DNA from: Verrucomicrobiota bacterium | GTDB lineage: Bacteria; Verrucomicrobiota; Verrucomicrobiia; Verrucomicrobiales; DEV007 | DNA: 64,000 nucleotides | Direction: 5' to 3' | Assembly (NCBI GenBank): GCA_963205275.1 | Contig: CAUJIH010000068.1 | Location: 3,466 to 67,465 of the forward strand | Shown here: in pieces, positions 1 to 64,000 of the stretch | How the letters are laid out: each line of letters starts with the position of its first letter | Numbering within the stretch: the first letter of the stretch is position 1 | The notes under the pieces: model-generated | The model's database searches: none | The model's input: the letters and a program-made list of their open reading frames with translations, nothing else | What the model was told of the DNA's origin: nothing | Position numbers and translations under genes: made by a program

Positions 1-74
1 CAAGTATTTTCCAATCGAAAAATCCGCTTGCAACAGATCAACGCGATTCGAGGACAATTCGTGTTCACTCTCGA

Positions 75-2171
75 TTAGCGAGTCACTTCGAAAAGATTGC
101 TATAGTCGTCTGTCCAAAGGATGGAACGAGGCGTTTCCGTGTCCCAGGGTGTGATACGCTCAGACATGTGCAAGGCCTGAACAAAGGGATCGCTCTCGTC
201 ACCTGGGGCGATGAGGACCCAGTCAGAATTGTAGGCGTAGTATTCCTCATCGTCGGGCGAGTGGTACACGCGAAAAGCGAAGCGTCCGAAGTCATCTGCC
301 AGATTGCGCACAGGATCGGCGAGGTCGAGATGCAGATTGGAAATATGGATCGCTAGCACACCGTCAGGTTTGAGATGCTGGAAGTAGAGCGCAAAGGCTT
401 CGCGAGTGAGCAGATGCACAGGAATTGAATCTCCGCTGAATGCATCGACGAAAAGTACATCGAACTGCTGAGAGCCTTCGGTCGCGAGTTCTTGCTCCAG
501 CGTGATCCGAGCATCACCGAGGACGATTTTTTCCTCACCAGCACAGTCGGACAGGTAGGTGAAATACTTTCGGGCCAGATCCTCGACTTGCGAATTGATC
601 TCATAGAACCGGAAGCGATCACCCGGCTCGGCATAGGCGGCGATGGTGCCCACCCCCAAGCCGATCACGCCGACGTGGATCGACCTCCGAGGAGACGCAG
701 TCCGCGCCGGGAGACACTCGAATACCGTACCCACTCCACTTTCCTCGCTGTAATAAGTGGTCGCCAATCCAGGATCCTCTGGATACTGGCGTCCATGACT
801 AATCCGACCATTCAGGAGAGCGACTTGTTCCCACTCGCCCTCGCCACTGCGATTGACTGTCAGGACTCCGTAAAAGCCTCGACGAATGTCCACCACCTTG
901 CCGAGGGTGTCTCGTCGATGCATATCGAGAAAATAAATCATGGCGAACAGGACGCCCGCCCACACAAGTCCGCCGCTGAGCACTGGGAGTCGGCGGCGGG
1001 TTCGACGTAAATCCTTCCATAAGCGAAGACTGACTAAAAACGCGAGCAGTTCGAAAGCGACATGCAATTCCCAATAACCTCGGAAGATCATAGGGGCGAT
1101 GAGGCTGACGAAGATGCCTCCGATGGCCCCGCCTAGGGAAATACAAAGATAAAATCCCGTCAAATAACGAGGCACCGGCTTCATCCGAACAATTTCACCG
1201 TGGCAGACCAAGCAGCAGAAAAACACCGCAGCACAGTAAACGCTGATCTGTCGAGCGAGCGGCCACTCGCTCCCCGCGAACTGCCGATTCATCAGCCAGA
1301 TCGTGAGGCCGACGGCGATCACGGCGCAGGGAATCACCACAGAACGCAGATACCAGCGCTCGTGATCGAAGGCGATGATAAAGGTCATCAGATAGAGCGC
1401 CAGCGGCAGCACCCAGAGAAAGGGGATGACGGCCACATCCTGAGACATCTGACTGGTGAGGGAGAGGAGCAGCATGGAGCCACAGGCGGAAAAGAGGATC
1501 CAGAGCAGTACGCTGCCAGAACGCGGGCGAGCGAGAGGCGCTTCAGCATCTGTCCTGACCCTTTCTGGGCTGCGATCTCTCGCGCGGCGCAGAAAAATCC
1601 CTGCGACTCCGAGCGCTAGAAACACATACCCAGCGAATGCAAAAGACCAACCTGTCGCCTGCTGATGGAGTTTCAGAAGTGGCTCGAAGAGAAAAGGATA
1701 GGTCAGAAGGCCTAGCAGACTCCCTAGATTCGATACAGCGTAGAGGCGGTAGGGAGAGTGCTCCGGTCGCGCCTCGGCGAACCAATGTTGCAGCAGCGGC
1801 CCGGATGCGGAGAGCATTACATAGGGCAGCCCGACAGATCGCGTGAGCAGCCAGAGGATGCCTATGATCGGATGAGCCGCCGCACTGGTCGGTTTCCAAG
1901 CAGCCTCAGGAGTGATGGGCAGAAGGAGGAGCGACAGCAAGAGGAGTGCCGCATGGATTCCCACTTGCCAGCCCCGGCGCTCGCGCAGGAAAGTGACCAG
2001 AGCATGTGCATACGCATAGCCGATCAGCAGACCGCTCTGAAAGAAAAGCAGGCAGATCGTCCACACCCCCGGACTCCCGCCATACCACGGGAGGATATGA
2101 CGAGCGATTACTGGCTGAATCTGGAAGAGAAGGAACGCACTAAGAAAGATCGCAAAGAGAAAGGGAGCCAT
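75..2171 (-). CDS. fused polytopic membrane domain / spermidine synthase-like protein
   Basis: 698-aa ORF. The N-terminal ~450 aa are strongly hydrophobic and multi-TM. The C-terminal VIGLGVGTIAAY...FDVLFVDAFSGDSIPVHLLT...DGVLAIH matches the spermidine-synthase/class I SAM-fold pattern. Confidence 0.75.
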   Translation of the reverse strand: MAPFLFAIFLSAFLLFQIQPVIARHILPWYGGSPGVWTICLLFFQSGLLIGYAYAHALVTFLRERRGWQVGIHAALLLLSLLLLPITPEAAWKPTSAAAHPIIGILWLLTRSVGLPYVMLSASGPLLQHWFAEARPEHSPYRLYAVSNLGSLLGLLTYPFLFEPLLKLHQQATGWSFAFAGYVFLALGVAGIFLRRARDRSPERVRTDAEAPLARPRSGSVLLWILFSACGSMLLLSLTSQMSQDVAVIPFLWVLPLALYLMTFIIAFDHERWYLRSVVIPCAVIAVGLTIWLMNRQFAGSEWPLARQISVYCAAVFFCCLVCHGEIVRMKPVPRYLTGFYLCISLGGAIGGIFVSLIAPMIFRGYWELHVAFELLAFLVSLRLWKDLRRTRRRLPVLSGGLVWAGVLFAMIYFLDMHRRDTLGKVVDIRRGFYGVLTVNRSGEGEWEQVALLNGRISHGRQYPEDPGLATTYYSEESGVGTVFECLPARTASPRRSIHVGVIGLGVGTIAAYAEPGDRFRFYEINSQVEDLARKYFTYLSDCAGEEKIVLGDARITLEQELATEGSQQFDVLFVDAFSGDSIPVHLLTREAFALYFQHLKPDGVLAIHISNLHLDLADPVRNLADDFGRFAFRVYHSPDDEEYYAYNSDWVLIAPGDESDPFVQALHMSERITPWDTETPRSILWTDDYSNLFEVTR

Positions 2172-2262
2172 GCCGACAGGTACGGAGAGGATTTTGTCCG
2201 AAATCTTCAGAAAAGTCGCGCAAAACCTTCACTGTCCCGGCGAATCGATCCTACACCAGACC

Positions 2263-2637
2263 TCACCGTTCTGTAGAAAAGCGAAATTCCGTCGTCTGGC
2301 GATAAGTCTGTCCCGGCCTGAGTAGGCTGGACGGAAATTCTGGATGATTCGGCGTATCAGGATAGAACTGCGTCTCGAAGCAAGCGCCACCCCAGCGGGG
2401 AAAGGGATCACCTTTCAGAAAGTTCCCACTGTAGATCTGCACTCCCGGCAAAGTCGTCGCCACTTCGAGCACCCGACCCGATTCTGGATCACTCAGACGG
2501 GCAAAGGACTTCGGTAGTCGAGACTCTTTCGAAATGAGGAAGCAATGGTCATATCCACCGACGGGCGCTGATTCAAGCAGCGTGATGGGCGCACTTTGCA
2601 CGTCCATCAAGCCACGGAAGCCGAGCCTGAACTGCAA
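2263..2637 (-). pseudogene. galM: aldose 1-epimerase (GalM family), C-terminal fragment only (5'-truncated)
   Basis: GGYDHCFLI...LEVATTLPGVQIYSGNFL...GGACFETQFYPDTPNHPEF...LRPGQTY is the C-terminal third of mutarotases, which are normally ~300-380 aa. The listed start codon is TTG. The frame stays open upstream only to a TAA at 2764-2766, inside an AT-rich junction, so there is no room for the N-terminal ~200 aa. Confidence 0.65.
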
Positions 2638-3008
2638 GCAATCTACGATAAACTCCGACTTCCCTCTCTCCCCGGCGGAGTGAAAAAGATGAAGATTTAG
2701 CGAAAAGTAAGCGAAAGTAGTGCCAGAAGGAAATTTTCTGAGTCGTAATATACTGATTAATACTTATTTACATTTTTATCTGTTAAAGATGGGCTAGAAC
2801 GTCCAGCCGGAGGGTGTTGCAGAAGCAGTGACCAGCCCGCCTTCACCATTCGGATTTGGTCGGGTTAGAGGGGGCGTGGACGGAGATGGTTTTCCGCACG
2901 CTCAGCGCGTGGACCCGAGCTAAGGCATCCTCCCCCTATTCGTGTCGTCGCCTCCTCACGCCATTCGAAATACCTTCCTGGGCTAATGCCAGCCGGGCTT
3001 TACTCTGC

Positions 3009-3060
3009 CGACGAGGACGTCGACGGTCCCATGAATGGCTTCCACAGACAGGATTGTCTG
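3009..3060 (-). terminator. two short hairpins downstream of the wHTH gene (possible terminator or REP-like element)
   Basis: cgacg-agga-cgtcg at 3009-3022 and cagaca-ggat-tgtctg at 3045-3060, lying 11-62 nt past the TAG stop at 3071-3073. There is no U-tract, so support is weak. Confidence 0.25.
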
Positions 3061-3070
3061 CGCTACTCCG

Positions 3071-3652
3071 CTACCTGTTCTTCAACCACTCGCGACCTTT
3101 TTCAGAGATCAGCCAGATCCCGTGCTTGCTCTTTTCCATGAAACCCCAGTCGTTCACTAGGGTATTTCGTGCCCATTGAACCGAATTGCGCCAGCGGATG
3201 CTCTTGGAATCGGATTTGTGCGCTTCGTAATCCACCGGTTTGAGAAGCTTTTTCATTTTTTCACCCACCAGATCGATTACTTCTTTTGTCTTTCCACTCC
3301 CGCCAAGCTCCACCAATGCCTCCAGTAGGTAGGGAATGTAATCGTCTTGCGGGGTGATCTCACCCTTCTTGCGCTTGCCGAAAAACCGCTTGGTGACAAT
3401 CTGCTGCACCTCCGGGGTGGCGACATCACGCAGGTCTTCGATCTGCTCCCATTTGCCCATCAGCTCATTGACGCTGTCCTCGAAGTCTTGCAGGCGCTCG
3501 GCAAAATCGATCACCGCACGCGCCACATCAAAATCGCCATTCGTCATCGCTTTGGCACCGTCACTCTTGATGCGATCCCCTTCCTCAGCCACCGAGGCCT
3601 TGAGGAGTTCGAGAGAGGCGGAAATATCGTCGGGGAGTGTGGGAGTGGACAT
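3071..3652 (-). CDS. stand-alone Mrr_N-type winged-helix protein with N-terminal coiled-coil region
   Basis: 193 aa. The C-terminal YIPYLLEALVELGGSGKTKEVIDLV...SIRWRNSVQWARNTLVNDWGFMEKSKHGIWLISEKGREWL follows the pattern of the Mrr restriction-protein N-terminal wHTH (FIxPxLxxL...YKNRxxWAxxxLxxAGL...RGxWxLTxxG). The N-terminal ~90 aa are acidic and helical. It lies 106 bp downstream of the methyltransferase on the same strand. Confidence 0.6.
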   Translation of the reverse strand: MSTPTLPDDISASLELLKASVAEEGDRIKSDGAKAMTNGDFDVARAVIDFAERLQDFEDSVNELMGKWEQIEDLRDVATPEVQQIVTKRFFGKRKKGEITPQDDYIPYLLEALVELGGSGKTKEVIDLVGEKMKKLLKPVDYEAHKSDSKSIRWRNSVQWARNTLVNDWGFMEKSKHGIWLISEKGREWLKNR

Positions 3653-3758
3653 AGGAGAAAGAGATAGCCGGACGAGCAGGAAAAGGCAATGATGACTAGT
3701 CAGTCTAAGTCAGGCTGTGATATTTTTACGGTCCTCAGATTGATCGGATCGCATGACC

Positions 3759-6700
3759 TTACACAAATTCCCCGAGCCTGACGAGCTCGCGGTAGGCGTT
3801 TAGGGTTTGGGATTTGGTGGCGGTGTCGACTAGGGGGAAGGTGGTGAGGATGTGCTGGAATTCGGGGACGGTGAGATCGTAGAGGCGGGCGACGAGGGCG
3901 TCGATTTGGGCGCGGAGGGTGAGGCGCTCCTGAGGATCGGTAATGCCGTGCGTCTGGTGAGTGGCGGATGCGCCGAAGACCTCGGCCAGCAAGGCGTCGA
4001 AGTCCGCCGCCGTGCCGATGAGACGGGCGGCGCGCTCGATGAGGGGTCGGAAGGCGGTGTCGGTCGCCGTCAGGCGCGGGATGGGAAGCTGGTTCATGTA
4101 GAAGTAGTTCAAAGTAGTGGTCACTTTTTGACGAATTACCCAATCTATAACAAAACTATTGAGTAACGCGCAAAGAACGAGTTGCTCCTGGAGTCCTATC
4201 AAACAAGAACCACGCTCATAGGTCTTAACGGTCGGAATTTTGTTTCCATGAAACGTGGGTGGAATGATAGTGCTTATTAGTGTTCGAGTATCTGTATTAC
4301 GAGCAATATCACGAAAACCTAAGCGATAATCTTGATAATCTAGTTTTTGGCCAAGATCTCCAGTTCTACCGATAAGGCGAGCACGTCCCTCTTCCTCTTC
4401 AACCCAATATCGTGGTTCGGCGTAGCCGTGGCGGAATTGCCAGATCATCTTGCCCTCGTAGAGAGGGAGTCGCCCCGTGCCCGGAGTGGTGTGGAAAAGG
4501 TTGCTGTCATTCGTCATGTGAAATTCAGCCGTAAACCCGATGTTCCAAGCATCCGGCACGGTTTCACCGAGGAGAGGATGGCGGAGCAGCTTTTCTGCAA
4601 TGGCGAGGTCTTCCGAGCTGTTGAACTCCATCATGGAGCCGGAGCCGGGGGAAAGGCGACGGATGAGCCTAGGCGAGAGAGTGAGTGATTCCGGGTTAGG
4701 GAACGTAGCCAAGTCTCTGACATCCTGTCGCATAAAGGCCACAGGGAAGCTCTCCGTCGTCCCCGCAGTCTCGAAGGTGAGGACGACGAATTTGAAGCGA
4801 GAGTCCACGCCTTCGAAAATCTTGCGTCGATTTTCAAAACCGAAGAGGCCTTCGATTTTGGTTTTTTCGTAGAGCATATTGCGCAGTTGGGTCGCGCCGA
4901 GGTCGGTGTAGATGCCGGAGGGAATGACAATGCCGCAGCGTGCCCCCTCGGCCAGCAGGTGGGTGCATTGTTCGAGAAAGAGTTTGTAGAGATTGATGTC
5001 AGATCCCACCTTGCGTCCATTCACTTGCCCGATCTGATTCTCATATTGAGGGGAGCTGCGGAAGTAGGCGCTTTGGTAGGGAAAGGAGGAGAGATATTCC
5101 AGCCATGCTTGGCGGATTTCGGGATCATCGACGAGGAGCGATTTTTTCTCCTTCTCAAAGTCCTCAATGGGCATTTTCTTCTTAGTGACCTGGCCGCTGT
5201 AGTGCTCAAAGAACTCCTTGGCGTTGGGTTTGAGGATGTCCCAAGGCGGATTGGTGATGATGAGATCGAAGCCACCGCGATTTTCCATCACTTCATCGAA
5301 CTCATAAGCCCAGTGAAAGGGAGTGAGCGCTCGGATGTCCTCGATTCTCAGGCCACGCTTGTGGCACTTACCCTCTTTCTTCTTCGACTCATCCCAAGTG
5401 GCCTGCTCAAACTGGACGCCTAGGGCATGAAACTCATCGAGCAAGAGCTTGTCGAGAATCTTGCGTGCATCGGCTTTTAGCTCCTCAATGCTGCTCTTGA
5501 GTCCGGCGAGGTCTTGGAAGAGCGAGGTGGATTTTTTGTAGTTGTCGATGAGTTGGTTTTTCCGACGCAACAGTTCCTTGTACTGGACCACTTGTTGGCC
5601 GGCTACGAAGGCGGCGGCTTTTTCCTTATGCGTTATTGCGGAAGAAAGCTCGGTTTCAAAGCCGAGGGCTTCCTGAGTTCTCAGACCGAGCGAGGGCTGG
5701 GCCGCGATTCCCTTGTCACCGGTACGACGCGGTGCCTTGGCATCGAAGCGGGCGGCATCGACCCGGAGCAGGCCGATGAGTGAGTTACCGGCGAGGAGGT
5801 TGAACTCGATATTGGGCAGGGGTTCGAGCTGGTTTCGCTCCTCGGCGGATGCGACCAGTGAGAGAAAGAGGCGGAGTTTCGCGATCTCCCCGGCCTCCTC
5901 CATGATGTCCACACCGTAGAGGTTTTCGGTGACGATTTTCTTTTTCAACCAGTAGGCAATCGGTGCCTTGTGCTGTTTTTGCTCATATTCAATCCACTGC
6001 AGGATGGGTCTGTAGTTGAGTGCTTGGCAACGGCCGATGAGAGCGGTGTAGAGATTGAGCAGGGTCTTTTGGGCAGCCACGAGAAAGGCTCCCGAGCCAC
6101 AGGCGGGATCGAGGATGGAGAGAGAAGGGAGGATGTTCTGGAGGAGCGTGGCGGCGGTGGGGCCGTCCACATGGAGGAGCAGGTCTTCGAGGTCGTGGTA
6201 GTAACGCGGTTCGGGGAAGGATTTGGGTTCGCTTTTGTGGAGTTTTTGCTTGGCGGGATAGGCCGCGTTGACACGATCGAGCACCAAGGGGTGTACGGTG
6301 CGCTCGCAGAGGTAATCAGTGACTTCCGGACGAGTGTAGTAGGCACCGAATTCTTTTTGGTTGATGTATTTTTCGAAGATATAGCCGAGCACATCCGGAT
6401 TGATTTCGCGGTCATCACCACCGGGGGTGTCGTTCAGTGACCACGAGTAGCGGTCAAAGAGGGCAAAGAGACTGTCGAAGGCGGCATCGGGGATATGGAT
6501 TCTCCGATAGGCGTGACTATGCAGAGAGTCGCCCTCGATGCGGACTTCAATGCCATGCGGTAGGAAGAGGCCGCCGTTGAGGTACGGGATATCGCCCAGT
6601 GGGATGCTGCCGATGGGGCTGCGTCTTTCCTCGGGCTTAGCGAAGCCCTCGAAGAAGAGATCGCGGAGAAAATGGGAGTAGAAGCGATCCTCTCCCTGCT

Positions 6701-7463
6701 CCCGTGAGGCAGCGAGCTTGTCGACGAGGTAGTGGAGGTTTCCGGTTTTGGCCTTTCTCACGTCGATAAAACCTTTTTTCTGGAGAAACCAGATGAACAT
6801 GAGCCGATTGAGGAGCACGGAGGCATACCAGCGGCGCTCGTCGGGATCGAAAACGCCGCCTATGGAATCGAGCAAGTGCTGATGTTCGAGCTGGAAGTCG
6901 TCGAAAAAGGTCTTGGTGACGACCTCGATATCGAGCCCAGTGCGCACCCGCTCGGCGGCCTCGGTGATGGGGAGATTGCCGTCTTCATCCAGCTCGGAGA
7001 GATCGATGACAAGGGCGGAGAGCTTGGATAGGAAGAGATCGCCCGGCTGGCCTTTGAGGTAATGGTGGCGGCGGGGGCGGTTTTTGGTACTACGATGCGG
7101 GTGAGCGGGATCGGTCTCGCGCTTCATCCACAGCCACAGGGAGCGGCTGCGCTGCTCGGGCACTTGGGCATCGAGAAAAATAAGGATATTCTCGGCGGAG
7201 TGAGGAGTCATTTGCCGCCACAGTGCCTGCTGAGTAGAGGAGCTGGGAAATGGGGTATCGGGATCGTCTGGCGTAATTTCAAACACTCGGTACCCTGCAA
7301 GCTGGGAGATTTCCTGTGCCTGCCAACTGCTTGCTTCGTGGGTGAGGTGAATCGGTTTCTCGGAATCGGGATAGTTCCAGCCGAGGTCCTCGATGAAGAG
7401 ATCGGCAAACTGAAAGGCTTGGAGATGGCGGCGAGCGGAGCGCGGGTTGAGCTTTGCTGTCAT
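3759..7463 (-). CDS. large gamma-class N6-adenine DNA methyltransferase, Eco57I/MmeI/PglX-like (MTase core + C-terminal putative target-recognition region)
   Basis: 1234 aa. Motifs: FGAYYTRPEV (aa 372-381); motif I LDPACGSGAFL (aa 451-461, nt 6081-6113); NLLAGNSLIG (aa 555-564); a helical insert; motif IV NPPW (aa 738-741, nt 5241-5252). About 490 further residues follow, containing RDIARNTDTRTLI and LLNSFVIDW, which are typical of type IIG/IIL-family C-terminal regions. Confidence 0.85.
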   Translation of the reverse strand: MTAKLNPRSARRHLQAFQFADLFIEDLGWNYPDSEKPIHLTHEASSWQAQEISQLAGYRVFEITPDDPDTPFPSSSTQQALWRQMTPHSAENILIFLDAQVPEQRSRSLWLWMKRETDPAHPHRSTKNRPRRHHYLKGQPGDLFLSKLSALVIDLSELDEDGNLPITEAAERVRTGLDIEVVTKTFFDDFQLEHQHLLDSIGGVFDPDERRWYASVLLNRLMFIWFLQKKGFIDVRKAKTGNLHYLVDKLAASREQGEDRFYSHFLRDLFFEGFAKPEERRSPIGSIPLGDIPYLNGGLFLPHGIEVRIEGDSLHSHAYRRIHIPDAAFDSLFALFDRYSWSLNDTPGGDDREINPDVLGYIFEKYINQKEFGAYYTRPEVTDYLCERTVHPLVLDRVNAAYPAKQKLHKSEPKSFPEPRYYHDLEDLLLHVDGPTAATLLQNILPSLSILDPACGSGAFLVAAQKTLLNLYTALIGRCQALNYRPILQWIEYEQKQHKAPIAYWLKKKIVTENLYGVDIMEEAGEIAKLRLFLSLVASAEERNQLEPLPNIEFNLLAGNSLIGLLRVDAARFDAKAPRRTGDKGIAAQPSLGLRTQEALGFETELSSAITHKEKAAAFVAGQQVVQYKELLRRKNQLIDNYKKSTSLFQDLAGLKSSIEELKADARKILDKLLLDEFHALGVQFEQATWDESKKKEGKCHKRGLRIEDIRALTPFHWAYEFDEVMENRGGFDLIITNPPWDILKPNAKEFFEHYSGQVTKKKMPIEDFEKEKKSLLVDDPEIRQAWLEYLSSFPYQSAYFRSSPQYENQIGQVNGRKVGSDINLYKLFLEQCTHLLAEGARCGIVIPSGIYTDLGATQLRNMLYEKTKIEGLFGFENRRKIFEGVDSRFKFVVLTFETAGTTESFPVAFMRQDVRDLATFPNPESLTLSPRLIRRLSPGSGSMMEFNSSEDLAIAEKLLRHPLLGETVPDAWNIGFTAEFHMTNDSNLFHTTPGTGRLPLYEGKMIWQFRHGYAEPRYWVEEEEGRARLIGRTGDLGQKLDYQDYRLGFRDIARNTDTRTLISTIIPPTFHGNKIPTVKTYERGSCLIGLQEQLVLCALLNSFVIDWVIRQKVTTTLNYFYMNQLPIPRLTATDTAFRPLIERAARLIGTAADFDALLAEVFGASATHQTHGITDPQERLTLRAQIDALVARLYDLTVPEFQHILTTFPLVDTATKSQTLNAYRELVRLGEFV

Positions 7464-7630
7464 GGGAAAGGTGGGCGGGGAAGTCTGCTAACTCTATGCG
7501 ATGAAGCGCGAGTGCTGGTTCGGTCAGGATTATGAGGGATGGCTATTTTCGTCGATGATCTAGGAAACGCCGGAGAGTTTGAGATTTTCATCCACAGATT
7601 TCGCGGATGAACCTAGATTTCTTGATTCTG

Positions 7631-7659
7631 ATCTGCGGAAATCTACGAAATCTGCGGAT
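7631..7659. repeat. short tandem repeat (3 units of 9-10 bp) in the helicase-MTase spacer
   Basis: atctgcggaa / atctacgaa / atctgcggat read directly at 7631-7659. A related agatttcgcgga lies at 7596-7607. Confidence 0.5.
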
Positions 7660-7821
7660 AGCTAATAAAATAATAAGATTAGTCCGTTCCTTACAGTTTT
7701 TACAACCCTTCTTGCCCCAACGGGGCAAAATACGCTGACTCAGCCAAGGCCTTGAGATCAAGCAAGACACGCACCGTGAAGCCGCCATGTTTGTTTGTAT
7801 GCCGACGAGACATCCGCGCTC

Positions 7822-10800
7822 CTAGGCGAGGCCGATGGAGCAGAGAATTTGTGGGTTGGTCAGCGGTTCTTCGTGAAGATTTGCCACAACGAGGCGGTCA
7901 TCGCGATGGAGAGTGGTGACAAGATCAGCCAAGTCATCATCGGAGATTTTCGCACGAAGTTGGCGGTTGAGCTTGTCGACGGCTTCAGTGGTGAGCGGGT
8001 GGTCGTAAATGGCTTGGATGGCGGCGAGGATTTGGTCGCTGAGAAAGAGGTCGTCTTTGCGCTGAAGCATGAATTGATTGAGCCGCTCGTAGCTGCGGTA
8101 GCGGGCACCACGGGGAGGACCAAGCCGACCCGCTTTGGTGTCGCCTCTGCGCTCGTTTTGGATGATTTTGACTGCCATTTCCACTAATTCATGGTGATCT
8201 TCACGCCGCGGTAAGGGCGTCTCTTCCGGTCCGCATTTGGCCCTACGGAAGATGCGGACGAGGGATTCGGTGACGATCTTGCCATCGGCATCGAGCCACA
8301 GCAGGGAATCTCCCCCGCGTGGAGTGCGGATGTAGGTAAGCACGCCGGGAGGGGAGAGTTCAGGATGATCGAGATCGAGGATGTGTTTCTTGGTGGCGTA
8401 CACCACGTTGGCCAATTGCTCGACTTTTTTGCGCAATGCGGGGTCATCCTTGGTCTCCTGAGACCAGACTTCGTAGGCTTCGGAAGTGAGGTCTACTTCG
8501 TCATCGTCTGGCTCATCAAGGATCCCAGATTTTTCATCGTAGAGGTTTTGTAATGACTCGATATCGACTGGCTGTTGATCCTCAAAGAAGGCCTCATCGG
8601 AGCCGACGACCTCTTCATTTTCGCGTAGGCGATGGATGATTCGCTGGCGGAGATTGATGACATTTTCCACGCCTTCGGCGGGCAGAAAGGAATAGCAAAA
8701 AACGGTATCGCGGCGCTGGCCGATGCGGTCGATGCGCCCCGCGCGCTGGATCAGCCGGATGATGGCCCATGGCAGATCGTAGTTGATTACGCGCCCGGCA
8801 TCTTGCAAGTTTTGTCCTTCGGAGAGAACATCGGTGGCAATGAGGATACGGGTTTGTTCGGCGGGAGGGAATTGATCGAGCTTGCCGTTTGATTCCGGGG
8901 AAAACCGCCATGCTTGGCGAGCGGGATCGACAGAGTCTCCGGTAACACAATCCACATGCTCCAAACCGGCGGCTTGAAGAGCACGCAGGAGGTAATCACC
9001 GGTATCGGCGAATTGGGTGAAAATGAGAAATTTCTCTTTGCTCTCGGTGCTTTGAAGAAGCTGAATCAGGGCTTGGAGCTTAAAGTCATCGCTGGGTGCG
9101 ATTTCACCGGTAGCGGTGAGCAAATCGCGCAAAGCGGTGGCGTCACGACGTAGTTCTTGTTTGAAGCTGCGCTTGAAGACATCTGTGCGCAGCCATTTGT
9201 AGCGCTTTCTGTGTGCCGATCCGGAAAGAGTCTGATACAGACGCTTCGCCTCTGCTTGATAATCTGCCTCTGTCCACGAACCAAGTGGCGGTAGGGAGCT
9301 TTGGGTTTCTTCTTCCAGATTCAACTCCCCTTCGCCTTCCCCGTCCGTTTCTACGTCGTCAGCATCGAAAAGGCGGGTATCGAGCAAAGCGGCATCGAGC
9401 TGGCCAATGGGAAGCGGCAGGGAATTTTCTAGGGCATAAATTTCTAATTCGTTTCGCAGAATGTGTCGGTGCAAGGAAAGTAGAAAGGCATTGGCAGAGC
9501 TTTCGAGCCGCTTGAAGAGGTTCGTGCGACAGAAACCGCGCATGCGATGGCCGGCGCGGGTGAGGTCGTCGATGATTTTCTCATCGGTCGCGCTGAGATC
9601 GCTCGGCAGAACGTCCTTTGTGTATCGGCTACGACCGTAGCGCGGCAATCGGAGTTCATTGATGATGCTCACGACTTCATCGCGCATCAGGCGGGCACAG
9701 CGATCCTGGGGATCGTCTGGATTGGCACGATACTTGACCGATTTCGGCTGGCGGACGGGGAAGTAGAGTCGCTCACCCTGCGGCAGTGTCAGAAAAGAAC
9801 GCTCCAAGGTAGAATCGTATTCCGCATAGTTATGCACGATGAAGGAACGGGTGCGGCGCACCATATAGAGACGCATGACGTCACGCCAATCGTCGGCATA
9901 CGGGCTGTGCTCAAAAGCGGCCAGTGAAGAGGTCGGGGTATTGGGGTGGCTAAGAGAAAACTTGGCTTCACCGATTTCTTGAAGCAGCGTTTCCGGGCGG
10001 ATACCGATGTCGCTTTGCTCGTTTAGGAATAGGCGGAGCTGGGCACCGAGGTCGAGGTAGGTTTTGTTATAAGGCGTGGCAGAAAGTAGGATGACCTTGC
10101 AATCATTGTGGGCGATATAATCGCGAAGGGCTTGATAAATTCTTCCCTCTTTGTTGCGGAAATTATGGGATTCATCGATGATGACGAGTCGATACCGCGG
10201 TAGAGTCGGCAATTTTTTCTGGGCTTGGCTCTGAGAAAGCACCTTGGGAGCTCGAAGTCCGAATTCATGGACATATTCCTCCCACATCGGGATAAGGTTT
10301 TTTGGACAGAGGATGAGGGTTTCTAACGAGAGGTCGTCTGCCATCACTCGAGCGATGGCCGAAGCAATGCGGGTTTTCCCTAATCCGACGACATCGCCGA
10401 CGAGCACTCCGCCGCGTTTGTTGAGATGGCGGCAGGCGATCTGAACGGCTTTTTCCTGAAAAGGGAGCAGCTTTTCCCGAATATCGTGGGGAATGCCAAA
10501 CTCCTTGATACCGTCGCGGGCGTCTTGCGACAGATGCCAGGCCATTTTTAGGTAGAGATGATAGGGACTGACCAGTTCCTCTCCCGCCCAACTTTCCTCA
10601 ATGACCTCGATGAGCTCTTGGCTGATATCGAGGCAGCGCGTGTCCTCCCAGCGATCGAGAAACCACTGGTTCAGCTTTTTGGCAGCATCTTGATCGGGAA
10701 CGTCGATGTTCAGTTCTCCTTGATTTTTGAGACCCGAAAAAGTGAGATTGGAAGAGCCGAGAAAGGCGAGAAGCGGAGTGAAATGATCGTCGCGATGAGC

Positions 10801-11259
10801 AAGGTAGAGCTTGGCGTGAAGCGAGTGTCGAAGAAAGAGCTTCACCTGAAGGCGACCTTCCCGAAGCTGTTTTACCAGACGCCGCAGACCTTTCTCATCG
10901 GCATTGGTTGGAAAACCCAGCGTGAGCTGCTTGCGGAATTCTTGAGCAGCAGCCTTGCACAAGGAGCGCATCGTCTTTTGGTCGGGAGGACGTTCAGGGC
11001 TGTTCTCAAGCCAAGAAGTAATCAAATGCAGATCCGGTACTCGCTGCATCCCTACGAGCAAGCGACAGGGGGCTGGAGCCTCAGGTTCTGTAACCATTGG
11101 CCAGCTTTCGACGACAGCATCGATGGATCGCCAACCGCGTAAATTGAAGTAGCCGACACAAAAATCACCTCTATGAGCAACCTTTAGAGCATCTTTAAGG
11201 CCGTTTTTATCGCTGTTCTCGAGGAATGATGTCTCGATATTGTCAAATACGTGGGGCAT
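7822..11259 (-). CDS. PLD (HKD) nuclease-like domain fused to SNF2-family SF2 helicase/translocase, with uncharacterised C-terminal extension
   Basis: 1145 aa. N-terminal HKD motif: SLHAKLYLAHRDD...FLGSSNLTFSG (aa ~146-176, nt ~10730-10825). SF2 motif I VGLGKT (aa 291-296), motif II VIIDESHNF (DESH aa 362-365), motif III LLSATPYNK, motif V ILIATDVLSEGQNLQD, motif VI QRAGRIDRIGQ. The last ~250 aa have no motif I recognise. Confidence 0.85.
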   Translation of the reverse strand: MPHVFDNIETSFLENSDKNGLKDALKVAHRGDFCVGYFNLRGWRSIDAVVESWPMVTEPEAPAPCRLLVGMQRVPDLHLITSWLENSPERPPDQKTMRSLCKAAAQEFRKQLTLGFPTNADEKGLRRLVKQLREGRLQVKLFLRHSLHAKLYLAHRDDHFTPLLAFLGSSNLTFSGLKNQGELNIDVPDQDAAKKLNQWFLDRWEDTRCLDISQELIEVIEESWAGEELVSPYHLYLKMAWHLSQDARDGIKEFGIPHDIREKLLPFQEKAVQIACRHLNKRGGVLVGDVVGLGKTRIASAIARVMADDLSLETLILCPKNLIPMWEEYVHEFGLRAPKVLSQSQAQKKLPTLPRYRLVIIDESHNFRNKEGRIYQALRDYIAHNDCKVILLSATPYNKTYLDLGAQLRLFLNEQSDIGIRPETLLQEIGEAKFSLSHPNTPTSSLAAFEHSPYADDWRDVMRLYMVRRTRSFIVHNYAEYDSTLERSFLTLPQGERLYFPVRQPKSVKYRANPDDPQDRCARLMRDEVVSIINELRLPRYGRSRYTKDVLPSDLSATDEKIIDDLTRAGHRMRGFCRTNLFKRLESSANAFLLSLHRHILRNELEIYALENSLPLPIGQLDAALLDTRLFDADDVETDGEGEGELNLEEETQSSLPPLGSWTEADYQAEAKRLYQTLSGSAHRKRYKWLRTDVFKRSFKQELRRDATALRDLLTATGEIAPSDDFKLQALIQLLQSTESKEKFLIFTQFADTGDYLLRALQAAGLEHVDCVTGDSVDPARQAWRFSPESNGKLDQFPPAEQTRILIATDVLSEGQNLQDAGRVINYDLPWAIIRLIQRAGRIDRIGQRRDTVFCYSFLPAEGVENVINLRQRIIHRLRENEEVVGSDEAFFEDQQPVDIESLQNLYDEKSGILDEPDDDEVDLTSEAYEVWSQETKDDPALRKKVEQLANVVYATKKHILDLDHPELSPPGVLTYIRTPRGGDSLLWLDADGKIVTESLVRIFRRAKCGPEETPLPRREDHHELVEMAVKIIQNERRGDTKAGRLGPPRGARYRSYERLNQFMLQRKDDLFLSDQILAAIQAIYDHPLTTEAVDKLNRQLRAKISDDDLADLVTTLHRDDRLVVANLHEEPLTNPQILCSIGLA

Positions 11260-11838
11260 AGGAACAGGGGAATGCTGGTAGATAAGTCGATAGGCGGCAA
11301 GAATGAAAGAGGTATCGGGTCACAAGTTATACGATGATAAGAATCTGACCTATGGCCTTTTCCGATCGTGAGAATTGAGTCGCCTCATGCTCTCCTGCTC
11401 ACGATACACGAGCGAGACGCTCCTGCTCTCTTCATTGTTGGCGGCAGTCTCCCCCTTGTGTCACTTCTTCGCAAGGGAAGCGAGTTCGAACGATGGAGTG
11501 AATGGATTGACGATGCGTAGCTCTTCTATTTTCTGGCCATATTGCAGATCTCCAGAGAGTAGGGTGTCGCATTCGCTTGGCCGTGCTATGCGCGGTGCTG
11601 GCCCCTGAACTGAAAGCTCCGGCGACTCTGCTATTTAACTTCACACAGTCCACTTGTACTGGGCTCTTTGCGAAACCAGCCTTATCATTCACTACGCTGA
11701 TTTTCCGCCATTCCGATCATCACATTTCAGTTGATTCGTCCATGCCGATACCGGGCACACGTCCCTCGCCGAGTCCTTCGTTGCAAACAATCTTCGGGAG
11801 CTGACCTCGGAGTGTGGGAGCGGCTCGACATCCTTTCC

Positions 11839-12402
11839 TCATTCGAGTATCTGCACATCCCGTCCCGGTGCGCCATCACTCGCATTTGATATGCCCTCTT
11901 CTGTCTTCGAAGGGGGCGTGTAATCCATTGTTACCTGATTCCCATTGCGAATCGTCCCGTCCACGATGTCTGCAGTGAGAAATGAACCTTTCCTCGCGGG
12001 ACTCACTCTGGCATGTCCCACAGCCTGCCCGCTCTCTCCGTATACAGTCAAAATCGTCCCAGGTTCGACCTGAATCAGGCGACTTGATCGGATCAGAATG
12101 AAGTCACCCTCCGCACTCACATGCTGCACTAGGCCCACCGGGAGCGTCGTTGAACGGGCCGTTTGGGGTGAAGAATTCGCAGACACATCCGATGACAAGG
12201 TCGTCGAACTATCCCGAGACGGCAATACTCGGCACCCCGCCAATCCACTCACGAGCAAAGCGATCAGAAGGTAGTCGCGAAAATCCAATACGAAACGCAC
12301 GTCCCATTCTCGCGCAGATTTCCGTCCACTGGCAAGCCCGAGATCATTAGCGCCCGGATCACGACTCTGCACGGCTTTCCTCATCGCGTTGTTCTGACGC
12401 AT
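11839..12402 (-). CDS. hypothetical lipoprotein (last gene of the respiratory cluster)
   Basis: Lipobox-like LLVSGLAGC follows a hydrophobic stretch. A GTG at 12300 would give a clean signal peptide (RFVLDFRDYLLIALLVSGLAGC) and remove the overlap with the rhodanese gene. Function unknown. Confidence 0.45.
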   Translation of the reverse strand: MRQNNAMRKAVQSRDPGANDLGLASGRKSAREWDVRFVLDFRDYLLIALLVSGLAGCRVLPSRDSSTTLSSDVSANSSPQTARSTTLPVGLVQHVSAEGDFILIRSSRLIQVEPGTILTVYGESGQAVGHARVSPARKGSFLTADIVDGTIRNGNQVTMDYTPPSKTEEGISNASDGAPGRDVQILE

Positions 12403-12841
12403 GTCTTTTCTCCATCAGCTCCTGCCAGTCACCATCCAGAACATACACCGGATCGAGGCCGATCAACTCTCGTAGCCTCTGCGCGATCTCGGCACTGCGC
12501 TCACATCCACCACCACTGCAATAAACAATCACTGGTATCCCGTACGCTTCCTGCAAGTCTATCTGGTGCGCGAACATCAGATCTGCCCACTCCTCCACGT
12601 TCAATAAAATCGCACCAGAGACATGGCTCGCGTCATATTCCGACCTCGTTCTGGCATCGATCCACACGACGCGTCCTTTCTCCTCCAGCGCAAGCGCCTG
12701 CGACACACTGATCCGGTTCCGCTGTGCGCCTGAGTCTTCCACCTCGTACCACGGAGGGCTTGACGGATGGAAAAGTGCTGACATCCCGCCCGCGAGGATT
12801 GCACACCCCACCAAACCCGCTGCCTGCGTCCAAGCTGTCAT
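12359..12841 (-). CDS. rhodanese-like domain protein, membrane-anchored
   Basis: VWIDARTRSEYDASHVSGAILL...PVIVYCSGGGCERSAEIAQRL is the rhodanese fold with an active-site Cys loop. There is an N-terminal hydrophobic anchor. Confidence 0.75.
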   Translation of the reverse strand: MTAWTQAAGLVGCAILAGGMSALFHPSSPPWYEVEDSGAQRNRISVSQALALEEKGRVVWIDARTRSEYDASHVSGAILLNVEEWADLMFAHQIDLQEAYGIPVIVYCSGGGCERSAEIAQRLRELIGLDPVYVLDGDWQELMEKRHASEQRDEESRAES

Positions 12842-12850
12842 TGATTTTTC

Positions 12851-13966
12851 TCACCGAATCGAATAATACGCCAGTGCTTGGCCCCAATCCTCCAACTCAC
12901 AGTCCGTCTCAATACGGACGATTCCCAGCAGCGAATCTTTCGTGGTCTGGGGAGTAAGTTCCAGACGATAGCATCGACCTTCCTCCTCCGGAATCACACG
13001 ACACTCCACCTCTGGGCGTTGACTTACGGCTGAAAGAATACGAATGGGCTTTTTCCGCACCACTTGAAAGAGCACCCTCTTGGTCTCGGACTCACCTCCC
13101 TGTCGCCAAACTGTCATCGGAGGCTCAATCGTGAAGGCGGGTTCCCTTTCGATCCGAGCGAGAAGAAATATCGGGCGATTCTGCCCCTCCACCTTTACTA
13201 GGATACGTCGATCCACCTCTCCTTTCAGCCGCCTTGCATCAAAAACGCCTCGGATTTCAGCTTGCCCCTCCGCCGGAATCGGATTCGCGCTCATCGTAAC
13301 TTCCAGACACTCACATCCGCTCTCGAGAGACTCAATCCGCACGGCCTGAGAACTAGAATTCACGACAGTATAAGTCAATGTGACCTCACGTTGCCCAGCT
13401 TCCAGTCGTGCCAATTGAGATTCGGGAGAAAAGACGAGAGCGCCTACCTTCGTGCCTTTGACTGCTGGGATAGACTGCGACAGAGAAATCCCATCTACTT
13501 TCTCCATACTCCTCCCGTCGCTACTCGGAACAAACCAGTGATGCACCATGAAATAGATGATCACGCCCGTGACGGACACAAACAGCCATATGGGGACAAC
13601 GAAGCGAGCGAGCTTACGATGTCGCTTCAGCTTTCCACGAAACGCTGCTACCACCAGCACGATAATCAGGGGTAAATTCACCGCCGCCAGAAGAATATGT
13701 GGCAGAAGGATCGCCAGATAAACTTTCCTCGCCACCGGATACTCGGCAGGAAACTCTGTATGCCCGGCCTCGGAGTGATACGTTAAATATCCGATCAGAA
13801 ACAGGACGATACAAGTCAGTGCTCCCAGCATCGCAATCTTGTGCGCTCGTCGTCGCCCCTGCCGAATCATAATGATCCCCACGATGAGCAGAATCGCGCT
13901 CAGCGCATTGAATGTCGTATTCAGTGCGGGGAGGAACGAAACATCAATGGTGCCTAGAAAACTCAT
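12851..13966 (-). CDS. DUF420 (CtaM-like oxidase accessory membrane domain) fused to DUF1573-like beta-sandwich domains
   Basis: N-terminal 4-TM region: LNTTFNALSAILLIVGIIMIRQGRRRAHKIAM...LLPHILLAAVNLPL...HRKLARFVVPIWLFVSVTGVIIY, the DUF420 pattern. The C-terminal ~200 aa are soluble, with DUF1573-like repeats (VTLTYTVVNSSSQAVRIESLESGCECLEV). It overlaps SCO1 by 4 bp. Confidence 0.65.
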   Translation of the reverse strand: MSFLGTIDVSFLPALNTTFNALSAILLIVGIIMIRQGRRRAHKIAMLGALTCIVLFLIGYLTYHSEAGHTEFPAEYPVARKVYLAILLPHILLAAVNLPLIIVLVVAAFRGKLKRHRKLARFVVPIWLFVSVTGVIIYFMVHHWFVPSSDGRSMEKVDGISLSQSIPAVKGTKVGALVFSPESQLARLEAGQREVTLTYTVVNSSSQAVRIESLESGCECLEVTMSANPIPAEGQAEIRGVFDARRLKGEVDRRILVKVEGQNRPIFLLARIEREPAFTIEPPMTVWRQGGESETKRVLFQVVRKKPIRILSAVSQRPEVECRVIPEEEGRCYRLELTPQTTKDSLLGIVRIETDCELEDWGQALAYYSIR

Positions 13967-14697
13967 GGGGTAGGAGGCTCCACAGCCTGCACGTCAGAGA
14001 GCTTCAGTTCCGGGTGCAAAACCAGCTTCAAGTCGCGACGCAATCGATCAATCTCATGCTGCCCATACTGGACATTCATCACGTCGTAATACCCTCGGAT
14101 ATTGGCTGCTCCGTCCACGATGACAAGTCGCTGATCATGAGCAAATTCTCCCTGTGCCGCTTTCATCGCAGGATCCGTAATCTTTTCGGTACTGTAAAGT
14201 TTGAATTGCTGCAGCATGTATCGCGTAAATGCCTCTGGATTGCCGGTCAAGAACCACCAATTCGCCTCATCTACGCCCTTCTTCTTTACCCATGCATCCA
14301 TCTTTTCGGGAGTATCTCCCTCCGGATTGACGCTGATCGACACCAGTTGGAACTGTGGCTCCGAACCAAAATCTCGCTCAAGTGACTTCATCACGGCAGC
14401 GAGTCCAAGACAGCCCGCTGGGCAATCTGTGTACTGATAGCCCACCACATACACCTTATTTCGAAGCTGCCCCAAAGAAACCTTCTCCCCCGTGCGATTC
14501 ACCGCCGGCAGATCATCCTCCAGTCGCCCCAGATACGGAGGTCGCCAGTTCTCCCGCTCATAGCGCTGTCGCTCCAAATAGGATCGAGTAATAAAAATAG
14601 AACCTAGCGTGATCATCAGGCACACCCCCGCGATGGATCCCCACCAAGCGAGGTGCTTGCCTTTCGCTTCTTCAGACGACGAATTCTCAGACTCCAT
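13963..14697 (-). CDS. SCO1/SenC family copper chaperone (thioredoxin fold)
   Basis: VYVVGYQYTDCPAGCLGLAAVM (CxxxC) ...LVSISVNPEGDTPEKM...FAHDQRLVIVD. I place the start at ATG 14697 (MESENSS...). The longer track ORF running to 14997 overlaps ctaB. Confidence 0.8.
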   Translation of the reverse strand: MESENSSSEEAKGKHLAWWGSIAGVCLMITLGSIFITRSYLERQRYERENWRPPYLGRLEDDLPAVNRTGEKVSLGQLRNKVYVVGYQYTDCPAGCLGLAAVMKSLERDFGSEPQFQLVSISVNPEGDTPEKMDAWVKKKGVDEANWWFLTGNPEAFTRYMLQQFKLYSTEKITDPAMKAAQGEFAHDQRLVIVDGAANIRGYYDVMNVQYGQHEIDRLRRDLKLVLHPELKLSDVQAVEPPTP

Positions 14698-14708
14698 CAG
14701 TATATTGA

Positions 14709-15641
14709 TCAAACAGCCACCCCTCCGCCCCAGGCCAGCCAGCCAACGAGCAACTCCAGAGGCAGATAGAGCAGCGTATAGAAAAAGAGTCGGCGAGCAT
14801 CCCTCCGAGTGCCCCCTTGCAGAAACCTCACCGACATCACGATGAGCCATCCACCGAGAAGCGCGCTCGGTAGCGCCGCCCATGGACTCATCAGGGAAGC
14901 AAAAAACGGAAATCCAACGGTGAAAGCGAATACTACCACAGAGTAACCCACGGCGATCCGCCCTGTGTGAACGGCATTCGTATCTGTGTTCGCCCACATC
15001 TGGAAACCTCCACGCACATAGTCATCACGATGAATCCAATTGATCGCAGCGAAATGCGGTAACTGCCAGAAAAAGAGTAATCCGAACAGGAAAATCGAAC
15101 TCGGGTGCGTCAGTGACACGCCCCCACCCGCGACGCCAATCAGCGGCGGCAGGGCTCCAGCAATCGCTCCCAAGAGCGTATTCACCGAAGAAATTTGCTT
15201 CATCGGAGTGTAAAAAAACAGATAGGACACCAAGGTCGCTGCGGCAACCGCTGACGCAGTTGGATTGACTCGAACCCCCAGATGTACCAATCCAAAGGCA
15301 GCGAGAAACCACCCGATTACGAACGCGACTCCCTTCGGCAACCTTTTCGATGGAAGTGGACGATTCGCGGTACGGTACATCTTCGCATCCGCATCGACTT
15401 CCATCAGTTGGTTAAAAATTGCCGCGCCCCCAGCCGACAGGCTTGTTCCAATCACCAGATGAAATATCACTAGCCACGAGAACTCCCCTGTAAGCTTCGT
15501 TGTAAATAAATATCCAAATATCGTCGTGACGACGACTAGAGCACTCAGCCGCGCCTTTGTCAGCGCAACCACGTCCTCTTGAACCTGCCGCAACATAACT
15601 GTGATTGAGAACTTTGTATCGCTGGAGTGCGTTGTCGCCAT
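14709..15641 (-). CDS. ctaB: protoheme IX farnesyltransferase (heme O synthase)
   Basis: UbiA-family pattern: LTKARLSALVVVTTIFGY...NQLMEVDADAKMYRTANRPLPS. ATG 15641 avoids the overlap with ctaA. The track ORF extends to 15698. Confidence 0.9.
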   Translation of the reverse strand: MATTHSSDTKFSITVMLRQVQEDVVALTKARLSALVVVTTIFGYLFTTKLTGEFSWLVIFHLVIGTSLSAGGAAIFNQLMEVDADAKMYRTANRPLPSKRLPKGVAFVIGWFLAAFGLVHLGVRVNPTASAVAAATLVSYLFFYTPMKQISSVNTLLGAIAGALPPLIGVAGGGVSLTHPSSIFLFGLLFFWQLPHFAAINWIHRDDYVRGGFQMWANTDTNAVHTGRIAVGYSVVVFAFTVGFPFFASLMSPWAALPSALLGGWLIVMSVRFLQGGTRRDARRLFFYTLLYLPLELLVGWLAWGGGVAV

Positions 15642-15660
15642 CGTATCGTGAAGAATTACC

Positions 15661-16815
15661 CTACACGCAGTCAGGAGAATTTGCGAGGACAGTCTCATCG
15701 GCCCGCCCCGTCATGGCACGAACAACGAATACGAAAGCAAAGCCGAGGATTAAGAGGCCATTCAGAACATGGACATTCGTAACCCAAAAGCTCTTCCCTG
15801 TTCCGATCACCATCAGTCCCAGAGTGATCTGAACCCCAACCAGTGCGAGCAGTCTAATCACGTGAGATTTCGGCGTCTTCCATCGTGAGAGGACAGGGTT
15901 AGAGCGCCCACCGCCGAGCCGTAACAGCATTCCCACGAGGAAGAATAGAACGAGGAAAGCCGTCAGCTTGTGGAGAAAAAGCACCATAATCATCGGATCA
16001 TCGAAGGAGGGGATCCACCGACCCTGCGTCAGTATCAGGCCATCGTCCACCAACGCATGACGATGAAAGTGCCGCATCGAAGCACCAAAAATCAACTGAG
16101 CGAATACGAGAAGTACCAGCAACACGCCATAAATTCGAGACCGCCAGATCAGTGATCGAGACCCCGAAAAGCCTCCCTTTGGCCATCCTTCATCGGCGAC
16201 AAGTCCGATCAAGATCAATACACAGAAAAAACATTGAGCAAAGCAGCCGTGCGCAACCGCGTAAGTGTTAGAAATTTCCGTAACCCGTAGTCCTCCGAGA
16301 ATCGCCTGAGCCACGACCATCAGCAGGGCGAGCCCGGAAAGCTTCTGAATGAGAGTCCACCCTCGGCTGCTCCAGCTCCAGACAAGCCAGCCTATCGGCA
16401 ACAGCGATAGTCCAAGCGCGATTGTCAGAAATGTCTCCTTCAAATTGGCATCGACACGCTGACTCCCCGCCGCTATGAAGAAGCCCAGCGTGGTAGCCAT
16501 CAATAAAATCAGCCCGAGCAATTCGAGTCCCTGCTTCCACGAACGAACATAGGCCCACGCAAAAAGAGTCAGCACCAACCAGCCCACCAGATTCGCCAGC
16601 AAACGATGGGTATGCTCCAAGAAGGGCATCATGTTTTCTAACCAACCTGGCGGATTGATCGATCCGAGACTCAGCGGCCAGTCGGCAAATACCATGCCCG
16701 CCTGCTTCGTCGTCGTGGCAGCCCCCCACCATACGAGCAGGATCGCGAATGCGACCACAACTCGGGAAAATCTACAATACGCTCGGGTCGGAAATTGTAC
16801 GGGGGAAGACATCAA
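15661..16815 (-). CDS. ctaA: heme A synthase (COX15/CtaA family)
   Basis: 384 aa, ~8 TM, with FADWPLSLGSINPPGW and conserved His-containing helices (HRLLA, HGCFAQ, HRHAL). Confidence 0.85.
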   Translation of the reverse strand: MMSSPVQFPTRAYCRFSRVVVAFAILLVWWGAATTTKQAGMVFADWPLSLGSINPPGWLENMMPFLEHTHRLLANLVGWLVLTLFAWAYVRSWKQGLELLGLILLMATTLGFFIAAGSQRVDANLKETFLTIALGLSLLPIGWLVWSWSSRGWTLIQKLSGLALLMVVAQAILGGLRVTEISNTYAVAHGCFAQCFFCVLILIGLVADEGWPKGGFSGSRSLIWRSRIYGVLLVLLVFAQLIFGASMRHFHRHALVDDGLILTQGRWIPSFDDPMIMVLFLHKLTAFLVLFFLVGMLLRLGGGRSNPVLSRWKTPKSHVIRLLALVGVQITLGLMVIGTGKSFWVTNVHVLNGLLILGFAFVFVVRAMTGRADETVLANSPDCV

Positions 16816-17053
16816 AGGCGAAATCAGTCAATGCACGGCGACCGGGAGACCGATCAAATTCACGTCGAGTAGCTAAGTGAACACGGAATCCTCACGTCCC
16901 GCAAGAAACAGATCGAAACATACTCAGAAAATCCAGGGTAAAAGTGCAAAGAAAAACCGTCGAGATCGAGCGCCCTCGACATCATCTACGAGAACACGAA
17001 GCCCCGCCAGAGCGCTCGTCGGGCGAACCAGACTCCAGTCGTGAGAATATGAC

Positions 17054-17818
17054 TCACTTCTTCGGCAAAAGAGGCGTCTGACCAGCGAGCCATTTATCGA
17101 ACTTCTCACCGCTAACAGCCTTCACATGAGACACCATCTGCGCATGTCCTGCACCGCAGAGCTGAGCGCACACGATGTTCCATTCACCCTCCTTGTCGGG
17201 TACGAACCACATTGGGATCTCCGCTCCCGGCAGAGCATCCTGTTGACTGAACATCGGCAGGATTGCCAGCCCGTGAATCACATCCTTCGATGTCACCTGA
17301 ACCACCACCGGGCGCCCTACGGGCACGACCAACTCATTAATCGAGAGGAAGTCGTCCGCCGCATTCGGATCCTCGGCGATCAAGCCGATCGGATTAGCTC
17401 CGCTATAAAGCTCATAAGAGGTCAGCCCCACAGCACGATCCTGTCCGGCGTAGTGGAAGTTCCATCGATACTGCTCTCCCACGGCCCTGAGATTGACGAC
17501 ATCGTCGCCCGTCGGTCGATAGCCCGGATCAGTACGCATCGCCCACAAGGGAAAAGCAAATCCGAACAGAAGAAATCCGTCGACGATGACCACACCGATC
17601 TCGATGTGTGTAGGGAACTTCGAGGTCACTCCGTAATAATTCGCATGAGGAGATTTCTTTCGTCGAAACCGCCAAATCACGTACCCAAGAAAAATTGACC
17701 AGCCGATAAATAGGATCAGCATGAACCAATGCAGAACTCCAAGCATGTGGTCACCGCTATGACCATGCAGCGATGCTACATCGTGCATCCCGAAAATCTT
17801 GTTAATCCATTCTATCAT
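17054..17818 (-). CDS. ctaC: cytochrome c oxidase subunit II (CuA domain)
   Basis: Two N-terminal TM helices. CuA ligands: DVIHGLAI ... CAQLCGAGHAQM. Confidence 0.9.
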   Translation of the reverse strand: MIEWINKIFGMHDVASLHGHSGDHMLGVLHWFMLILFIGWSIFLGYVIWRFRRKKSPHANYYGVTSKFPTHIEIGVVIVDGFLLFGFAFPLWAMRTDPGYRPTGDDVVNLRAVGEQYRWNFHYAGQDRAVGLTSYELYSGANPIGLIAEDPNAADDFLSINELVVPVGRPVVVQVTSKDVIHGLAILPMFSQQDALPGAEIPMWFVPDKEGEWNIVCAQLCGAGHAQMVSHVKAVSGEKFDKWLAGQTPLLPKK

Positions 17819-17861
17819 AAAAATAAAAAGCTAAGTCTAATACCGAAGCATCTGAAGCAAT

Positions 17862-18074
17862 TCAGCTCTCGCTTGTACCATCGCTTTCAGCAAAACGCCG
17901 CCCACGTCGTGCTAGGTACACCATGAAGGCAATAAACGATCCGAGCATCATCGCCAACACACCGAGCATCAGGAGAATCGCTGTATTGGCCGCAAGGACG
18001 GTCGTTTCGGAGGCCCCACTGGTACACATTGGACACGCGAGGAGAATTGTAGCGAGAGAACTGATCATCGTCAT
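17862..18074 (-). CDS. small membrane protein with N-terminal CPMC motif
   Basis: 70 aa, two hydrophobic segments, CPMC at aa 14-17. It is tightly packed (10 and 43 bp spacers) between oxidase genes. Confidence 0.45.
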   Translation of the reverse strand: MTMISSLATILLACPMCTSGASETTVLAANTAILLMLGVLAMMLGSFIAFMVYLARRGRRFAESDGTSES

Positions 18075-18084
18075 GGGAAAGGCT

Positions 18085-18282
18085 TCAAAGCTTGAGAGTT
18101 CTAATTTTTTTCAGAAATCGAAGACCGTAAACAAACATTACCAGCCCACAGGCCACGCTCACCCAGCCAAGCACGCGCAGCATCCCAGGAAGGTCATCGA
18201 GCATCAGACACAAAGCACCCAAACCGCCGAAAAAGAGCGTGCAGACGGTGATAAATGCAATGTGAAAGTTCTTTAGAGACAT
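18085..18282 (-). CDS. small two-TM membrane protein
   Basis: 65 aa, two hydrophobic helices. It starts 18 bp after subunit IV and ends 10 bp before the next gene. Confidence 0.45.
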   Translation of the reverse strand: MSLKNFHIAFITVCTLFFGGLGALCLMLDDLPGMLRVLGWVSVACGLVMFVYGLRFLKKIRTLKL

Positions 18283-18300
18283 GACCTGACGTGCCTATGA

Positions 18301-18669
18301 CTATCGCACCTCGGATACGACCCCGCTAGTAGTGCTCAGAGTATCAAACTGCTCCTGGATGGGATCCATCTCGGCGAAAATGGTAGCCACCATTAAACAG
18401 GCGAACATGATGGTCGTGAAAAATAGAAGCTTGTAAATTGCTCCCTTCTCGTGATTCAAGTGCATGAAGACTAGTGCAACTAAACTGGCCTTCGTACCGG
18501 CGATCCCCAGTCCTAAAATCACATCGGCGGCATCCGGACCTGGAGCGCCAATATCGAACATTGGCACCAGCCCCACGACCACCGTGACGACAGTGAACAC
18601 GAAGAGGGCAATCCCAACGGCAAAAAACGACTTCTTCGTTTTAGCTGCATCAAAGTGTGCGTCTGACAT
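18301..18669 (-). CDS. cytochrome c oxidase subunit IV (bacterial caa3/aa3 type)
   Basis: MSDAH...AVGIALFVFTVVTV...GTKASLVALVFMHLNHEKG matches the prokaryotic subunit IV signature (KAxLVxxxFMHL). Confidence 0.7.
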   Translation of the reverse strand: MSDAHFDAAKTKKSFFAVGIALFVFTVVTVVVGLVPMFDIGAPGPDAADVILGLGIAGTKASLVALVFMHLNHEKGAIYKLLFFTTIMFACLMVATIFAEMDPIQEQFDTLSTTSGVVSEVR

Positions 18670-18702
18670 AATCGAAATCTTTTAAAGTGAGTCAATTCAG
18701 GA

Positions 18703-20163
18703 TCAAAGGAGATACATTAACGGAAAGAGGAAAATCCAGACCAAATCGACAAAGTGCCAAAAAAGACCACCAACTTCCACGCGGTTTGCCAAGTGATCGG
18801 GATTTTCCAAGAACATTTTCTTCCCGAAAATCGTAAAGAACAGAAGCACTACCGCTCCAAATATCACATGCAATCCGTGGAGTGCAGTAATGGTAAAGTA
18901 GATGCCATAGTAATTTCCGTAACGAGGGCCGTGATTCGACATGAACTTAATCTTGTCACGAGGAACCAAAATCGTCTTCGAAGGACCAACATGCCCCTCG
19001 GAATCTCCACCCCCCGCCGTCAGTAGCATATCGCTCGTGTGAACAGCGTCATGCTGCGCACTCTTATTCTCAGCGCCGGATTTCTCGTCAATCGGCACAT
19101 GTACATACTGCACGTTAAGAAAACGGCCTCGAAGCTGCTTATCGGGAATAATCCCACCACGCTTGTCGTAATACTCCTTCAGTTCAGCGTACTTCTCAGA
19201 CTGCTTATCAAAAAAGTGCTGCTTCGCCTCCGCGCTACCGATTACATCCCAAACCACCGAAGACCGCTGCTTCGTTGGCAGCACTAGCTGCATATCAACT
19301 TCGTGGACTTGAAATCGGACTGCGTCAGTGACGAGCTTTCCCTCCACTTTCACGCCATCCCGATAGTTCAGAGTTGTAGCATTGTGCATCACGAGACGAC
19401 GAAAGTCGGCATTGACCTTGAATGGTGCCGCTGCAACAAGTGTCACCGAGGAACTCACTGAAACAGGCTTCGGAGTTGCTCCGGCATCACGCTCAGCACG
19501 ATAACGACGACGTTCATCGACGAGCTTCTGCATCACCATCGCCCGCCCAGAAGAATGCCAAGCCTTGAATGCTGCAGCGGAAGCAATCTTATCGCCCACC
19601 AGTTCCGCCGGCCCCGACTCGACGGTCAATAGCGGAAACTCCCCGCTTGTGAAGTCCTTAAAAACCCAAGGTAGTGCCCCTTGGAGACTGAATGAAATCT
19701 TGTCGCCCTGAAACTCGATTCTATCCGAGCGATCAATGATGGTCCCTTCCATCACAGAGTTATCGACCAGCTTGATTCCATGGTGCTTCACGAGCTTACT
19801 GTAATACTCGACGCTCTTGATCGCCATGAAGGTGAGAGCACACGCAACGACGAAGTACATGTAGCGTTGATAGCGCTTCCAATTACGCTCCTTCACCGCA
19901 ACCCATGCAAAAACGACGCCTACCGAAGACGCAATCAGAACTAGTGTATTAATCGCCCCGAGCCAGACGAAGTTCTTGTGAACGCTCAAACCCCACGGCC
20001 AAGGATTATCCACACCGGTCTGCACACCAAGGCGGAGAAAAGCGTAAGCTGAAAATAGACCACCGAACAGCATCACCTCAGATGCGAGGAAAATCCAAAT
20101 CCCGATCTTCGCGTTATAGAGCCCGGTGTCACGCCGCGGTATCACTTCATGGGGAATCTGCAT
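18703..20163 (-). CDS. ctaE: cytochrome c oxidase subunit III with large internal hydrophilic insertion
   Basis: N-terminus: [25 protein letters not shown]-terminus: [19 protein letters not shown]...[21 protein letters not shown]. These are separated by ~270 non-hydrophobic residues (aa ~125-400). Confidence 0.85.
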
Positions 20164-20213
20164 AGATCAAATAGTAGTTTTATAAGCTATGTGTGTTTTG
20201 CTGTCGAGTTCTC

Positions 20214-22154
20214 TCAATGCACTGGTACCGACGCTTCGTCTGGATCATCTGTATGCTCCGAACCCGCTACGAGTTCGGCGTCCGTCTCGAACTGCGGAGT
20301 GAAGTCGCGAGGTGCCCCAGGAACGCTGTATTCGTACGCTCCCCGATACGTAACCGGAGGAGTAAGAAAGTTACCGTGGGGTGGAGGTGTCGGCGTCGCC
20401 CACTCCATCGTCGTCGCCTCCCAAGGGTTATCAGACTTAACCTTTTTCCCAACAAAGGCGCTGGCGAATACGTTGATGATAAACGGAATTTGAAAAATCG
20501 CCAGCAGCCAAGCTGAAGCGGATGTCACTACATTCAGATCAATCATCGTGAGAGCGGCATGCGGATCGATGATATGAAGCTTCTCCGCAACGACCGCGAG
20601 GAAGCTGCCAGGCTCCGCATATACCTGTTGACTCATCGTCTCATAAGCCCGACCTCCGTCGAAGGCACGTCGATGGAATCCGGCCATACCCTGAATCAGC
20701 ATCGGAGCGAAAATCCCATTCATGAAGAGAAGCGACGGCCAAAAATGGAGAAGACCCAGCTTCTCACTCATCATACGTCCCGTAACCTTCGGATACCAGT
20801 GATACACCCCGGCAAACAAGGCGAAAATCGATCCAGGAGCCACTACATAGTGAAAGTGACCGATTACGTAATACGTGTCGTGTAGATGAAGATCCGGAAT
20901 ATTAAAGGCGAGCGGAAGCCCCGTCAGACCACCGATTCCGAACATCGGCAAGAACGATGTCGCGAAAAGCATCGCCGTATTAAACCGAATCGAACCACCC
21001 CACATGGAGATGAGCAGAGCGGTCACCAGAATGACGGAAGGCGTCGATACGATCACTGTCGTTGTCTGGAAAAAGCTGGAAATTGCCGGCCCCATTCCGG
21101 TCATATACATGTGGTGAGCCCAGACGAGAAAGGAAAGGAACCCGAGCGCAAGAACTGCATAGACCATCGTCCGATAACCCCATAGTGGCTTCCGAGTGTT
21201 GCATGCGATCACTTCCGCCACGATTCCGATCGCCGGAAGAATCAGCACATACACCTCCGGGTGCGCAAGGAACCAGAAAAGGTGTTGATATAGCAGCGGG
21301 CTCCCACCCCCGGCAGCGTCCAACGGCATTCCGCTTATATTCAGTCCAGTCGGAATGAAGAAGCTCGTCCCGCCCATTCGGTCAACCAATTGGAGAATTG
21401 CCGCAGCCTCAAGCGGCGGGAACGCCAGTAGTAGAATAAATGCGGTCGAAAGTGTCGCCCAGACAAACACCGGCATCCGCATCCACGTCATACCTTTGCA
21501 ACGCAAATTGATGATCGTGCAGATCACATTGACCGAGCCGAGCAATGAGGAAGAGATAACCAGAACCATGGACACCAGCCATTGCGTCTGCCCGGTCCAA
21601 AACAAATCTCCATATTGGTGATCTGTTATAGTCGCGAGCGGTGAGTAGTTGGTCCATCCCGCCTTCGCCGCACCCGACGGAATGAAGAAGCTAGCGAACA
21701 TCATGGCTCCACCGATCACATAAAGCCAATAGCTGGCCATATTAATCCGAGGGAAGGCCATATCGGGCGCTCCGATCTGGAGAGGCATCACATAATTGCC
21801 GAAAGCGGCAAATCCGAGCGGTACAACTCCTAGGAAAATCATGATCGTTCCGTGCATCGCACCGAACATATTGTAAAGGTCGCCCGTTACTTTCCCGTTG
21901 TCATCGAGCCAAGATTGGAACCAAGGCCAGTCGGACAGTACAGGAACTGGGCGATCCGGATACGCGATACTCCACCGCATCACCATCATCAGGAAAAACC
22001 CGAAGGCCAAGAAGCAGAGCGAAGTCAGACCGTACTGAACACCAATCACCTTATGATCTGTGGAAAAGATATACTTTTTCCAAAATGGAATCTGATGCTC
22101 GTGATGGGACTCGCTCTCCGCGACCTCCGAGATTGTGTTAGCTGCTGCACTCAT
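20214..22154 (-). CDS. ctaD: cytochrome c oxidase subunit I (A-type heme-copper oxidase)
   Basis: Canonical ligand motifs are all present: LFWFLAHPEVYVLILPA, VWAHHMYMTG, YYVIGHFHYVV. Confidence 0.95.
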   Translation of the reverse strand: MSAAANTISEVAESESHHEHQIPFWKKYIFSTDHKVIGVQYGLTSLCFLAFGFFLMMVMRWSIAYPDRPVPVLSDWPWFQSWLDDNGKVTGDLYNMFGAMHGTIMIFLGVVPLGFAAFGNYVMPLQIGAPDMAFPRINMASYWLYVIGGAMMFASFFIPSGAAKAGWTNYSPLATITDHQYGDLFWTGQTQWLVSMVLVISSSLLGSVNVICTIINLRCKGMTWMRMPVFVWATLSTAFILLLAFPPLEAAAILQLVDRMGGTSFFIPTGLNISGMPLDAAGGGSPLLYQHLFWFLAHPEVYVLILPAIGIVAEVIACNTRKPLWGYRTMVYAVLALGFLSFLVWAHHMYMTGMGPAISSFFQTTTVIVSTPSVILVTALLISMWGGSIRFNTAMLFATSFLPMFGIGGLTGLPLAFNIPDLHLHDTYYVIGHFHYVVAPGSIFALFAGVYHWYPKVTGRMMSEKLGLLHFWPSLLFMNGIFAPMLIQGMAGFHRRAFDGGRAYETMSQQVYAEPGSFLAVVAEKLHIIDPHAALTMIDLNVVTSASAWLLAIFQIPFIINVFASAFVGKKVKSDNPWEATTMEWATPTPPPHGNFLTPPVTYRGAYEYSVPGAPRDFTPQFETDAELVAGSEHTDDPDEASVPVH

Positions 22155-22247
22155 TCCGATAATTGAAAATTAATCCTCCTTTTGATTCGGAGCTTGCTCT
22201 ATTGTGAAGCAATCTGCGGAAGATTTCAAAGAACTTCTCTCCTAGAT

Positions 22248-22982
22248 TTACAAGGGATCTCCCGTTTCAAGATTCACCTTCGCCCCAGAAAGATGCGCAT
22301 CCATCGGAATAGCAAGGAGTTCCGCTTCCGTAAACGGAGCAACATGCGCCCCAAACTCATCCCGTGCCGATTTCATCATTTCGGTCGTTACCACACCATC
22401 TTCTCCTTCGGGCAATTGCACGAAAGTCCGGCGCACATAGGTGAGCACCTGCGCCATCTTCTCATCGCCAAGACTGTTCCAAGCTGGCATCAATTGGTTG
22501 AACGCCTGCCCCTCCACATGAAATGGCCCATTGATTCCCGCCATAAGGATTGCCCCGAGTCGCTTCGTCCCGCCACTCACCCATTCCGACCCTGCGAGAG
22601 GGGGAAAAGCACCGGGCAGTCCGGACCCGTTCGCCTGGTGACAGGCAATACAGTTCCCGTAGACCTTCTTTCCCTCGTCCATCCATTCATCGATCCATGC
22701 GACCTTTGCTCCTGCATCAGCAGCTCCCGCTACGACGGGCCTCGGATCAGGGTGATAGTATTTATCCGCGTAAATGCTATCGCGAAATCCGTTTGATGTA
22801 CTAAACAAATGTCCACCACCGACGATTAAAACGAGGGAGCTAACGATGAGAAGTGGGAGGCTGACGTTCCCACTCCCGGCGGGTAGGATCTTCACTTCCC
22901 TCTTAGCTGCGTCATGCAAGTCCGCCGCTCCGGCAGTTCCCCGCTGGTAGTCGAGATTCCTATCTTCACTAGGCTGTTCCAT
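22248..22982 (-). CDS. membrane-anchored monoheme c-type cytochrome
   Basis: One TM helix, then CIACHQANGSG...PPLAGSEW...LMPAW (class I cytochrome c pattern). Confidence 0.8.
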   Translation of the reverse strand: MEQPSEDRNLDYQRGTAGAADLHDAAKREVKILPAGSGNVSLPLLIVSSLVLIVGGGHLFSTSNGFRDSIYADKYYHPDPRPVVAGAADAGAKVAWIDEWMDEGKKVYGNCIACHQANGSGLPGAFPPLAGSEWVSGGTKRLGAILMAGINGPFHVEGQAFNQLMPAWNSLGDEKMAQVLTYVRRTFVQLPEGEDGVVTTEMMKSARDEFGAHVAPFTEAELLAIPMDAHLSGAKVNLETGDPL

Positions 22983-23014
22983 GGTTAAAGAGCTCCTGTT
23001 GTGTGCGTTTCAAT

Positions 23015-23644
23015 TTAATTCCGCGAAAGGTAGGCGGCAGGAAGCGGCTGATCTTTCTTCAGAGAGAGCAAGTAGTCAACCAAGGCGTCGGCGCGTGAGG
23101 TAGGCTCCACCCCTTCTCCAGTGAGCGAGCGCCTGTAGAGATGACGGAACGACGGCATCCCGCCCTCTAGTTCTAATTCGCGGGGATCACGAAGATGACG
23201 GTGCATCTCCTCACGATCCGTGATGCGATGCCCCACGTTCGAGAGGTCGGGGCCGATTCTCTGATATCCGAGTAGAGCGACCGGCTCGGTCACATAATCT
23301 TCGGGTTGGGTCTCTCTGGCGAAGTTCTCTTTCCCCCCTTCCCGTCCGGCCCATCCTGGAATCCACATATCCGGTCCAGCGTAAGTGGGGCGAATCACTT
23401 GAGTGTGACAGTAAGCACATCCCTCCGCAGCGTACACTTGACGCCCGTAATCACTGGATCCGTATCGCTGAGAGACCGGATCAGGGTACACCTTTTGTCC
23501 ATCCTCGGGATGATCCCCTTCGGAATAGGCGAACGTTCCCACCTTAGCTGCCGAGAGATAGGGCACTACCACCAGAATCAGCCAAGGAAGTCCGAAACAT
23601 ATTCCGAGTCCCATGAGGAGTTTTCTGAGAGGGTTCGAAGTCAT
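23015..23644 (-). CDS. CcoO/FixO-like monoheme cytochrome c subunit
   Basis: GRQVYAAEGCAYCHTQVIRP ... IGPDLSNVGHR ... GGMPSF follows the cbb3 subunit II pattern. Confidence 0.8.
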   Translation of the reverse strand: MTSNPLRKLLMGLGICFGLPWLILVVVPYLSAAKVGTFAYSEGDHPEDGQKVYPDPVSQRYGSSDYGRQVYAAEGCAYCHTQVIRPTYAGPDMWIPGWAGREGGKENFARETQPEDYVTEPVALLGYQRIGPDLSNVGHRITDREEMHRHLRDPRELELEGGMPSFRHLYRRSLTGEGVEPTSRADALVDYLLSLKKDQPLPAAYLSRN

Positions 23645-23675
23645 AGTCGATCAAATGTATTTACAGCTTTTGCGA

Positions 23676-25136
23676 TTATTGAATGCCTTCAATGGCTCGG
23701 GCGCTATCAACAGAACCAGGTTCAACGTGCAAGAGCGTTGGACCCGCCGACTTGCGACCACGTCCGCAGAACATCTGCGCCAGTTGCCGGAAGAAGACGA
23801 AATTTGCATACACGATCACCACCCAAGCGAAGCAGCGACCCAAGGTGTAGGGAGTCGAATTCACATAGGACACGGAGAAAGCTCGATCCCATTCTTTCAG
23901 ATCCTCCCCTTGTGCGAAGCCACTGAGCAGCGCGAACAGCACTAGGGTCGATACCGCGTAGGTACTCAGCCAGAAATGTGCACGAATCCCTTTCGCCGAA
24001 ACCCACTCAGTTCCGGTGATCCGAGGAACGATGAAGTAGAACGCTCCGAACATTGTCATTGAGAAGAATCCCAAAAGCGCAAGAACGTCCATTCCCGCAA
24101 CGAAGTGGCTGAATTGCAGATTCTTCCCGAACTCAAAGGTCGATCCGATCGCATTGAGGAACCCGTAAATAGCCAACATCAGCATCCCGAACACCGTAAA
24201 TCGAAGAGACGGGCTATATTCCCAGAGCTTTGTACACCCCTTCAACGTACGCAGTAAATTCGAAACTGTCGTTAAGATCGCGATCAGGATCAGAATGGTA
24301 GCCGTACCACTGATTGAGGGAATCCAAGCGGGAAAGGGTCCACCCATGAATCGAGAAAATCCCGTCCATCCGGCGAGCGCCGCCATCGCCCAAAAGCTGA
24401 ATTGGGCAAGCGGATAGCTATACACAGGCCGAGCCGAAATTTTGGGCACGATAAAATAGGCGACGGCAATTCCAACGGGAGCCATCCAGAAGTAGATCAA
24501 ATTGGAGACATACCAAGCATCAACCCCCGCGCCCATCACCGGTGCTGCGTACTTATTGATAAAAAGATTCGCCGTCAGATAGACCCACGGAAACCAGACA
24601 GCGGCTCCGATCAGGAACAACTCCGACACGTAGAACCCTTGCGACCGCTTTTTTCCCGCCATCGAAAACACCCACACCACCATCAGCGAATAGGACAGCG
24701 CTAAAATGGGCCAGAACCACCCTGGAAAGTCCATCAGGGGCAATGAACGTCCAGCCCCGAGCCAAACAGATATTACGCCGAGCGCGACCCCTCCATTCCA
24801 GATACACGCCGCAACGACGATCAATGTAGGATGCTGAATTCGCGACCGCGATAGGCGCGCCATCAGCCAAAGCATCACTCCAATACCTGCCTGTATCGCC
24901 CATCCATACACTAGAGCGTTCAGAAACATCGGATACAGTCGTCCATACCCCATAAACGGACAAGCTTCCCACAAGCTAGGGAATCGGAGCTTCAGCGTGC
25001 TGAGTAGCCCAAGCACAGAGGACACGAGCAACCACGTAGCGGCACTTGTAAAGAGGAACATCACCGGGTAGCGAGCGGAGCGGTCAATCTCCGCCCTTTC
25101 TTGCATTTCCTCGGGCGTGGGGATGGGTGCTGTCAT
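23676..25136 (-). CDS. CcoN-like (cbb3 subunit I-like) 12-TM protein lacking most canonical metal-ligand histidines
   Basis: Motif-level similarity to CcoN: GRLYPMFLNALVYGW vs GRLRPLHTNAVIF; WYVSN vs WYGHN; AYFIVPK vs YYFVPK; WTGFSRF vs WAGPHHL; FSHFVAG vs GHVHSG. There are only 4 His in 486 aa. Confidence 0.7.
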   Translation of the reverse strand: MTAPIPTPEEMQERAEIDRSARYPVMFLFTSAATWLLVSSVLGLLSTLKLRFPSLWEACPFMGYGRLYPMFLNALVYGWAIQAGIGVMLWLMARLSRSRIQHPTLIVVAACIWNGGVALGVISVWLGAGRSLPLMDFPGWFWPILALSYSLMVVWVFSMAGKKRSQGFYVSELFLIGAAVWFPWVYLTANLFINKYAAPVMGAGVDAWYVSNLIYFWMAPVGIAVAYFIVPKISARPVYSYPLAQFSFWAMAALAGWTGFSRFMGGPFPAWIPSISGTATILILIAILTTVSNLLRTLKGCTKLWEYSPSLRFTVFGMLMLAIYGFLNAIGSTFEFGKNLQFSHFVAGMDVLALLGFFSMTMFGAFYFIVPRITGTEWVSAKGIRAHFWLSTYAVSTLVLFALLSGFAQGEDLKEWDRAFSVSYVNSTPYTLGRCFAWVVIVYANFVFFRQLAQMFCGRGRKSAGPTLLHVEPGSVDSARAIEGIQ

Positions 25137-25160
25137 GATAAAGTCGGTTGGTGGCGTCGC

Positions 25161-25988
25161 TTATTGAACGGGAGTGACAGGTTTTTCCGGAGTCGAAACA
25201 GCAGCCTTCGCTGGCGCTGGTGCCGCCGGTTTCGCGGCAGCAGGGGCGGGCGCTGGAGTTGCTGGCGCTGACGCCTTCTCGACAGCCTTCGCTGGTGCTG
25301 CCGGTTTCGCGGCAGCAGGGGCGGGCGCTGGAGTTGCTGGCGCTGGCACCTTCTCGACAGCCTTCGCTGGTGCTGCCGGTTTCGCGGCAGCGGGAGCGGG
25401 CGCTGGAGTTGCTGGCGTTGATGCCTTCTCGACAGGCTTCGCTGGCGCTGGTGCCGCCGGTTTCGCGGCAGCAGGGGCGGGCGCTGGAGTTGCTGGCGCT
25501 GATGCCTTCTCGACAGCCTTCGCTGGTGCTGGCGCTGGTGCCGCTGGCTTCGTGGCAGCAGGAGCGGGCGCTGGAGTTGCTGGCGCTGATGCCTTCTCGA
25601 CAGCCTTCGCTGGTGCTGGCGCTGGTGCTGCCGGTTTCGCGACAGCAGGAGCGGGCGCAGCGGATTGCTTCAGAAACGTGGGAGAACCAGGGACAATGAT
25701 CTCACTCGGCCCGGCATTCCCAGCCTTCTGTGGCATCTCACGAATCGCCGCATCCAATTTTAGAGGATCTAGGACTTTCGCTTGTTCCTCCTGCGTTTCC
25801 TTCAGATTCTCTTGGCGTAGCTTGATTTCATCTATCGTGAACTCTCCGCGAAACGCCCGGCTTTGAGGCGTCTTCGAATCGAGACTACCCGAGATGATGA
25901 GGGCGAAGAAGCCGAAAGCGAAAAAAATCGCCAAGGCCCAGAGGATTGATCGGGTATTCGCGCAGCAGTTGTCGCCGGAGTCGTTCAT
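25161..25988 (-). CDS. membrane-anchored protein with Pro/Ala-rich tandem repeats
   Basis: N-terminal TM (ILWALAIFFAFGFFALIISGSL), a short charged helical region, then 5 copies of KPAAPAPA(PA)KAVEKASAPATPAPAPAA(A/T). It sits between actF and the ccoN-like gene with 37- and 24-bp spacers. Confidence 0.6.
   Translation of the reverse strand: MNDSGDNCCANTRSILWALAIFFAFGFFALIISGSLDSKTPQSRAFRGEFTIDEIKLRQENLKETQEEQAKVLDPLKLDAAIREMPQKAGNAGPSEIIVPGSPTFLKQSAAPAPAVAKPAAPAPAPAKAVEKASAPATPAPAPAATKPAAPAPAPAKAVEKASAPATPAPAPAAAKPAAPAPAKPVEKASTPATPAPAPAAAKPAAPAKAVEKVPAPATPAPAPAAAKPAAPAKAVEKASAPATPAPAPAAAKPAAPAPAKAAVSTPEKPVTPVQ
25200..25660. repeat. imperfect in-frame tandem repeat, 5 units with period 75/75/81/87 bp
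   Basis: The core ccttctcgaca(g)(c/g)cttcgctgg recurs with starts at 25274, 25349, 25424, 25505 and 25592. Confidence 0.85.
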
Positions 25989-26025
25989 AAATACTTAAAG
26001 ATAGATAAATCTCGGGGAGTCAGCC

Positions 26026-27540
26026 TCAGTTCACCAGATTCAAGGACTCATCAAGTCTCGGATCACGACAGGGATACAGACTGGCAGATCTCAACATTCG
26101 AAGCAAGAAATATCCAAAGATCCCTGCAACACTTACGAACGCGAGCACATCGTATACCCATGCACCGGGAATCAGCATCTGCACCTTTTCAGCATGAGCT
26201 GTGAGCGACGGGCCACGATCTGGCATGATAATCCAATACACATCGAGCACATGCATCAGTAGGCACCATACTGAGATTCCGAAGAGAATTCTAGGCTTCT
26301 TCTTCCATCCTTGAATGAGCAGGGCAGTAAACGGCACAAAAAAGTGGCCAATCACGATGAAAGCGATCGTATATGTATTCCAAAACTCAGTATTTCGCGT
26401 TATGAAGAACTTTGTTTCCTCTGTGATATGAGCATACCAGATCAGAAAGTACTGCGAGAAGGCGATGTAGGCCCAAAATATGACAAAAGCAAGCAGAAGC
26501 TTCCCCATGATATGGTAGTGCTCCATCGTCACCACCTTTCGCAGATACCCGGCTCGTCGCAACAGTGTCAGTAAAATAATCAAGAAGGCCATAGAGCCGA
26601 ACGCCGCACCAGAGAATAGATACACGCCCCACATCGTAGAAAACCACGCATAGTCAAGTCCCATCAGCCAATCAAATACCAAGAACGTCCAAGCAGTCGC
26701 GAATGGGAGCAGCAGCCCACAACTCCACCGCCGCATCCAGCGGAACCATCGCGGATCGCCATCCTTATCGAGCTTTACAGACCAACTCCGAAGCACAGCC
26801 GCAATCCCGCCGAGCACGACCAGATAGAAAAGTTGGCGAATCCACCAAAAGCTCTCATTCAAGTAACCGCGCTTTTTGTATAAGAGCGCCTCACTATGGA
26901 GAAAGTGCTTATCCGTAAGAGTCGAAATCGCCCCTTCGTCAGAGAGATCCTCCGCCTCCAGAGCAGATGCCTTCTTTTCGAGGGAGGTAATCTCCCTTTC
27001 CATATAGAAGCGATGGCCGGGACTTGGGGAAGAAAGTTCGGCGAGATCCTTTTTTGCCTGAGCGACTTCTTGCTTCGCTTTGTCGATGCCAGCCTTTCTC
27101 TCAGCGACATATTCCGCCTGCTCCTTCACGGCCTCTTCATGGGAGTGGCTAAGCGTCGCTGCGCGGAGCGGAAACCACTCCCAAAGTGCATCGCGGAACC
27201 CGACCGAAGAGATCAGTAGAGGAAGAGCCACGACGAACAACACGGGAATCAGGATCGCTAAATTCTCCATGAGGCGACGGACGACCGTCCCCCATCCCGA
27301 ATTCGTGGCATGATGAAGCATAGTCCAGAACAGTCCGCCCACTGCGAGCGAGAGGAAAAAGACAACGGCAAACAGCCAACTATAGCTCATCGCCCCCGTA
27401 TTCGCAGGGGTCGCATAGCGAAGGACGAAGAATAAAATCGTCCCTCCAGCGCCAAGTCCTAGGCAAAGCTTCTGAAGCAGCGAGGCCCCTTTGAAACGCT
27501 CTCCGTCCCGAAAATCGTCTCCGTTTTTAATACCGGCCAT
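26026..27540 (-). CDS. actF: Alternative Complex III subunit ActF (polytopic membrane subunit)
   Basis: 504 aa, ~10 TM, with a charged helical insert. The call rests mainly on its position after actE in an actABCDE series and its membrane character. Confidence 0.7.
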   Translation of the reverse strand: MAGIKNGDDFRDGERFKGASLLQKLCLGLGAGGTILFFVLRYATPANTGAMSYSWLFAVVFFLSLAVGGLFWTMLHHATNSGWGTVVRRLMENLAILIPVLFVVALPLLISSVGFRDALWEWFPLRAATLSHSHEEAVKEQAEYVAERKAGIDKAKQEVAQAKKDLAELSSPSPGHRFYMEREITSLEKKASALEAEDLSDEGAISTLTDKHFLHSEALLYKKRGYLNESFWWIRQLFYLVVLGGIAAVLRSWSVKLDKDGDPRWFRWMRRWSCGLLLPFATAWTFLVFDWLMGLDYAWFSTMWGVYLFSGAAFGSMAFLIILLTLLRRAGYLRKVVTMEHYHIMGKLLLAFVIFWAYIAFSQYFLIWYAHITEETKFFITRNTEFWNTYTIAFIVIGHFFVPFTALLIQGWKKKPRILFGISVWCLLMHVLDVYWIIMPDRGPSLTAHAEKVQMLIPGAWVYDVLAFVSVAGIFGYFLLRMLRSASLYPCRDPRLDESLNLVN

Positions 27541-27573
27541 ATATCTGGATACAGTTAAGTCTATGAAGAAAAG

Positions 27574-28191
27574 TTATTTCCCTGATGCATTTTGCAGGGC
27601 ACGAAGATAGGCAATGATCGCCCACCGATCCTTGACAGCAAGGATGCCATTATAAGGTCCCATGAGTCCCTGACCGTGTGTGATCGTTGAAAAGATTTGG
27701 CCTTCTGGCATCTTTTTCACTCGTGCGTCTAGCAGATTGGCCGTAGGAGGCAAGAGCCAGTACTTGGAGACGGCTCCGTGGCCATTTCCCGAGGTCCCAT
27801 GACATGGACTGCAAGTGATCGCGAAACGCTGTTTCCCACGCTCAAGAAAGGCTCCATCCACCTTGACTTCTTCAGGAAAACCCTTTCCAAAGTAGTCGCC
27901 GAAACGTCCTGTATCGTAGTAGCTATCGCCTCGTGAAAAGTCCAAGGGCGTAGTCGGTGCCGATTTTCCGGTAGGGAATTCAAGCCCCAGCGGGACCGTT
28001 CCCTCGACCGGCTTACGTGCGCCCTGCCCGTTTTCAAAAAATTCACTCGGCTTCTGTGGCTTCACGATCTGCTGATTGTCCATATCCGGAAACAGCATGA
28101 AAGGCGGAGACGAGAACTTCGTACCACGCGGTCCCAGAGCCAAGGCAATGGCAGACGAGGCGATCGCTAAGATAAGAAAAAACCAACGCAT
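27574..28191 (-). CDS. actE: Alternative Complex III monoheme cytochrome c subunit ActE
   Basis: Signal/anchor sequence, then CSPCHG ... ITHGQGLMGPY (Met ligand region). Confidence 0.8.
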   Translation of the reverse strand: MRWFFLILAIASSAIALALGPRGTKFSSPPFMLFPDMDNQQIVKPQKPSEFFENGQGARKPVEGTVPLGLEFPTGKSAPTTPLDFSRGDSYYDTGRFGDYFGKGFPEEVKVDGAFLERGKQRFAITCSPCHGTSGNGHGAVSKYWLLPPTANLLDARVKKMPEGQIFSTITHGQGLMGPYNGILAVKDRWAIIAYLRALQNASGK

Positions 28192-28206
28192 GGGTCAGAG
28201 ATAGGT

Positions 28207-28764
28207 TCAGTAATTGATTTCCTCGATTCGAGCAGCTCCCACTTCTGAGAGAAATTCCCGAGTTTTCTCGTGATGAAACTTCGGATCACGGGCCTCGATG
28301 TGAAGCAGAAAGGCGTCGTTCGAGAATTTGCTAAACAGAGGTGAGTTAAAGAGAGGATGGTTCCAGCGCGGAAGCATGATGATGGTGAATAGTCCGAGCA
28401 CGGTCGCAAAGGCTGCGAATAGAATCGTCAACTCGAATGTGACAGGGAAAAACGCTGGAATGGTAAACAGGTTGGTCGGCTTATCCTGCACTACCGTAGG
28501 ATAGAGTGATACCTGAGTGAAAAATTGTAGCCCCAATGCAGTCAATGAACCGCAAACGCCTCCCACGAGAACAAGCACCGACAACCAGCTCTTTCCAAGT
28601 CCCATGGCATGATCCATGCCATGAACCGGAAAAGGGGTATGTACATCCCAGCGTCGGAACTTTTTGTCTCGAACCTTTTCTGCCGCATGATAGAGCGCAG
28701 TGGCGTCCTCGAATTGAGCCAAGTAGCCGAAGAGCTCCTTCTTTGAATGATCTGACGTGCTCAC
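28207..28764 (-). CDS. actD: Alternative Complex III subunit ActD (DUF3341)
   Basis: YLAQFEDATALYHAAEKVRDKKFRRWDVHTPFPVHGMDHAMG, then two TM helices. This is the typical ActD layout. Confidence 0.8.
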   Translation of the reverse strand: MSTSDHSKKELFGYLAQFEDATALYHAAEKVRDKKFRRWDVHTPFPVHGMDHAMGLGKSWLSVLVLVGGVCGSLTALGLQFFTQVSLYPTVVQDKPTNLFTIPAFFPVTFELTILFAAFATVLGLFTIIMLPRWNHPLFNSPLFSKFSNDAFLLHIEARDPKFHHEKTREFLSEVGAARIEEINY

Positions 28765-28791
28765 AGTATTTTCGTGGAAAAGATTTTGGAA

Positions 28792-30237
28792 TTATTTTTC
28801 ACCGCGACGTCCGAGTCGCAGACGCTTCCATGCTGGGTAGTGGGGATCCGACTCCGGAAGAACGCCCTTCACTTCACTAATAGCGATTACAGGGAGGAAG
28901 CGCAGGAAGAGAAGGAAGAGCATGAGGAAGAGACCGAAACTTCCAACAAAAAGCGTTTTCTCCACCCAAGAGGCGGAGTAGTAACCCCATTGGCCCGGCA
29001 GAAAGTCGCGGGCAAGTGATGTGGGAATGATTACGAAGCGCTCGAACCACATCCCGGCGTTCACGAAGTTGGCTATGATGAAGACGACCCACAGATTGTG
29101 TCGTGCCCATTTGAACCAGAAGATCTGAGGAGAGATCACGTTGCAGAAGAACATGCAGTAGTAAGCCCAAGTGTAGGGTCCGGAAAGAATCCGCATGTGG
29201 AAGGCATCAGTTTCGTAAGCATTTCCCGCGTAGTAGCTGATGAACAGCTCCATAATGTAGGCGTATCCCACGATCGTTCCCGTCAAGAGAATGATCTTCG
29301 CCATGTTATCAATGTGCTTATGGGTGAACAGATCCTCCAATCCGTAGAGCTTACGAATCGGAAGCATCAGCGTGAGCACCATTGCGAAGCCGCCGAAAAT
29401 GGCACCCGCAACGAAGTAGGGCGGAAATATCGTAGTATGCCAGCCAGGAATCACCGAAGTCGCGAAGTCGAATGACACGACGGTATGCACGGAGAGCACC
29501 AGCGGCGTCGCCAGTGCGGCGAGCAGAAGATACGCCATCTCGTAGTGACGCCACTGGCGGTTTCCGCCGCGCCAGCCGAGGGCGAAGAATCCGTAAATCC
29601 GCTTGCGCAGCAGAGATTTCGCTCGATCACGCAACGAGGCGAGGTCAGGAATCAGTCCGACATACCAGAAGATCAGCGATACCGTAAAGTAGGTCGATAC
29701 CGCGAACACATCCCAGAGAAGCGGACTCTTGAAATTCTGCCAAATTCCGTTCGAGTTAGGAATCGGAGCTAGGAACCACACCATCCAAAAACGACCGACG
29801 TGAAATCCGGGAAAAATTCCGGCACAGATCACAGCGAAAATCGTCATCGCCTCGGCGGCTCGATTCACCGAAGTCCTCCACTTCTGGCGCGTCAGGAAGA
29901 GAATGGCTGAAATCAGCGTCCCGGCATGACCGATACCGATCCAGAACACGAAGTTCACGATGTCCCAACCCCATGCTACCGGATGATTCATCCCCCACAC
30001 ACCTACCCCCGTCGAGACGAGGTAGAAGAGACTGAAAACCAGCGCAAGGAATCCCGCAACGGACGGAACGAACAGAATCCACCAAATCAAGGGTTGTCTG
30101 TTTTCGACAATTCCACAAATCCGATCGGTAATCCAGCCCAAGGAGCGCTGATTGAGCACGAGTGGTTCACGTGCAACGCCCTCCGCTTCTGAGGGATGCA
30201 CTGCTGTTAATAAATTCGCTTGAGTTGTGTCTGCCAT
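28792..30237 (-). CDS. actC: Alternative Complex III quinol-interacting NrfD/PsrC-like membrane subunit ActC
   Basis: 481 aa, 10 TM. NrfD-family pattern: [32 protein letters not shown]. Confidence 0.9.
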
Positions 30238-30255
30238 ATTCGGTAGAAGCTCGGA

Positions 30256-33200
30256 TCAATGCATCTTGGATGTTACAGTGCCGACCTGATCCGCTCCCGG
30301 CATTTTCGGATTCGGATTTTTGAGTCGTGCGAGATAGCTCGTTCTCGGTCTGGTGCCGAGATATTTCAGAAGATCGTAGTTACGCGGATTGTCTTTCATC
30401 TGATTGACTCGATCCTTGGGATTCTTCAGATTGCCAAATTCGATCGCACCAGCCGGACAGGCGTCCTGACAGGCGACGGTTAATGCACCGATTTTTACCT
30501 GATAGTCATCGGAATCTCTCGCAGCAGCCTTCGCCGCGACCTTCGCAGCCGTTACGCGCTGAACGCAATAGGTACACTTCTCGATCACGCCTCGCATCCG
30601 CACAGTAACGTTCGGATTCTTCTGAAGCTGCTGCGAACTCATCGCGGAGCCAGTCGCAGGTGCAAGCGGGCCAAAATGAAGACCTCCCGCCTCGACACCC
30701 CAGACCGTTATCTTCTCCAGAGGACGCTTATTGTAATCATAGTAGTTAAATCGGCGAGCCTTGTAAGGACAGTTGTTCGCACAGTAGCGGGTTCCGATAC
30801 AACGATTGTAGGTCATCGCATTCAGACCATCTCCCGTATGCGTCGTCGCGTTGACAGGACAAACCGTTTCACAAGGAGCACTCTCACACTGCTGGCACGC
30901 CACCGGCTGCGGAATCATTTCGATCATATCGTCATCCACCGGACGACGACCGGGCGTAGTTTTCGTCTTTTCCTTTCCAGCAATATAGTCGAAAACCGTT
31001 CCTAACTGGAAAACAGCCTCACTGTCCTCTGGACTCGTAAAGTACCGGTCCATACGGATCCAGTGCATCTCACGTCCATTGATGACCTGCTCCTTCCCGA
31101 CGATAGGAATGTTATTCTCCGCTTGGCAGGCGATTACACAGGCATTGCAACCGATGCACGTATTCAGATCAATCGTCATCGCCCACTGATGCTTGGGGTC
31201 GATTCGATACTCATGCCCCTTCATCGGTCCGACGAAGGGACTCTCCGCCATCTTGCCGGTCATGTAATCAGCACCGACATACAGCTTCTCATTTTCAGGA
31301 ATATGGGCGTCCATTCCCTGATGCTGAGCGAAATCAGGATTCGCCTCGGCCATCTCCACCGTTCCCTCACGGGCGATGGCACGACCCTCCATGCTGTAGT
31401 GTTCCGCCGTTAGAGCCAAAGGATGCTTTTTACCCAGTTTCCCCACCTTCACTCCACTCACCACATAGGGTTGAGCGCTCGTTCGAAGAGGGTAGGCATT
31501 AAATCCAACGCCCTGACTGACCGTTTCCGTCGCTAGATCGCCATAATATCCCAAAGATAAGCTGATCGAAAAATCAGCCTGGCCCGGGGCACGGAGAACG
31601 GGAGCCTGAATGGAACGATCTCCGGAAGATAGCTCGATCAAATCGCCATCCTCCAACTGCAACTCCGCAGCCGTAGCAAAACTGACCAAGGCTGCATTAT
31701 CCCAAGTTAACTTGGTGATTGGATCCGGAGCTTCCTGCATCCACCCATTATTAGCAAATCGACCGTCGTAGAGCGAATTACTAGCCGTCAATACGACCTC
31801 GACTCCTTCCGGATGCGGAAAATCAGGAATCACCACTCTTGACAGTGCATCCTTTTGCGCAGCGAGATCGCCACTAAAACTACCCGCAGGCAACTGAACA
31901 CCCGCTGCATATCCATCACGCAGAGCCACATTCCAATCCTTTCCCCCAAGCTTGGCGAAAGTTGCCTTCACTCGCTCCTGCACCACAGCACCCGAAGAAT
32001 CCTCCTGAATCAGAGAAAGCAAAAGAGACTCAACAGACACCCCACCCCACAGTGGAGCGATCATCGGCTGCTGAACAGAGTAGACTCCAGAGAGACTGAA
32101 ATGATCCCCCCAACTCTCCAAATAGTGTGCACCCGGAACATGCCAAGTAGAAATCTTCGCAGTCTCATTAAGGCGCGTTCCTACATGCACCAAATTTTTC
32201 ACCTTGCCCAACTTCGCCTTGATATCGAGATCAGAAGGCGCATCGAAGGCCACATCCCCTTCATTCAGCACGAAAAGCGTTTCGAGATCACCTTTTTCAG
32301 TAGCCTTAGCCAAATCATCCAAACTCTCCGTCTTCTCCAAGCCGTGATTCACGAGCGAGATAATTTCTCCGTAGGCTCCGAGAGCCTTATTTGCCGCCGC
32401 CACCAGAATATGAAGCTCCGCTCCGTATCTCGGGCCAGCAAGGATCACTGCCTTACCCTTGGAAGCAGCCAAGTCTGCCGCACATTCACGAATCCAATCC
32501 TGTTTGTACACCGCAGGAACAATTCTCGGTAAAATTGAATCCGCTAGGGTCGCAAGCGTCGCATCTCCCAGCAGCTTACCCAATTCCTTTGCCACAAGGG
32601 CAGCAACCGGTAAAACCTGAGAAGCGGCGACGCGATAGCGATGATCCGCCATGCCGCCCGTCTCTGTAAAGGCGTGCTCCACTGCATAGAAACGCCCCAT
32701 TCCACCTTTACGACCCTCTTCCCGAGTGGAAGAAAACTCACGGATCGAATCTTCACCCACAGGCTCGGCTCCCAAAAAGTCACAACCAAGAGACAAAATA
32801 CGATCCGCCTTGGACAGATCACGAACTGAAATAACACCCGGCCCGTAGAGCGCGTCAGAAGCAGCGCGCTCGCCCACAGAACTCAGAGCTTCGTAGGTGA
32901 AAATGCGTATACCCGGCAAGGCCTTGGCCACATCCTTTAACAAGGTCTGCCTAGTCGGCGAGGTCGTCGGCGAAAGAAGCACGCCCACCTTCGCTCCAGA
33001 TTTCTTCTCTCGAAACGGTGCGAGAAAGGCAGTTTCAAAATCCTTTACCACAGTCTCCTTCCCACCCTTTCGATAGCCCTTGGAACGATCCTGATCATAC
33101 AAATCCAATACAGAAGCTTGCGTGAATGCCGTCGAGCCACCCCGAACATTCGGATGCAGACGATTCCCGTCCACCTTCGTCGGACGCCCCTCATAAGTCG

Positions 33201-33546
33201 TCACCACTAGAGGATCACACCCCAGACCGCCGAGCTTCGGCTTCGCCGAGGCGTAATAAAGAGCTTTACCCGGAATCACCCATTCCACATGCTCATTGTA
33301 CGGAATCAACTTTTCGAGAGGACGACTACACGCCACACCAAAACCCGCCAAGGCCGTAGAAGCCCCCATCAGCTTCAAAAAATTCCGCCGCGAGGCATCA
33401 TCCATCAGCAGTTCATTCGAACCCTGCGGAAACTCACGATCCAGCCATTTCTTGAAATCCGGAGAATCCTCCAGCTCACCCAAACTCCGCCAATGGATTC
33501 GAGAACTTTTTGACTCTTCGGTCGGATGTATCCACTTACGCTTCAT
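30256..33546 (-). CDS. actB: Alternative Complex III ActB (molybdopterin-oxidoreductase-like domain fused to 4Fe-4S cluster domain)
   Basis: Tat-like SRRNFLKLMGASTALAGFG. A large MopB-like N-terminal half. The C-terminal half carries ferredoxin Cys clusters: CIGCNACVIACQAEN, CQQCESAPCETVCP, CIGTRYCANNCPY, CTYC...C..AC. Confidence 0.9.
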   Translation of the reverse strand: MKRKWIHPTEESKSSRIHWRSLGELEDSPDFKKWLDREFPQGSNELLMDDASRRNFLKLMGASTALAGFGVACSRPLEKLIPYNEHVEWVIPGKALYYASAKPKLGGLGCDPLVVTTYEGRPTKVDGNRLHPNVRGGSTAFTQASVLDLYDQDRSKGYRKGGKETVVKDFETAFLAPFREKKSGAKVGVLLSPTTSPTRQTLLKDVAKALPGIRIFTYEALSSVGERAASDALYGPGVISVRDLSKADRILSLGCDFLGAEPVGEDSIREFSSTREEGRKGGMGRFYAVEHAFTETGGMADHRYRVAASQVLPVAALVAKELGKLLGDATLATLADSILPRIVPAVYKQDWIRECAADLAASKGKAVILAGPRYGAELHILVAAANKALGAYGEIISLVNHGLEKTESLDDLAKATEKGDLETLFVLNEGDVAFDAPSDLDIKAKLGKVKNLVHVGTRLNETAKISTWHVPGAHYLESWGDHFSLSGVYSVQQPMIAPLWGGVSVESLLLSLIQEDSSGAVVQERVKATFAKLGGKDWNVALRDGYAAGVQLPAGSFSGDLAAQKDALSRVVIPDFPHPEGVEVVLTASNSLYDGRFANNGWMQEAPDPITKLTWDNAALVSFATAAELQLEDGDLIELSSGDRSIQAPVLRAPGQADFSISLSLGYYGDLATETVSQGVGFNAYPLRTSAQPYVVSGVKVGKLGKKHPLALTAEHYSMEGRAIAREGTVEMAEANPDFAQHQGMDAHIPENEKLYVGADYMTGKMAESPFVGPMKGHEYRIDPKHQWAMTIDLNTCIGCNACVIACQAENNIPIVGKEQVINGREMHWIRMDRYFTSPEDSEAVFQLGTVFDYIAGKEKTKTTPGRRPVDDDMIEMIPQPVACQQCESAPCETVCPVNATTHTGDGLNAMTYNRCIGTRYCANNCPYKARRFNYYDYNKRPLEKITVWGVEAGGLHFGPLAPATGSAMSSQQLQKNPNVTVRMRGVIEKCTYCVQRVTAAKVAAKAAARDSDDYQVKIGALTVACQDACPAGAIEFGNLKNPKDRVNQMKDNPRNYDLLKYLGTRPRTSYLARLKNPNPKMPGADQVGTVTSKMH

Positions 33547-33597
33547 TTTTTCTGCTGCTACCTTTCGCGGTTACGGGGATAATGAGAGGAATAGGAA

Positions 33598-34380
33598 TCA
33601 ATAATGGCAAGACGCACAATCCTGAGGAGGATGCACTGACCACGCCTTCTGCAGATGCGCACCAATCAGCTCACGATCCCACTTTTTGCCCTCATCCGCC
33701 TTCTCTAACTTACTCACAGAAGTCTCCATCTTCTCCGCGAGATAGGCATAAAATGCTTTGGAATCGAGATCCTCCGCTTTCCAAGCGAGGTTCGTTATCT
33801 CATCCAACGGACGCAGCGACTTTCCGGGGTCGCGATGACACTCCAAGCACCAGCTCATGCTCAAGGGCTTTTCATGCACAACGACCGGCATCTGATCCAC
33901 CCGCCCATGACACTCTGCACAGCTCACTCCGCGATTCACATGCGCCTGATGGGTAAAATGCGCGTAGTCAGGCACCTTGTGGACCTGCACCCACTCGATA
34001 GGCTTCCCGGTGTAGCCCTCATAGTTCACATCCATCGCCTGACGGAGAAGCTCCAACTTGGGCGAATCCGCCTTCGCCTTACCCGGCCCATGACAATTCC
34101 AACAGACCTGAGCCGCTGGCAGATTCGAGTGAGGGGAATTTTCCACTTGGCTGTGACAATAACGACAATCCATCCCGAGCTGCCCCGCGTGAAGACTGTG
34201 ATCGAACGGGATCGGCTGTTCCGGCATATATCCGACCCGAGTATGTTTCGGAGTCCAGGAATACCACGCCACAGCAACGACACAAGTTCCCAGCGCCATC
34301 AGGCCCACGAGAATCTTGATCGCCAACAGGTTTGTCCAACGGGGGAAAATATTGCCCATAACGCACGCGAGAGTCCTCAC
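33598..34380 (-). CDS. actA: Alternative Complex III pentaheme cytochrome c subunit ActA
   Basis: N-terminal TM anchor and five CxxCH motifs: CRYCH, CWNCH, CAECH, CLECH, CASCH. Confidence 0.9.
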   Translation of the reverse strand: MRTLACVMGNIFPRWTNLLAIKILVGLMALGTCVVAVAWYSWTPKHTRVGYMPEQPIPFDHSLHAGQLGMDCRYCHSQVENSPHSNLPAAQVCWNCHGPGKAKADSPKLELLRQAMDVNYEGYTGKPIEWVQVHKVPDYAHFTHQAHVNRGVSCAECHGRVDQMPVVVHEKPLSMSWCLECHRDPGKSLRPLDEITNLAWKAEDLDSKAFYAYLAEKMETSVSKLEKADEGKKWDRELIGAHLQKAWSVHPPQDCASCHY

Positions 34381-34385
34381 TTAAT

Positions 34386-34409
34386 CGCTTGTGAAAAATT
34401 TCACAAGCG
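34386..34409. promoter_or_regulatory. perfect 11+11 bp palindrome containing TGTGA-N6-TCACA (CRP/FNR-family-like operator, or carB terminator stem)
   Basis: cgcttgtgaaa-aa-tttcacaagcg read directly in the 106-bp carB/actA spacer, just upstream of the actA ORF. Confidence 0.4.
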
Positions 34410-34486
34410 AATTTTGTAAGGATTTTTCAGGAAGTTTGCCAAGCCCAAAAAGTAACGACTACTATTCGTCCGCTTGATACAGAGCA

Positions 34487-37400
34487 TCAGGAGCGAGCGT
34501 GATACTCCTGAAGGCTTCTCACACTGATCTCGCTCCCCTGCAGCGAGCGAATCGCTCGGAGTGCTGCGTCAGCGCCCCGGAGTGTCGTCATGATCGGGAC
34601 ATGATACTGCATCGTAGCCGCCCGGATTTTCATCTCATCTGCTCTAGTTCCTCGACCACTCGGTGTGTTGATCACCAAAACGATCTCCTGACTCTTCATC
34701 AAGTCGACGATGTTAGGTCGTTGACCTGTGGCCAGCTTGGGAAGCAGATTGACGGGAATCCCCGCCTCCTTCAAGACAGCGCCCGTTCCCGATGTAGCAT
34801 AGAGAACAAATCCGAGTTCTGAATATCCGCGTGCAATCGGCACGACACTCGACTTATCGGCATCTTTCACGCTGATAAACACGTTCCCTTGAGTCGGCAG
34901 ACTGCCGCCAACGGCCATTTGACTCTTAGCGAAGGCGAGTCCCAGATCGGGATCAATCCCCATCACCTCCCCCGTGCTTCTCATTTCCGGACCTAGAATG
35001 ATATCAACGCCGGGGAATTTACTGAAGGGAAACACTGCTTCCTTTACACTGTAATGCTTCGGGACAATTTCTTCGGTAAATCCGAGTTCCTTCAAGGTCT
35101 GGCCGACCATGATCTTAGCAGCCAACTTAGGTAGCGGTACCCCAATCGCCTTACTGACGAAGGGAGCCGTACGAGAAGCACGCGGATTGACCTCGATAAT
35201 GTAGAGATTATCCCCCTTGACCGCTAGCTGCATGTTCATGAGTCCCCTGACCTCTAGGGCAGCGGCGAGTTTCTTCGCAGCGTCGCGGATGCGATCGAGC
35301 ATCGACGGACTCAGACTGAAGGCGGGAATTACACAGGCACTGTCACCGGAGTGAATCCCCGCTTCCTCGATGTGCTCCATGATCGCTCCGATCACGGTAG
35401 TCTCACCATCACTAATGCAATCCACATCCACTTCCGTAGCGTCCTCTAGGAAGTGATCCACTAGTATAGGGCGGTCCGGCGAGGCCTCGACAGCGTAGTG
35501 CATGTAGTGAACCAGCTCCTCATCACTGTAAACAATCTGCATCGCACGCCCTCCCAAAACGAAACTGGGGCGAACGAGGCTCGGGTAGCCGATTCGTCTC
35601 GTGATCTCCAGTGCCTCCTCCAGAGAAGTCGCTGTACCGCTGGGAGCTTGATTTAGTCCGAGATCATCGAGCAGCTTCACGAAAAGCTTTCGGTCCTCCG
35701 CCAATTCGATGCTTCTCGGAGATGTCCCGATGATGCGGACGCCATTTTCTTCAAGTCCTTTTGCCAAATTTAGCGGAGTCTGACCGCCGAACTGGACGAT
35801 CACTCCCGCGACCTGACCATCGACATTTTCCTTATGATAAATGTTGAGCACGTCCTCTAGCGTGAGCGGCTCAAAGTAGAGTCGGTCACTAGTGTCGTAG
35901 TCGGTCGAAACCGTCTCGGGATTCGAGTTGACCATCACCGTCTCGTATCCCATTTCACGCAACGCAAAACTGGCATGTACGCAACAGTAATCGAACTCGA
36001 TCCCCTGCCCGATCCGATTCGGTCCACCACCGAGGATAATGACTTTTCTCTTCACGCTGCTACGCGTCTCATCCTCGATCCCATAGGTGCTGTAGTAATA
36101 CGGAGTACGAGCTTCGAACTCTGCCGAACAGGTATCAACCAGTCGATAGGTCGGCACGACTCCTGAGCTCTCGCGAGCTGCACGCACATCCGACTCCAGC
36201 GCCCCGCTGCTGGCCGAAATCTGCCGATCTGAAAACCCCAGTCTCTTGAGATGCCTAAGATCAGCAGCTGAGCGAGCGCTCTCAGGGGCTGCTTTCAGAT
36301 CCTTCTGAGCCTCGACGATCTCCTGCACCTGACCGAGAAACCAAGGATCGATCCTTGTCAGCGAGAAAATCTTTTCCATACTCCACCCAATGGAGAAGGC
36401 GCATGCCAGCCAGAACACGCGCTCCGCATTCGGTACTGCAAGACGAGTCGTGAGATCGGCCTCGCTAATTTCCTGATCGAAGCCATCGCCGAGAATGCCA
36501 AATCTCCGAATTTCAAGACCGCGCAGTGCTTTCTGGAGACTCTCCTTAAAAGTTCGTCCGATGGCCATGACCTCACCCACCGACTTCATCTGAGTGGTCA
36601 GAGTCGCATCTGCTCCCACGAACTTTTCGAAAGCGAAGCGCGGAACCTTTGTCACGACGTAATCCACCGTCGGTTCAAAGGAGGCAGGAGTCGTGAGTGT
36701 GATGTCATTTTTTAGTTCGTCAAGGGTGTAGCCGACCGCCAACTTTGCCGTGACTTTGGCAATGGGAAATCCTGTCGCCTTCGAGGCAAGAGCGGAACTC
36801 CGACTCACGCGAGGATTCATCTCGATCACCACCATCCGTCCGGTTTCGGGATCGACGGCGAACTGGATATTCGCACCCCCGGTTTTGACCCCTACCTCGC
36901 GAACGATAGCGAAGGAAGCATCTCGCATAATCTGGTATTCCCGATCAGTCAGAGTCTGTGCAGGAGCGACCGTGATGGAATCACCCGTATGAACTCCCAT
37001 CGGATCAAAGTTCTCAATGGAACAGATGATGATGCAATTATCGGCCCGATCTCGGATTACCTCGATCTCCAGTTCCTTCCAACCGAGGAGCGATTCCTCG
37101 ATCAGCACTTCTCCGACGGGAGACATATCCAGTCCGCGAGTGACGATTTGGTCAAATTCCTCACGATTGTATGCGATCCCACCTCCCGAACCACCTAATG
37201 TGTATGCAGGACGAATGATCAGCGGAAATGACCCAATCTCCTCCTGAACTCCGTAGGCCTCTTCTAAGGAATGAGCCACTCCCGAGCGTGCAGAATCCAG
37301 TCCGATCGCTGTCATCGCATTTTTGAACGCGAGCCTATCCTCTCCCTTTTCGATCGCTGCAGGATCAGCTCCGATCACTCTCACGCCGAGCCTGTCCAAA

Positions 37401-37774
37401 CTTCCACGACGATGGAGTTCCATCGCTAGGTTAAGCCCAGTCTGACCACCCAGTGTCGCCAGTAGTGCATCGGGCTTCTCCTTTTCAATAATTCTCTCTA
37501 CTATCTCCGGCGTCAGCGGCTCGATATAGGTACAATCCGCGAACTCGGGATCCGTCATGATCGTCGCGGGATTCGAGTTGACCAAAACGACCTCGTATCC
37601 CTCCTCCTTCAACGCCTTGCATGCCTGCACTCCGGAATAATCAAACTCGCAACCCTGCCCGATCACGATAGGACCAGAGCCGATTAAAAGAATTTTTCTG
37701 ATGGAAGCGTCACGTGGCATAGAGGGAGTGGATTTAAATTTATCACCACTTGCACGGGCTGATTCTTGAAGCAA
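34487..37774 (-). CDS. carB: carbamoyl-phosphate synthase large subunit
   Basis: 1095 aa, duplicated ATP-grasp halves ([21 protein letters not shown]... / [21 protein letters not shown]...) and a C-terminal MGS-like domain. Confidence 0.97.
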
Positions 37775-37919
37775 ACGAGAATCAAAGCCTTTTTTCCTTC
37801 CCCTTTGAATTCATCCGAGTGTCAGGTGTCCGGCATCGGCCCTTAATCCATCTGTTGGATTCTACAAAGTCTACTTTTCCTACCTGCTACATTACGTAAA
37901 TCGGCAAGATGACAGACTC

Positions 37920-40700
37920 ATGCTCTTTCGTCTAGCTTCTTACTGGCTGCTCAGAATCTCTGGAAGCGTCGATCTCACTGACTTTACGAACTTGATCCAC
38001 TCGATGTACTCCTACGACCGATTTTATTGGGGAATTCTTATCGTTGCTCTTGCGTCACAGTTTCCCTGTCAGAGTGCCGACGATATACCGGCCAAGCCCC
38101 TTTCACTGCCCGCCTCGCTGTTTTCTGTCGCAGATGGGCTTGAAGTCTCTGTGTGGGCGCGGACCCCGCTACTTCACAATCCAACGAATATCGATACGGA
38201 CAAGGACGGTCGAATTTGGGTGACGGAAGGGGTGGACTATGGAAAAAGATACTATAATCGACAGCCTGAAGGTGATAAAATCGTCGTTCTGGAGGATACC
38301 GATGATGACGGGCTGGCCGATCATTCCTCTGTCTTTGTCCAGGACCCCGCTCTGCGTGCTCCACTGGGACTGGCAGTGATCGACAATCAGATCGTGGTTT
38401 CGATGGCTCCGGATCTGATCGTTTATACCGACGTGGACCGAGATCGAAAATTCGATCCAGCGAAGGATACGCGAGAAGTTCTTCTCACTGGTTTTATCGG
38501 GCACGGACACGACCATGCTCTCCATGCTCTTACGGTGGGGCCGGATGGACTCTGGTATTGGAATGCAGGGAATTGCGGTGGAATATTTACGGACAAATCG
38601 AACCGCACTTTTCGCATCGGTAGTCCCAATGACGTCCGCTGGGGGATGACCTTCCCCATCGATCCGCGTGATATTTCCGGGCAACGAAGCGACGACGGGA
38701 GGGCGTATATCGCTGGCTTTATTGCCCGAATGAAGCCGGACGGCTCACAGGTGGAAATCGTGGCCCATAATTTCCGAAACAGCTACGAGCAGACGATTAA
38801 TTCATTCGGAGACATTTTCCAGAATGACAACGATGAACCACCGGCCTGTCGGACGAGTTATGTCATGACGTACGGAAGCGCTGGCTATTCTTCGCTGGAT
38901 GGGCAGCGGACTTGGAAAGCAGATCGGCGCCCCGGACAGTCTGTACCGGTGGCGGAATGGAGGCAGGAAGATCCCGGTCAAATGCCCGCCGGAGATGTGT
39001 ATGGTGGAGGATCACCGACCGGCATCGCATTTTATGAAAACGGGGCGCTCGGCGATCACTACCAAGGCCTGTTGCTGAGTTGCGAAGCGGGTAGGAACGA
39101 GGTGTTCGGCTACTTTCCTAAGGCGGAGGGTGCTGGATTCGAGCTCAAAAGATTTCCCGTTCTAGCGACCCATTCGGATCTCGTCACCAACAGTTCAGAT
39201 TTTGGCGACAAGCGTGATGTCGTAGAAGATAAGTTCCACTTCCGCCCCTCCGATGTGGTGGTAGGAGCGGACGGGGCCATCTACGTTAGTGACTGGTTTG
39301 ATCCCGTGATCGGAGGTGGGCACAAATACTATGACGAATCCGCCGCTGGCACCATCTACCGCATCGCACCAAAGGGCTTTCGTTCGGAAATCCCCAAAAT
39401 CGACTACAGCAGTTTGGATGGACAGATCGCCGCATTGCGCAGTCCTGCCAATCACGTACGCGCTGTCGCCGCAGCTCATCTGAGGAACCGCGGAGAGGAG
39501 GCCGTCGAAGCTGTGACCTCCTTGCTCAATGCTCGGTCTGATTTTATCCGGGCGAGGGCGATCTGGGTGTTGGCGGATCTTGGAGAAAAAGGTCGCGCTC
39601 AGGTGGAAACGCTTCTCACCGATCCTAACCCACAGATTCGCATCACGATTTTCCGTGCTTTGCAGCGCGATCCGAAATCCCTTTTGCGACTCGCGGAGAA
39701 GCTCTCACACGATCCGTCGCCACTTGTCCGAAGGGAAGTCGCCATCCTGATGCGAGACATCCCCGCAGAAACAGCAGAGAAGATTCTCGTAGCCATTGCG
39801 CAACAATGTGATGCAGATGACCGAAGCATGATCGAGGCTATCGGCACAGGGAGCACGGATAAAGAAGAGCCTGTTTTCGAGGCGATCGCTAAAGCAATGG
39901 GGAACACCGATCCTCTGTCCTGGTCGCCCGCCTTTGCTCGCATCGCCTGGAGATTGCATCCTCCTAGCATCGCTGTCGCGATGAAAAAGCGAGCGGAAGC
40001 TTCCTCGCTGGCTCAATCGGATCGCATCGCCGCCCTAGTTGCTCTCGGCTACATCCCGACCAGCGAAGCGGCGAACGCGATGGCCGATCTGGCCACCAAA
40101 CTCGATGGTCCGCTGCATGAGCAAGCGCTGTGGTGGCTCCTTAATCGCAAGGATAGCCTATGGAAGGACACTGGACTCGCAGAGCGACTCAAGCGCGATG
40201 GTATTTACGATCCAGATCAACTGAAAATCACGGCCATTCCCCTCCCGCCTGTCCCCAAGAAAAGCCAACTTCCATCCATAGAAAAGATTCTCTCTCTGAA
40301 AGGTGATGCGCAGCGCGGACAGCAGACGGCGGCGATCTGCCTCATGTGTCATCATATCGGAGATCAAGGCGTGGACTACGGCCCCGATATCACCGCCTAT
40401 GGTCGGATGCAACCCGCAGAAGCCATCGTGCGGGCAGTTGTCGATCCCACGGCAGATATCGCCCACGGCTATGAGGGGCAAACGGTGGTGACGAATGATG
40501 GAAAAGTCATCGACGGAATGCTTCTTTCTCAGGGCGACCCGATAATTATTCGCTCCCAAGGCGGGATCACCCAGATGATTCCGAAGACTGCGATTCAATC
40601 GGACCAACCACTCAGACGTTCTCTGATGCTCTCAGCCGATCAGATGGGACTCGGTGCGCAACAGATCGCAGACATTGTCGCGTATCTGAAGTCTCTGTGA
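37920..40700 (+). CDS. PVC-type heme-binding CxxCH protein (membrane-bound dehydrogenase-like beta-propeller + HEAT repeats + C-terminal cytochrome c domain)
   Basis: NPTNIDTDKDGRIWVTEG... propeller-like N-terminal half. HEAT-like repeats (VRAVAAAHL, IRARAIWVLADLG, PLVRREVAILM). C-terminal CLMCHHIGDQG...IAHGYEG. The likely true start is ATG 38004 (MYSYDRFYWGILIVALAS signal). Confidence 0.8.
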   Translation: MLFRLASYWLLRISGSVDLTDFTNLIHSMYSYDRFYWGILIVALASQFPCQSADDIPAKPLSLPASLFSVADGLEVSVWARTPLLHNPTNIDTDKDGRIWVTEGVDYGKRYYNRQPEGDKIVVLEDTDDDGLADHSSVFVQDPALRAPLGLAVIDNQIVVSMAPDLIVYTDVDRDRKFDPAKDTREVLLTGFIGHGHDHALHALTVGPDGLWYWNAGNCGGIFTDKSNRTFRIGSPNDVRWGMTFPIDPRDISGQRSDDGRAYIAGFIARMKPDGSQVEIVAHNFRNSYEQTINSFGDIFQNDNDEPPACRTSYVMTYGSAGYSSLDGQRTWKADRRPGQSVPVAEWRQEDPGQMPAGDVYGGGSPTGIAFYENGALGDHYQGLLLSCEAGRNEVFGYFPKAEGAGFELKRFPVLATHSDLVTNSSDFGDKRDVVEDKFHFRPSDVVVGADGAIYVSDWFDPVIGGGHKYYDESAAGTIYRIAPKGFRSEIPKIDYSSLDGQIAALRSPANHVRAVAAAHLRNRGEEAVEAVTSLLNARSDFIRARAIWVLADLGEKGRAQVETLLTDPNPQIRITIFRALQRDPKSLLRLAEKLSHDPSPLVRREVAILMRDIPAETAEKILVAIAQQCDADDRSMIEAIGTGSTDKEEPVFEAIAKAMGNTDPLSWSPAFARIAWRLHPPSIAVAMKKRAEASSLAQSDRIAALVALGYIPTSEAANAMADLATKLDGPLHEQALWWLLNRKDSLWKDTGLAERLKRDGIYDPDQLKITAIPLPPVPKKSQLPSIEKILSLKGDAQRGQQTAAICLMCHHIGDQGVDYGPDITAYGRMQPAEAIVRAVVDPTADIAHGYEGQTVVTNDGKVIDGMLLSQGDPIIIRSQGGITQMIPKTAIQSDQPLRRSLMLSADQMGLGAQQIADIVAYLKSL

Positions 40701-40817
40701 ATCGACACGACTCACAGGATCCGTCCGAATTTGTTCTCGTGTGTTCACTTCGCCCTTGCGTGAGAGCGGGTCTTCCCTACCGTACGCGCCTCATTTGCTT
40801 TCACGCTATCTATTATT

Positions 40818-42419
40818 ATGAGTCAACCTCGCATTCTCGTCTGTGACCCTATTTCTGAAAAAGGCTTGGAGTTTCTTCGATCCTCCGGACTCTCCGTGGA
40901 CGTGAAACTCGGTCTCAGCGAGGACCAACTGGTCGAGAACGCCCCGAATTATCAGGCCATGATTGTACGGTCTGGGGTCAAAATCACCGCTCGGGTAATC
41001 GAGGCCGGAACTGGCGTTCTCTCCGCCATCGGACGAGCTGGTGTCGGCGTGGACAATATCGACATCCCGTCGGCTACGAAGCACGGCGTGGTAGTGATGA
41101 ACACGCCCGGCGGCAATACGATTTCCACGGCGGAACACGCCTTCACTCTCATGGTCTCGATGGCCCGCCACATTCCTCAGGCGCACCAGTCGGTGGTCGA
41201 AGGTCGCTTCAAGGAAGGCCGAAAGGCCTATTCCGGGGTCGAACTCTACAAAAAGACCCTCGCCATCATCGGCATGGGGCGCATCGGAGGCGAACTCGCC
41301 AAGCGAGCGATGGGCTTCGGAATGCGCGTAGTCGCCTACGACCCCTATCTGACCGCTGCCAAGGCACAGGCCCTGCGCGTCGAACTTTGCGAAACCGTAG
41401 ATCTGGCCGTTGAACAAGCGGATTTCATCACCCTGCACGTTCCCAAGACTCCCGAGACGACTCACATCATCAATGCCGAACGTATCGCTCGCATGAAGGA
41501 TGGCGTGCGCATCATCAACTGTGCTCGCGGTGGGTTAATCGACGAAGTCGCCTTGCTGGAAGGAATCAAGTCTGGCAAAATCGCAGGAGCCGCGATGGAC
41601 GTCTTCGAAAACGAGCCGCCGTCTGCCGATTACGAGTTGCTGTCACGTCCTGAGATGGTCTTCACTCCGCACCTCGGTGCCTCCACGGAAGAGGCCCAAG
41701 AAAATGTCGGAATCGAAGTTGCCTATCAAATCGCGGGACGCCTCCTACGCGGTGAGGTAGTGAACGCGGTGAACATGCCGAATCTTGACGAGAAAACTCT
41801 GAAGACCGTCGGCCCCTATCTGGAACTGGCTGAGCTGCTCGGAAAATTCGTCGGCCAGCTCGGCCCGAATCCGCCAGAGTCCTTCCGTATCGACTACGTA
41901 GGCAAGGTTGCGGAGATGGACACCACCTTAATCTCCCGTGCCGCACTCAAAGGCTTCCTCGAAGTTGGTGCGACGCCCGGCTCAGCGAATTATCTAAATG
42001 CTCCCTCCCTCGCAGAGGCTCGCGGATTGCGCATTACGGAGAGTCGTCCGTCCGAAGACAGCGAATTCACCGATCTCATCCGCGTTATCGCTGGCAACGA
42101 GAGCGCTAAGTTCGTCGTAGCGGGCACCTTTTTCGGTAATCAGCCGCGTCTCGTCCGCATCGACGAGTACACGCTCGATGCATCACCTTTCGGAGATCTG
42201 TTGATTTTCAAAAACACCGATTCCCCTGGCGTCGTCGGTGCGATTGGTCGCATCCTCGGGGAAGCGAATGTAAACATCGCCAACATGTCTCTCGCTCGCT
42301 ACCACGGTGGGGGAAAGGCCCTCAGTGTCCTGAACATCGACTCTGCGATCGATCCGAATACTCTCGACAAAATCCGGGCGATTCCAGGGATCAAATCAGC
42401 CATTACCGTGCGAATGTGA
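40818..42419 (+). CDS. serA: D-3-phosphoglycerate dehydrogenase (long form with ASB and ACT domains)
   Basis: GIIGMGRIGGELAKRA NAD-binding motif, the catalytic RGG...D / HLGAST pattern, and a C-terminal ACT-like segment. Confidence 0.95.
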   Translation: MSQPRILVCDPISEKGLEFLRSSGLSVDVKLGLSEDQLVENAPNYQAMIVRSGVKITARVIEAGTGVLSAIGRAGVGVDNIDIPSATKHGVVVMNTPGGNTISTAEHAFTLMVSMARHIPQAHQSVVEGRFKEGRKAYSGVELYKKTLAIIGMGRIGGELAKRAMGFGMRVVAYDPYLTAAKAQALRVELCETVDLAVEQADFITLHVPKTPETTHIINAERIARMKDGVRIINCARGGLIDEVALLEGIKSGKIAGAAMDVFENEPPSADYELLSRPEMVFTPHLGASTEEAQENVGIEVAYQIAGRLLRGEVVNAVNMPNLDEKTLKTVGPYLELAELLGKFVGQLGPNPPESFRIDYVGKVAEMDTTLISRAALKGFLEVGATPGSANYLNAPSLAEARGLRITESRPSEDSEFTDLIRVIAGNESAKFVVAGTFFGNQPRLVRIDEYTLDASPFGDLLIFKNTDSPGVVGAIGRILGEANVNIANMSLARYHGGGKALSVLNIDSAIDPNTLDKIRAIPGIKSAITVRM

Positions 42420-42496
42420 TCCAAACTGATCTCGGAGATTCTTATTCCGCTCGCAAGATCGAATTGCGAAGGTGAAGTGCATCCGATACACTCCGC

Positions 42497-43495
42497 ATGA
42501 TGTATCGATCCACACTTCTACTGCTCCTCTTCTCTCTGAGCGTGATCCCCTGCGCCCCAATGAGTGCAGATGAGGCATCCAGATCAGACAAGATCACAAC
42601 ATCACCCACGACCAACGAGCCGAAAGATCCCTTTCCCGATCTCAAGGCAGTGGAGACAGCACCCTCGTATGCTCGAGAGGTAGATCGTACACGCGGCAGC
42701 TTTACGATCACTGCGAAGGACGGTGCCTACCTAGAAGGAAGTCATTTTTCCAGTTGGAACTGGACCATGAGTCCTAAGCGATGGGGAAATTATTACGCTG
42801 GCCTAGTCTATGATTCCACACGAGCGAAACTGGGCATTCAACTCCGTATTGGGAGCGAGGCTACGCTGAAAGGCTACGCTCCTCGGACGAATCCAATCAA
42901 AGAGCAGCATCCCATGGTTCTTGGTCTGGTCTACCTGCCGAAGACAGGTGAGTATCCCGTAGCTCTGCTGGCCGGTGATCGTTCCAATGTTCCCGACTTT
43001 CGAGTGAAGGCAGTCCATTTCCAACCGGCTCCTGAATCAGAAGTGCTGGGACAATCCATCGACGGGACCATCGAGTTGACGGCGAAGAGTGCTACGACAT
43101 ACTCTGAGTCGATGCGCTACGAGCCGAAGCCAGAAAAAAACTGTCTTGGATTCTGGAAAGAACAAGAAGACTGGGCCGAATGGGTCTTCGATGTGAGTCA
43201 GCCCGGCCAGTTCGAGGTGCTGCTGGAATACGGCTGTGGAAGCGGGAAAGCCGACAGCCGTGCCGCCGTGCTCATCAATGATCAGACTCTCGAATTCACC
43301 ATCGCCGATACTGGAGGGTATCAAAGCTGGCGCGAGATTAGTGTCGGCACGGTCCATCTGAAAACGAAAGGAGAGAACCATCTGGCGATCCTCCCCTTGA
43401 AATTGACGGGAGCGGCGTTGATGGATGTGAGAAAAGTTCTGCTTCGACCTGTGCCAGCGGTAGAGGAGAAAAATGCTGGGGCTGCGAACCAATGA
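42497..43495 (+). CDS. secreted hypothetical protein, C-terminal carbohydrate-binding-module-like beta-sandwich (tentative)
   Basis: Signal peptide MMYRSTLLLLLFSLSVIPCAP. The C-terminal WAEWVFDVSQPGQFEVLLEYGCG...GGYQSWREISVGTVHLKTKGENHLAI resembles CBM6/35-type modules. Assigned by pattern only. Confidence 0.4.
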   Translation: MMYRSTLLLLLFSLSVIPCAPMSADEASRSDKITTSPTTNEPKDPFPDLKAVETAPSYAREVDRTRGSFTITAKDGAYLEGSHFSSWNWTMSPKRWGNYYAGLVYDSTRAKLGIQLRIGSEATLKGYAPRTNPIKEQHPMVLGLVYLPKTGEYPVALLAGDRSNVPDFRVKAVHFQPAPESEVLGQSIDGTIELTAKSATTYSESMRYEPKPEKNCLGFWKEQEDWAEWVFDVSQPGQFEVLLEYGCGSGKADSRAAVLINDQTLEFTIADTGGYQSWREISVGTVHLKTKGENHLAILPLKLTGAALMDVRKVLLRPVPAVEEKNAGAANQ

Positions 43496-44007
43496 CCGAT
43501 TACTCCCCTCTCTTCCTCTCTGCCTGTACCGCCTTCGAAGAAGCGGAATGGGATTATGAAGTAGTTCCTGAACAAGAAGTGATTCTGGCAGGATTCGAAG
43601 CCTATCACACCCGAGTGCAATTGCATGTGCAAGTCTTCGTGGAGCTGGGAGCTGTGTCCGTGGTCTCAGAGTCCTTTCGGACCAGCCCCAATTTGGCCTA
43701 TCGCACCCGAATCGCCGAGCTGGCGATGAGAATCAATCAAACCCTGACCATAGGGAACTTCGAGATGGAATGGGACAAAGGACGCTTGGTATATCGAGTG
43801 ACTAATCTTTTTCCCACGCCAGAAGGCGATCCCGGAATCATGCGTTTCCTCATTCACAACACGATAGGAGAAATGGATCGCATTACGCCACTGGAAGCGA
43901 TCATTCTCGATACGGAGATTCAGAAACTGCCGGGACTTGATTTGGAGGAGCTGATTCGTCGAGATGATCTGCTCCCTGAGATTCCCGCCTCAGAAACTAG
44001 CTCATGA
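43492..44007 (+). CDS. YbjN-like (secretion-chaperone-fold) cytoplasmic protein (tentative)
   Basis: 171 aa, acidic. FEEAEWDYEVVPEQEVILAGFEAYHTRVQLHVQV... resembles the YbjN family. It has 4-bp ATGA overlaps with both neighbours. Confidence 0.35.
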   Translation: MTDYSPLFLSACTAFEEAEWDYEVVPEQEVILAGFEAYHTRVQLHVQVFVELGAVSVVSESFRTSPNLAYRTRIAELAMRINQTLTIGNFEMEWDKGRLVYRVTNLFPTPEGDPGIMRFLIHNTIGEMDRITPLEAIILDTEIQKLPGLDLEELIRRDDLLPEIPASETSS

Positions 44008-44711
44008 ACTCCGACGAGCCATGGGATACTACCCTGGTCTTTGTCCTGAAAGACGGCCGCCAACTCGGACCTTTCACGATCTCTGATCTTCTCGACGGAT
44101 TGGAAACTGGCGAATTTTCTCCCACTGATATCTGCCTCCGCGAAGGAGCGGCGGAATGCGAACGCCTGCGCGATATTCTCGACTGGGACGAGGAGCCGGA
44201 AAGTGAGGAAGAGGACGAAGCAGAGTCGTCTCCACTACGTGACCCCCAGGAATCCATCCCGGAACCCTCACTGAAGAAACCACGCGAGCGCCTCATTTAC
44301 AAAGGACACCCTTCGATTCTCACCTTTCCCCTATCTGTTCTCGTTCTCCTGATCGGTGCCATCGGCGGCGTATGGAGCTATCAGATTGATTTCAAGCTGA
44401 CCATGCTGGGCTACAGCCTCGCTTTGGCAGCGTTAATCCGCATTACTTGGATTCGCTATAGTCACGACTATCGGATCCGCACTCGCCGAATTGAACTTGT
44501 CACTGGGTTTCTCGCTCGTAGTTCCAAGGAGCTCCGCATTTCCGATATTCGCTCGATTAATGTTACCTGTCGCGGATTGATCGGCATTCTAGGAGTAGGA
44601 ACCGTCGATTTTCTCACCTCCGGTGACGAGCCGGAGATCACATTCAGGAACATCTGGGCGGCACAACGCGTGAAAACCGCCGTGCGGCGACTTCAGGACG
44701 AAGGAAGCTGA
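44004..44711 (+). CDS. GYF_2-like N-terminal domain + membrane-flanked bacterial PH (bPH_2/DUF304) domain protein
   Basis: N-terminal GRQLGPFTISDLLDGLETGEFSPTDICLREG (GYF_2 pattern), an acidic linker, two TM helices, then YRIRTRRIELVTGFLARSSKELRISDIRSINV...GVGTVDF (bPH_2 pattern). Confidence 0.55.
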   Translation: MNSDEPWDTTLVFVLKDGRQLGPFTISDLLDGLETGEFSPTDICLREGAAECERLRDILDWDEEPESEEEDEAESSPLRDPQESIPEPSLKKPRERLIYKGHPSILTFPLSVLVLLIGAIGGVWSYQIDFKLTMLGYSLALAALIRITWIRYSHDYRIRTRRIELVTGFLARSSKELRISDIRSINVTCRGLIGILGVGTVDFLTSGDEPEITFRNIWAAQRVKTAVRRLQDEGS

Positions 44712-44735
44712 GACCATTCCTTGATTTGCTTCCCA

Positions 44736-45917
44736 TTACACGTCTGCATCGCGCAAAACTCGCAGCGTCTGATCGATCTCTGCATGAGTGTTGTAGAAAT
44801 GTGGACTGAAGCGAATATGCGGAGTCCCGTTTCGGTCGTGTCGAAGGCTGGCGAAAATCCCAGATTTTCGCAGCGTCACGTATGCCTTCTCGACTCGTGC
44901 CGGATTCGCTCGATCCGTACAAGTGGTGATGGATGAGGCCCCAGTTCCTTCATGCGGGCCAATCATCTCGAAGCCTGCTGCCTCCAGTCCCTTGCAAAGT
45001 CCAGACTTCAAATCGAGCAAGCGATGGGAAATCGCATCGATCCCAACTTCTGCTAGGATGCGGATCGAAGCCTCCATCCCGAGCAATGCCGCCGCATTCA
45101 GCACCCCAGGTTCATAGCGTCGCGCTCCCGGTTCGAAGTCGATCTGAGCCTGTGAGATAAAATTCGGGGAGACCACATTCCATGCTCCATAGAGGCAGGG
45201 ACGCAGGATCTCCTGACGCTCCTTTTTTACATATACCACCCCGGCAGCACAGGGTCCGAGCAACCACTTGTGCGAATCCGCGCTGAAGAAGTCCACGTTT
45301 TTCAGCGGAATCGGAAAAGCTCCCGCTGTCTGGATTGCATCGAGCGAAAACAGAATTCCGTGCTCGTGAGCAAGCTCACCGACTGCCGCAATGTCGAGTC
45401 GATATCCGCTGAGAAAATGACAAGACGCTAGCGCGATCAGGCGCGTCTTCGAAGTGATCGCCGCCTGCACCAATTCCGGAGTAATTTCACCCAGCTTCTG
45501 CGGGGAGAGTGGCACCGGGCGCACGCCTCGCGCCTCCAGATGCGTCCATGGATATACGTTCGCCGGATAGTCGTCTGGATAGTAGATGATTTCATCACCT
45601 GACTGCCAATCAAGACCATTCGCGACCAAACTAAGTCCCAAACTCGTGGGGCCGAGCAGGGCATACTCCTCCGCCGAACCACCCAAAAAGTCCGCACTTG
45701 TCTTGCGCACGCGATCCATGCGCGCTAGGAAGACCTCGCCATAATCCAGTTCTCCTGTCGCGCTGTCGATATTGAAAGCGGTCATCGCATCGACCGCCGC
45801 CTGTGGGATGGGTGCAACTCCGGCATGCCCGAGAAAGATCTGCTGGCGACAGGCAGGAAAGACAGCCTGACGAAAGGATTCGTCGTGATCGATACGACGA
45901 AGAAAATCGGAATCCAT
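44736..45917 (-). CDS. class V aminotransferase-fold PLP-dependent enzyme (cysteine desulfurase / epimerase-like)
   Basis: 393 aa. FFSADSHKWLLGPCAAG is the PLP-lysine motif. Overall class V pattern. Confidence 0.85.
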   Translation of the reverse strand: MDSDFLRRIDHDESFRQAVFPACRQQIFLGHAGVAPIPQAAVDAMTAFNIDSATGELDYGEVFLARMDRVRKTSADFLGGSAEEYALLGPTSLGLSLVANGLDWQSGDEIIYYPDDYPANVYPWTHLEARGVRPVPLSPQKLGEITPELVQAAITSKTRLIALASCHFLSGYRLDIAAVGELAHEHGILFSLDAIQTAGAFPIPLKNVDFFSADSHKWLLGPCAAGVVYVKKERQEILRPCLYGAWNVVSPNFISQAQIDFEPGARRYEPGVLNAAALLGMEASIRILAEVGIDAISHRLLDLKSGLCKGLEAAGFEMIGPHEGTGASSITTCTDRANPARVEKAYVTLRKSGIFASLRHDRNGTPHIRFSPHFYNTHAEIDQTLRVLRDADV

Positions 45918-45950
45918 GATATGAGAAGGTAAGGTGAGCGTGATGCGATC

Positions 45951-46331
45951 TTAGACGCGCCGCGCCCGCTTTCCTTCCTCGATTAGTGCCCAAAATTGCT
46001 TTGATCCTGCGAGCGTCGCATCATCACCGACCGGCAAATTGGCTCGAAAGAGAAAATCCTGAAAGGTATTTTTGCTGAGCACCCGGTGAACGACGACCGA
46101 CTGATGATCCGGTGAAACCTCGAAGTAGATCCGGACATCGCGAGCACGATAGCGATAGAGTAATTTCCCGTCTCGCTCGATTTGACCGAACTTGGAACCA
46201 ACGGGATTATCCTCGATTCCGTCGAGATCCTCCGGCTTTACTTGAAAGTCTGCGAGTACGTCTAATTGCTCAAGAGTAGGCAATTGCGAGATCTCCGCTG
46301 CACTGATTTCGTTAAAAATAACCTGGAACAC
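45951..46331 (-). CDS. RelE/ParE-fold-like small protein (tentative), no visible antitoxin
   Basis: FQVIFNEISAAEISQLP...LLYRYRARDVRIYFEVSPDHQSVVVHRVLSKNT follows the RelE/ParE pattern (yRlRvGdYRiiYeid...v.v..i.hR), with a ~35-aa C-terminal tail. Confidence 0.35.
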   Translation of the reverse strand: MFQVIFNEISAAEISQLPTLEQLDVLADFQVKPEDLDGIEDNPVGSKFGQIERDGKLLYRYRARDVRIYFEVSPDHQSVVVHRVLSKNTFQDFLFRANLPVGDDATLAGSKQFWALIEEGKRARRV

Positions 46332-46443
46332 GAGAGTGATTGTGACTCAGGGCACCACTTTCGACAAGAACGGAATTGGCGCAAAAGCGCGAAAGTGCAA
46401 AAGCGAGTGCAGATCGCAAATTCTTGCGCATCGGCGCTCCCTC

Positions 46444-47685
46444 TCAAAACAGGCCTCCGATCCAGTGCAGAATCAGACCGATCAAGCCTCCGACCAGAGT
46501 CCCGTTGATTCGAATGTATTGTAGATCCGCTCCGACCTGCTGTTCCAGCTTTTCGGAGAGTTCCTTCCCATCCCATCGCCCCATGGTCTCCCGAATTAGA
46601 TTTCCAATCTCATCCCCGTGTCTGCGGGCGAGAGAGCTCACGCCGTCGCGAATCCAATCATCGAGCTTGGCTTGGAAAACCCTATCCTCCTGTAAGCGCT
46701 GCCCAGCATTCTGGATGAACTCTGCCATCCGGGTTCGCAGACCTGATTCATCTTCTTCTGAAAGTCGATGGATCAGTTCCTTTTTTACTCCGTTCCAAAG
46801 GCTGTCGAGAGAATCGATTAATGCGGGATTGGTTAGCAAGGAGATCTTTATGGACTCCGCTTTCTCCTGCCACTCCGGCGACTCGCGGAGACGACGGCTG
46901 AATTCTTCCAGCTTCTGATGATAGCGTTGCCGGAAGGGATGATCAGGATTCTTCGAAATCTCATCCGCTCCCTGTTGCAGAGTCTGGATGACTTTCTTCG
47001 TCAGAATCACTGTGAGAATCGATCTTAGGATTGAGTGCTCGGGGAGGATTTTTAATTCCATTTTAATGCGATTCGAGATCAGGTCAGCATTCTCATGAAG
47101 AAGCTTTTTCACCATCGACAGCCCCTCATCCAGTAGAATTTCGTGCCGCCCACTCTCCATCAAAAGATCGATCAGCTGGCCAGTCAATGGTGCCAAGGGA
47201 AGCTGCTCTGAAACCGAAAGCACGCTGTCTCGCAGGAAGGAGCGCATGTGTCGGTCGTCTAAGGTATCCAGTAGAGCAGGCAGATGGTCGGCTACCCGAT
47301 CTGCGAGGATTTCGGCATGATCTTTCTCAGCCAACCATCCGACGATACGCTCGGCGATCCGGTGCTTTTTCAGTCGCTCGACGATCTGCTCAGGTCCGAG
47401 AAAATTCTGCTCGACGAAGCGTGCGAGATTGCTCGCCAGCTTCTCTTTGCTGCGAGGGATGATCGCCGTATGTGGAATCGGTAGGCCGAGAGGGTGACGA
47501 AACAGCGCTACGACAGCAAACCAATCCGCCAGAGCGCCGACCATGCCAGCTTCAGCGAAGGATCGCACCCAACCCCAGAGTGGTTCTCTCGTCTCCTGTG
47601 ATCGGGCGATCACATAGAGAATTGCCATCAGGACGAGAAGGCTCGTCGCGATGCAATAAACTCGTCTTTTTCTCTCTCGTGCCAT
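46444..47685 (-). CDS. DUF445 family membrane protein
   Basis: ADWFAVVALFRHPLGLPIPHTAIIPRSKEKLASNLARFVEQNFL is the DUF445 N-terminal signature. There is a C-terminal TM (TLVGGLIGLILHWIGG). Confidence 0.7.
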   Translation of the reverse strand: MARERKRRVYCIATSLLVLMAILYVIARSQETREPLWGWVRSFAEAGMVGALADWFAVVALFRHPLGLPIPHTAIIPRSKEKLASNLARFVEQNFLGPEQIVERLKKHRIAERIVGWLAEKDHAEILADRVADHLPALLDTLDDRHMRSFLRDSVLSVSEQLPLAPLTGQLIDLLMESGRHEILLDEGLSMVKKLLHENADLISNRIKMELKILPEHSILRSILTVILTKKVIQTLQQGADEISKNPDHPFRQRYHQKLEEFSRRLRESPEWQEKAESIKISLLTNPALIDSLDSLWNGVKKELIHRLSEEDESGLRTRMAEFIQNAGQRLQEDRVFQAKLDDWIRDGVSSLARRHGDEIGNLIRETMGRWDGKELSEKLEQQVGADLQYIRINGTLVGGLIGLILHWIGGLF

Positions 47686-47700
47686 CCGTCACCGGAAAGA

Positions 47701-50700
47701 TCAGCCCGCCTCGCCGGGAGTCAATCGTCCCGGTTGTGCGAGCTGTATTTCCGGCCTCTCCACTGCGGTTTTCGCCTTCCGCTTTTTCGTCAGACCATCA
47801 AAAAATAGAAAGACGGCCGGGGTGGTGAACAGAGTTAATGCCTGGCTGAGCACCAGACCTCCGATGATGGCATAGCCGAGAGGTTGGCGCAGCTCGGAGC
47901 CATCGCCATGCCCGAGCGCAAGAGGGATCCCTCCGATCATCGCGGCGATGGTGGTCATGGTGATCGGGCGGAATCGCTTAATGCAGGCCTCGAAGATCGC
48001 ATCATAGGAAGACAGTCCTCGATCACGTTCGGCCTCAATGGCGAAATCGATCATCATAATGGCATTTTTCTTTACGATCCCGATCAACAGGAGAATACCG
48101 ATGATGGCAATCACGCTGAGATCGTAGCCGAAAGCCCACATCGTAAGCAATGCTCCGAGTCCAGCAGAGGGCAGAGTGGACAGAATCGTAAGCGGATGGA
48201 TGAAACTCTCATATAACATCCCGAGAATGAGATATATGGCGATGATTGCAGCCAGAATGAGATAAGGCTGTGTCCGTAGAGACGATTCGAAGGCCTGAGC
48301 AGCTCCCTGAAAAGTGCCCGTAAGGCCAGCGGGAGCCCCCATTTCTGCCGTCAGTTTCTGAATCGCTGCCACGGCGTCACCGAGCGATGCATCGGGTGCC
48401 AGATTGAATGAGATCGTTACTGCAGGATACTGTCCGAGATGGTTCACCGAGAGAGATTTAGTCGTGTTTGTATCGAACGTGATCACTGAGGAGAGTGGTA
48501 CCTGTCCACCTGTCAGCGGGGATTTCAGGAAGATTTTATCGAAGGTCGATGGATCGGTCTGAAGCTCTGGCAAAACCTCGATAATCACCTTGTATTGATT
48601 CACTTGAGTAAAAAGCTGAGTGACTTGCCTTTCTCCGAAGGCATCGTACAGGACCGCGGCAATTTCCTGAGTGCGGATGCCGAATCGCGAGGCCGCCTGG
48701 CGATCAATTTCGATATTGAGCGCTGGAACTGTGGATTCCTGATCCGATGTGATATCTCGCAACTGAGGAAGGGTGCGCAACTTTTCGAGAATACGTGGAG
48801 CCCACTCATTCAATTCATCCATGTCGATGTCTCGCAGAGTGTATTGGAACTGTGTCTTCGAAGTCATGCCACCAAGGTTGAGTTCCTGTCGAACTTGGAA
48901 AAAGAGTTTTATGCCAGGAATGTTGGCAGTCTTCTTCCTCAAACGATCAACGACTGCAAAGGCTGAGTCTCGCTCGTGCCGATCTTTTAGCGTGATCCAG
49001 AACTGGGCTGTATTGGCCCCCCATCGACTCCCACCACCACTGGCTGAAACTCGGTTAAAAAAGCTAAAGACCGCTGGATCGTCGCGGATGATCTCACCGA
49101 CGTGAGCGGCATACTGGACCATGGTATCGAATGACGTATCCGAAGATGCCTCCGCCACTCCGATCAGGAGGCCGACGTCCTGATTCGGAAAAAATCCCTT
49201 GGGCATTTTCACAAAAACCCAGCCCGTGAGAGTGATCGTGGCGAGAAGCGAGAGCAAGGTGAGATTACGATGTCGAAGCAACACAGTCAGCAGCTTTTCA
49301 TACAGTTTTTCGAGACCTCCAAAAAAGCGCTCTAGCCCGATATCGAGCCAGCCTCTCAGAGTGTGTCGATCCGGTAACTTGTGCCGGTGCAGAAACTGGG
49401 CACACATCATCGGAACGAAGGTCAGAGACACCACAGCAGAGATCAATACAGCGACAGTCACGGTCACGGCGAATTCACGAAAGAGACGTCCGACGATCCC
49501 TCCCATCAGTAGCACGGGGATAAAAACCGCGATCAGAGAGAATGTGATCGACAAGATGGTGAAGCCAATTTCCTCGGCCCCCTTGAGCGCCGCCTCCTTC
49601 GGATTCATTCCCTCTTCAACGTAGCGATAGATGTTCTCCAGCATCACGATGGCATCGTCGATCACGAATCCCACGGAGATGGTGAGTGCCATCAGCGACA
49701 GATTATTGAGACTGAAGCCGAGCATATAGATCACGGCAAAGGTACTGACGATGGAAATGGGCACGACTAAACTGGAAATCAGGGTCGCTCGCGTATTGCG
49801 CAGGAAGAGAAATACCACGAGCGTGACCAGCACCATGGTCAGAACTAGGTGAAGTTCTACCTCCTCAATGGATGAACGAATCGTCCGGCTGCGGTCACTC
49901 TGTACAGAGATGTGGATGGCAGGAGGGAGTGCCGCCTGAAGCTCCGGGAGGAGATCGAGAACTTGGCGAATCGTATCCAAGACGTTTGCGTTCGGCTGCT
50001 TGCGAATCATTAGTCCGACTCCTCGTTTCATGGTCATCAAAGCGGCGGATCGCGCCTGCTCAGGACCCTCAACCGCACGTCCCACGTCCCGAATCCGCAC
50101 CGGAGCACCATTGCGATAGGCCAAGATAATGTCGTTGTACGGCTCGGCGGCGAGCAATTGATCGTTCGCGTAGATGGAAAGAGCCTGCACCGGACCGTTC
50201 AGGCTGCCTTTGGGCGAGTTCACTGTCGACGTAGCGATAACGCCCCGCACATCTTCCAGTGATAATCCCAGAGAGGCGAGTTTCGACGGATCGACCTGAA
50301 CGCGAATCGCCGGTTTCTGTTCGCCACCGACATCGACTTGGGCGACTCCTGGAATCTGAGAAATCTGCTGAGCGACAACGTTATTCGCGTAATCACTGAC
50401 TTCGGTGAGGGGAAGAATATCGGATAAGACATCCAGAATCAGGATGGGAGAGTCGGAGGGGTTCACCTTGCGATAGCTAGGAGGATTGGGCAGATCTCTC
50501 GGGAGCTTCCCTCCGGCGGCATTGATCGCGGACTGCACATCTTGAGCTGCGCTCTCCAGCGTCGTATCCAGATCGAACTGCAGCGTGATCGAAGCCCCCC
50601 CGAGCCGACTGGTGGAGGTCATCTGGAGGATTCCGGGAATGCGTGAAAACTGATTTTCCAGCGGAGTCGCCACCGAAGAGGCCATGGTCTCAGGACTGGC

Positions 50701-50859
50701 ACCTGGCAGACTCGCCGAGACTTGGATTGTGGGGAACTCCACATCCGGCAGCGGAGCTACGGGCATCTGAGGGAAGGCCACAAGTCCGAGAAGAAAGCTC
50801 CCAATCGTCAGCAACGCCGTCGCGACAGGACGCTGGATGAATGGGGTGGAGAGACTCAT
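47701..50859 (-). CDS. RND efflux transporter permease (AcrB/MdtBC-like)
   Basis: 1052 aa, 12 TM plus two large periplasmic loops. N-terminal FIQRPVATALLTIGSFLLG, plus VIDDAIVMLENI. Confidence 0.95.
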   Translation of the reverse strand: MSLSTPFIQRPVATALLTIGSFLLGLVAFPQMPVAPLPDVEFPTIQVSASLPGASPETMASSVATPLENQFSRIPGILQMTSTSRLGGASITLQFDLDTTLESAAQDVQSAINAAGGKLPRDLPNPPSYRKVNPSDSPILILDVLSDILPLTEVSDYANNVVAQQISQIPGVAQVDVGGEQKPAIRVQVDPSKLASLGLSLEDVRGVIATSTVNSPKGSLNGPVQALSIYANDQLLAAEPYNDIILAYRNGAPVRIRDVGRAVEGPEQARSAALMTMKRGVGLMIRKQPNANVLDTIRQVLDLLPELQAALPPAIHISVQSDRSRTIRSSIEEVELHLVLTMVLVTLVVFLFLRNTRATLISSLVVPISIVSTFAVIYMLGFSLNNLSLMALTISVGFVIDDAIVMLENIYRYVEEGMNPKEAALKGAEEIGFTILSITFSLIAVFIPVLLMGGIVGRLFREFAVTVTVAVLISAVVSLTFVPMMCAQFLHRHKLPDRHTLRGWLDIGLERFFGGLEKLYEKLLTVLLRHRNLTLLSLLATITLTGWVFVKMPKGFFPNQDVGLLIGVAEASSDTSFDTMVQYAAHVGEIIRDDPAVFSFFNRVSASGGGSRWGANTAQFWITLKDRHERDSAFAVVDRLRKKTANIPGIKLFFQVRQELNLGGMTSKTQFQYTLRDIDMDELNEWAPRILEKLRTLPQLRDITSDQESTVPALNIEIDRQAASRFGIRTQEIAAVLYDAFGERQVTQLFTQVNQYKVIIEVLPELQTDPSTFDKIFLKSPLTGGQVPLSSVITFDTNTTKSLSVNHLGQYPAVTISFNLAPDASLGDAVAAIQKLTAEMGAPAGLTGTFQGAAQAFESSLRTQPYLILAAIIAIYLILGMLYESFIHPLTILSTLPSAGLGALLTMWAFGYDLSVIAIIGILLLIGIVKKNAIMMIDFAIEAERDRGLSSYDAIFEACIKRFRPITMTTIAAMIGGIPLALGHGDGSELRQPLGYAIIGGLVLSQALTLFTTPAVFLFFDGLTKKRKAKTAVERPEIQLAQPGRLTPGEAG

Positions 50860-52013
50860 TGAAACGCAGTATCAGGATGAGTTTTTCCTCTATTGGACGG
50901 ATCGAGTCGTTTGATCTTCACACCAGGCTTCAATTTCACTTGGCCTTCTCGCACTACCTCGTCCCCCGCTTTCAGTCCTTTTTCAACAACGGTCCATCCG
51001 TCAACGTTAGGACCAACTTCCAGATACCGAGCCTCCACGACGTCATCTTTTCCCACCACGTAGGCAAAGCTGCCATCGAGACCGGGACGAATCACCTCTA
51101 TCGGGACAACGGTTGCGCCTTTTCGCGTCTGAACGAGGATGCGTGCTGATACAAATTGCCCGGGCCAGAGTTTTAGATTCTCGTTGGCGAATCGCGCCTT
51201 CAGTCGCAGCGTGCCCGTCGAGAGATCGATCTGGTTGTCGATCAGTTCCAGCGTTCCTTCGCCTAGGGGAGTGCTCTGTTCATCCAGTGCTTCAACTTTC
51301 AGAGGAGTTGCTCCAAGCGCCATACTGCCATGGAGGATCGAGAGATATTTTTGAGGCAAAGTGAACTGCACGGCGATCGGCTGCATCTGGGTGATGTGGA
51401 CAATTCCCTCCGTCTGATTCGCCGTCACCAGATTCCCCTCATCCACATGGCGGATCCCAGTGCGTCCGGAGAGCGGTGCCCTCACAGTCGCATAATCAAG
51501 CTCCAGTTGGGCGCTGGCAATCGAAGCCGAATCTGCTTGGATCGCGGCCTCCAGTTCGGCGACTCGTGCAGAGGCCTGTTCTAGAGCCTGCTCACTGACA
51601 GACTGACTCTTTACGAGCACTTCCATGCGTTTTCTGTCTTGCTTCGCACTGACGAGCAGAGCCTCATTTTGCGCCTTCTTCGCTGTTGCCAGATCGAGCG
51701 ACGCCTGATATGGCCGCGGATCGATCTGCGCGATGATGTCTCCCTTCTTCACCATACTGCCTTCGGTGAACTCGATCTTTTCGAGGATGCCACCAACACG
51801 AGGACGAATCACGACCGTATTATATCCCTGAACTGTACCGATCCCCGTGAGCCACAGAGGCACATCTCGCGAGACGACCTTGACCGTCATCACGGTAACC
51901 GGGGCATTGGCGTCCGGTCCAGTCTTGAGCATCGCGTCAGCTGCCTTATTCTTCCACATCACAGCACCGACGATGCCTGCGACAAGAAGTGAGATAAAAA
52001 TCCATCGTGTCAT
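50856..52013 (-). CDS. RND efflux periplasmic adaptor (membrane fusion protein)
   Basis: Lipoyl/hairpin/beta-barrel pattern: V.G.V..I.F.EG..VKKGD.IAQID...A.L.YA.VRAPLSGR.G. It overlaps the permease by 4 bp. Start placed at ATG 52013 (MTRWIFISLLVAG). The track ORF extends to 52118. Confidence 0.9.
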   Translation of the reverse strand: MTRWIFISLLVAGIVGAVMWKNKAADAMLKTGPDANAPVTVMTVKVVSRDVPLWLTGIGTVQGYNTVVIRPRVGGILEKIEFTEGSMVKKGDIIAQIDPRPYQASLDLATAKKAQNEALLVSAKQDRKRMEVLVKSQSVSEQALEQASARVAELEAAIQADSASIASAQLELDYATVRAPLSGRTGIRHVDEGNLVTANQTEGIVHITQMQPIAVQFTLPQKYLSILHGSMALGATPLKVEALDEQSTPLGEGTLELIDNQIDLSTGTLRLKARFANENLKLWPGQFVSARILVQTRKGATVVPIEVIRPGLDGSFAYVVGKDDVVEARYLEVGPNVDGWTVVEKGLKAGDEVVREGQVKLKPGVKIKRLDPSNRGKTHPDTAFQ

Positions 52014-52198
52014 TCCGATTTCAGCCCTTCTGGCCGGGCCGGGGGTCTCCTGCCCCCATCGAATTGGACGCACGAAAAGTAAAACTATCCCGCGAAAGTC
52101 CGAATCGCAAGACTCCAACCATGATTCTGGGGTACAGGATTGCGCTGTTTTTGTGGATTTTCTCTGGATGGCTCTCGTGATTCAGCGATATTCTGCCC

Positions 52199-52630
52199 AT
52201 GCAGGCGACGCACAGCACGGCGATAGGTTACATCCTCTGGATACTCGGATTCACGGGATCGCATCGCTTTTACTTCGGAAAGCCGATCAGTGGAATCATC
52301 TGGCTCTTCACCGGCGGATTGTTCGTCATCGGCTGGCTCGTCGATGCATTCCTGATCCCCAGCATGGAGCGCAAAGCCACCCAGCGTTATGCGGGCGGGC
52401 GCTATGACTATTCGGCAGCTTGGCTTCTGCTCACTTTTCTCGGCCTCTTCGGCGCTCACCGATTCTATCTGGGAAAATGGCCGACCGGGTTGCTGTATTT
52501 GCTAACCGGTGGACTGGCCGGAGTGGGAATCGTCTATGACTTCTGCACGCTGAACGGCAAAATCAACAGCCTGAACGAAAGTCTCACAAGCTCTGCTTCC
52601 CTGACGGGCAACGTTCGGAGACTGGAGTGA
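52199..52630 (+). CDS. tandem TM2 domain membrane protein
   Basis: Two TM2 motifs: LGFTGSHRFYFGKPISGIIWLFTGGLFVIGWLVD and LGLFGAHRFYLGKWPTGLLYLLTGGLAGVGIVYD. Confidence 0.8.
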   Translation: MQATHSTAIGYILWILGFTGSHRFYFGKPISGIIWLFTGGLFVIGWLVDAFLIPSMERKATQRYAGGRYDYSAAWLLLTFLGLFGAHRFYLGKWPTGLLYLLTGGLAGVGIVYDFCTLNGKINSLNESLTSSASLTGNVRRLE

Positions 52631-52699
52631 TTTTCGCTTTCCTTCCGCGCAGATCGAGGCGATCTCTCAGAGATAGAGCTGAATCACGAAAGGAAAACG

Positions 52700-53116
52700 A
52701 TGTCACAGAGTTACGAACTGGAAGGAACGCTGAAAATTATCGAGGAAGTCCAGACCTTCGCGAGTGGATTCTCGAAGAGAGAGTTCGTCGTCGAGGTCGA
52801 AGATGGACGTTTTCCACAGTTCATCAAGTTCGAGTGCCTGAAAGAAAAGGCCAATCAACTCGACGATTTGCAAATCGGCGATCCGGTGCGTGTCAGTTTC
52901 GATATTCGGGGCAATGAATATAAGGGCAAATACTACGTCAATCTGACTGCTTGGAAGATCGAACGCCCCGGAGAAAAGAAGCGCTCGAACGATCCAAACT
53001 CGCGGTTCGGAACGACTGAGAAGCGAGGCAACGCCTCTGCCCGCCAGGACGAAGGGAATCTAGAGGAAGCTCCCGACGGTTACGACACAGAGTCTGGTGA
53101 CGATATTCCGTTTTGA
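52700..53116 (+). CDS. DUF3127 (OB-fold, SSB-like) protein
   Basis: [49 protein letters not shown]...[24 protein letters not shown] matches the DUF3127 pattern. It has an acidic tail ending DDIPF, like SSB C-termini. Confidence 0.65.
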
Positions 53117-53150
53117 GGAAAATCCTCCCGATTCGGGATATTATCGCTCT

Positions 53151-54035
53151 TCAGCCTGCTTTGCTGGCCAGATCATTCTCCTGTTTCGAGAAGAGTCCGG
53201 CTTTTTTAGGACGAGCCAGCAATCCATATTTTGGACCAAAAATCAGTGCCAGAATGAAGAAAAGGGCCTGCGTCAGCACGATGCAGGCTCCCGTGGATCC
53301 ATCGAGAAAATAGCTTGCCCAAGTCCCTCCAACGGCACTCAGAATCGCTGATCCTGATGCAATCAGCAACATACGGTCAAAGCGATCTGTCAGCAAATAC
53401 GCTACGCATCCGGGAGTGATCAGCATCGCTACGCTAAGAATGATTCCGACGGCCTGAAGCGCCGAGACGATGGTGGCAGCTACCAGAGAGAGGAAAAGAT
53501 AGTGCAGCAAGGTCGTGCGCAAGCCCACCGCCTTCGCTTGATTCGGATCAAAAAGATAGAGCAGCAGGTCTTTCCGAAAAGCGAGAATCACCAGCAGTGT
53601 AACTACCCCCGTCACCAACGCTTGAATCAAGGAGGAGCGCTCGATTCCCAGCAGGTTCCCGAACAGGATGTGGCTCAGGTGAAGATTGGTTTGTATTTTA
53701 GTGAACATCACGATCCCAAGGGCGAAAAGTCCGGTAAAGACCACTCCCATCACCGTATCCTCCTTGAGACGGCTGTTTTCCTTGATCCATCCAGTTCCGC
53801 TGGCACAGGCGAGACCTGCCAAGAAAGCTCCCATAGCGAAAGGCATCCCTAGAATATGAGCGATCACGATTCCGGGCAGCACGCCATGACTGATCGCGTC
53901 TCCCATCAGCGACCAGCCTTTCAGCACGAGATAACAGGAGAGAATCGCACAGGCCACTCCGATCAGCGCGGCGACCAGCATCGCCACGATCATGAAATCA
54001 TACCGAAAAGGGTCGAACAGAGAGGGGAAATCCAT
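53151..54035 (-). CDS. metal ABC transporter permease (ABC-3 family)
   Basis: ABC-3 pattern: [18 protein letters not shown]. Start placed at ATG 54035 (MDFPSLFDPF), 17 bp after the upstream permease stop. Confidence 0.9.
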   Translation of the reverse strand: MDFPSLFDPFRYDFMIVAMLVAALIGVACAILSCYLVLKGWSLMGDAISHGVLPGIVIAHILGMPFAMGAFLAGLACASGTGWIKENSRLKEDTVMGVVFTGLFALGIVMFTKIQTNLHLSHILFGNLLGIERSSLIQALVTGVVTLLVILAFRKDLLLYLFDPNQAKAVGLRTTLLHYLFLSLVAATIVSALQAVGIILSVAMLITPGCVAYLLTDRFDRMLLIASGSAILSAVGGTWASYFLDGSTGACIVLTQALFFILALIFGPKYGLLARPKKAGLFSKQENDLASKAG

Positions 54036-54052
54036 GGAAAAAGCGACAGCGG

Positions 54053-54967
54053 TCAGTGCGGATGCGATTCGGGGACTCTGGCACGGGTGACAGGAATCGA
54101 CTTTGTCGAGCGACGAGTCTGCCGACGGATGGGAACGAATCCGTATTTCGGAGCGAAAAAGAATACGAGGAGAAAGAGGATCGTTTGCAGCAGCACGATG
54201 CATCCTCCGGTGGAAGTATTCAGGAAAAAGCTCGCCCAGGCCCCGACGATACTCGTCAACAGACCGATTCCGCTAGAAATCGCCATCATTCGACCAAAGC
54301 GGTCGGTCAAAAGATAGGCCGTAGCACCAGGAGTCACCAGCATGGCGATCACGAGAATCGCCCCCACCGCCTGCAGTGCCGCGACCGCTGTGGCAGCCAA
54401 CAGAGTCAGGAGCAACAGCCCCAGTAGATCCGTATTCAGCCCGACGGCTCGCGCCTGATGAGGATCAAAGGTGAACAGCAGCAGATCTTTCCACTTTAGC
54501 AAAAGCACGGCCAAGGTCACCGCAGCGATGATCACAATCTGGAGGATATCCTCATCTGCGATTCCGAGCACATTGCCCAGAATGATCGTAGTCAGACTAA
54601 TATTGCTCGGATACAGAGAAATCAGCAGCACTCCGAGCGCGAGAAAGGTCGTGAACACCAGTCCGATCACTGCATCCTCCCGAAGGCGAGTGCGAGACTT
54701 AATGAAGTTCATCGTCAAAGCGGCGAGCATCCCGCTGGCGAAAGCTCCGACGGCGAAGGGCAAGTGGAGAAGGAAGGCAATACTCACGCCAGGCACCACG
54801 GCGTGCGATAGCGCATCGCCCATCAGCGACCAGCCCTTCAGCGTTACGAAACACGAGAGCAGCGCACACACGGCCCCGATGAAGCCGCTCACCAGCATGG
54901 CCCGCAGCATGTAATCGTATTGGAACGGAGCCAGCAGCAGTTCAGTCATGATGGTCAGATTCGGCAA
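54053..54967 (-). CDS. metal ABC transporter permease (ABC-3 family)
   Basis: Paralogous to the downstream permease: [18 protein letters not shown]. Confidence 0.9.
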
Positions 54968-55817
54968 TCTGTCTTTTCACCGGGAGAGCAGGTTTTCCCT
55001 CATGATCGAAAACCAGCGCTCCTTCATCGTCCGTCAGAACGCGATACTCATTCCGGGAACCCGGTTCGTCCGTATGATCGAAGCGGACATTTCTCAGCGC
55101 TCCGCCGAAGGCAATCGTCAGGTTTCTCTCCGTGAAAGTCGTCTCGATAGGTCCCGTGGCCAGCACCGTCCGATTGATGATGACACATTGATCGCAAAAG
55201 CGCGGAATCGATCCGAGATCGTGCGACGACACGAAGACGATCAACCCCTCTTCCCGCAGTTCCATCAGTAGCTCAATGATCGCTTCCTCCGTCTTCACAT
55301 CCACCCCCGTGAACGGTTCGTCCAGCAGCAGGAATCGTCCTTGCTGAGCGAGCGCCCGAGCGAGAAATACGCGCTTTTTTTGTCCTCCCGATAACTCACC
55401 AATTTGGCGATCTCGGAATTCCCACATACCCACCCTCTCCAAGCATTCACGAGCGATGCGCTTATCTTCCTGCCTCGGAATGCGAAGAAAATTCATGTAT
55501 CCGTATCGTCCCATCAGCACCACATCCCAGACACTGACCGGGAACGACCAATCGACATCTTCCGCCTGCGGCACGTAAGCCACCCAGTTCTTCCGATGGG
55601 CCTGATGCACGGATTCTCCCGAGATCGTAACACGACCTTTGATTGGTTGCACGAAACCCATGATCGCTTTGAAAAGCGTCGATTTTCCGCTGCCATTTAC
55701 GCCGACCAAGGCACAAATCGTCGGTCGATTCAGCTCGAAACTGGCGTCATGTAGCGCGACGTGGCCGTTGCTGTAGGCTACAGTTACGTCATCCACTTTG
55801 AGATTAATTTCAGCCAT
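54942..55817 (-). CDS. metal ABC transporter ATP-binding protein
   Basis: Walker [10 protein letters not shown], signature LSGGQKKR, Walker [12 protein letters not shown]. Confidence 0.95.
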
Positions 55818-55832
55818 GTCAGTGAATCGGGA

Positions 55833-56852
55833 TTATTCGAGGCCAAAGCCTGAGAGAATACGACTTGCGTTGATATCGAGCATCTCCAGATATGTAGAAG
55901 CCTCCCCTCCTGACGCAGTCAGAGAATCAACATAAAGCACACCACCGTAGCGGATCCCAGTTTCCTTTGCCACTTCCTGCATCGGTTTCGGACTGATCGT
56001 GCTCTCCGAAAAGCCGACGGGAACGCGATGCGCACGCACTTCATCCACCACCTTCCGAATCTGCAGAGGTGTTGCCTCAGCATCGGCATTGGCGGGCCAG
56101 AGAAACAACTCGCGCAAACCGAAATCCCGAGCCAGATAGGAAAAAGCACCCTCAGACGTGACCAGCCAGCGCTGCTCCGGCGGAATCCGCTCGAATTCTC
56201 GCTCGAGCTTCTCGGAAATTTCGCGGAGCTTGGCGCTGTAGGCAGTCGCATTTGCACGATAGTAGTCCGCATTTTCCGGATCGAGATCGCACAGAGCCTT
56301 CTGCACATTTTCTACATAGACGAGAGCGTTTTTCGGACTCATCCAGGAGTGAGGATTCGGCGTCCCATCACCGCGCCCGGCAGCGATCTGGATCGGTTCG
56401 ATGCCATCAGACAGGGTCACGCTTCTGACCTGACCCAGTCGAGTCATGAATTTTTCAAACCATCGCTCCAGCCCGAAGCCATTGCGCAAGACCAGATCAG
56501 CCGATTGCGCCTTGACGATGTCACGCGGCGTCGGTTCGTATTCGTGAATTTCCGCTCCCGGTTTCGTGATCGATTCTACGATTACGCGATCTCCCGCCAC
56601 ATTCCGGGCGATGTCCTGCAAGATGGTGAACGTCGTCACTACGCGTTTTCTGCCATCGATCGGCTTTTGCGGTTTCGTGCAGCCGATCAGGGTGAGCAGT
56701 CCCATCATCAACAAGGCACAAATCTCCGAATGAAGAACTGCGGGGGAGAAAAGTCGGAGTTCTCCTTTTCTTCTTCTGTCAGAAAGACGCATATGCCGAA
56801 CATTCGGTGATGCGAGGGCACTGTCGAAGGACTCTGGAGTCATAGCCCCCAT
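55833..56852 (-). CDS. metal (Mn/Zn/Fe-type, TroA/PsaA-like) ABC transporter substrate-binding lipoprotein
   Basis: Lipobox LLTLIGC. Pattern VVTTFTILQDIARNVAGD...EIHEYEPTP...NPHSWMSP...DAEATP. There is no His-rich ZnuA loop. The true start is possibly ATG 56792. Confidence 0.9.
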   Translation of the reverse strand: MGAMTPESFDSALASPNVRHMRLSDRRRKGELRLFSPAVLHSEICALLMMGLLTLIGCTKPQKPIDGRKRVVTTFTILQDIARNVAGDRVIVESITKPGAEIHEYEPTPRDIVKAQSADLVLRNGFGLERWFEKFMTRLGQVRSVTLSDGIEPIQIAAGRGDGTPNPHSWMSPKNALVYVENVQKALCDLDPENADYYRANATAYSAKLREISEKLEREFERIPPEQRWLVTSEGAFSYLARDFGLRELFLWPANADAEATPLQIRKVVDEVRAHRVPVGFSESTISPKPMQEVAKETGIRYGGVLYVDSLTASGGEASTYLEMLDINASRILSGFGLE

Positions 56853-57652
56853 GCACCCAGTTTTGCATCTTTCGCCTTTCGCTCCAGGGCCAGAAGCTGA
56901 TCTCGCGCCTGATAATAGCTTTGTCCTCGAGGCGTCAGCACTGGTTTTTCCTTCGTTCCCGGCCCTTTGGTGTGAATACGTCCCAGTCCCTTCTCGACGA
57001 TGCGACTCGCCAAATCCGATCCGTCGGACAGCTCGACGAAGGCGTAATAGCGGTCGCCTTCATAAACCGGCTCCCAGTATGTATAAACAGTGAAGGTTCC
57101 AGATTCGAGTAGCTCCTTCGTAAAGGCTTTCGCCTTCCGCCCCAGCTCGACCGTCTGCTCCAGCGTCAGATCGCCCAGATCGTGAGACTGATCCTCCACC
57201 CGCTCCCGTTGTTTCTCGTAGCGATCACTCAGATAGGACTCGGGTGTATCGACGAAGTAGAGACGCAGCTCGAAGTCACGACCTCCCGCCCGAACGTGAA
57301 AACTGTCCCCGTCATTTCCCTTGTTCTCGACGAGCTGCGCTCCCTGCATCTTGTCCCAGACCCCCAGCTTCGATGGAGACGCAGCTTCGTCAGCCTTGGG
57401 AACGACTTTCGGAATCGTCTTCGGTGCTGTCTTCGGTGCTGTCTTCGATTCAGATTTGACGAGGGGGCCGTCGATTCCCGGAATCGGCCCATCTTTTAGC
57501 TCCGCCTTGCCCGTGCGACTGGATTCCTTCGAGATCGACGGCGGGCTTTTTTGCTCTGATCCCGTCTGAGAAAGGTCATCCCGCTTCCAGTAAGCGACCC
57601 CCGCAGCTACGATCAGCACCAAAGCGCGAATAAGATAACGACGAAGATTCAT
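56840..57652 (-). CDS. secreted/anchored thermonuclease (SNase-like) family protein
   Basis: N-terminal hydrophobic anchor, a low-complexity linker (KTAPKTAPKTIPKVVPK), then DGDSFHVRAGGRDFELRLYFVDTPE...YYAFVEL...LVEKGLGRI (staphylococcal nuclease fold pattern). Confidence 0.65.
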   Translation of the reverse strand: MNLRRYLIRALVLIVAAGVAYWKRDDLSQTGSEQKSPPSISKESSRTGKAELKDGPIPGIDGPLVKSESKTAPKTAPKTIPKVVPKADEAASPSKLGVWDKMQGAQLVENKGNDGDSFHVRAGGRDFELRLYFVDTPESYLSDRYEKQRERVEDQSHDLGDLTLEQTVELGRKAKAFTKELLESGTFTVYTYWEPVYEGDRYYAFVELSDGSDLASRIVEKGLGRIHTKGPGTKEKPVLTPRGQSYYQARDQLLALERKAKDAKLGAWGL

Positions 57653-57703
57653 ATACGGTCAGACGGATTCAATCAGGGAGAGAAGCGAGTCTCTCACCCA
57701 CGA

Positions 57704-59497
57704 TCAACTCTTTTTCTCCGGCAGCTTCGACTGAATGTAAAGCTCACGAAGCTGGCGAAAATCGACTTCGCCGGGGCTGGCAGACATGAGATCGGCTCCC
57801 TTATTATTCTTGGGGAAGGCGATCACCTCACGAATGCTATCCTCCTTACAGGCTAGCATCACGATGCGGTCCAGCCCCAGAGCCACGCCTCCGTGTGGAG
57901 GTGCTCCGTAACGGAATGCGGTCAGAATGTGGCCGAACTTCTCCTGCTGATCTTCCTCTCCGATCCCTAGAATGCTGAACATGCGCGACTGCAAGTCACT
58001 CTCGTGGATTCGCAGACTACCCCCGCCCAATTCATAGCCATTCAACACCACATCATAAGCCACAGCCAACACCTCGCCCCACTTCGACGGATCGTCGAGC
58101 AGTGGCAAGTCTTCCGTGCGCGGCCTCGTGAATGGGTGGTGAACCGCATTCCACTTTTCCTCCTCGGTGTCATACGCAAGCAGCGGAAAGTCCACGACCC
58201 AGAGAAAATCCAGCTCATCTTCCTTCCCCTCATTCAACCCGCACATCGATGCTACCTCCAAGCGCAGGCGTCCGAGCACATCGCAACACACACCCCATTG
58301 ATCGCAGCCGAAGAGCACCAAATCACCTTCTTCGATGCCGAGTCTCTCGACGAGAATCGCCTTCTCCTCCTCGGAGAAGAATTTCACGATAGGCGACTTC
58401 CATTCGCCATTCTCCACCTTGATGTAAGCGAGCCCTCCAGCCCCGGCTTCGCGGGCAATTTCCTCTAGTCGCTTCACTTGTCCCGTGGTTACGGAAGCGA
58501 ATCCCTTCGCGTTGATCGCACGGACGACACCGCCTTTCTGGATCGTGCTGGCGAAGACCTTAAAAGCAGAGGTCGCAAATGCATCGCTCAACTCCACGAT
58601 TTCCGTGCCGAAACGGCGATCCGGCTTATCGCTACCAAAGCGGTCCATCGCCTCGCGATACGTCATCCGAGGGAAGGGACGCGAGACTTCCACATTTCTC
58701 GACACGCGAAAGGCAGCAGTGAGGATATCCTCGATCAACGTATAAATGTCTTCCTGGGTGATGAAGCTGGCCTCGATATCCACCTGAGTGAACTCTGGCT
58801 GACGATCCGCACGTAAGTCCTCGTCTCGGAAGCAGCGAGCGATCTGATAGTATTTTTCCAGACCGGCCACCATCATCATCTGCTTGTATTGCTGAGGAGC
58901 CTGGGGCAAAGCATAGAATTTGCCCGGACTGAGCCGCGAGGGCACCAAGAAATCGCGAGCGCCCTCCGGGGTGGACTTGGAGAGGATAGGCGTTTCCACC
59001 TCCACGAATCCATTGGCGTCGAGCCGATCCCGGATCGCCTTCGTGATGGTGTGCCGCTGGCGGAGATTGCGCGTCATGCGCGGGCGACGCAGATCGAGAT
59101 AGCGGTGCTTCATCCGCAGATCTTCGTTGCTCAGTTCCTTGTCCAGTTGGAAAGGCAGCACGTCGGCCTTGTTCAGAACCATCAGTTCCGTGACGACGAG
59201 TTCGATCTCGCCCGTGTCGATGGCCGAATTGAAGGTGCTCTTCCCATCGACATCGGGTCGAATTTCGACGTGACCAGTCACCTGGATCACGTCTTCCGTT
59301 CGCAGATGATGACTGGATTCAGAGGCAGTGGAGCTTTGCTCGGGGCGAAAAACGCACTGAGTGACGCCCTCGCGGTCGCGGATGTCGATGAAGATGACTC
59401 CATGGTGATCGCGCACGGTATTAACCCATCCCACCAGCATGGCCGTCTGACCGGCATGGGACTTTCGGAGTTCGTTGCAATGATGAGAGCGATACAT
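57704..59497 (-). CDS. aspS: aspartate--tRNA ligase
   Basis: 597 aa. N-terminal OB domain, class II motifs (FRDEDLRADRQPEFTQ, GGVALGLDR) and the bacterial insertion domain. Confidence 0.97.
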   Translation of the reverse strand: MYRSHHCNELRKSHAGQTAMLVGWVNTVRDHHGVIFIDIRDREGVTQCVFRPEQSSTASESSHHLRTEDVIQVTGHVEIRPDVDGKSTFNSAIDTGEIELVVTELMVLNKADVLPFQLDKELSNEDLRMKHRYLDLRRPRMTRNLRQRHTITKAIRDRLDANGFVEVETPILSKSTPEGARDFLVPSRLSPGKFYALPQAPQQYKQMMMVAGLEKYYQIARCFRDEDLRADRQPEFTQVDIEASFITQEDIYTLIEDILTAAFRVSRNVEVSRPFPRMTYREAMDRFGSDKPDRRFGTEIVELSDAFATSAFKVFASTIQKGGVVRAINAKGFASVTTGQVKRLEEIAREAGAGGLAYIKVENGEWKSPIVKFFSEEEKAILVERLGIEEGDLVLFGCDQWGVCCDVLGRLRLEVASMCGLNEGKEDELDFLWVVDFPLLAYDTEEEKWNAVHHPFTRPRTEDLPLLDDPSKWGEVLAVAYDVVLNGYELGGGSLRIHESDLQSRMFSILGIGEEDQQEKFGHILTAFRYGAPPHGGVALGLDRIVMLACKEDSIREVIAFPKNNKGADLMSASPGEVDFRQLRELYIQSKLPEKKS

Positions 59498-59624
59498 GAG
59501 CGATGGGTTTTCTTTTCCTAAAGCCGGGAACTCCGGCGGGGTTAGAAACTACTACCCATCCGCTCAGGCGCAAGAGATCGCAGAAGGCTTCGTGGAAAAA
59601 AGCTGTGGTTTTGACTCCCTCTTC

Positions 59625-59969
59625 TCAGCGACAGCCGATTTCTGAGGAATAAATCGGAGAACGGAATCCTCGACTGGTTTGAGGACGTGGGTTCGCTGGG
59701 TTCATCATTGCAGAATAGAAAAAGTCACGACGCCAAGGCCGCTGATAGGCGGGCTGACAGTGCATGTGAGGCTCGTTCACCCACTGCCAGGCGACGTGGC
59801 CACCTCGACATTCCACCGGAGCATAATAGGCGAGCAAATCGTGTCCACATTTCTGACAGACCCCACGGAAGCGAACTGTCTCGACCTCGCGTGGGCGTGC
59901 ATCAAGCGTCTGAAGGAAGAAAAAGCCAAAAAGGGCTAGAAGACTGAGAATCAGGGGATTTGATTTCAT
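59625..59969 (-). CDS. small secreted Cys-containing hypothetical protein
   Basis: Signal peptide MKSNPLILSLLALFGFFFLQTLDA. Contains CQKC and further Cys/His residues. No recognisable family. Confidence 0.35.
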   Translation of the reverse strand: MKSNPLILSLLALFGFFFLQTLDARPREVETVRFRGVCQKCGHDLLAYYAPVECRGGHVAWQWVNEPHMHCQPAYQRPWRRDFFYSAMMNPANPRPQTSRGFRSPIYSSEIGCR

Positions 59970-60183
59970 AGCTGATATTCGTGCGTTTAGGTTTCGTGCC
60001 TCTTAATAATCGAAGACATGAGAATCATAAATGACAATATTCCTAATTTCAATAGTTATTTTAAATATTATGGAATTTCTCTTTTTTGCGATTTTTTAAT
60101 CGATTCTGACTCGCTCTTTTCCACGAATTCGAGTAAGCTACAGGAAGGTCTCATCCAACTAAATTCTGCTATCTCTCTTCCCC

Positions 60184-60774
60184 ATGAAGACATTGATCAT
60201 TCTTCTCGTCCTCATCGCTGTCATCGCTTTGCCAATTCTCCTAGTGATCGGGTTGTATAACGGGCTCGTTCAGTTGCGGAATCGATATAAGAACGCTTTC
60301 GCTCAAATCGACGTGCAGCTCAAACGCCGTCACGATCTAATCCCAAATCTGGTGGAGACGGTGAAGGCTTACATGAAGCACGAGCGAGAAACTCTTGAAG
60401 CCGTGATCACTGCGCGAAATGCGGCGACTTCGGCACTGGCGCAGGCACAATCAGGCACCCCAGGTTCGATGACGCAACTCGCCAATGCAGAAAGTGGACT
60501 CAGCGGTGTTTTGGGACGCCTGTTCGCCCTATCGGAAAGCTACCCCGAATTGCGGAGCAATCAGAACATGCTGCAACTACAGGAAGAGCTGACTTCGACC
60601 GAATCAAAGGTTGCCTTCGCTCGGCAGGCCTATAATGATGCGGTGATGAATTTTAACAACAAGCTGGAAATGTTCCCATCCAACTTTATCGCAGGCATGT
60701 TCCGTTTCGTCCCGGCAACTTCTTTCGAAGTATCGACTGACGGAGAGCGCGACTCTGTATCAGTCTCGTTCTAA
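60184..60774 (+). CDS. lemA: LemA family protein
   Basis: N-terminal TM, then YNGLVQLRNRYKNAFAQIDVQLKRRHDLIPNLVETVK...YPELRSNQNMLQLQEEL...AFARQAYNDAV..FN. Confidence 0.9.
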   Translation: MKTLIILLVLIAVIALPILLVIGLYNGLVQLRNRYKNAFAQIDVQLKRRHDLIPNLVETVKAYMKHERETLEAVITARNAATSALAQAQSGTPGSMTQLANAESGLSGVLGRLFALSESYPELRSNQNMLQLQEELTSTESKVAFARQAYNDAVMNFNNKLEMFPSNFIAGMFRFVPATSFEVSTDGERDSVSVSF

Positions 60775-60825
60775 ACGGACAAGCTGTAAGGTCTCCGATT
60801 CTCCCGTCCCAGCCCCTTTGCGCTC

Positions 60826-62781
60826 ATGGATTTCTTCGAGCACCAAGAAGCTGCGAGGAAAAAGACACATCTCTTAGTGATTCTATTCCTGCTCGCCGTC
60901 GCAGGAATCATCGGTGCGATCTATACGCTCGTGGTTGGAGTTTTGCTTTTCGCAAATGAGAAACCGACGATCGAGTATTGGCAGCCCGTGGTTTTTCTGT
61001 ACACGGCACTCGTCGTCGGCGGCGTGATTTCTTTAGCCTCCGGATACAAGACGATGGAACTCTCCGAAGGCGGTGGCGTCGTCGCACGAGGACTCGGCGG
61101 GCGCCAACTGGATGCGAATGCGACGGATTATCACGAGCGTCGTCTCCTGAACGTGGTGGAGGAGATGGCGATCGCGGCGGGCATCCCTGTGCCTACAGTA
61201 TATGTGCTGGACCAGGAGGAAGGGATCAACGCCTTCGCGGCGGGGAAATCGACGAGTGATGCTGTGATCGGAGTGACGCGAGGATGCATGAGACAATTGA
61301 GTCGCGACGAACTCCAAGGCGTGATTGCCCACGAGTTTTCTCATATTCTGAATGGCGACATGCGACTCAACACCCGCCTGATGGGTCTGCTCTTCGGTAT
61401 TCTATTCGTCGCGCTGATCGGTAGATTCATTCTGCGCGGTCTGTTGAATGCAGATTCACGATCCAGTCGTCGCGACAACAACGGCCTCTCGGGAATTCTC
61501 GTAGCGATCGTCATCGCCGTTGGGCTGATGGTGATCGGATATATTGGAGTCTTTTTCGCGAATTTGATCAAAGCGTCGATCTCGCGACAGCGTGAATTCC
61601 TTGCTGATGCCTCGGCGGTGCAGTTCACTCGCAATCCAGAGGGGATCGGTGGGGCCTTGCTTAAGATTGGAGGTTTCGCCGCTGGGTCGGAACTCGTGAA
61701 CCCGATGGCGGCGGAGGCGAGCCACCTGTTTTTCGGCGCCGCACTCACTCAGTCGCTGTTCTCCACACACCCGCCCTTGGAGGAGCGCATTCGCCGCTTG
61801 CTCCCGTATTGGAACGGAGAGTTTTCTACAGTAATTACGCAGAAGAAAGTAAAGCCTGAAGAGTTAGCCTCCATCGGCGATGCCACACGGCAGACGATAG
61901 GATTCACCGAACGGTATCCCAGTAACTCAGGGACGAAGCTGAACGCAGGCGAAGCTCTTGAAAGCATGAGAACACTGCATCCGGAGCAGGTGGATATGAG
62001 TTCCAACCTGCTGGCCGAGCTACCAGAACACTGGATCGAGGCCTGTCGCTCGCCAGTCTCTGCCCAATGCCTGATTTATGCCCTACTGTTAGATGAAACA
62101 GCGTCGATAAGAGAATCCGAGATGCGCTCTCTGCGCACCACTCTCGGAGGAGAAGCAGCCCACTATGTGGACACTTTGGCGTCGGAGTTGACTGGCGTGC
62201 ACGCTATGGTGAAAATCGCTCTCGTGGATCTTGCAATCGCGAGCCTGAGAGTTCTCGGGAAAGAGGAGTATGAAAGGTTTCACAAGCTCATGTGGTCTCT
62301 TGTGTCAGGAGATGGTCAGATCAATCTCTTTGAATTCATGCTGCTACGTGTGGTCACCCGCCATCTCGACCTCTGGTTCCGCAAGACCGGACCAGAGCGA
62401 GTGCGGCATCGGCGGATAGATGATCTGACCGACGCGGTCGCAGTGATCCTGTCTTCACTTGCCGCCATGAGCCATTCGAAGGATGTAGAGCAAGTGCAGC
62501 GAGCGTTTTCTGATGCCGCAGCCCATCTGCGTCAGCTCTACCTGATCGAAATCCAGTGGAAGTCACCCGAAGAATGCCGCATCGATCAGATCGGTAAAGC
62601 GCTCGACAAGTTGGCTACGGCTTCTCCGACTCTGAAAAAGCACATTCTCGAGGCCTGCAGCCACAGCGTGATGGCGGATGAGGGAATCACCAGTCACGAA
62701 GCCGAACTGATCCGTGCGGTAGCCGACTCTATCGGATGCGCGATTCCGCCCTTTGTCCGCACGGCAAAGAGGATCGACTGA
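60826..62781 (+). CDS. M48-family zinc metallopeptidase (HtpX-like) with long C-terminal helical, TerB-like region
   Basis: HEFSHILNGD (HExxH) plus the downstream REFLADASAV Glu. Four TM helices. The C-terminal ...MADEGITSHEAELIRAVADSIGCAIPPF resembles TerB-type repeats. Confidence 0.85.
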   Translation: MDFFEHQEAARKKTHLLVILFLLAVAGIIGAIYTLVVGVLLFANEKPTIEYWQPVVFLYTALVVGGVISLASGYKTMELSEGGGVVARGLGGRQLDANATDYHERRLLNVVEEMAIAAGIPVPTVYVLDQEEGINAFAAGKSTSDAVIGVTRGCMRQLSRDELQGVIAHEFSHILNGDMRLNTRLMGLLFGILFVALIGRFILRGLLNADSRSSRRDNNGLSGILVAIVIAVGLMVIGYIGVFFANLIKASISRQREFLADASAVQFTRNPEGIGGALLKIGGFAAGSELVNPMAAEASHLFFGAALTQSLFSTHPPLEERIRRLLPYWNGEFSTVITQKKVKPEELASIGDATRQTIGFTERYPSNSGTKLNAGEALESMRTLHPEQVDMSSNLLAELPEHWIEACRSPVSAQCLIYALLLDETASIRESEMRSLRTTLGGEAAHYVDTLASELTGVHAMVKIALVDLAIASLRVLGKEEYERFHKLMWSLVSGDGQINLFEFMLLRVVTRHLDLWFRKTGPERVRHRRIDDLTDAVAVILSSLAAMSHSKDVEQVQRAFSDAAAHLRQLYLIEIQWKSPEECRIDQIGKALDKLATASPTLKKHILEACSHSVMADEGITSHEAELIRAVADSIGCAIPPFVRTAKRID

Positions 62782-62893
62782 TGACGAACATGGAATCGAC
62801 CTTACTTAAATATTTCAAGATTTTTGTTATTCACTATCATGGACGTAATTTCGGGATTTCCGTCAGCTCTCTCATGCGTTATGTTCTGTAGCC

Positions 62894-64000
62894 GTGACCT
62901 TTCGCCGTAAATTACACACTCTCCTCGTCCTTCTCGTCGCCACCAGTTGCGGATTGGTCGTCTTTCTCAGCCTGAGGAAGGCGAATCGGCTGGCGTTTGA
63001 ACTTGTTCAGGAGAAAGTACTAACGCTCGTGATCAGCGCGGCACCCCGAATTAGCGGCGATACGGTCGCACTGCTCAAGAGTCCGTCGGATGACGGGAAT
63101 GCTGTGTATGAGGAGGTCGCTGCCCCCCTGCGCGAAATTCTCGCCGCGAATCGACAAGGCGCTCTTCCGATCCGCTTTTTATACATTATGCGCCCCCTGG
63201 AGGGAGGTGGATGGGAATACGTGGTCGATGCAGAAACCGATGCGGCCAGCCGGTCCAAACTCGGAGATCGAGTCGAATTTTCCGAGGGTGATGAAATCCC
63301 CGTTTTAGGGGTCGCTCACGTCGATTCTCGTTATGCGATGGACTCCTTTGGTACCTGGCTCTCCGCTTTCGCCCCGATTCATAACCACCAAGGGGAACCG
63401 GTAGCCATGCTGGCCGCTGATATTTCTGCGAAGAGGATTCAGACCTTACTCCGTCGCCTGCTGACAGGCGAACTGCTCGCGATGGGATTCTCTCTGGCTG
63501 TCGCGGTAGCTCTGGCTGCTTGGCTCTCGAATCGTGTATCCCGTCCCCTGATTGCTCTACAGGAGTTCGTGCGCGGGATCGCACGAGGAAATTTCTCCAA
63601 GCGCCTCGATCTGAATCGTCGCGATGAATTCGGCGAACTTGCGCAAGCGATCAATCAGATGGCACAGGGACTGGAGGAGCGCGAGTCCCTGAAAGGAGCG
63701 TTAGTTCACTACATACGCTCTCAGAGCGCCGAACCCTCACTCGCCGAAGGCGTCGCTAGCGAAGAAACCTCACGGCGTGTCACAGTTTTGGTGGCGGAAC
63801 TGGTCGGATTTCGGCAGCTTTCGACCCGGATCGGGGCAGAACGAGTTTTCGCGCTGCTGAGCGAATTTTTCTCCACCATGATCGACATCGTACTGCGTAA
63901 CCGAGGCTCGTTGGAACAGTCGAATGACGAGCGCGTGATCGCCGTATTCGGAGCCATGCACGATGATCCACACCAGCAGCGGATGGCGATCCAAGCCGCC
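62894..64000 (+). CDS. membrane sensor: periplasmic sensor domain + HAMP + class III adenylate/guanylate cyclase domain (3'-truncated by window end)
   Basis: This frame is not in the ORF track because it has no stop in the window. It is open from the TAA at 62846-62848, with a GTG at 62894 (VTFRRKLHTLLVLLVATSCGLVVFL). A second TM and HAMP follow (RPLIALQEFVRGIARGNFSKRLD...DEFGELAQAINQM), then a cyclase beta1-like VTVLVAELVGF...RVIAVFGA. Confidence 0.8.
   Translation, partial: MTFRRKLHTLLVLLVATSCGLVVFLSLRKANRLAFELVQEKVLTLVISAAPRISGDTVALLKSPSDDGNAVYEEVAAPLREILAANRQGALPIRFLYIMRPLEGGGWEYVVDAETDAASRSKLGDRVEFSEGDEIPVLGVAHVDSRYAMDSFGTWLSAFAPIHNHQGEPVAMLAADISAKRIQTLLRRLLTGELLAMGFSLAVAVALAAWLSNRVSRPLIALQEFVRGIARGNFSKRLDLNRRDEFGELAQAINQMAQGLEERESLKGALVHYIRSQSAEPSLAEGVASEETSRRVTVLVAELVGFRQLSTRIGAERVFALLSEFFSTMIDIVLRNRGSLEQSNDERVIAVFGAMHDDPHQQRMAIQAA

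Follow-up and report, generated by a model that had tools for sequence, protein, structure and literature searches.

A widespread helicase–methyltransferase gene pair, probably the core of a restriction-modification-like defence module, in a Verrucomicrobiota bacterium

Introduction

To our knowledge, DNA cleavage has not been demonstrated for BREX, the home of the methyltransferase (MTase) PglX. Pairs of an SNF2 helicase and a PglX-like MTase are found within BREX type 3, class 1 DISARM, ARMADA II and Hma/BR (PMC12839542; PMC12458937), and in type-2 BREX-related systems the Swi2/Snf2 core of the helicase is preceded by an HKD domain at the N-terminus (PMC12839542). In Hma, a nuclease fused to an Snf2 helicase is needed for defence (PMC11232893). 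The pairing of an MTase with a PLD- and SNF-helicase coding sequence was remarked on in passing in 2023 (PMC9881135).

The locus described here lies in a 64,000-nucleotide stretch of a Verrucomicrobiota contig (the window) and is probably a horizontally acquired, ATP-dependent, restriction-modification (R-M)-like anti-phage defence module with a two-protein core. By gene set the module is not DISARM, BREX or Hma. Homologues of PglZ/BrxC, DrmA/DrmB, DUF499 and HsdS/HsdR were absent from the locus and from the other window open reading frames (ORFs) scanned, bearing out the original prediction that canonical BREX, DISARM and Type I partners are missing. The scan left out eight window ORFs of at least 250 aa, four of which correspond to COX1, COX2, COX3 and COX15-CtaA, for which locus L001 of the same strain has precomputed Pfam labels. 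No curated model (Pfam, NCBIfam, PADLOC) places the genes in a named multi-gene system, and NCBIfam equivalog scores were all far below cut-off. The pair is a very widespread, still unnamed module, a minimal SNF2-helicase/PglX-like-MTase arrangement. The suspicion of novelty holds only in part, the pairing having been remarked on before and REBASE-derived PADLOC models already filing the MTase family as 'Type IIG'.

Results

Organization of the locus

The three co-oriented, minus-strand ORFs that had been predicted were all confirmed at their expected positions and lengths (Table 1), and the remainder of 3.0–11.3 kb contains only overlapping out-of-frame or short spacer ORFs without a family match, consistent with the claim that no other credible ORF is present. 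The locus is a small, horizontally acquired island surrounded by housekeeping genes and adjoining a truncated galM, with a GC skew opposite to that of its same-strand neighbours. The galM fragment, which delimits the inserted island on one side, covers positions 209–299 of 299 of Aldose_epim and 231–336 of 336 of the NCBIfam galM model; the N-terminal part of galM was not seen in ORF translations of 11260–11840. Short-read assemblies made independently from this strain are interrupted at about 2601 and about 3131. The spacer between helicase and MTase genes is unusually long for the family (median 7 bp in 69 other loci) and holds an A+T-rich stretch and an imperfect inverted repeat, CCGCAGATTTCG / CCACAGATTTCG, at 7592–7603 and 7646–7657. 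It gave no Rfam match and is not conserved with the spacer of locus L010; this atypical spacer could allow separate transcription of helicase and MTase.

Table 1. Coordinates of the features of the locus within the window
Feature	Position	Strand	Basis
galM (aldose 1-epimerase) flank, C-terminal fragment only	2263..2637	-	Pfam Aldose_epim, NCBIfam galM
Non-coding junction, island/galM fragment	2638..3070	.	Sequence; A+T-rich stretch present
Gene 3, 193 aa: helical N-terminal domain (aa 1-100), basic linker, Mrr_N winged helix (aa 105-191)	3071..3652	-	Pfam
Gene 2, 1234-aa PglX/Type IIG-like N6-adenine DNA MTase	3759..7463	-	Pfam, PADLOC, Foldseek
MTase C-terminal target-recognition region, aa 761-1234	3762..5183	-	Partner MTase comparison
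Gamma-class m6A MTase catalytic domain, aa 448-760	5184..6122	-	Invariant columns, Pfam
MTase N-terminal alpha/beta domain (aa 1-165) and helical domain (aa 166-447)	6123..7463	-	Model secondary structure
Helicase-MTase spacer, 358 bp	7464..7821	-	Sequence and motif scan
Gene 1, 1145-aa nuclease-motor: single-HKD PLD domain, Swi2/Snf2 ATPase, C-terminal region	7822..11259	-	ORF and Pfam
Motor protein C-terminal region, conserved, aa 901-1145	7825..8559	-	Many invariant residues
Swi2/Snf2 ATPase motor, about aa 260-900	8560..10482	-	Pfam, invariant columns, PDB sequence matches, Foldseek
PLD (HKD) nuclease domain, about aa 1-230	10570..11259	-	Pfam PLDc_2 aa 92-204, RE_NgoFVII aa 125-200
Catalytic HxK...GSSNLT...E motif, aa 148-182	about 10714-10818	-	Conserved columns

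The nuclease-motor protein

The product of gene 1 matched Pfam PLDc_2 (38 bits), SNF2-rel_dom, ResIII and Helicase_C (63 bits), and its top PADLOC model was PDLC01075 'HKD+Snf2' (159 bits), an unnamed profile; at least 7999 homologues were retrieved at E≤1e-10. The motifs that the original prediction quoted for helicase and MTase were all found where stated, and none varies in the alignments of homologues. In the helicase, H148, K150, G168, S169, S170, N171, E182 and N184 are kept in 57/57 homologues, with one HKD motif per polypeptide. Of the motor motifs (GLGKT 292–296, DESH 362–365, SAT 393–395 and QRAGRIDRIGQ 838–848), the same 57 homologues share GLGKT, DES(H), AT 394–395 and QRAGRxDRIGQ, together with GSSNLT 168–173 of the nuclease domain. 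Sequence matches in the PDB were to Sulfolobus SNF2/Rad54 and RapA, and Foldseek matches of a low-confidence model were to SRCAP, RapA, SWR1, CSB and Rad54. Since that model is poor (pLDDT 61.8, below 50 in the HKD region), it lends no structural support to PLD geometry or dimerisation. Many residues of aa 901–1145 are invariant in homologues, although this region gave no Pfam match and is modelled with low confidence.

The methyltransferase

Gene 2 encodes a protein matching Pfam Eco57I (83 bits), MmeI_Mtase and N6_Mtase, and PADLOC REase_MTase_IIG PDLC03628 (327 bits, aa 4–398). Its AF2 model (pLDDT 70.7) gave BrxX/PglX structures as top Foldseek matches (9ewz, 8q56, 8c45; E=2e-12), with MmeI, DrdV and LlaBIII more distant. 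The protein is therefore structurally closest to PglX of BREX, and the Type ISP enzymes, with which the parts of the system had been compared, are not its nearest structural relatives. Its layout of N-terminal domain, helical domain, MTase and specificity region is similar to that of MmeI and DrdV. The catalytic core had been correctly recognised from its invariant motifs I (DPACGSGAF 452–460, invariant as DPxxGSGAF), GNSL 559–562 and IV (NPPW 738–741), but the description of the protein as this core plus about 490 aa of target-recognition region left its first ~440 aa, the conserved alpha/beta and helical domains, unaccounted for.

This N-terminal part is kept in all partner MTases whether or not their C-termini differ, and no other part of the protein is as specific to the system. 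Among 57 family members the conserved residues of aa 1–170 are all hydrophobic, Gly, Pro or Trp, with no conserved acidic or lysine residues and no PD-(D/E)XK triad, so that the MTase lacks a nuclease active site. Because the MTase is without conserved nuclease residues, the module's nuclease is likely the fully conserved single-HKD PLD domain carried by the motor. Partner MTases fall into two groups, similar to the window MTase either over their full length or only to about aa 1–750/900, and NCBIfam TIGR02987 (Alw26I family) matched aa 720–1226 below cut-off. The target-recognition region is exchangeable between family members, independently of the helicase. Pairwise identities of helicase and MTase N-terminal region are correlated (r=0.54, Mantel p=0.001), compared with r=0.32 for the MTase core and r=0.06 for the specificity region; shared ancestry of adjacent genes explains part of this co-variation. 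The first 447 residues are a candidate helicase-docking region.

Conservation and distribution of the gene pair

Synteny of helicase and MTase elsewhere had been put forward as a test of the unit. In a sample of 80 loci, each from a different GTDB species, the two genes were adjacent in 71, with the MTase after the helicase in 69 and before it in two, and a median gap of 7 bp. The remaining nine were uninformative, the contig stopping in seven before any MTase could be reached and two (L081, L082) yielding an MTase without an intact helicase ORF, and no clear counter-example was seen among the 80. Reciprocal look-up from two MTase homologues found a helicase 2 bp upstream. These data support the two genes as a functional unit, conserved in many phyla with tight spacing and an almost obligate synteny. 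Relatives of the pair occur in at least 598 species, in haloarchaea and on 46 plasmids, among them plasmids from cyanobacteria, Rhodococcus and haloarchaea. In Desulfuromonas sp. TF the module interrupts a cobalamin operon, and in Oleiharenicola lentus it adjoins Thoeris-like TIR/SIR2 genes, whilst in other loci defence or toxin-antitoxin genes (HEC-01, VapC/PIN, DUF3800, GmrSD) are nested in the operon.

Plasmid pSYSX of Synechocystis 6803 (PCC 6803) bears the same pair, its MTase having 37% identity to the window MTase over the N-terminal region. Judging by matching 1100-aa length, plasmid and family, this MTase is presumably slr6050, with which PADLOC PDLC03628 is essentially identical (2662 bits, full length). 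An asymmetric motif, GAm6AGGC, was tentatively assigned to slr6050 by elimination, its knockout could not be segregated and recombinant protein could not be made (PMC6105098). Failure to segregate would fit a loss of methylation unleashing the adjacent nuclease-motor, a connection that is ours and not that of those authors; slr6050 could also be 'essential' for another reason. A literature search found no mention of slr6047, which is presumably the former locus tag of the helicase on pSYSX.

Discussion

The best reading of the locus is a split, PLD-armed, translocase-coupled R-M-like system, because the MTase itself has no nuclease site. This much of the original prediction stands, although the trio of genes that it proposed is not a general unit. 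The MTase would use its exchangeable C-terminal region to read a DNA motif that is short and asymmetric and, by adenine methylation, mark host DNA as self. Bringing no nuclease, it would be coupled through its N-terminal region to the 1145-aa partner, a putative double-strand DNA translocase of Swi2/Snf2 type joined to a single-HKD PLD nuclease domain. Unmethylated foreign DNA would license the motor, leading to ATP-driven translocation and cutting. Since an HKD active site needs two motifs and the chain has one, cutting should need two motor subunits, which may meet as a dimer or when two translocating complexes collide.

It is very improbable that the MTase is a single-chain Type IIG/IIL R-M enzyme lying by chance beside an unrelated helicase-nuclease. 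Its top PADLOC matches are indeed REase_MTase_IIG models and its overall layout is like that of MmeI and DrdV, but the MmeI-type nuclease position has no conserved catalytic residues in the 57 family members, and adjacency to the helicase is near-obligate, tight and seen from both directions, with co-variation of the MTase N-terminal region. A BREX- or DISARM-like exclusion, in which phage replication is blocked without DNA cutting, is rather unlikely. The SNF2 motor would then act on unmethylated DNA by remodelling it or clearing it of proteins, and the PLD domain would play a minor part or one other than nucleolysis. This would suit the structural closeness to PglX, the SNF2/PglX-like pairs of the systems introduced above, and the resemblance of the motor to RapA, which acts on protein–DNA complexes. 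However, none of the HKD catalytic residues varies among the 57 homologues, the related Hma requires its Snf2-fused nuclease for defence (PMC11232893), and PglZ, BrxC, BrxL or DrmAB are not present among the ORFs scanned as a source of other activities.

We give little credence to a decayed remnant of a larger system, for instance class 1 DISARM or an Hma/BREX-related type 2 system, that has lost DrmA/DrmB or a DUF499 ATPase. The compact pair is found intact in at least 598 species with its catalytic residues conserved, and DrmA/B, DUF499 and DUF3780 were not among the neighbours surveyed. The next-best named PADLOC matches are DrmD and DrmMI (104 and 87 bits) and type-2 BREX-related helicases share the N-terminal HKD on a Swi2/Snf2 core (PMC12839542), but NCBIfam scores are far under the DrmD, PglX and DpdE cut-offs and the HmaA match is limited to the C-terminal helicase lobe (69 bits). 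An epigenetic or DNA-repair role without defence, in which a repair translocase would work with a methylase that is orphan and regulatory, is likewise highly unlikely. It would accommodate the apparent essentiality of slr6050 (PMC6105098) and the housekeeping surroundings of the window island, but the module is patchy and mobile over phyla and plasmids, occurs in defence islands with defence cargo nested inside, inserts into unrelated operons and swaps its specificity domain, as is typical of R-M.

Within the R-M-like reading, gene 3 is a clade-specific accessory. Its C-terminus is an Mrr_N winged helix, as predicted (54 bits against a 29.5-bit cut-off), but its proposed membership of the unit is confined, among the neighbours surveyed, to a Verrucomicrobia/Kiritimatiellia clade; other clades either have a DprA-like or AlbA_2 gene as their recurring third member or lack a third gene. 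Because it is missing from most family members it is not essential to the core mechanism. The gene 3 family is small (116 clusters), the N-terminal domain is rare (89 representatives among 1.84 billion proteins), and a 39%-identical relative stands alone. The product of gene 3 most likely binds DNA to regulate the operon; that it reads the modification state of DNA is less likely. It forms the 3' end of the helicase–MTase cluster in six loci (including L007, L008, L049, L090 and L091), keeping this place even with cargo genes between. In L008 and L090 gene 3 begins within the end of a gene for an ImmA/IrrE-type M78 peptidase, start and stop overlapping by 4 bp, an arrangement that recalls repressor/protease regulator pairs.

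Results

Organization and setting of the island

ORF calling recovered the three minus-strand genes of the original prediction at exactly the coordinates claimed for them, and the nuclease, motor and methyltransferase motifs quoted there were all present at the residues assigned and invariant in homologue alignments. The genes form an isolated island of approximately 8.6 kb, the remainder of the window being housekeeping chromosome of verrucomicrobial type encoding cytochrome oxidase, alternative complex III, carB, serA, aspS and an AcrB-type pump. The closest named homologues are from Verrucomicrobia (Oleiharenicola lentus, 65%). One flank of the island is formed by galM (aldose 1-epimerase), present as its C-terminal third alone, and the opposite flank by a cox/rhodanese operon. 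The galM N-terminal half was not found on the far side of the island, and the island and its same-strand neighbour genes have G/C skews of opposite sign. The galM-island junction is 430 bp of non-coding, partly A+T-rich sequence, and short-read assemblies made independently from the same strain have breaks at approximately 2601 and 3131, suggesting strain variation or a repeat at this edge. No tRNA, integrase or flanking direct or inverted repeats were found at the island edges, and an empty-site look-up from the flanking gene encoding a 698-aa protein returned only short contigs breaking at the junction. Promoter- and terminator-like sites were no commoner than in shuffled sequence, and Rfam gave no match.

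Two further features of the window lie outside the island. The 698-aa protein also gave a weak PADLOC match to the MADS methyltransferase mad2, probably at the level of the fold. A tandem array within the respiratory gene cluster lies in a 275-aa ORF without a PADLOC match and probably encodes a repetitive low-complexity protein segment.

Features of the window and of loci in relatives (L numbers)
Sequence	Feature	Coordinates	Strand	Annotation
Window	Gene 1, helicase, 1145 aa	7822-11259	-	Pfam PLDc_2, RE_NgoFVII (PLD), SNF2-rel_dom, ResIII, Helicase_C
Window	Gene 2, methyltransferase, 1234 aa	3759-7463	-	Pfam Eco57I, MmeI_Mtase, N6_Mtase
Window	Gene 3, 193 aa	3071-3652	-	Pfam Mrr_N, residues 105-191
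Window	galM fragment	2263-2637	-	
Window	galM-island junction	2638-3070		
Window	Helicase-methyltransferase spacer	7464-7821		
Window	Imperfect inverted repeat in spacer	7592-7657		CCGCAGATTTCG / CCACAGATTTCG
Window	Third partial copy of repeat	7631-7639		TCCGCAGAT
Window	698-aa protein	75-2171	-	NCBIfam 'fused MFS/spermidine synthase' subfamily match, 63.5 bits
Window	Tandem array	25198-25660		Units of ~75-87 nt, 5-8 copies, 73-100% identical
Window	275-aa ORF	25161-25988	-	
L005 (O. lentus)	HTH_3 and M78 genes	8489-9842		
L008	M78 and Mrr_N genes	16594-18068		
L009	Methyltransferase fused to SLFN_AlbA_2	11397-15383		
L090	M78 and Mrr_N genes	9273-10579		
L093 (pSYSX)	Module in defence island	34696-56139		
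L099 (Desulfuromonas sp. TF KI421428.1)	Four-gene variant	3594-12311		

The helicase and methyltransferase genes form a conserved unit

The helicase family comprises at least 7999 clusters at E<=1e-10, and at least 598 loci were confirmed by searching two family-specific peptides against one genome per GTDB species. In the best 80 of these loci, which include Verrucomicrobiota, Chloroflexota, Acidobacteriota, Cyanobacteria, Bacteroidota, Desulfobacterota, Proteobacteria, Deinococcota and Patescibacteria, ORFs were called and then searched with the window proteins. A methyltransferase (MTase) homologue followed the helicase in 69 of the 80 loci and preceded it in two; in seven the contig ended before any possible MTase, and in two an MTase was found and an intact helicase ORF was not recovered. 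No clear counter-example to the pairing was seen among the 80 loci. The gap between the two genes has a median of 7 bp (150 bp or less in 52 of 69), and a reciprocal look-up from two MTase homologues placed the helicase 2 bp upstream. Synteny in 71 of 80 loci, the tight gaps and the same arrangement as seen from the MTase side strongly support the proposal that helicase and MTase constitute a unit. The pair was also present on 46 plasmids, among them plasmids of cyanobacteria, Rhodococcus and haloarchaea, and a full-length helicase relative was not found in phage genomes.

At 358 bp, the spacer in the window is unusually long compared with the 7 bp typical of relatives. It contains an imperfect inverted repeat with a third partial copy, and this region could be a candidate operator or internal promoter region. 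A conserved operator at this position was discounted as the repeat is not conserved in L010, the closest long-spacer locus.

The methyltransferase resembles BREX PglX in its modelled fold and carries no recognisable nuclease site

The original account of the MTase was correct as to its motifs but overlooked the first ~440 residues, which form a conserved alpha/beta plus helical domain and not a mere linker. Searching the PDB with the single sequence returned nothing and with a profile only a marginal MmeI match, so that fold comparison was needed. An AlphaFold2 model of residues 1-1200 (pLDDT 70.7) consisted of four parts, namely N-terminal alpha/beta, helical and catalytic domains and a less confident C-terminal region. 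The best Foldseek match was BREX BrxX/PglX (9ewz, E=2e-12) over approximately 1100 residues, followed by BsaXI, DrdV, MmeI, CamA and Type ISP enzymes. Pfam scores were 83 bits for Eco57I and 38 bits for MmeI_Mtase. PADLOC models derived from REBASE label the family 'Type IIG restriction enzyme-methyltransferase', and one of these, PDLC03628, is essentially slr6050, an MTase of plasmid pSYSX of Synechocystis PCC 6803.

In MmeI-type enzymes the nuclease is the N-terminal domain. A PD-(D/E)XK site was considered for the window MTase, in which residues 1-150 adopt an alpha/beta fold, and was rejected because the catalytic residues are not conserved. Across 57 family members conservation within positions 1-170 is confined to hydrophobic, Gly, Pro and Trp residues. 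None of the acidic or lysine residues of the N-terminal domain is conserved at 85% or above, and in slr6050 E91 is replaced by Ser. The lack of conserved catalytic residues in this segment indicates an MTase without a recognisable nuclease site.

Partner MTases fell into two groups, one similar over the full length and the other only over the first ~750-900 residues, a pattern indicating that the specificity region has been exchanged. No programmed-inversion repeats (shufflon) were found for this region. When pairwise identities were compared across 57 helicase/MTase pairs, helicase identity correlated with that of the MTase N-terminal 400 residues (r=0.54, Mantel p=0.001), less with the catalytic core (r=0.32) and hardly with the specificity region (r=0.06), shared ancestry contributing to these values. 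On these sequence comparisons, the gradient agrees with an N-terminal docking region that may co-evolve with the motor and a specificity module that may be freely swapped.

The helicase is a single-HKD nuclease on a Swi2/Snf2 motor

Residues H148, K150, the GSSN motif at 168-171, E182 and N184 of the helicase were conserved in 57 of 57 sequences, and each chain carries a single HKD motif. In PLD nucleases, Nuc, BfiI and SauUSI among them, one active site is assembled from a pair of HKD motifs, and two helicase chains would therefore have to cooperate to form such a site. The ATPase belongs to the Swi2/Snf2 type by sequence and by fold (Foldseek matches to SRCAP, RapA, SWR1, CSB and Rad54) and so is predicted to be a double-strand translocase rather than a strand-separating helicase. 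The AlphaFold2 model of the helicase was poor, with a pLDDT of 61.8 on an input of 15 sequences, and served only to confirm the Snf2/RapA-like fold.

The third gene varies between clades

The original prediction had grouped all three genes as a unit, which holds for the pair but not for the trio in general, gene 3 being clade-specific. The Mrr_N protein family is small (116 clusters), and the N-terminal helical domain of gene 3 has 89 representatives among 1.84 billion proteins. Nearly all gene 3 relatives are ~190-210 aa in length, and longer ones gave no further informative domains for the N-terminal region. Mrr_N was the only domain found in gene 3; the Mrr_cat PD-(D/E)XK nuclease is absent, so the protein does not qualify as an Mrr (Type IV) enzyme. 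The helicase-MTase clusters of L007, L008, L049, L090 and L091 each have a close relative of gene 3 at their 3' end, a placement that persists despite unrelated genes inserted between. A relative at 39% identity stands alone, and O. lentus has the pair without a gene 3 homologue. A 4-bp overlap joins the end of an ImmA/IrrE-type M78 peptidase gene to the start of the Mrr_N gene in L008 and L090, an arrangement that resembles repressor-protease regulator pairs, and the M78 genes beside these modules suggest that regulation may be protease-controlled.

In other phyla a DprA-like protein (PF02481) weakly resembling PsyrA and ShosA is encoded downstream in 16-23 of the 49 loci whose downstream sequence extends for 1 kb or more, and an SLFN_AlbA_2 protein in approximately seven loci. 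The SLFN_AlbA_2 domain is fused to the MTase C-terminus in L009, in the MTase homologues P0265, P0280, P0297 and P0301 and in others, and elsewhere is found in a separate gene of ~500 aa with HATPase_c_4; it is thus one accessory, either fused or free. As the third gene differs between clades, the core of the module is two genes, with a third slot for interchangeable small DNA-binding proteins.

Relatives also carry nested or directly following cargo, comprising HEC-01 (AAA_15 + DUF4276), VapC/PIN, DUF3800, DUF1016 and GmrSD. In a four-gene variant exemplified by L099, the helicase and MTase are followed by two proteins that PADLOC labels HEC-01A (AAA_15/AAA_21 ATPase) and HEC-01B (DUF4276); in L099 the module together with HEC-01 interrupts a cobalamin-biosynthesis operon. 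The same variant is present in L098, L005, L012, L021, L032 and L060, and stop and start codons overlap. HEC-01 is a candidate system originally detected within Hma operons, which show a like nesting of defence genes (PMC11232893). In L005, the O. lentus locus, the helicase is immediately preceded by an HTH_3 and M78 pair.

Comparison with named systems

Pairs of an SNF2 helicase and a PglX-like MTase also occur in BREX type 3, class 1 DISARM, ARMADA II and the DUF499-centred Hma/BREX-related systems. Type-2 BR consists of a DUF499 ATPase, an N6-MTase, an HKD-Swi2/Snf2 helicase and DUF3780 (Rakesh and Krishnan 2026, PMC12839542), the last as a stand-alone gene in 98% of loci (PMC12839542). The window module is like type-2 BR/Hma in the N-terminal HKD domain (PLDc_2, residues 92-204) of its helicase on a Swi2/Snf2 core of RapA-like fold, in its large N6-adenine MTase and in operons hosting nested defence genes including HEC-01, but has a two-gene core as against three or four genes. 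No DUF499 AAA+ ATPase (HmaC) was found in the island, and none was recurrent in related loci save the AAA_15 of HEC-01 type, which belongs to a separate nested candidate system; DUF3780 was found neither in the window nor among the top 25 Pfam families in 144 neighbour ORFs of relatives, and the HmaA model matched only the C-terminal lobe of the helicase (69 bits). Class 1 DISARM (DrmA, DrmB, DrmC-PLD, DrmD-SNF2 and DrmMI) likewise has a PLD nuclease, an SNF2 helicase and a large m6A MTase, but in the window locus PLD and SNF2 are in one chain, and DrmA (YprA-like helicase) and DrmB (DUF1998) were absent from the locus, the scanned window ORFs and the recurrent neighbours in the 80 loci. The helicase scored 130.6 bits with NCBIfam DISARM_DrmD (cut-off 610), and PADLOC DrmD (104 bits) and DrmMI (87 bits) were the next-best named matches, both partial and outscored by the 'HKD+Snf2' and Type IIG models. 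BREX PglX/BrxX is also non-nucleolytic and shares with the window MTase the order of N-terminal domain, helical domain, gamma-MTase and specificity region; sequence identity is however 13-14%, the NCBIfam BREX_1_MTaseX model gives only 42.5 bits where its cut-off is 500, and PglZ, BrxC/PglY, BrxA, BrxB and BrxL were absent from the locus and scanned window ORFs. The reported absence of canonical BREX, DISARM, Hma and Type I partners was thus upheld for the locus and the scanned window ORFs, the scan leaving out eight ORFs of at least 250 aa, four of which correspond to cox genes with precomputed Pfam labels in the same-strain locus L001. None of the curated profile models placed the genes in a named multi-gene system. 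With the defining extra genes lacking and all curated equivalog scores far below cut-off, the locus belongs to none of BREX type 3, class 1 DISARM, ARMADA II or Hma/BR. A full-text literature search found no name for the pair or trio and no functional study; the source of the PADLOC label 'C3a139' was not traced.

Among restriction enzymes, Type ISP (LlaGI, LlaBIII) appears the best functional analogy, combining as it does a nuclease, an ATP-driven dsDNA translocase, a gamma-MTase and a specificity domain. The MTase-specificity part also gives a weak Foldseek match to this type (4xqk, E=1.6e-5). These enzymes recognise an asymmetric site, methylate one strand and cleave when two motors meet; for the window module, an indirect hint in this direction is the motif GAm6AGGC, tentatively linked to the homologue slr6050. 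Type ISP enzymes differ from the window module in being single chains rather than two polypeptides, in having an Mrr-like PD-(D/E)XK rather than a PLD/HKD nuclease and in using a Type I HsdR-like SF2 rather than a Swi2/Snf2 motor. Type IIG/IIL enzymes (MmeI, DrdV, Eco57I, Cj0031) share the Eco57I and MmeI_Mtase domains, a helical-domain motif and a C-terminal specificity region, whereas the window MTase lacks a conserved N-terminal nuclease site and has an obligate helicase-nuclease partner; a Cj0031-like Type II R-M CDS beside a PLD+SNF helicase CDS has been noted in passing (Milman et al. 2023, PMC9881135). SauUSI (Type IV) and CglI/NgoAVII R+N join a single-HKD PLD domain to an SF2 ATPase, and RE_NgoFVII (PLD) matches the helicase. 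In both, the PLD domain works as a dimer. SauUSI is however modification-dependent and without an MTase partner, and in CglI/NgoAVII the MTase is a C5-MTase and recognition falls to a separate B3-domain protein, whereas in the window module the m6A MTase presumably provides recognition.

A possible two-chain restriction-modification module

The interpretation of the locus as a split, PLD-armed R-M-like system finds partial support, strong for the pair as a unit, with the trio limited to one clade and function throughout predicted. It is possible, if on balance unlikely, that the module represents a distinct and very widespread minimal ATP-dependent R-M class, akin to a Type ISP enzyme split in two chains and armed with a PLD nuclease. 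In such a class, the nuclease-less PglX-like methylase would read the sequence and license the single-HKD Swi2/Snf2 motor, DNA would be cut only on the meeting of two motors that between them make up one HKD active site, and interchangeable small DNA-binding third subunits (the Mrr_N wHTH here, DprA-like or AlbA_2 proteins elsewhere) may gate or tune the system. The pairing is that of BREX type 3, class 1 DISARM, Hma and ARMADA II, cut to two genes and with the nuclease fused to the motor, and the module could be the ancestral helicase-methylase unit behind these systems. Having two genes only and the nuclease on the motor, it would be the simplest setting in which to study how methylation status is coupled to anti-phage activity. 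The module is abundant, represented in at least 598 species and by protein clusters in the thousands, and is at present mislabelled as a Type IIG enzyme and a 'helicase-related protein'. Its exchangeable specificity region could yield new m6A specificities.

The module on Synechocystis plasmid pSYSX

The genetically tractable Synechocystis PCC 6803 already carries the pair on pSYSX, where the helicase-related protein SGL_RS01585, 47.5% identical to the window helicase, is followed by a nested VapC pair and a 1100-aa DNA methyltransferase. From its matching length, plasmid and family, this methyltransferase was taken to be slr6050, named M.Ssp6803IV and tentatively assigned the asymmetric motif GAm6AGGC (Hagemann et al. 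2018, PMC6105098). An slr6050 knockout failed to segregate and the gene was concluded to be essential, in a study in which the helicase goes unmentioned (Hagemann et al. 2018, PMC6105098). Our own reading, which is not that of those authors, is that slr6050 may be indispensable because it shields the genome from an active restriction component encoded next to it; the module would then explain the apparent essentiality, and being mechanistically simple is directly testable in this model cyanobacterium. The pSYSX module (L093) lies within a small defence island, with the VapC toxin-antitoxin pair between helicase and MTase. The MTase is followed by a DUF2513 gene and then by a ubiquitin-like conjugation cluster (ThiF/E1, E2/UBC, multiubiquitin and DUF6527), and an HTH and ImmA/IrrE pair is also located beyond the MTase.
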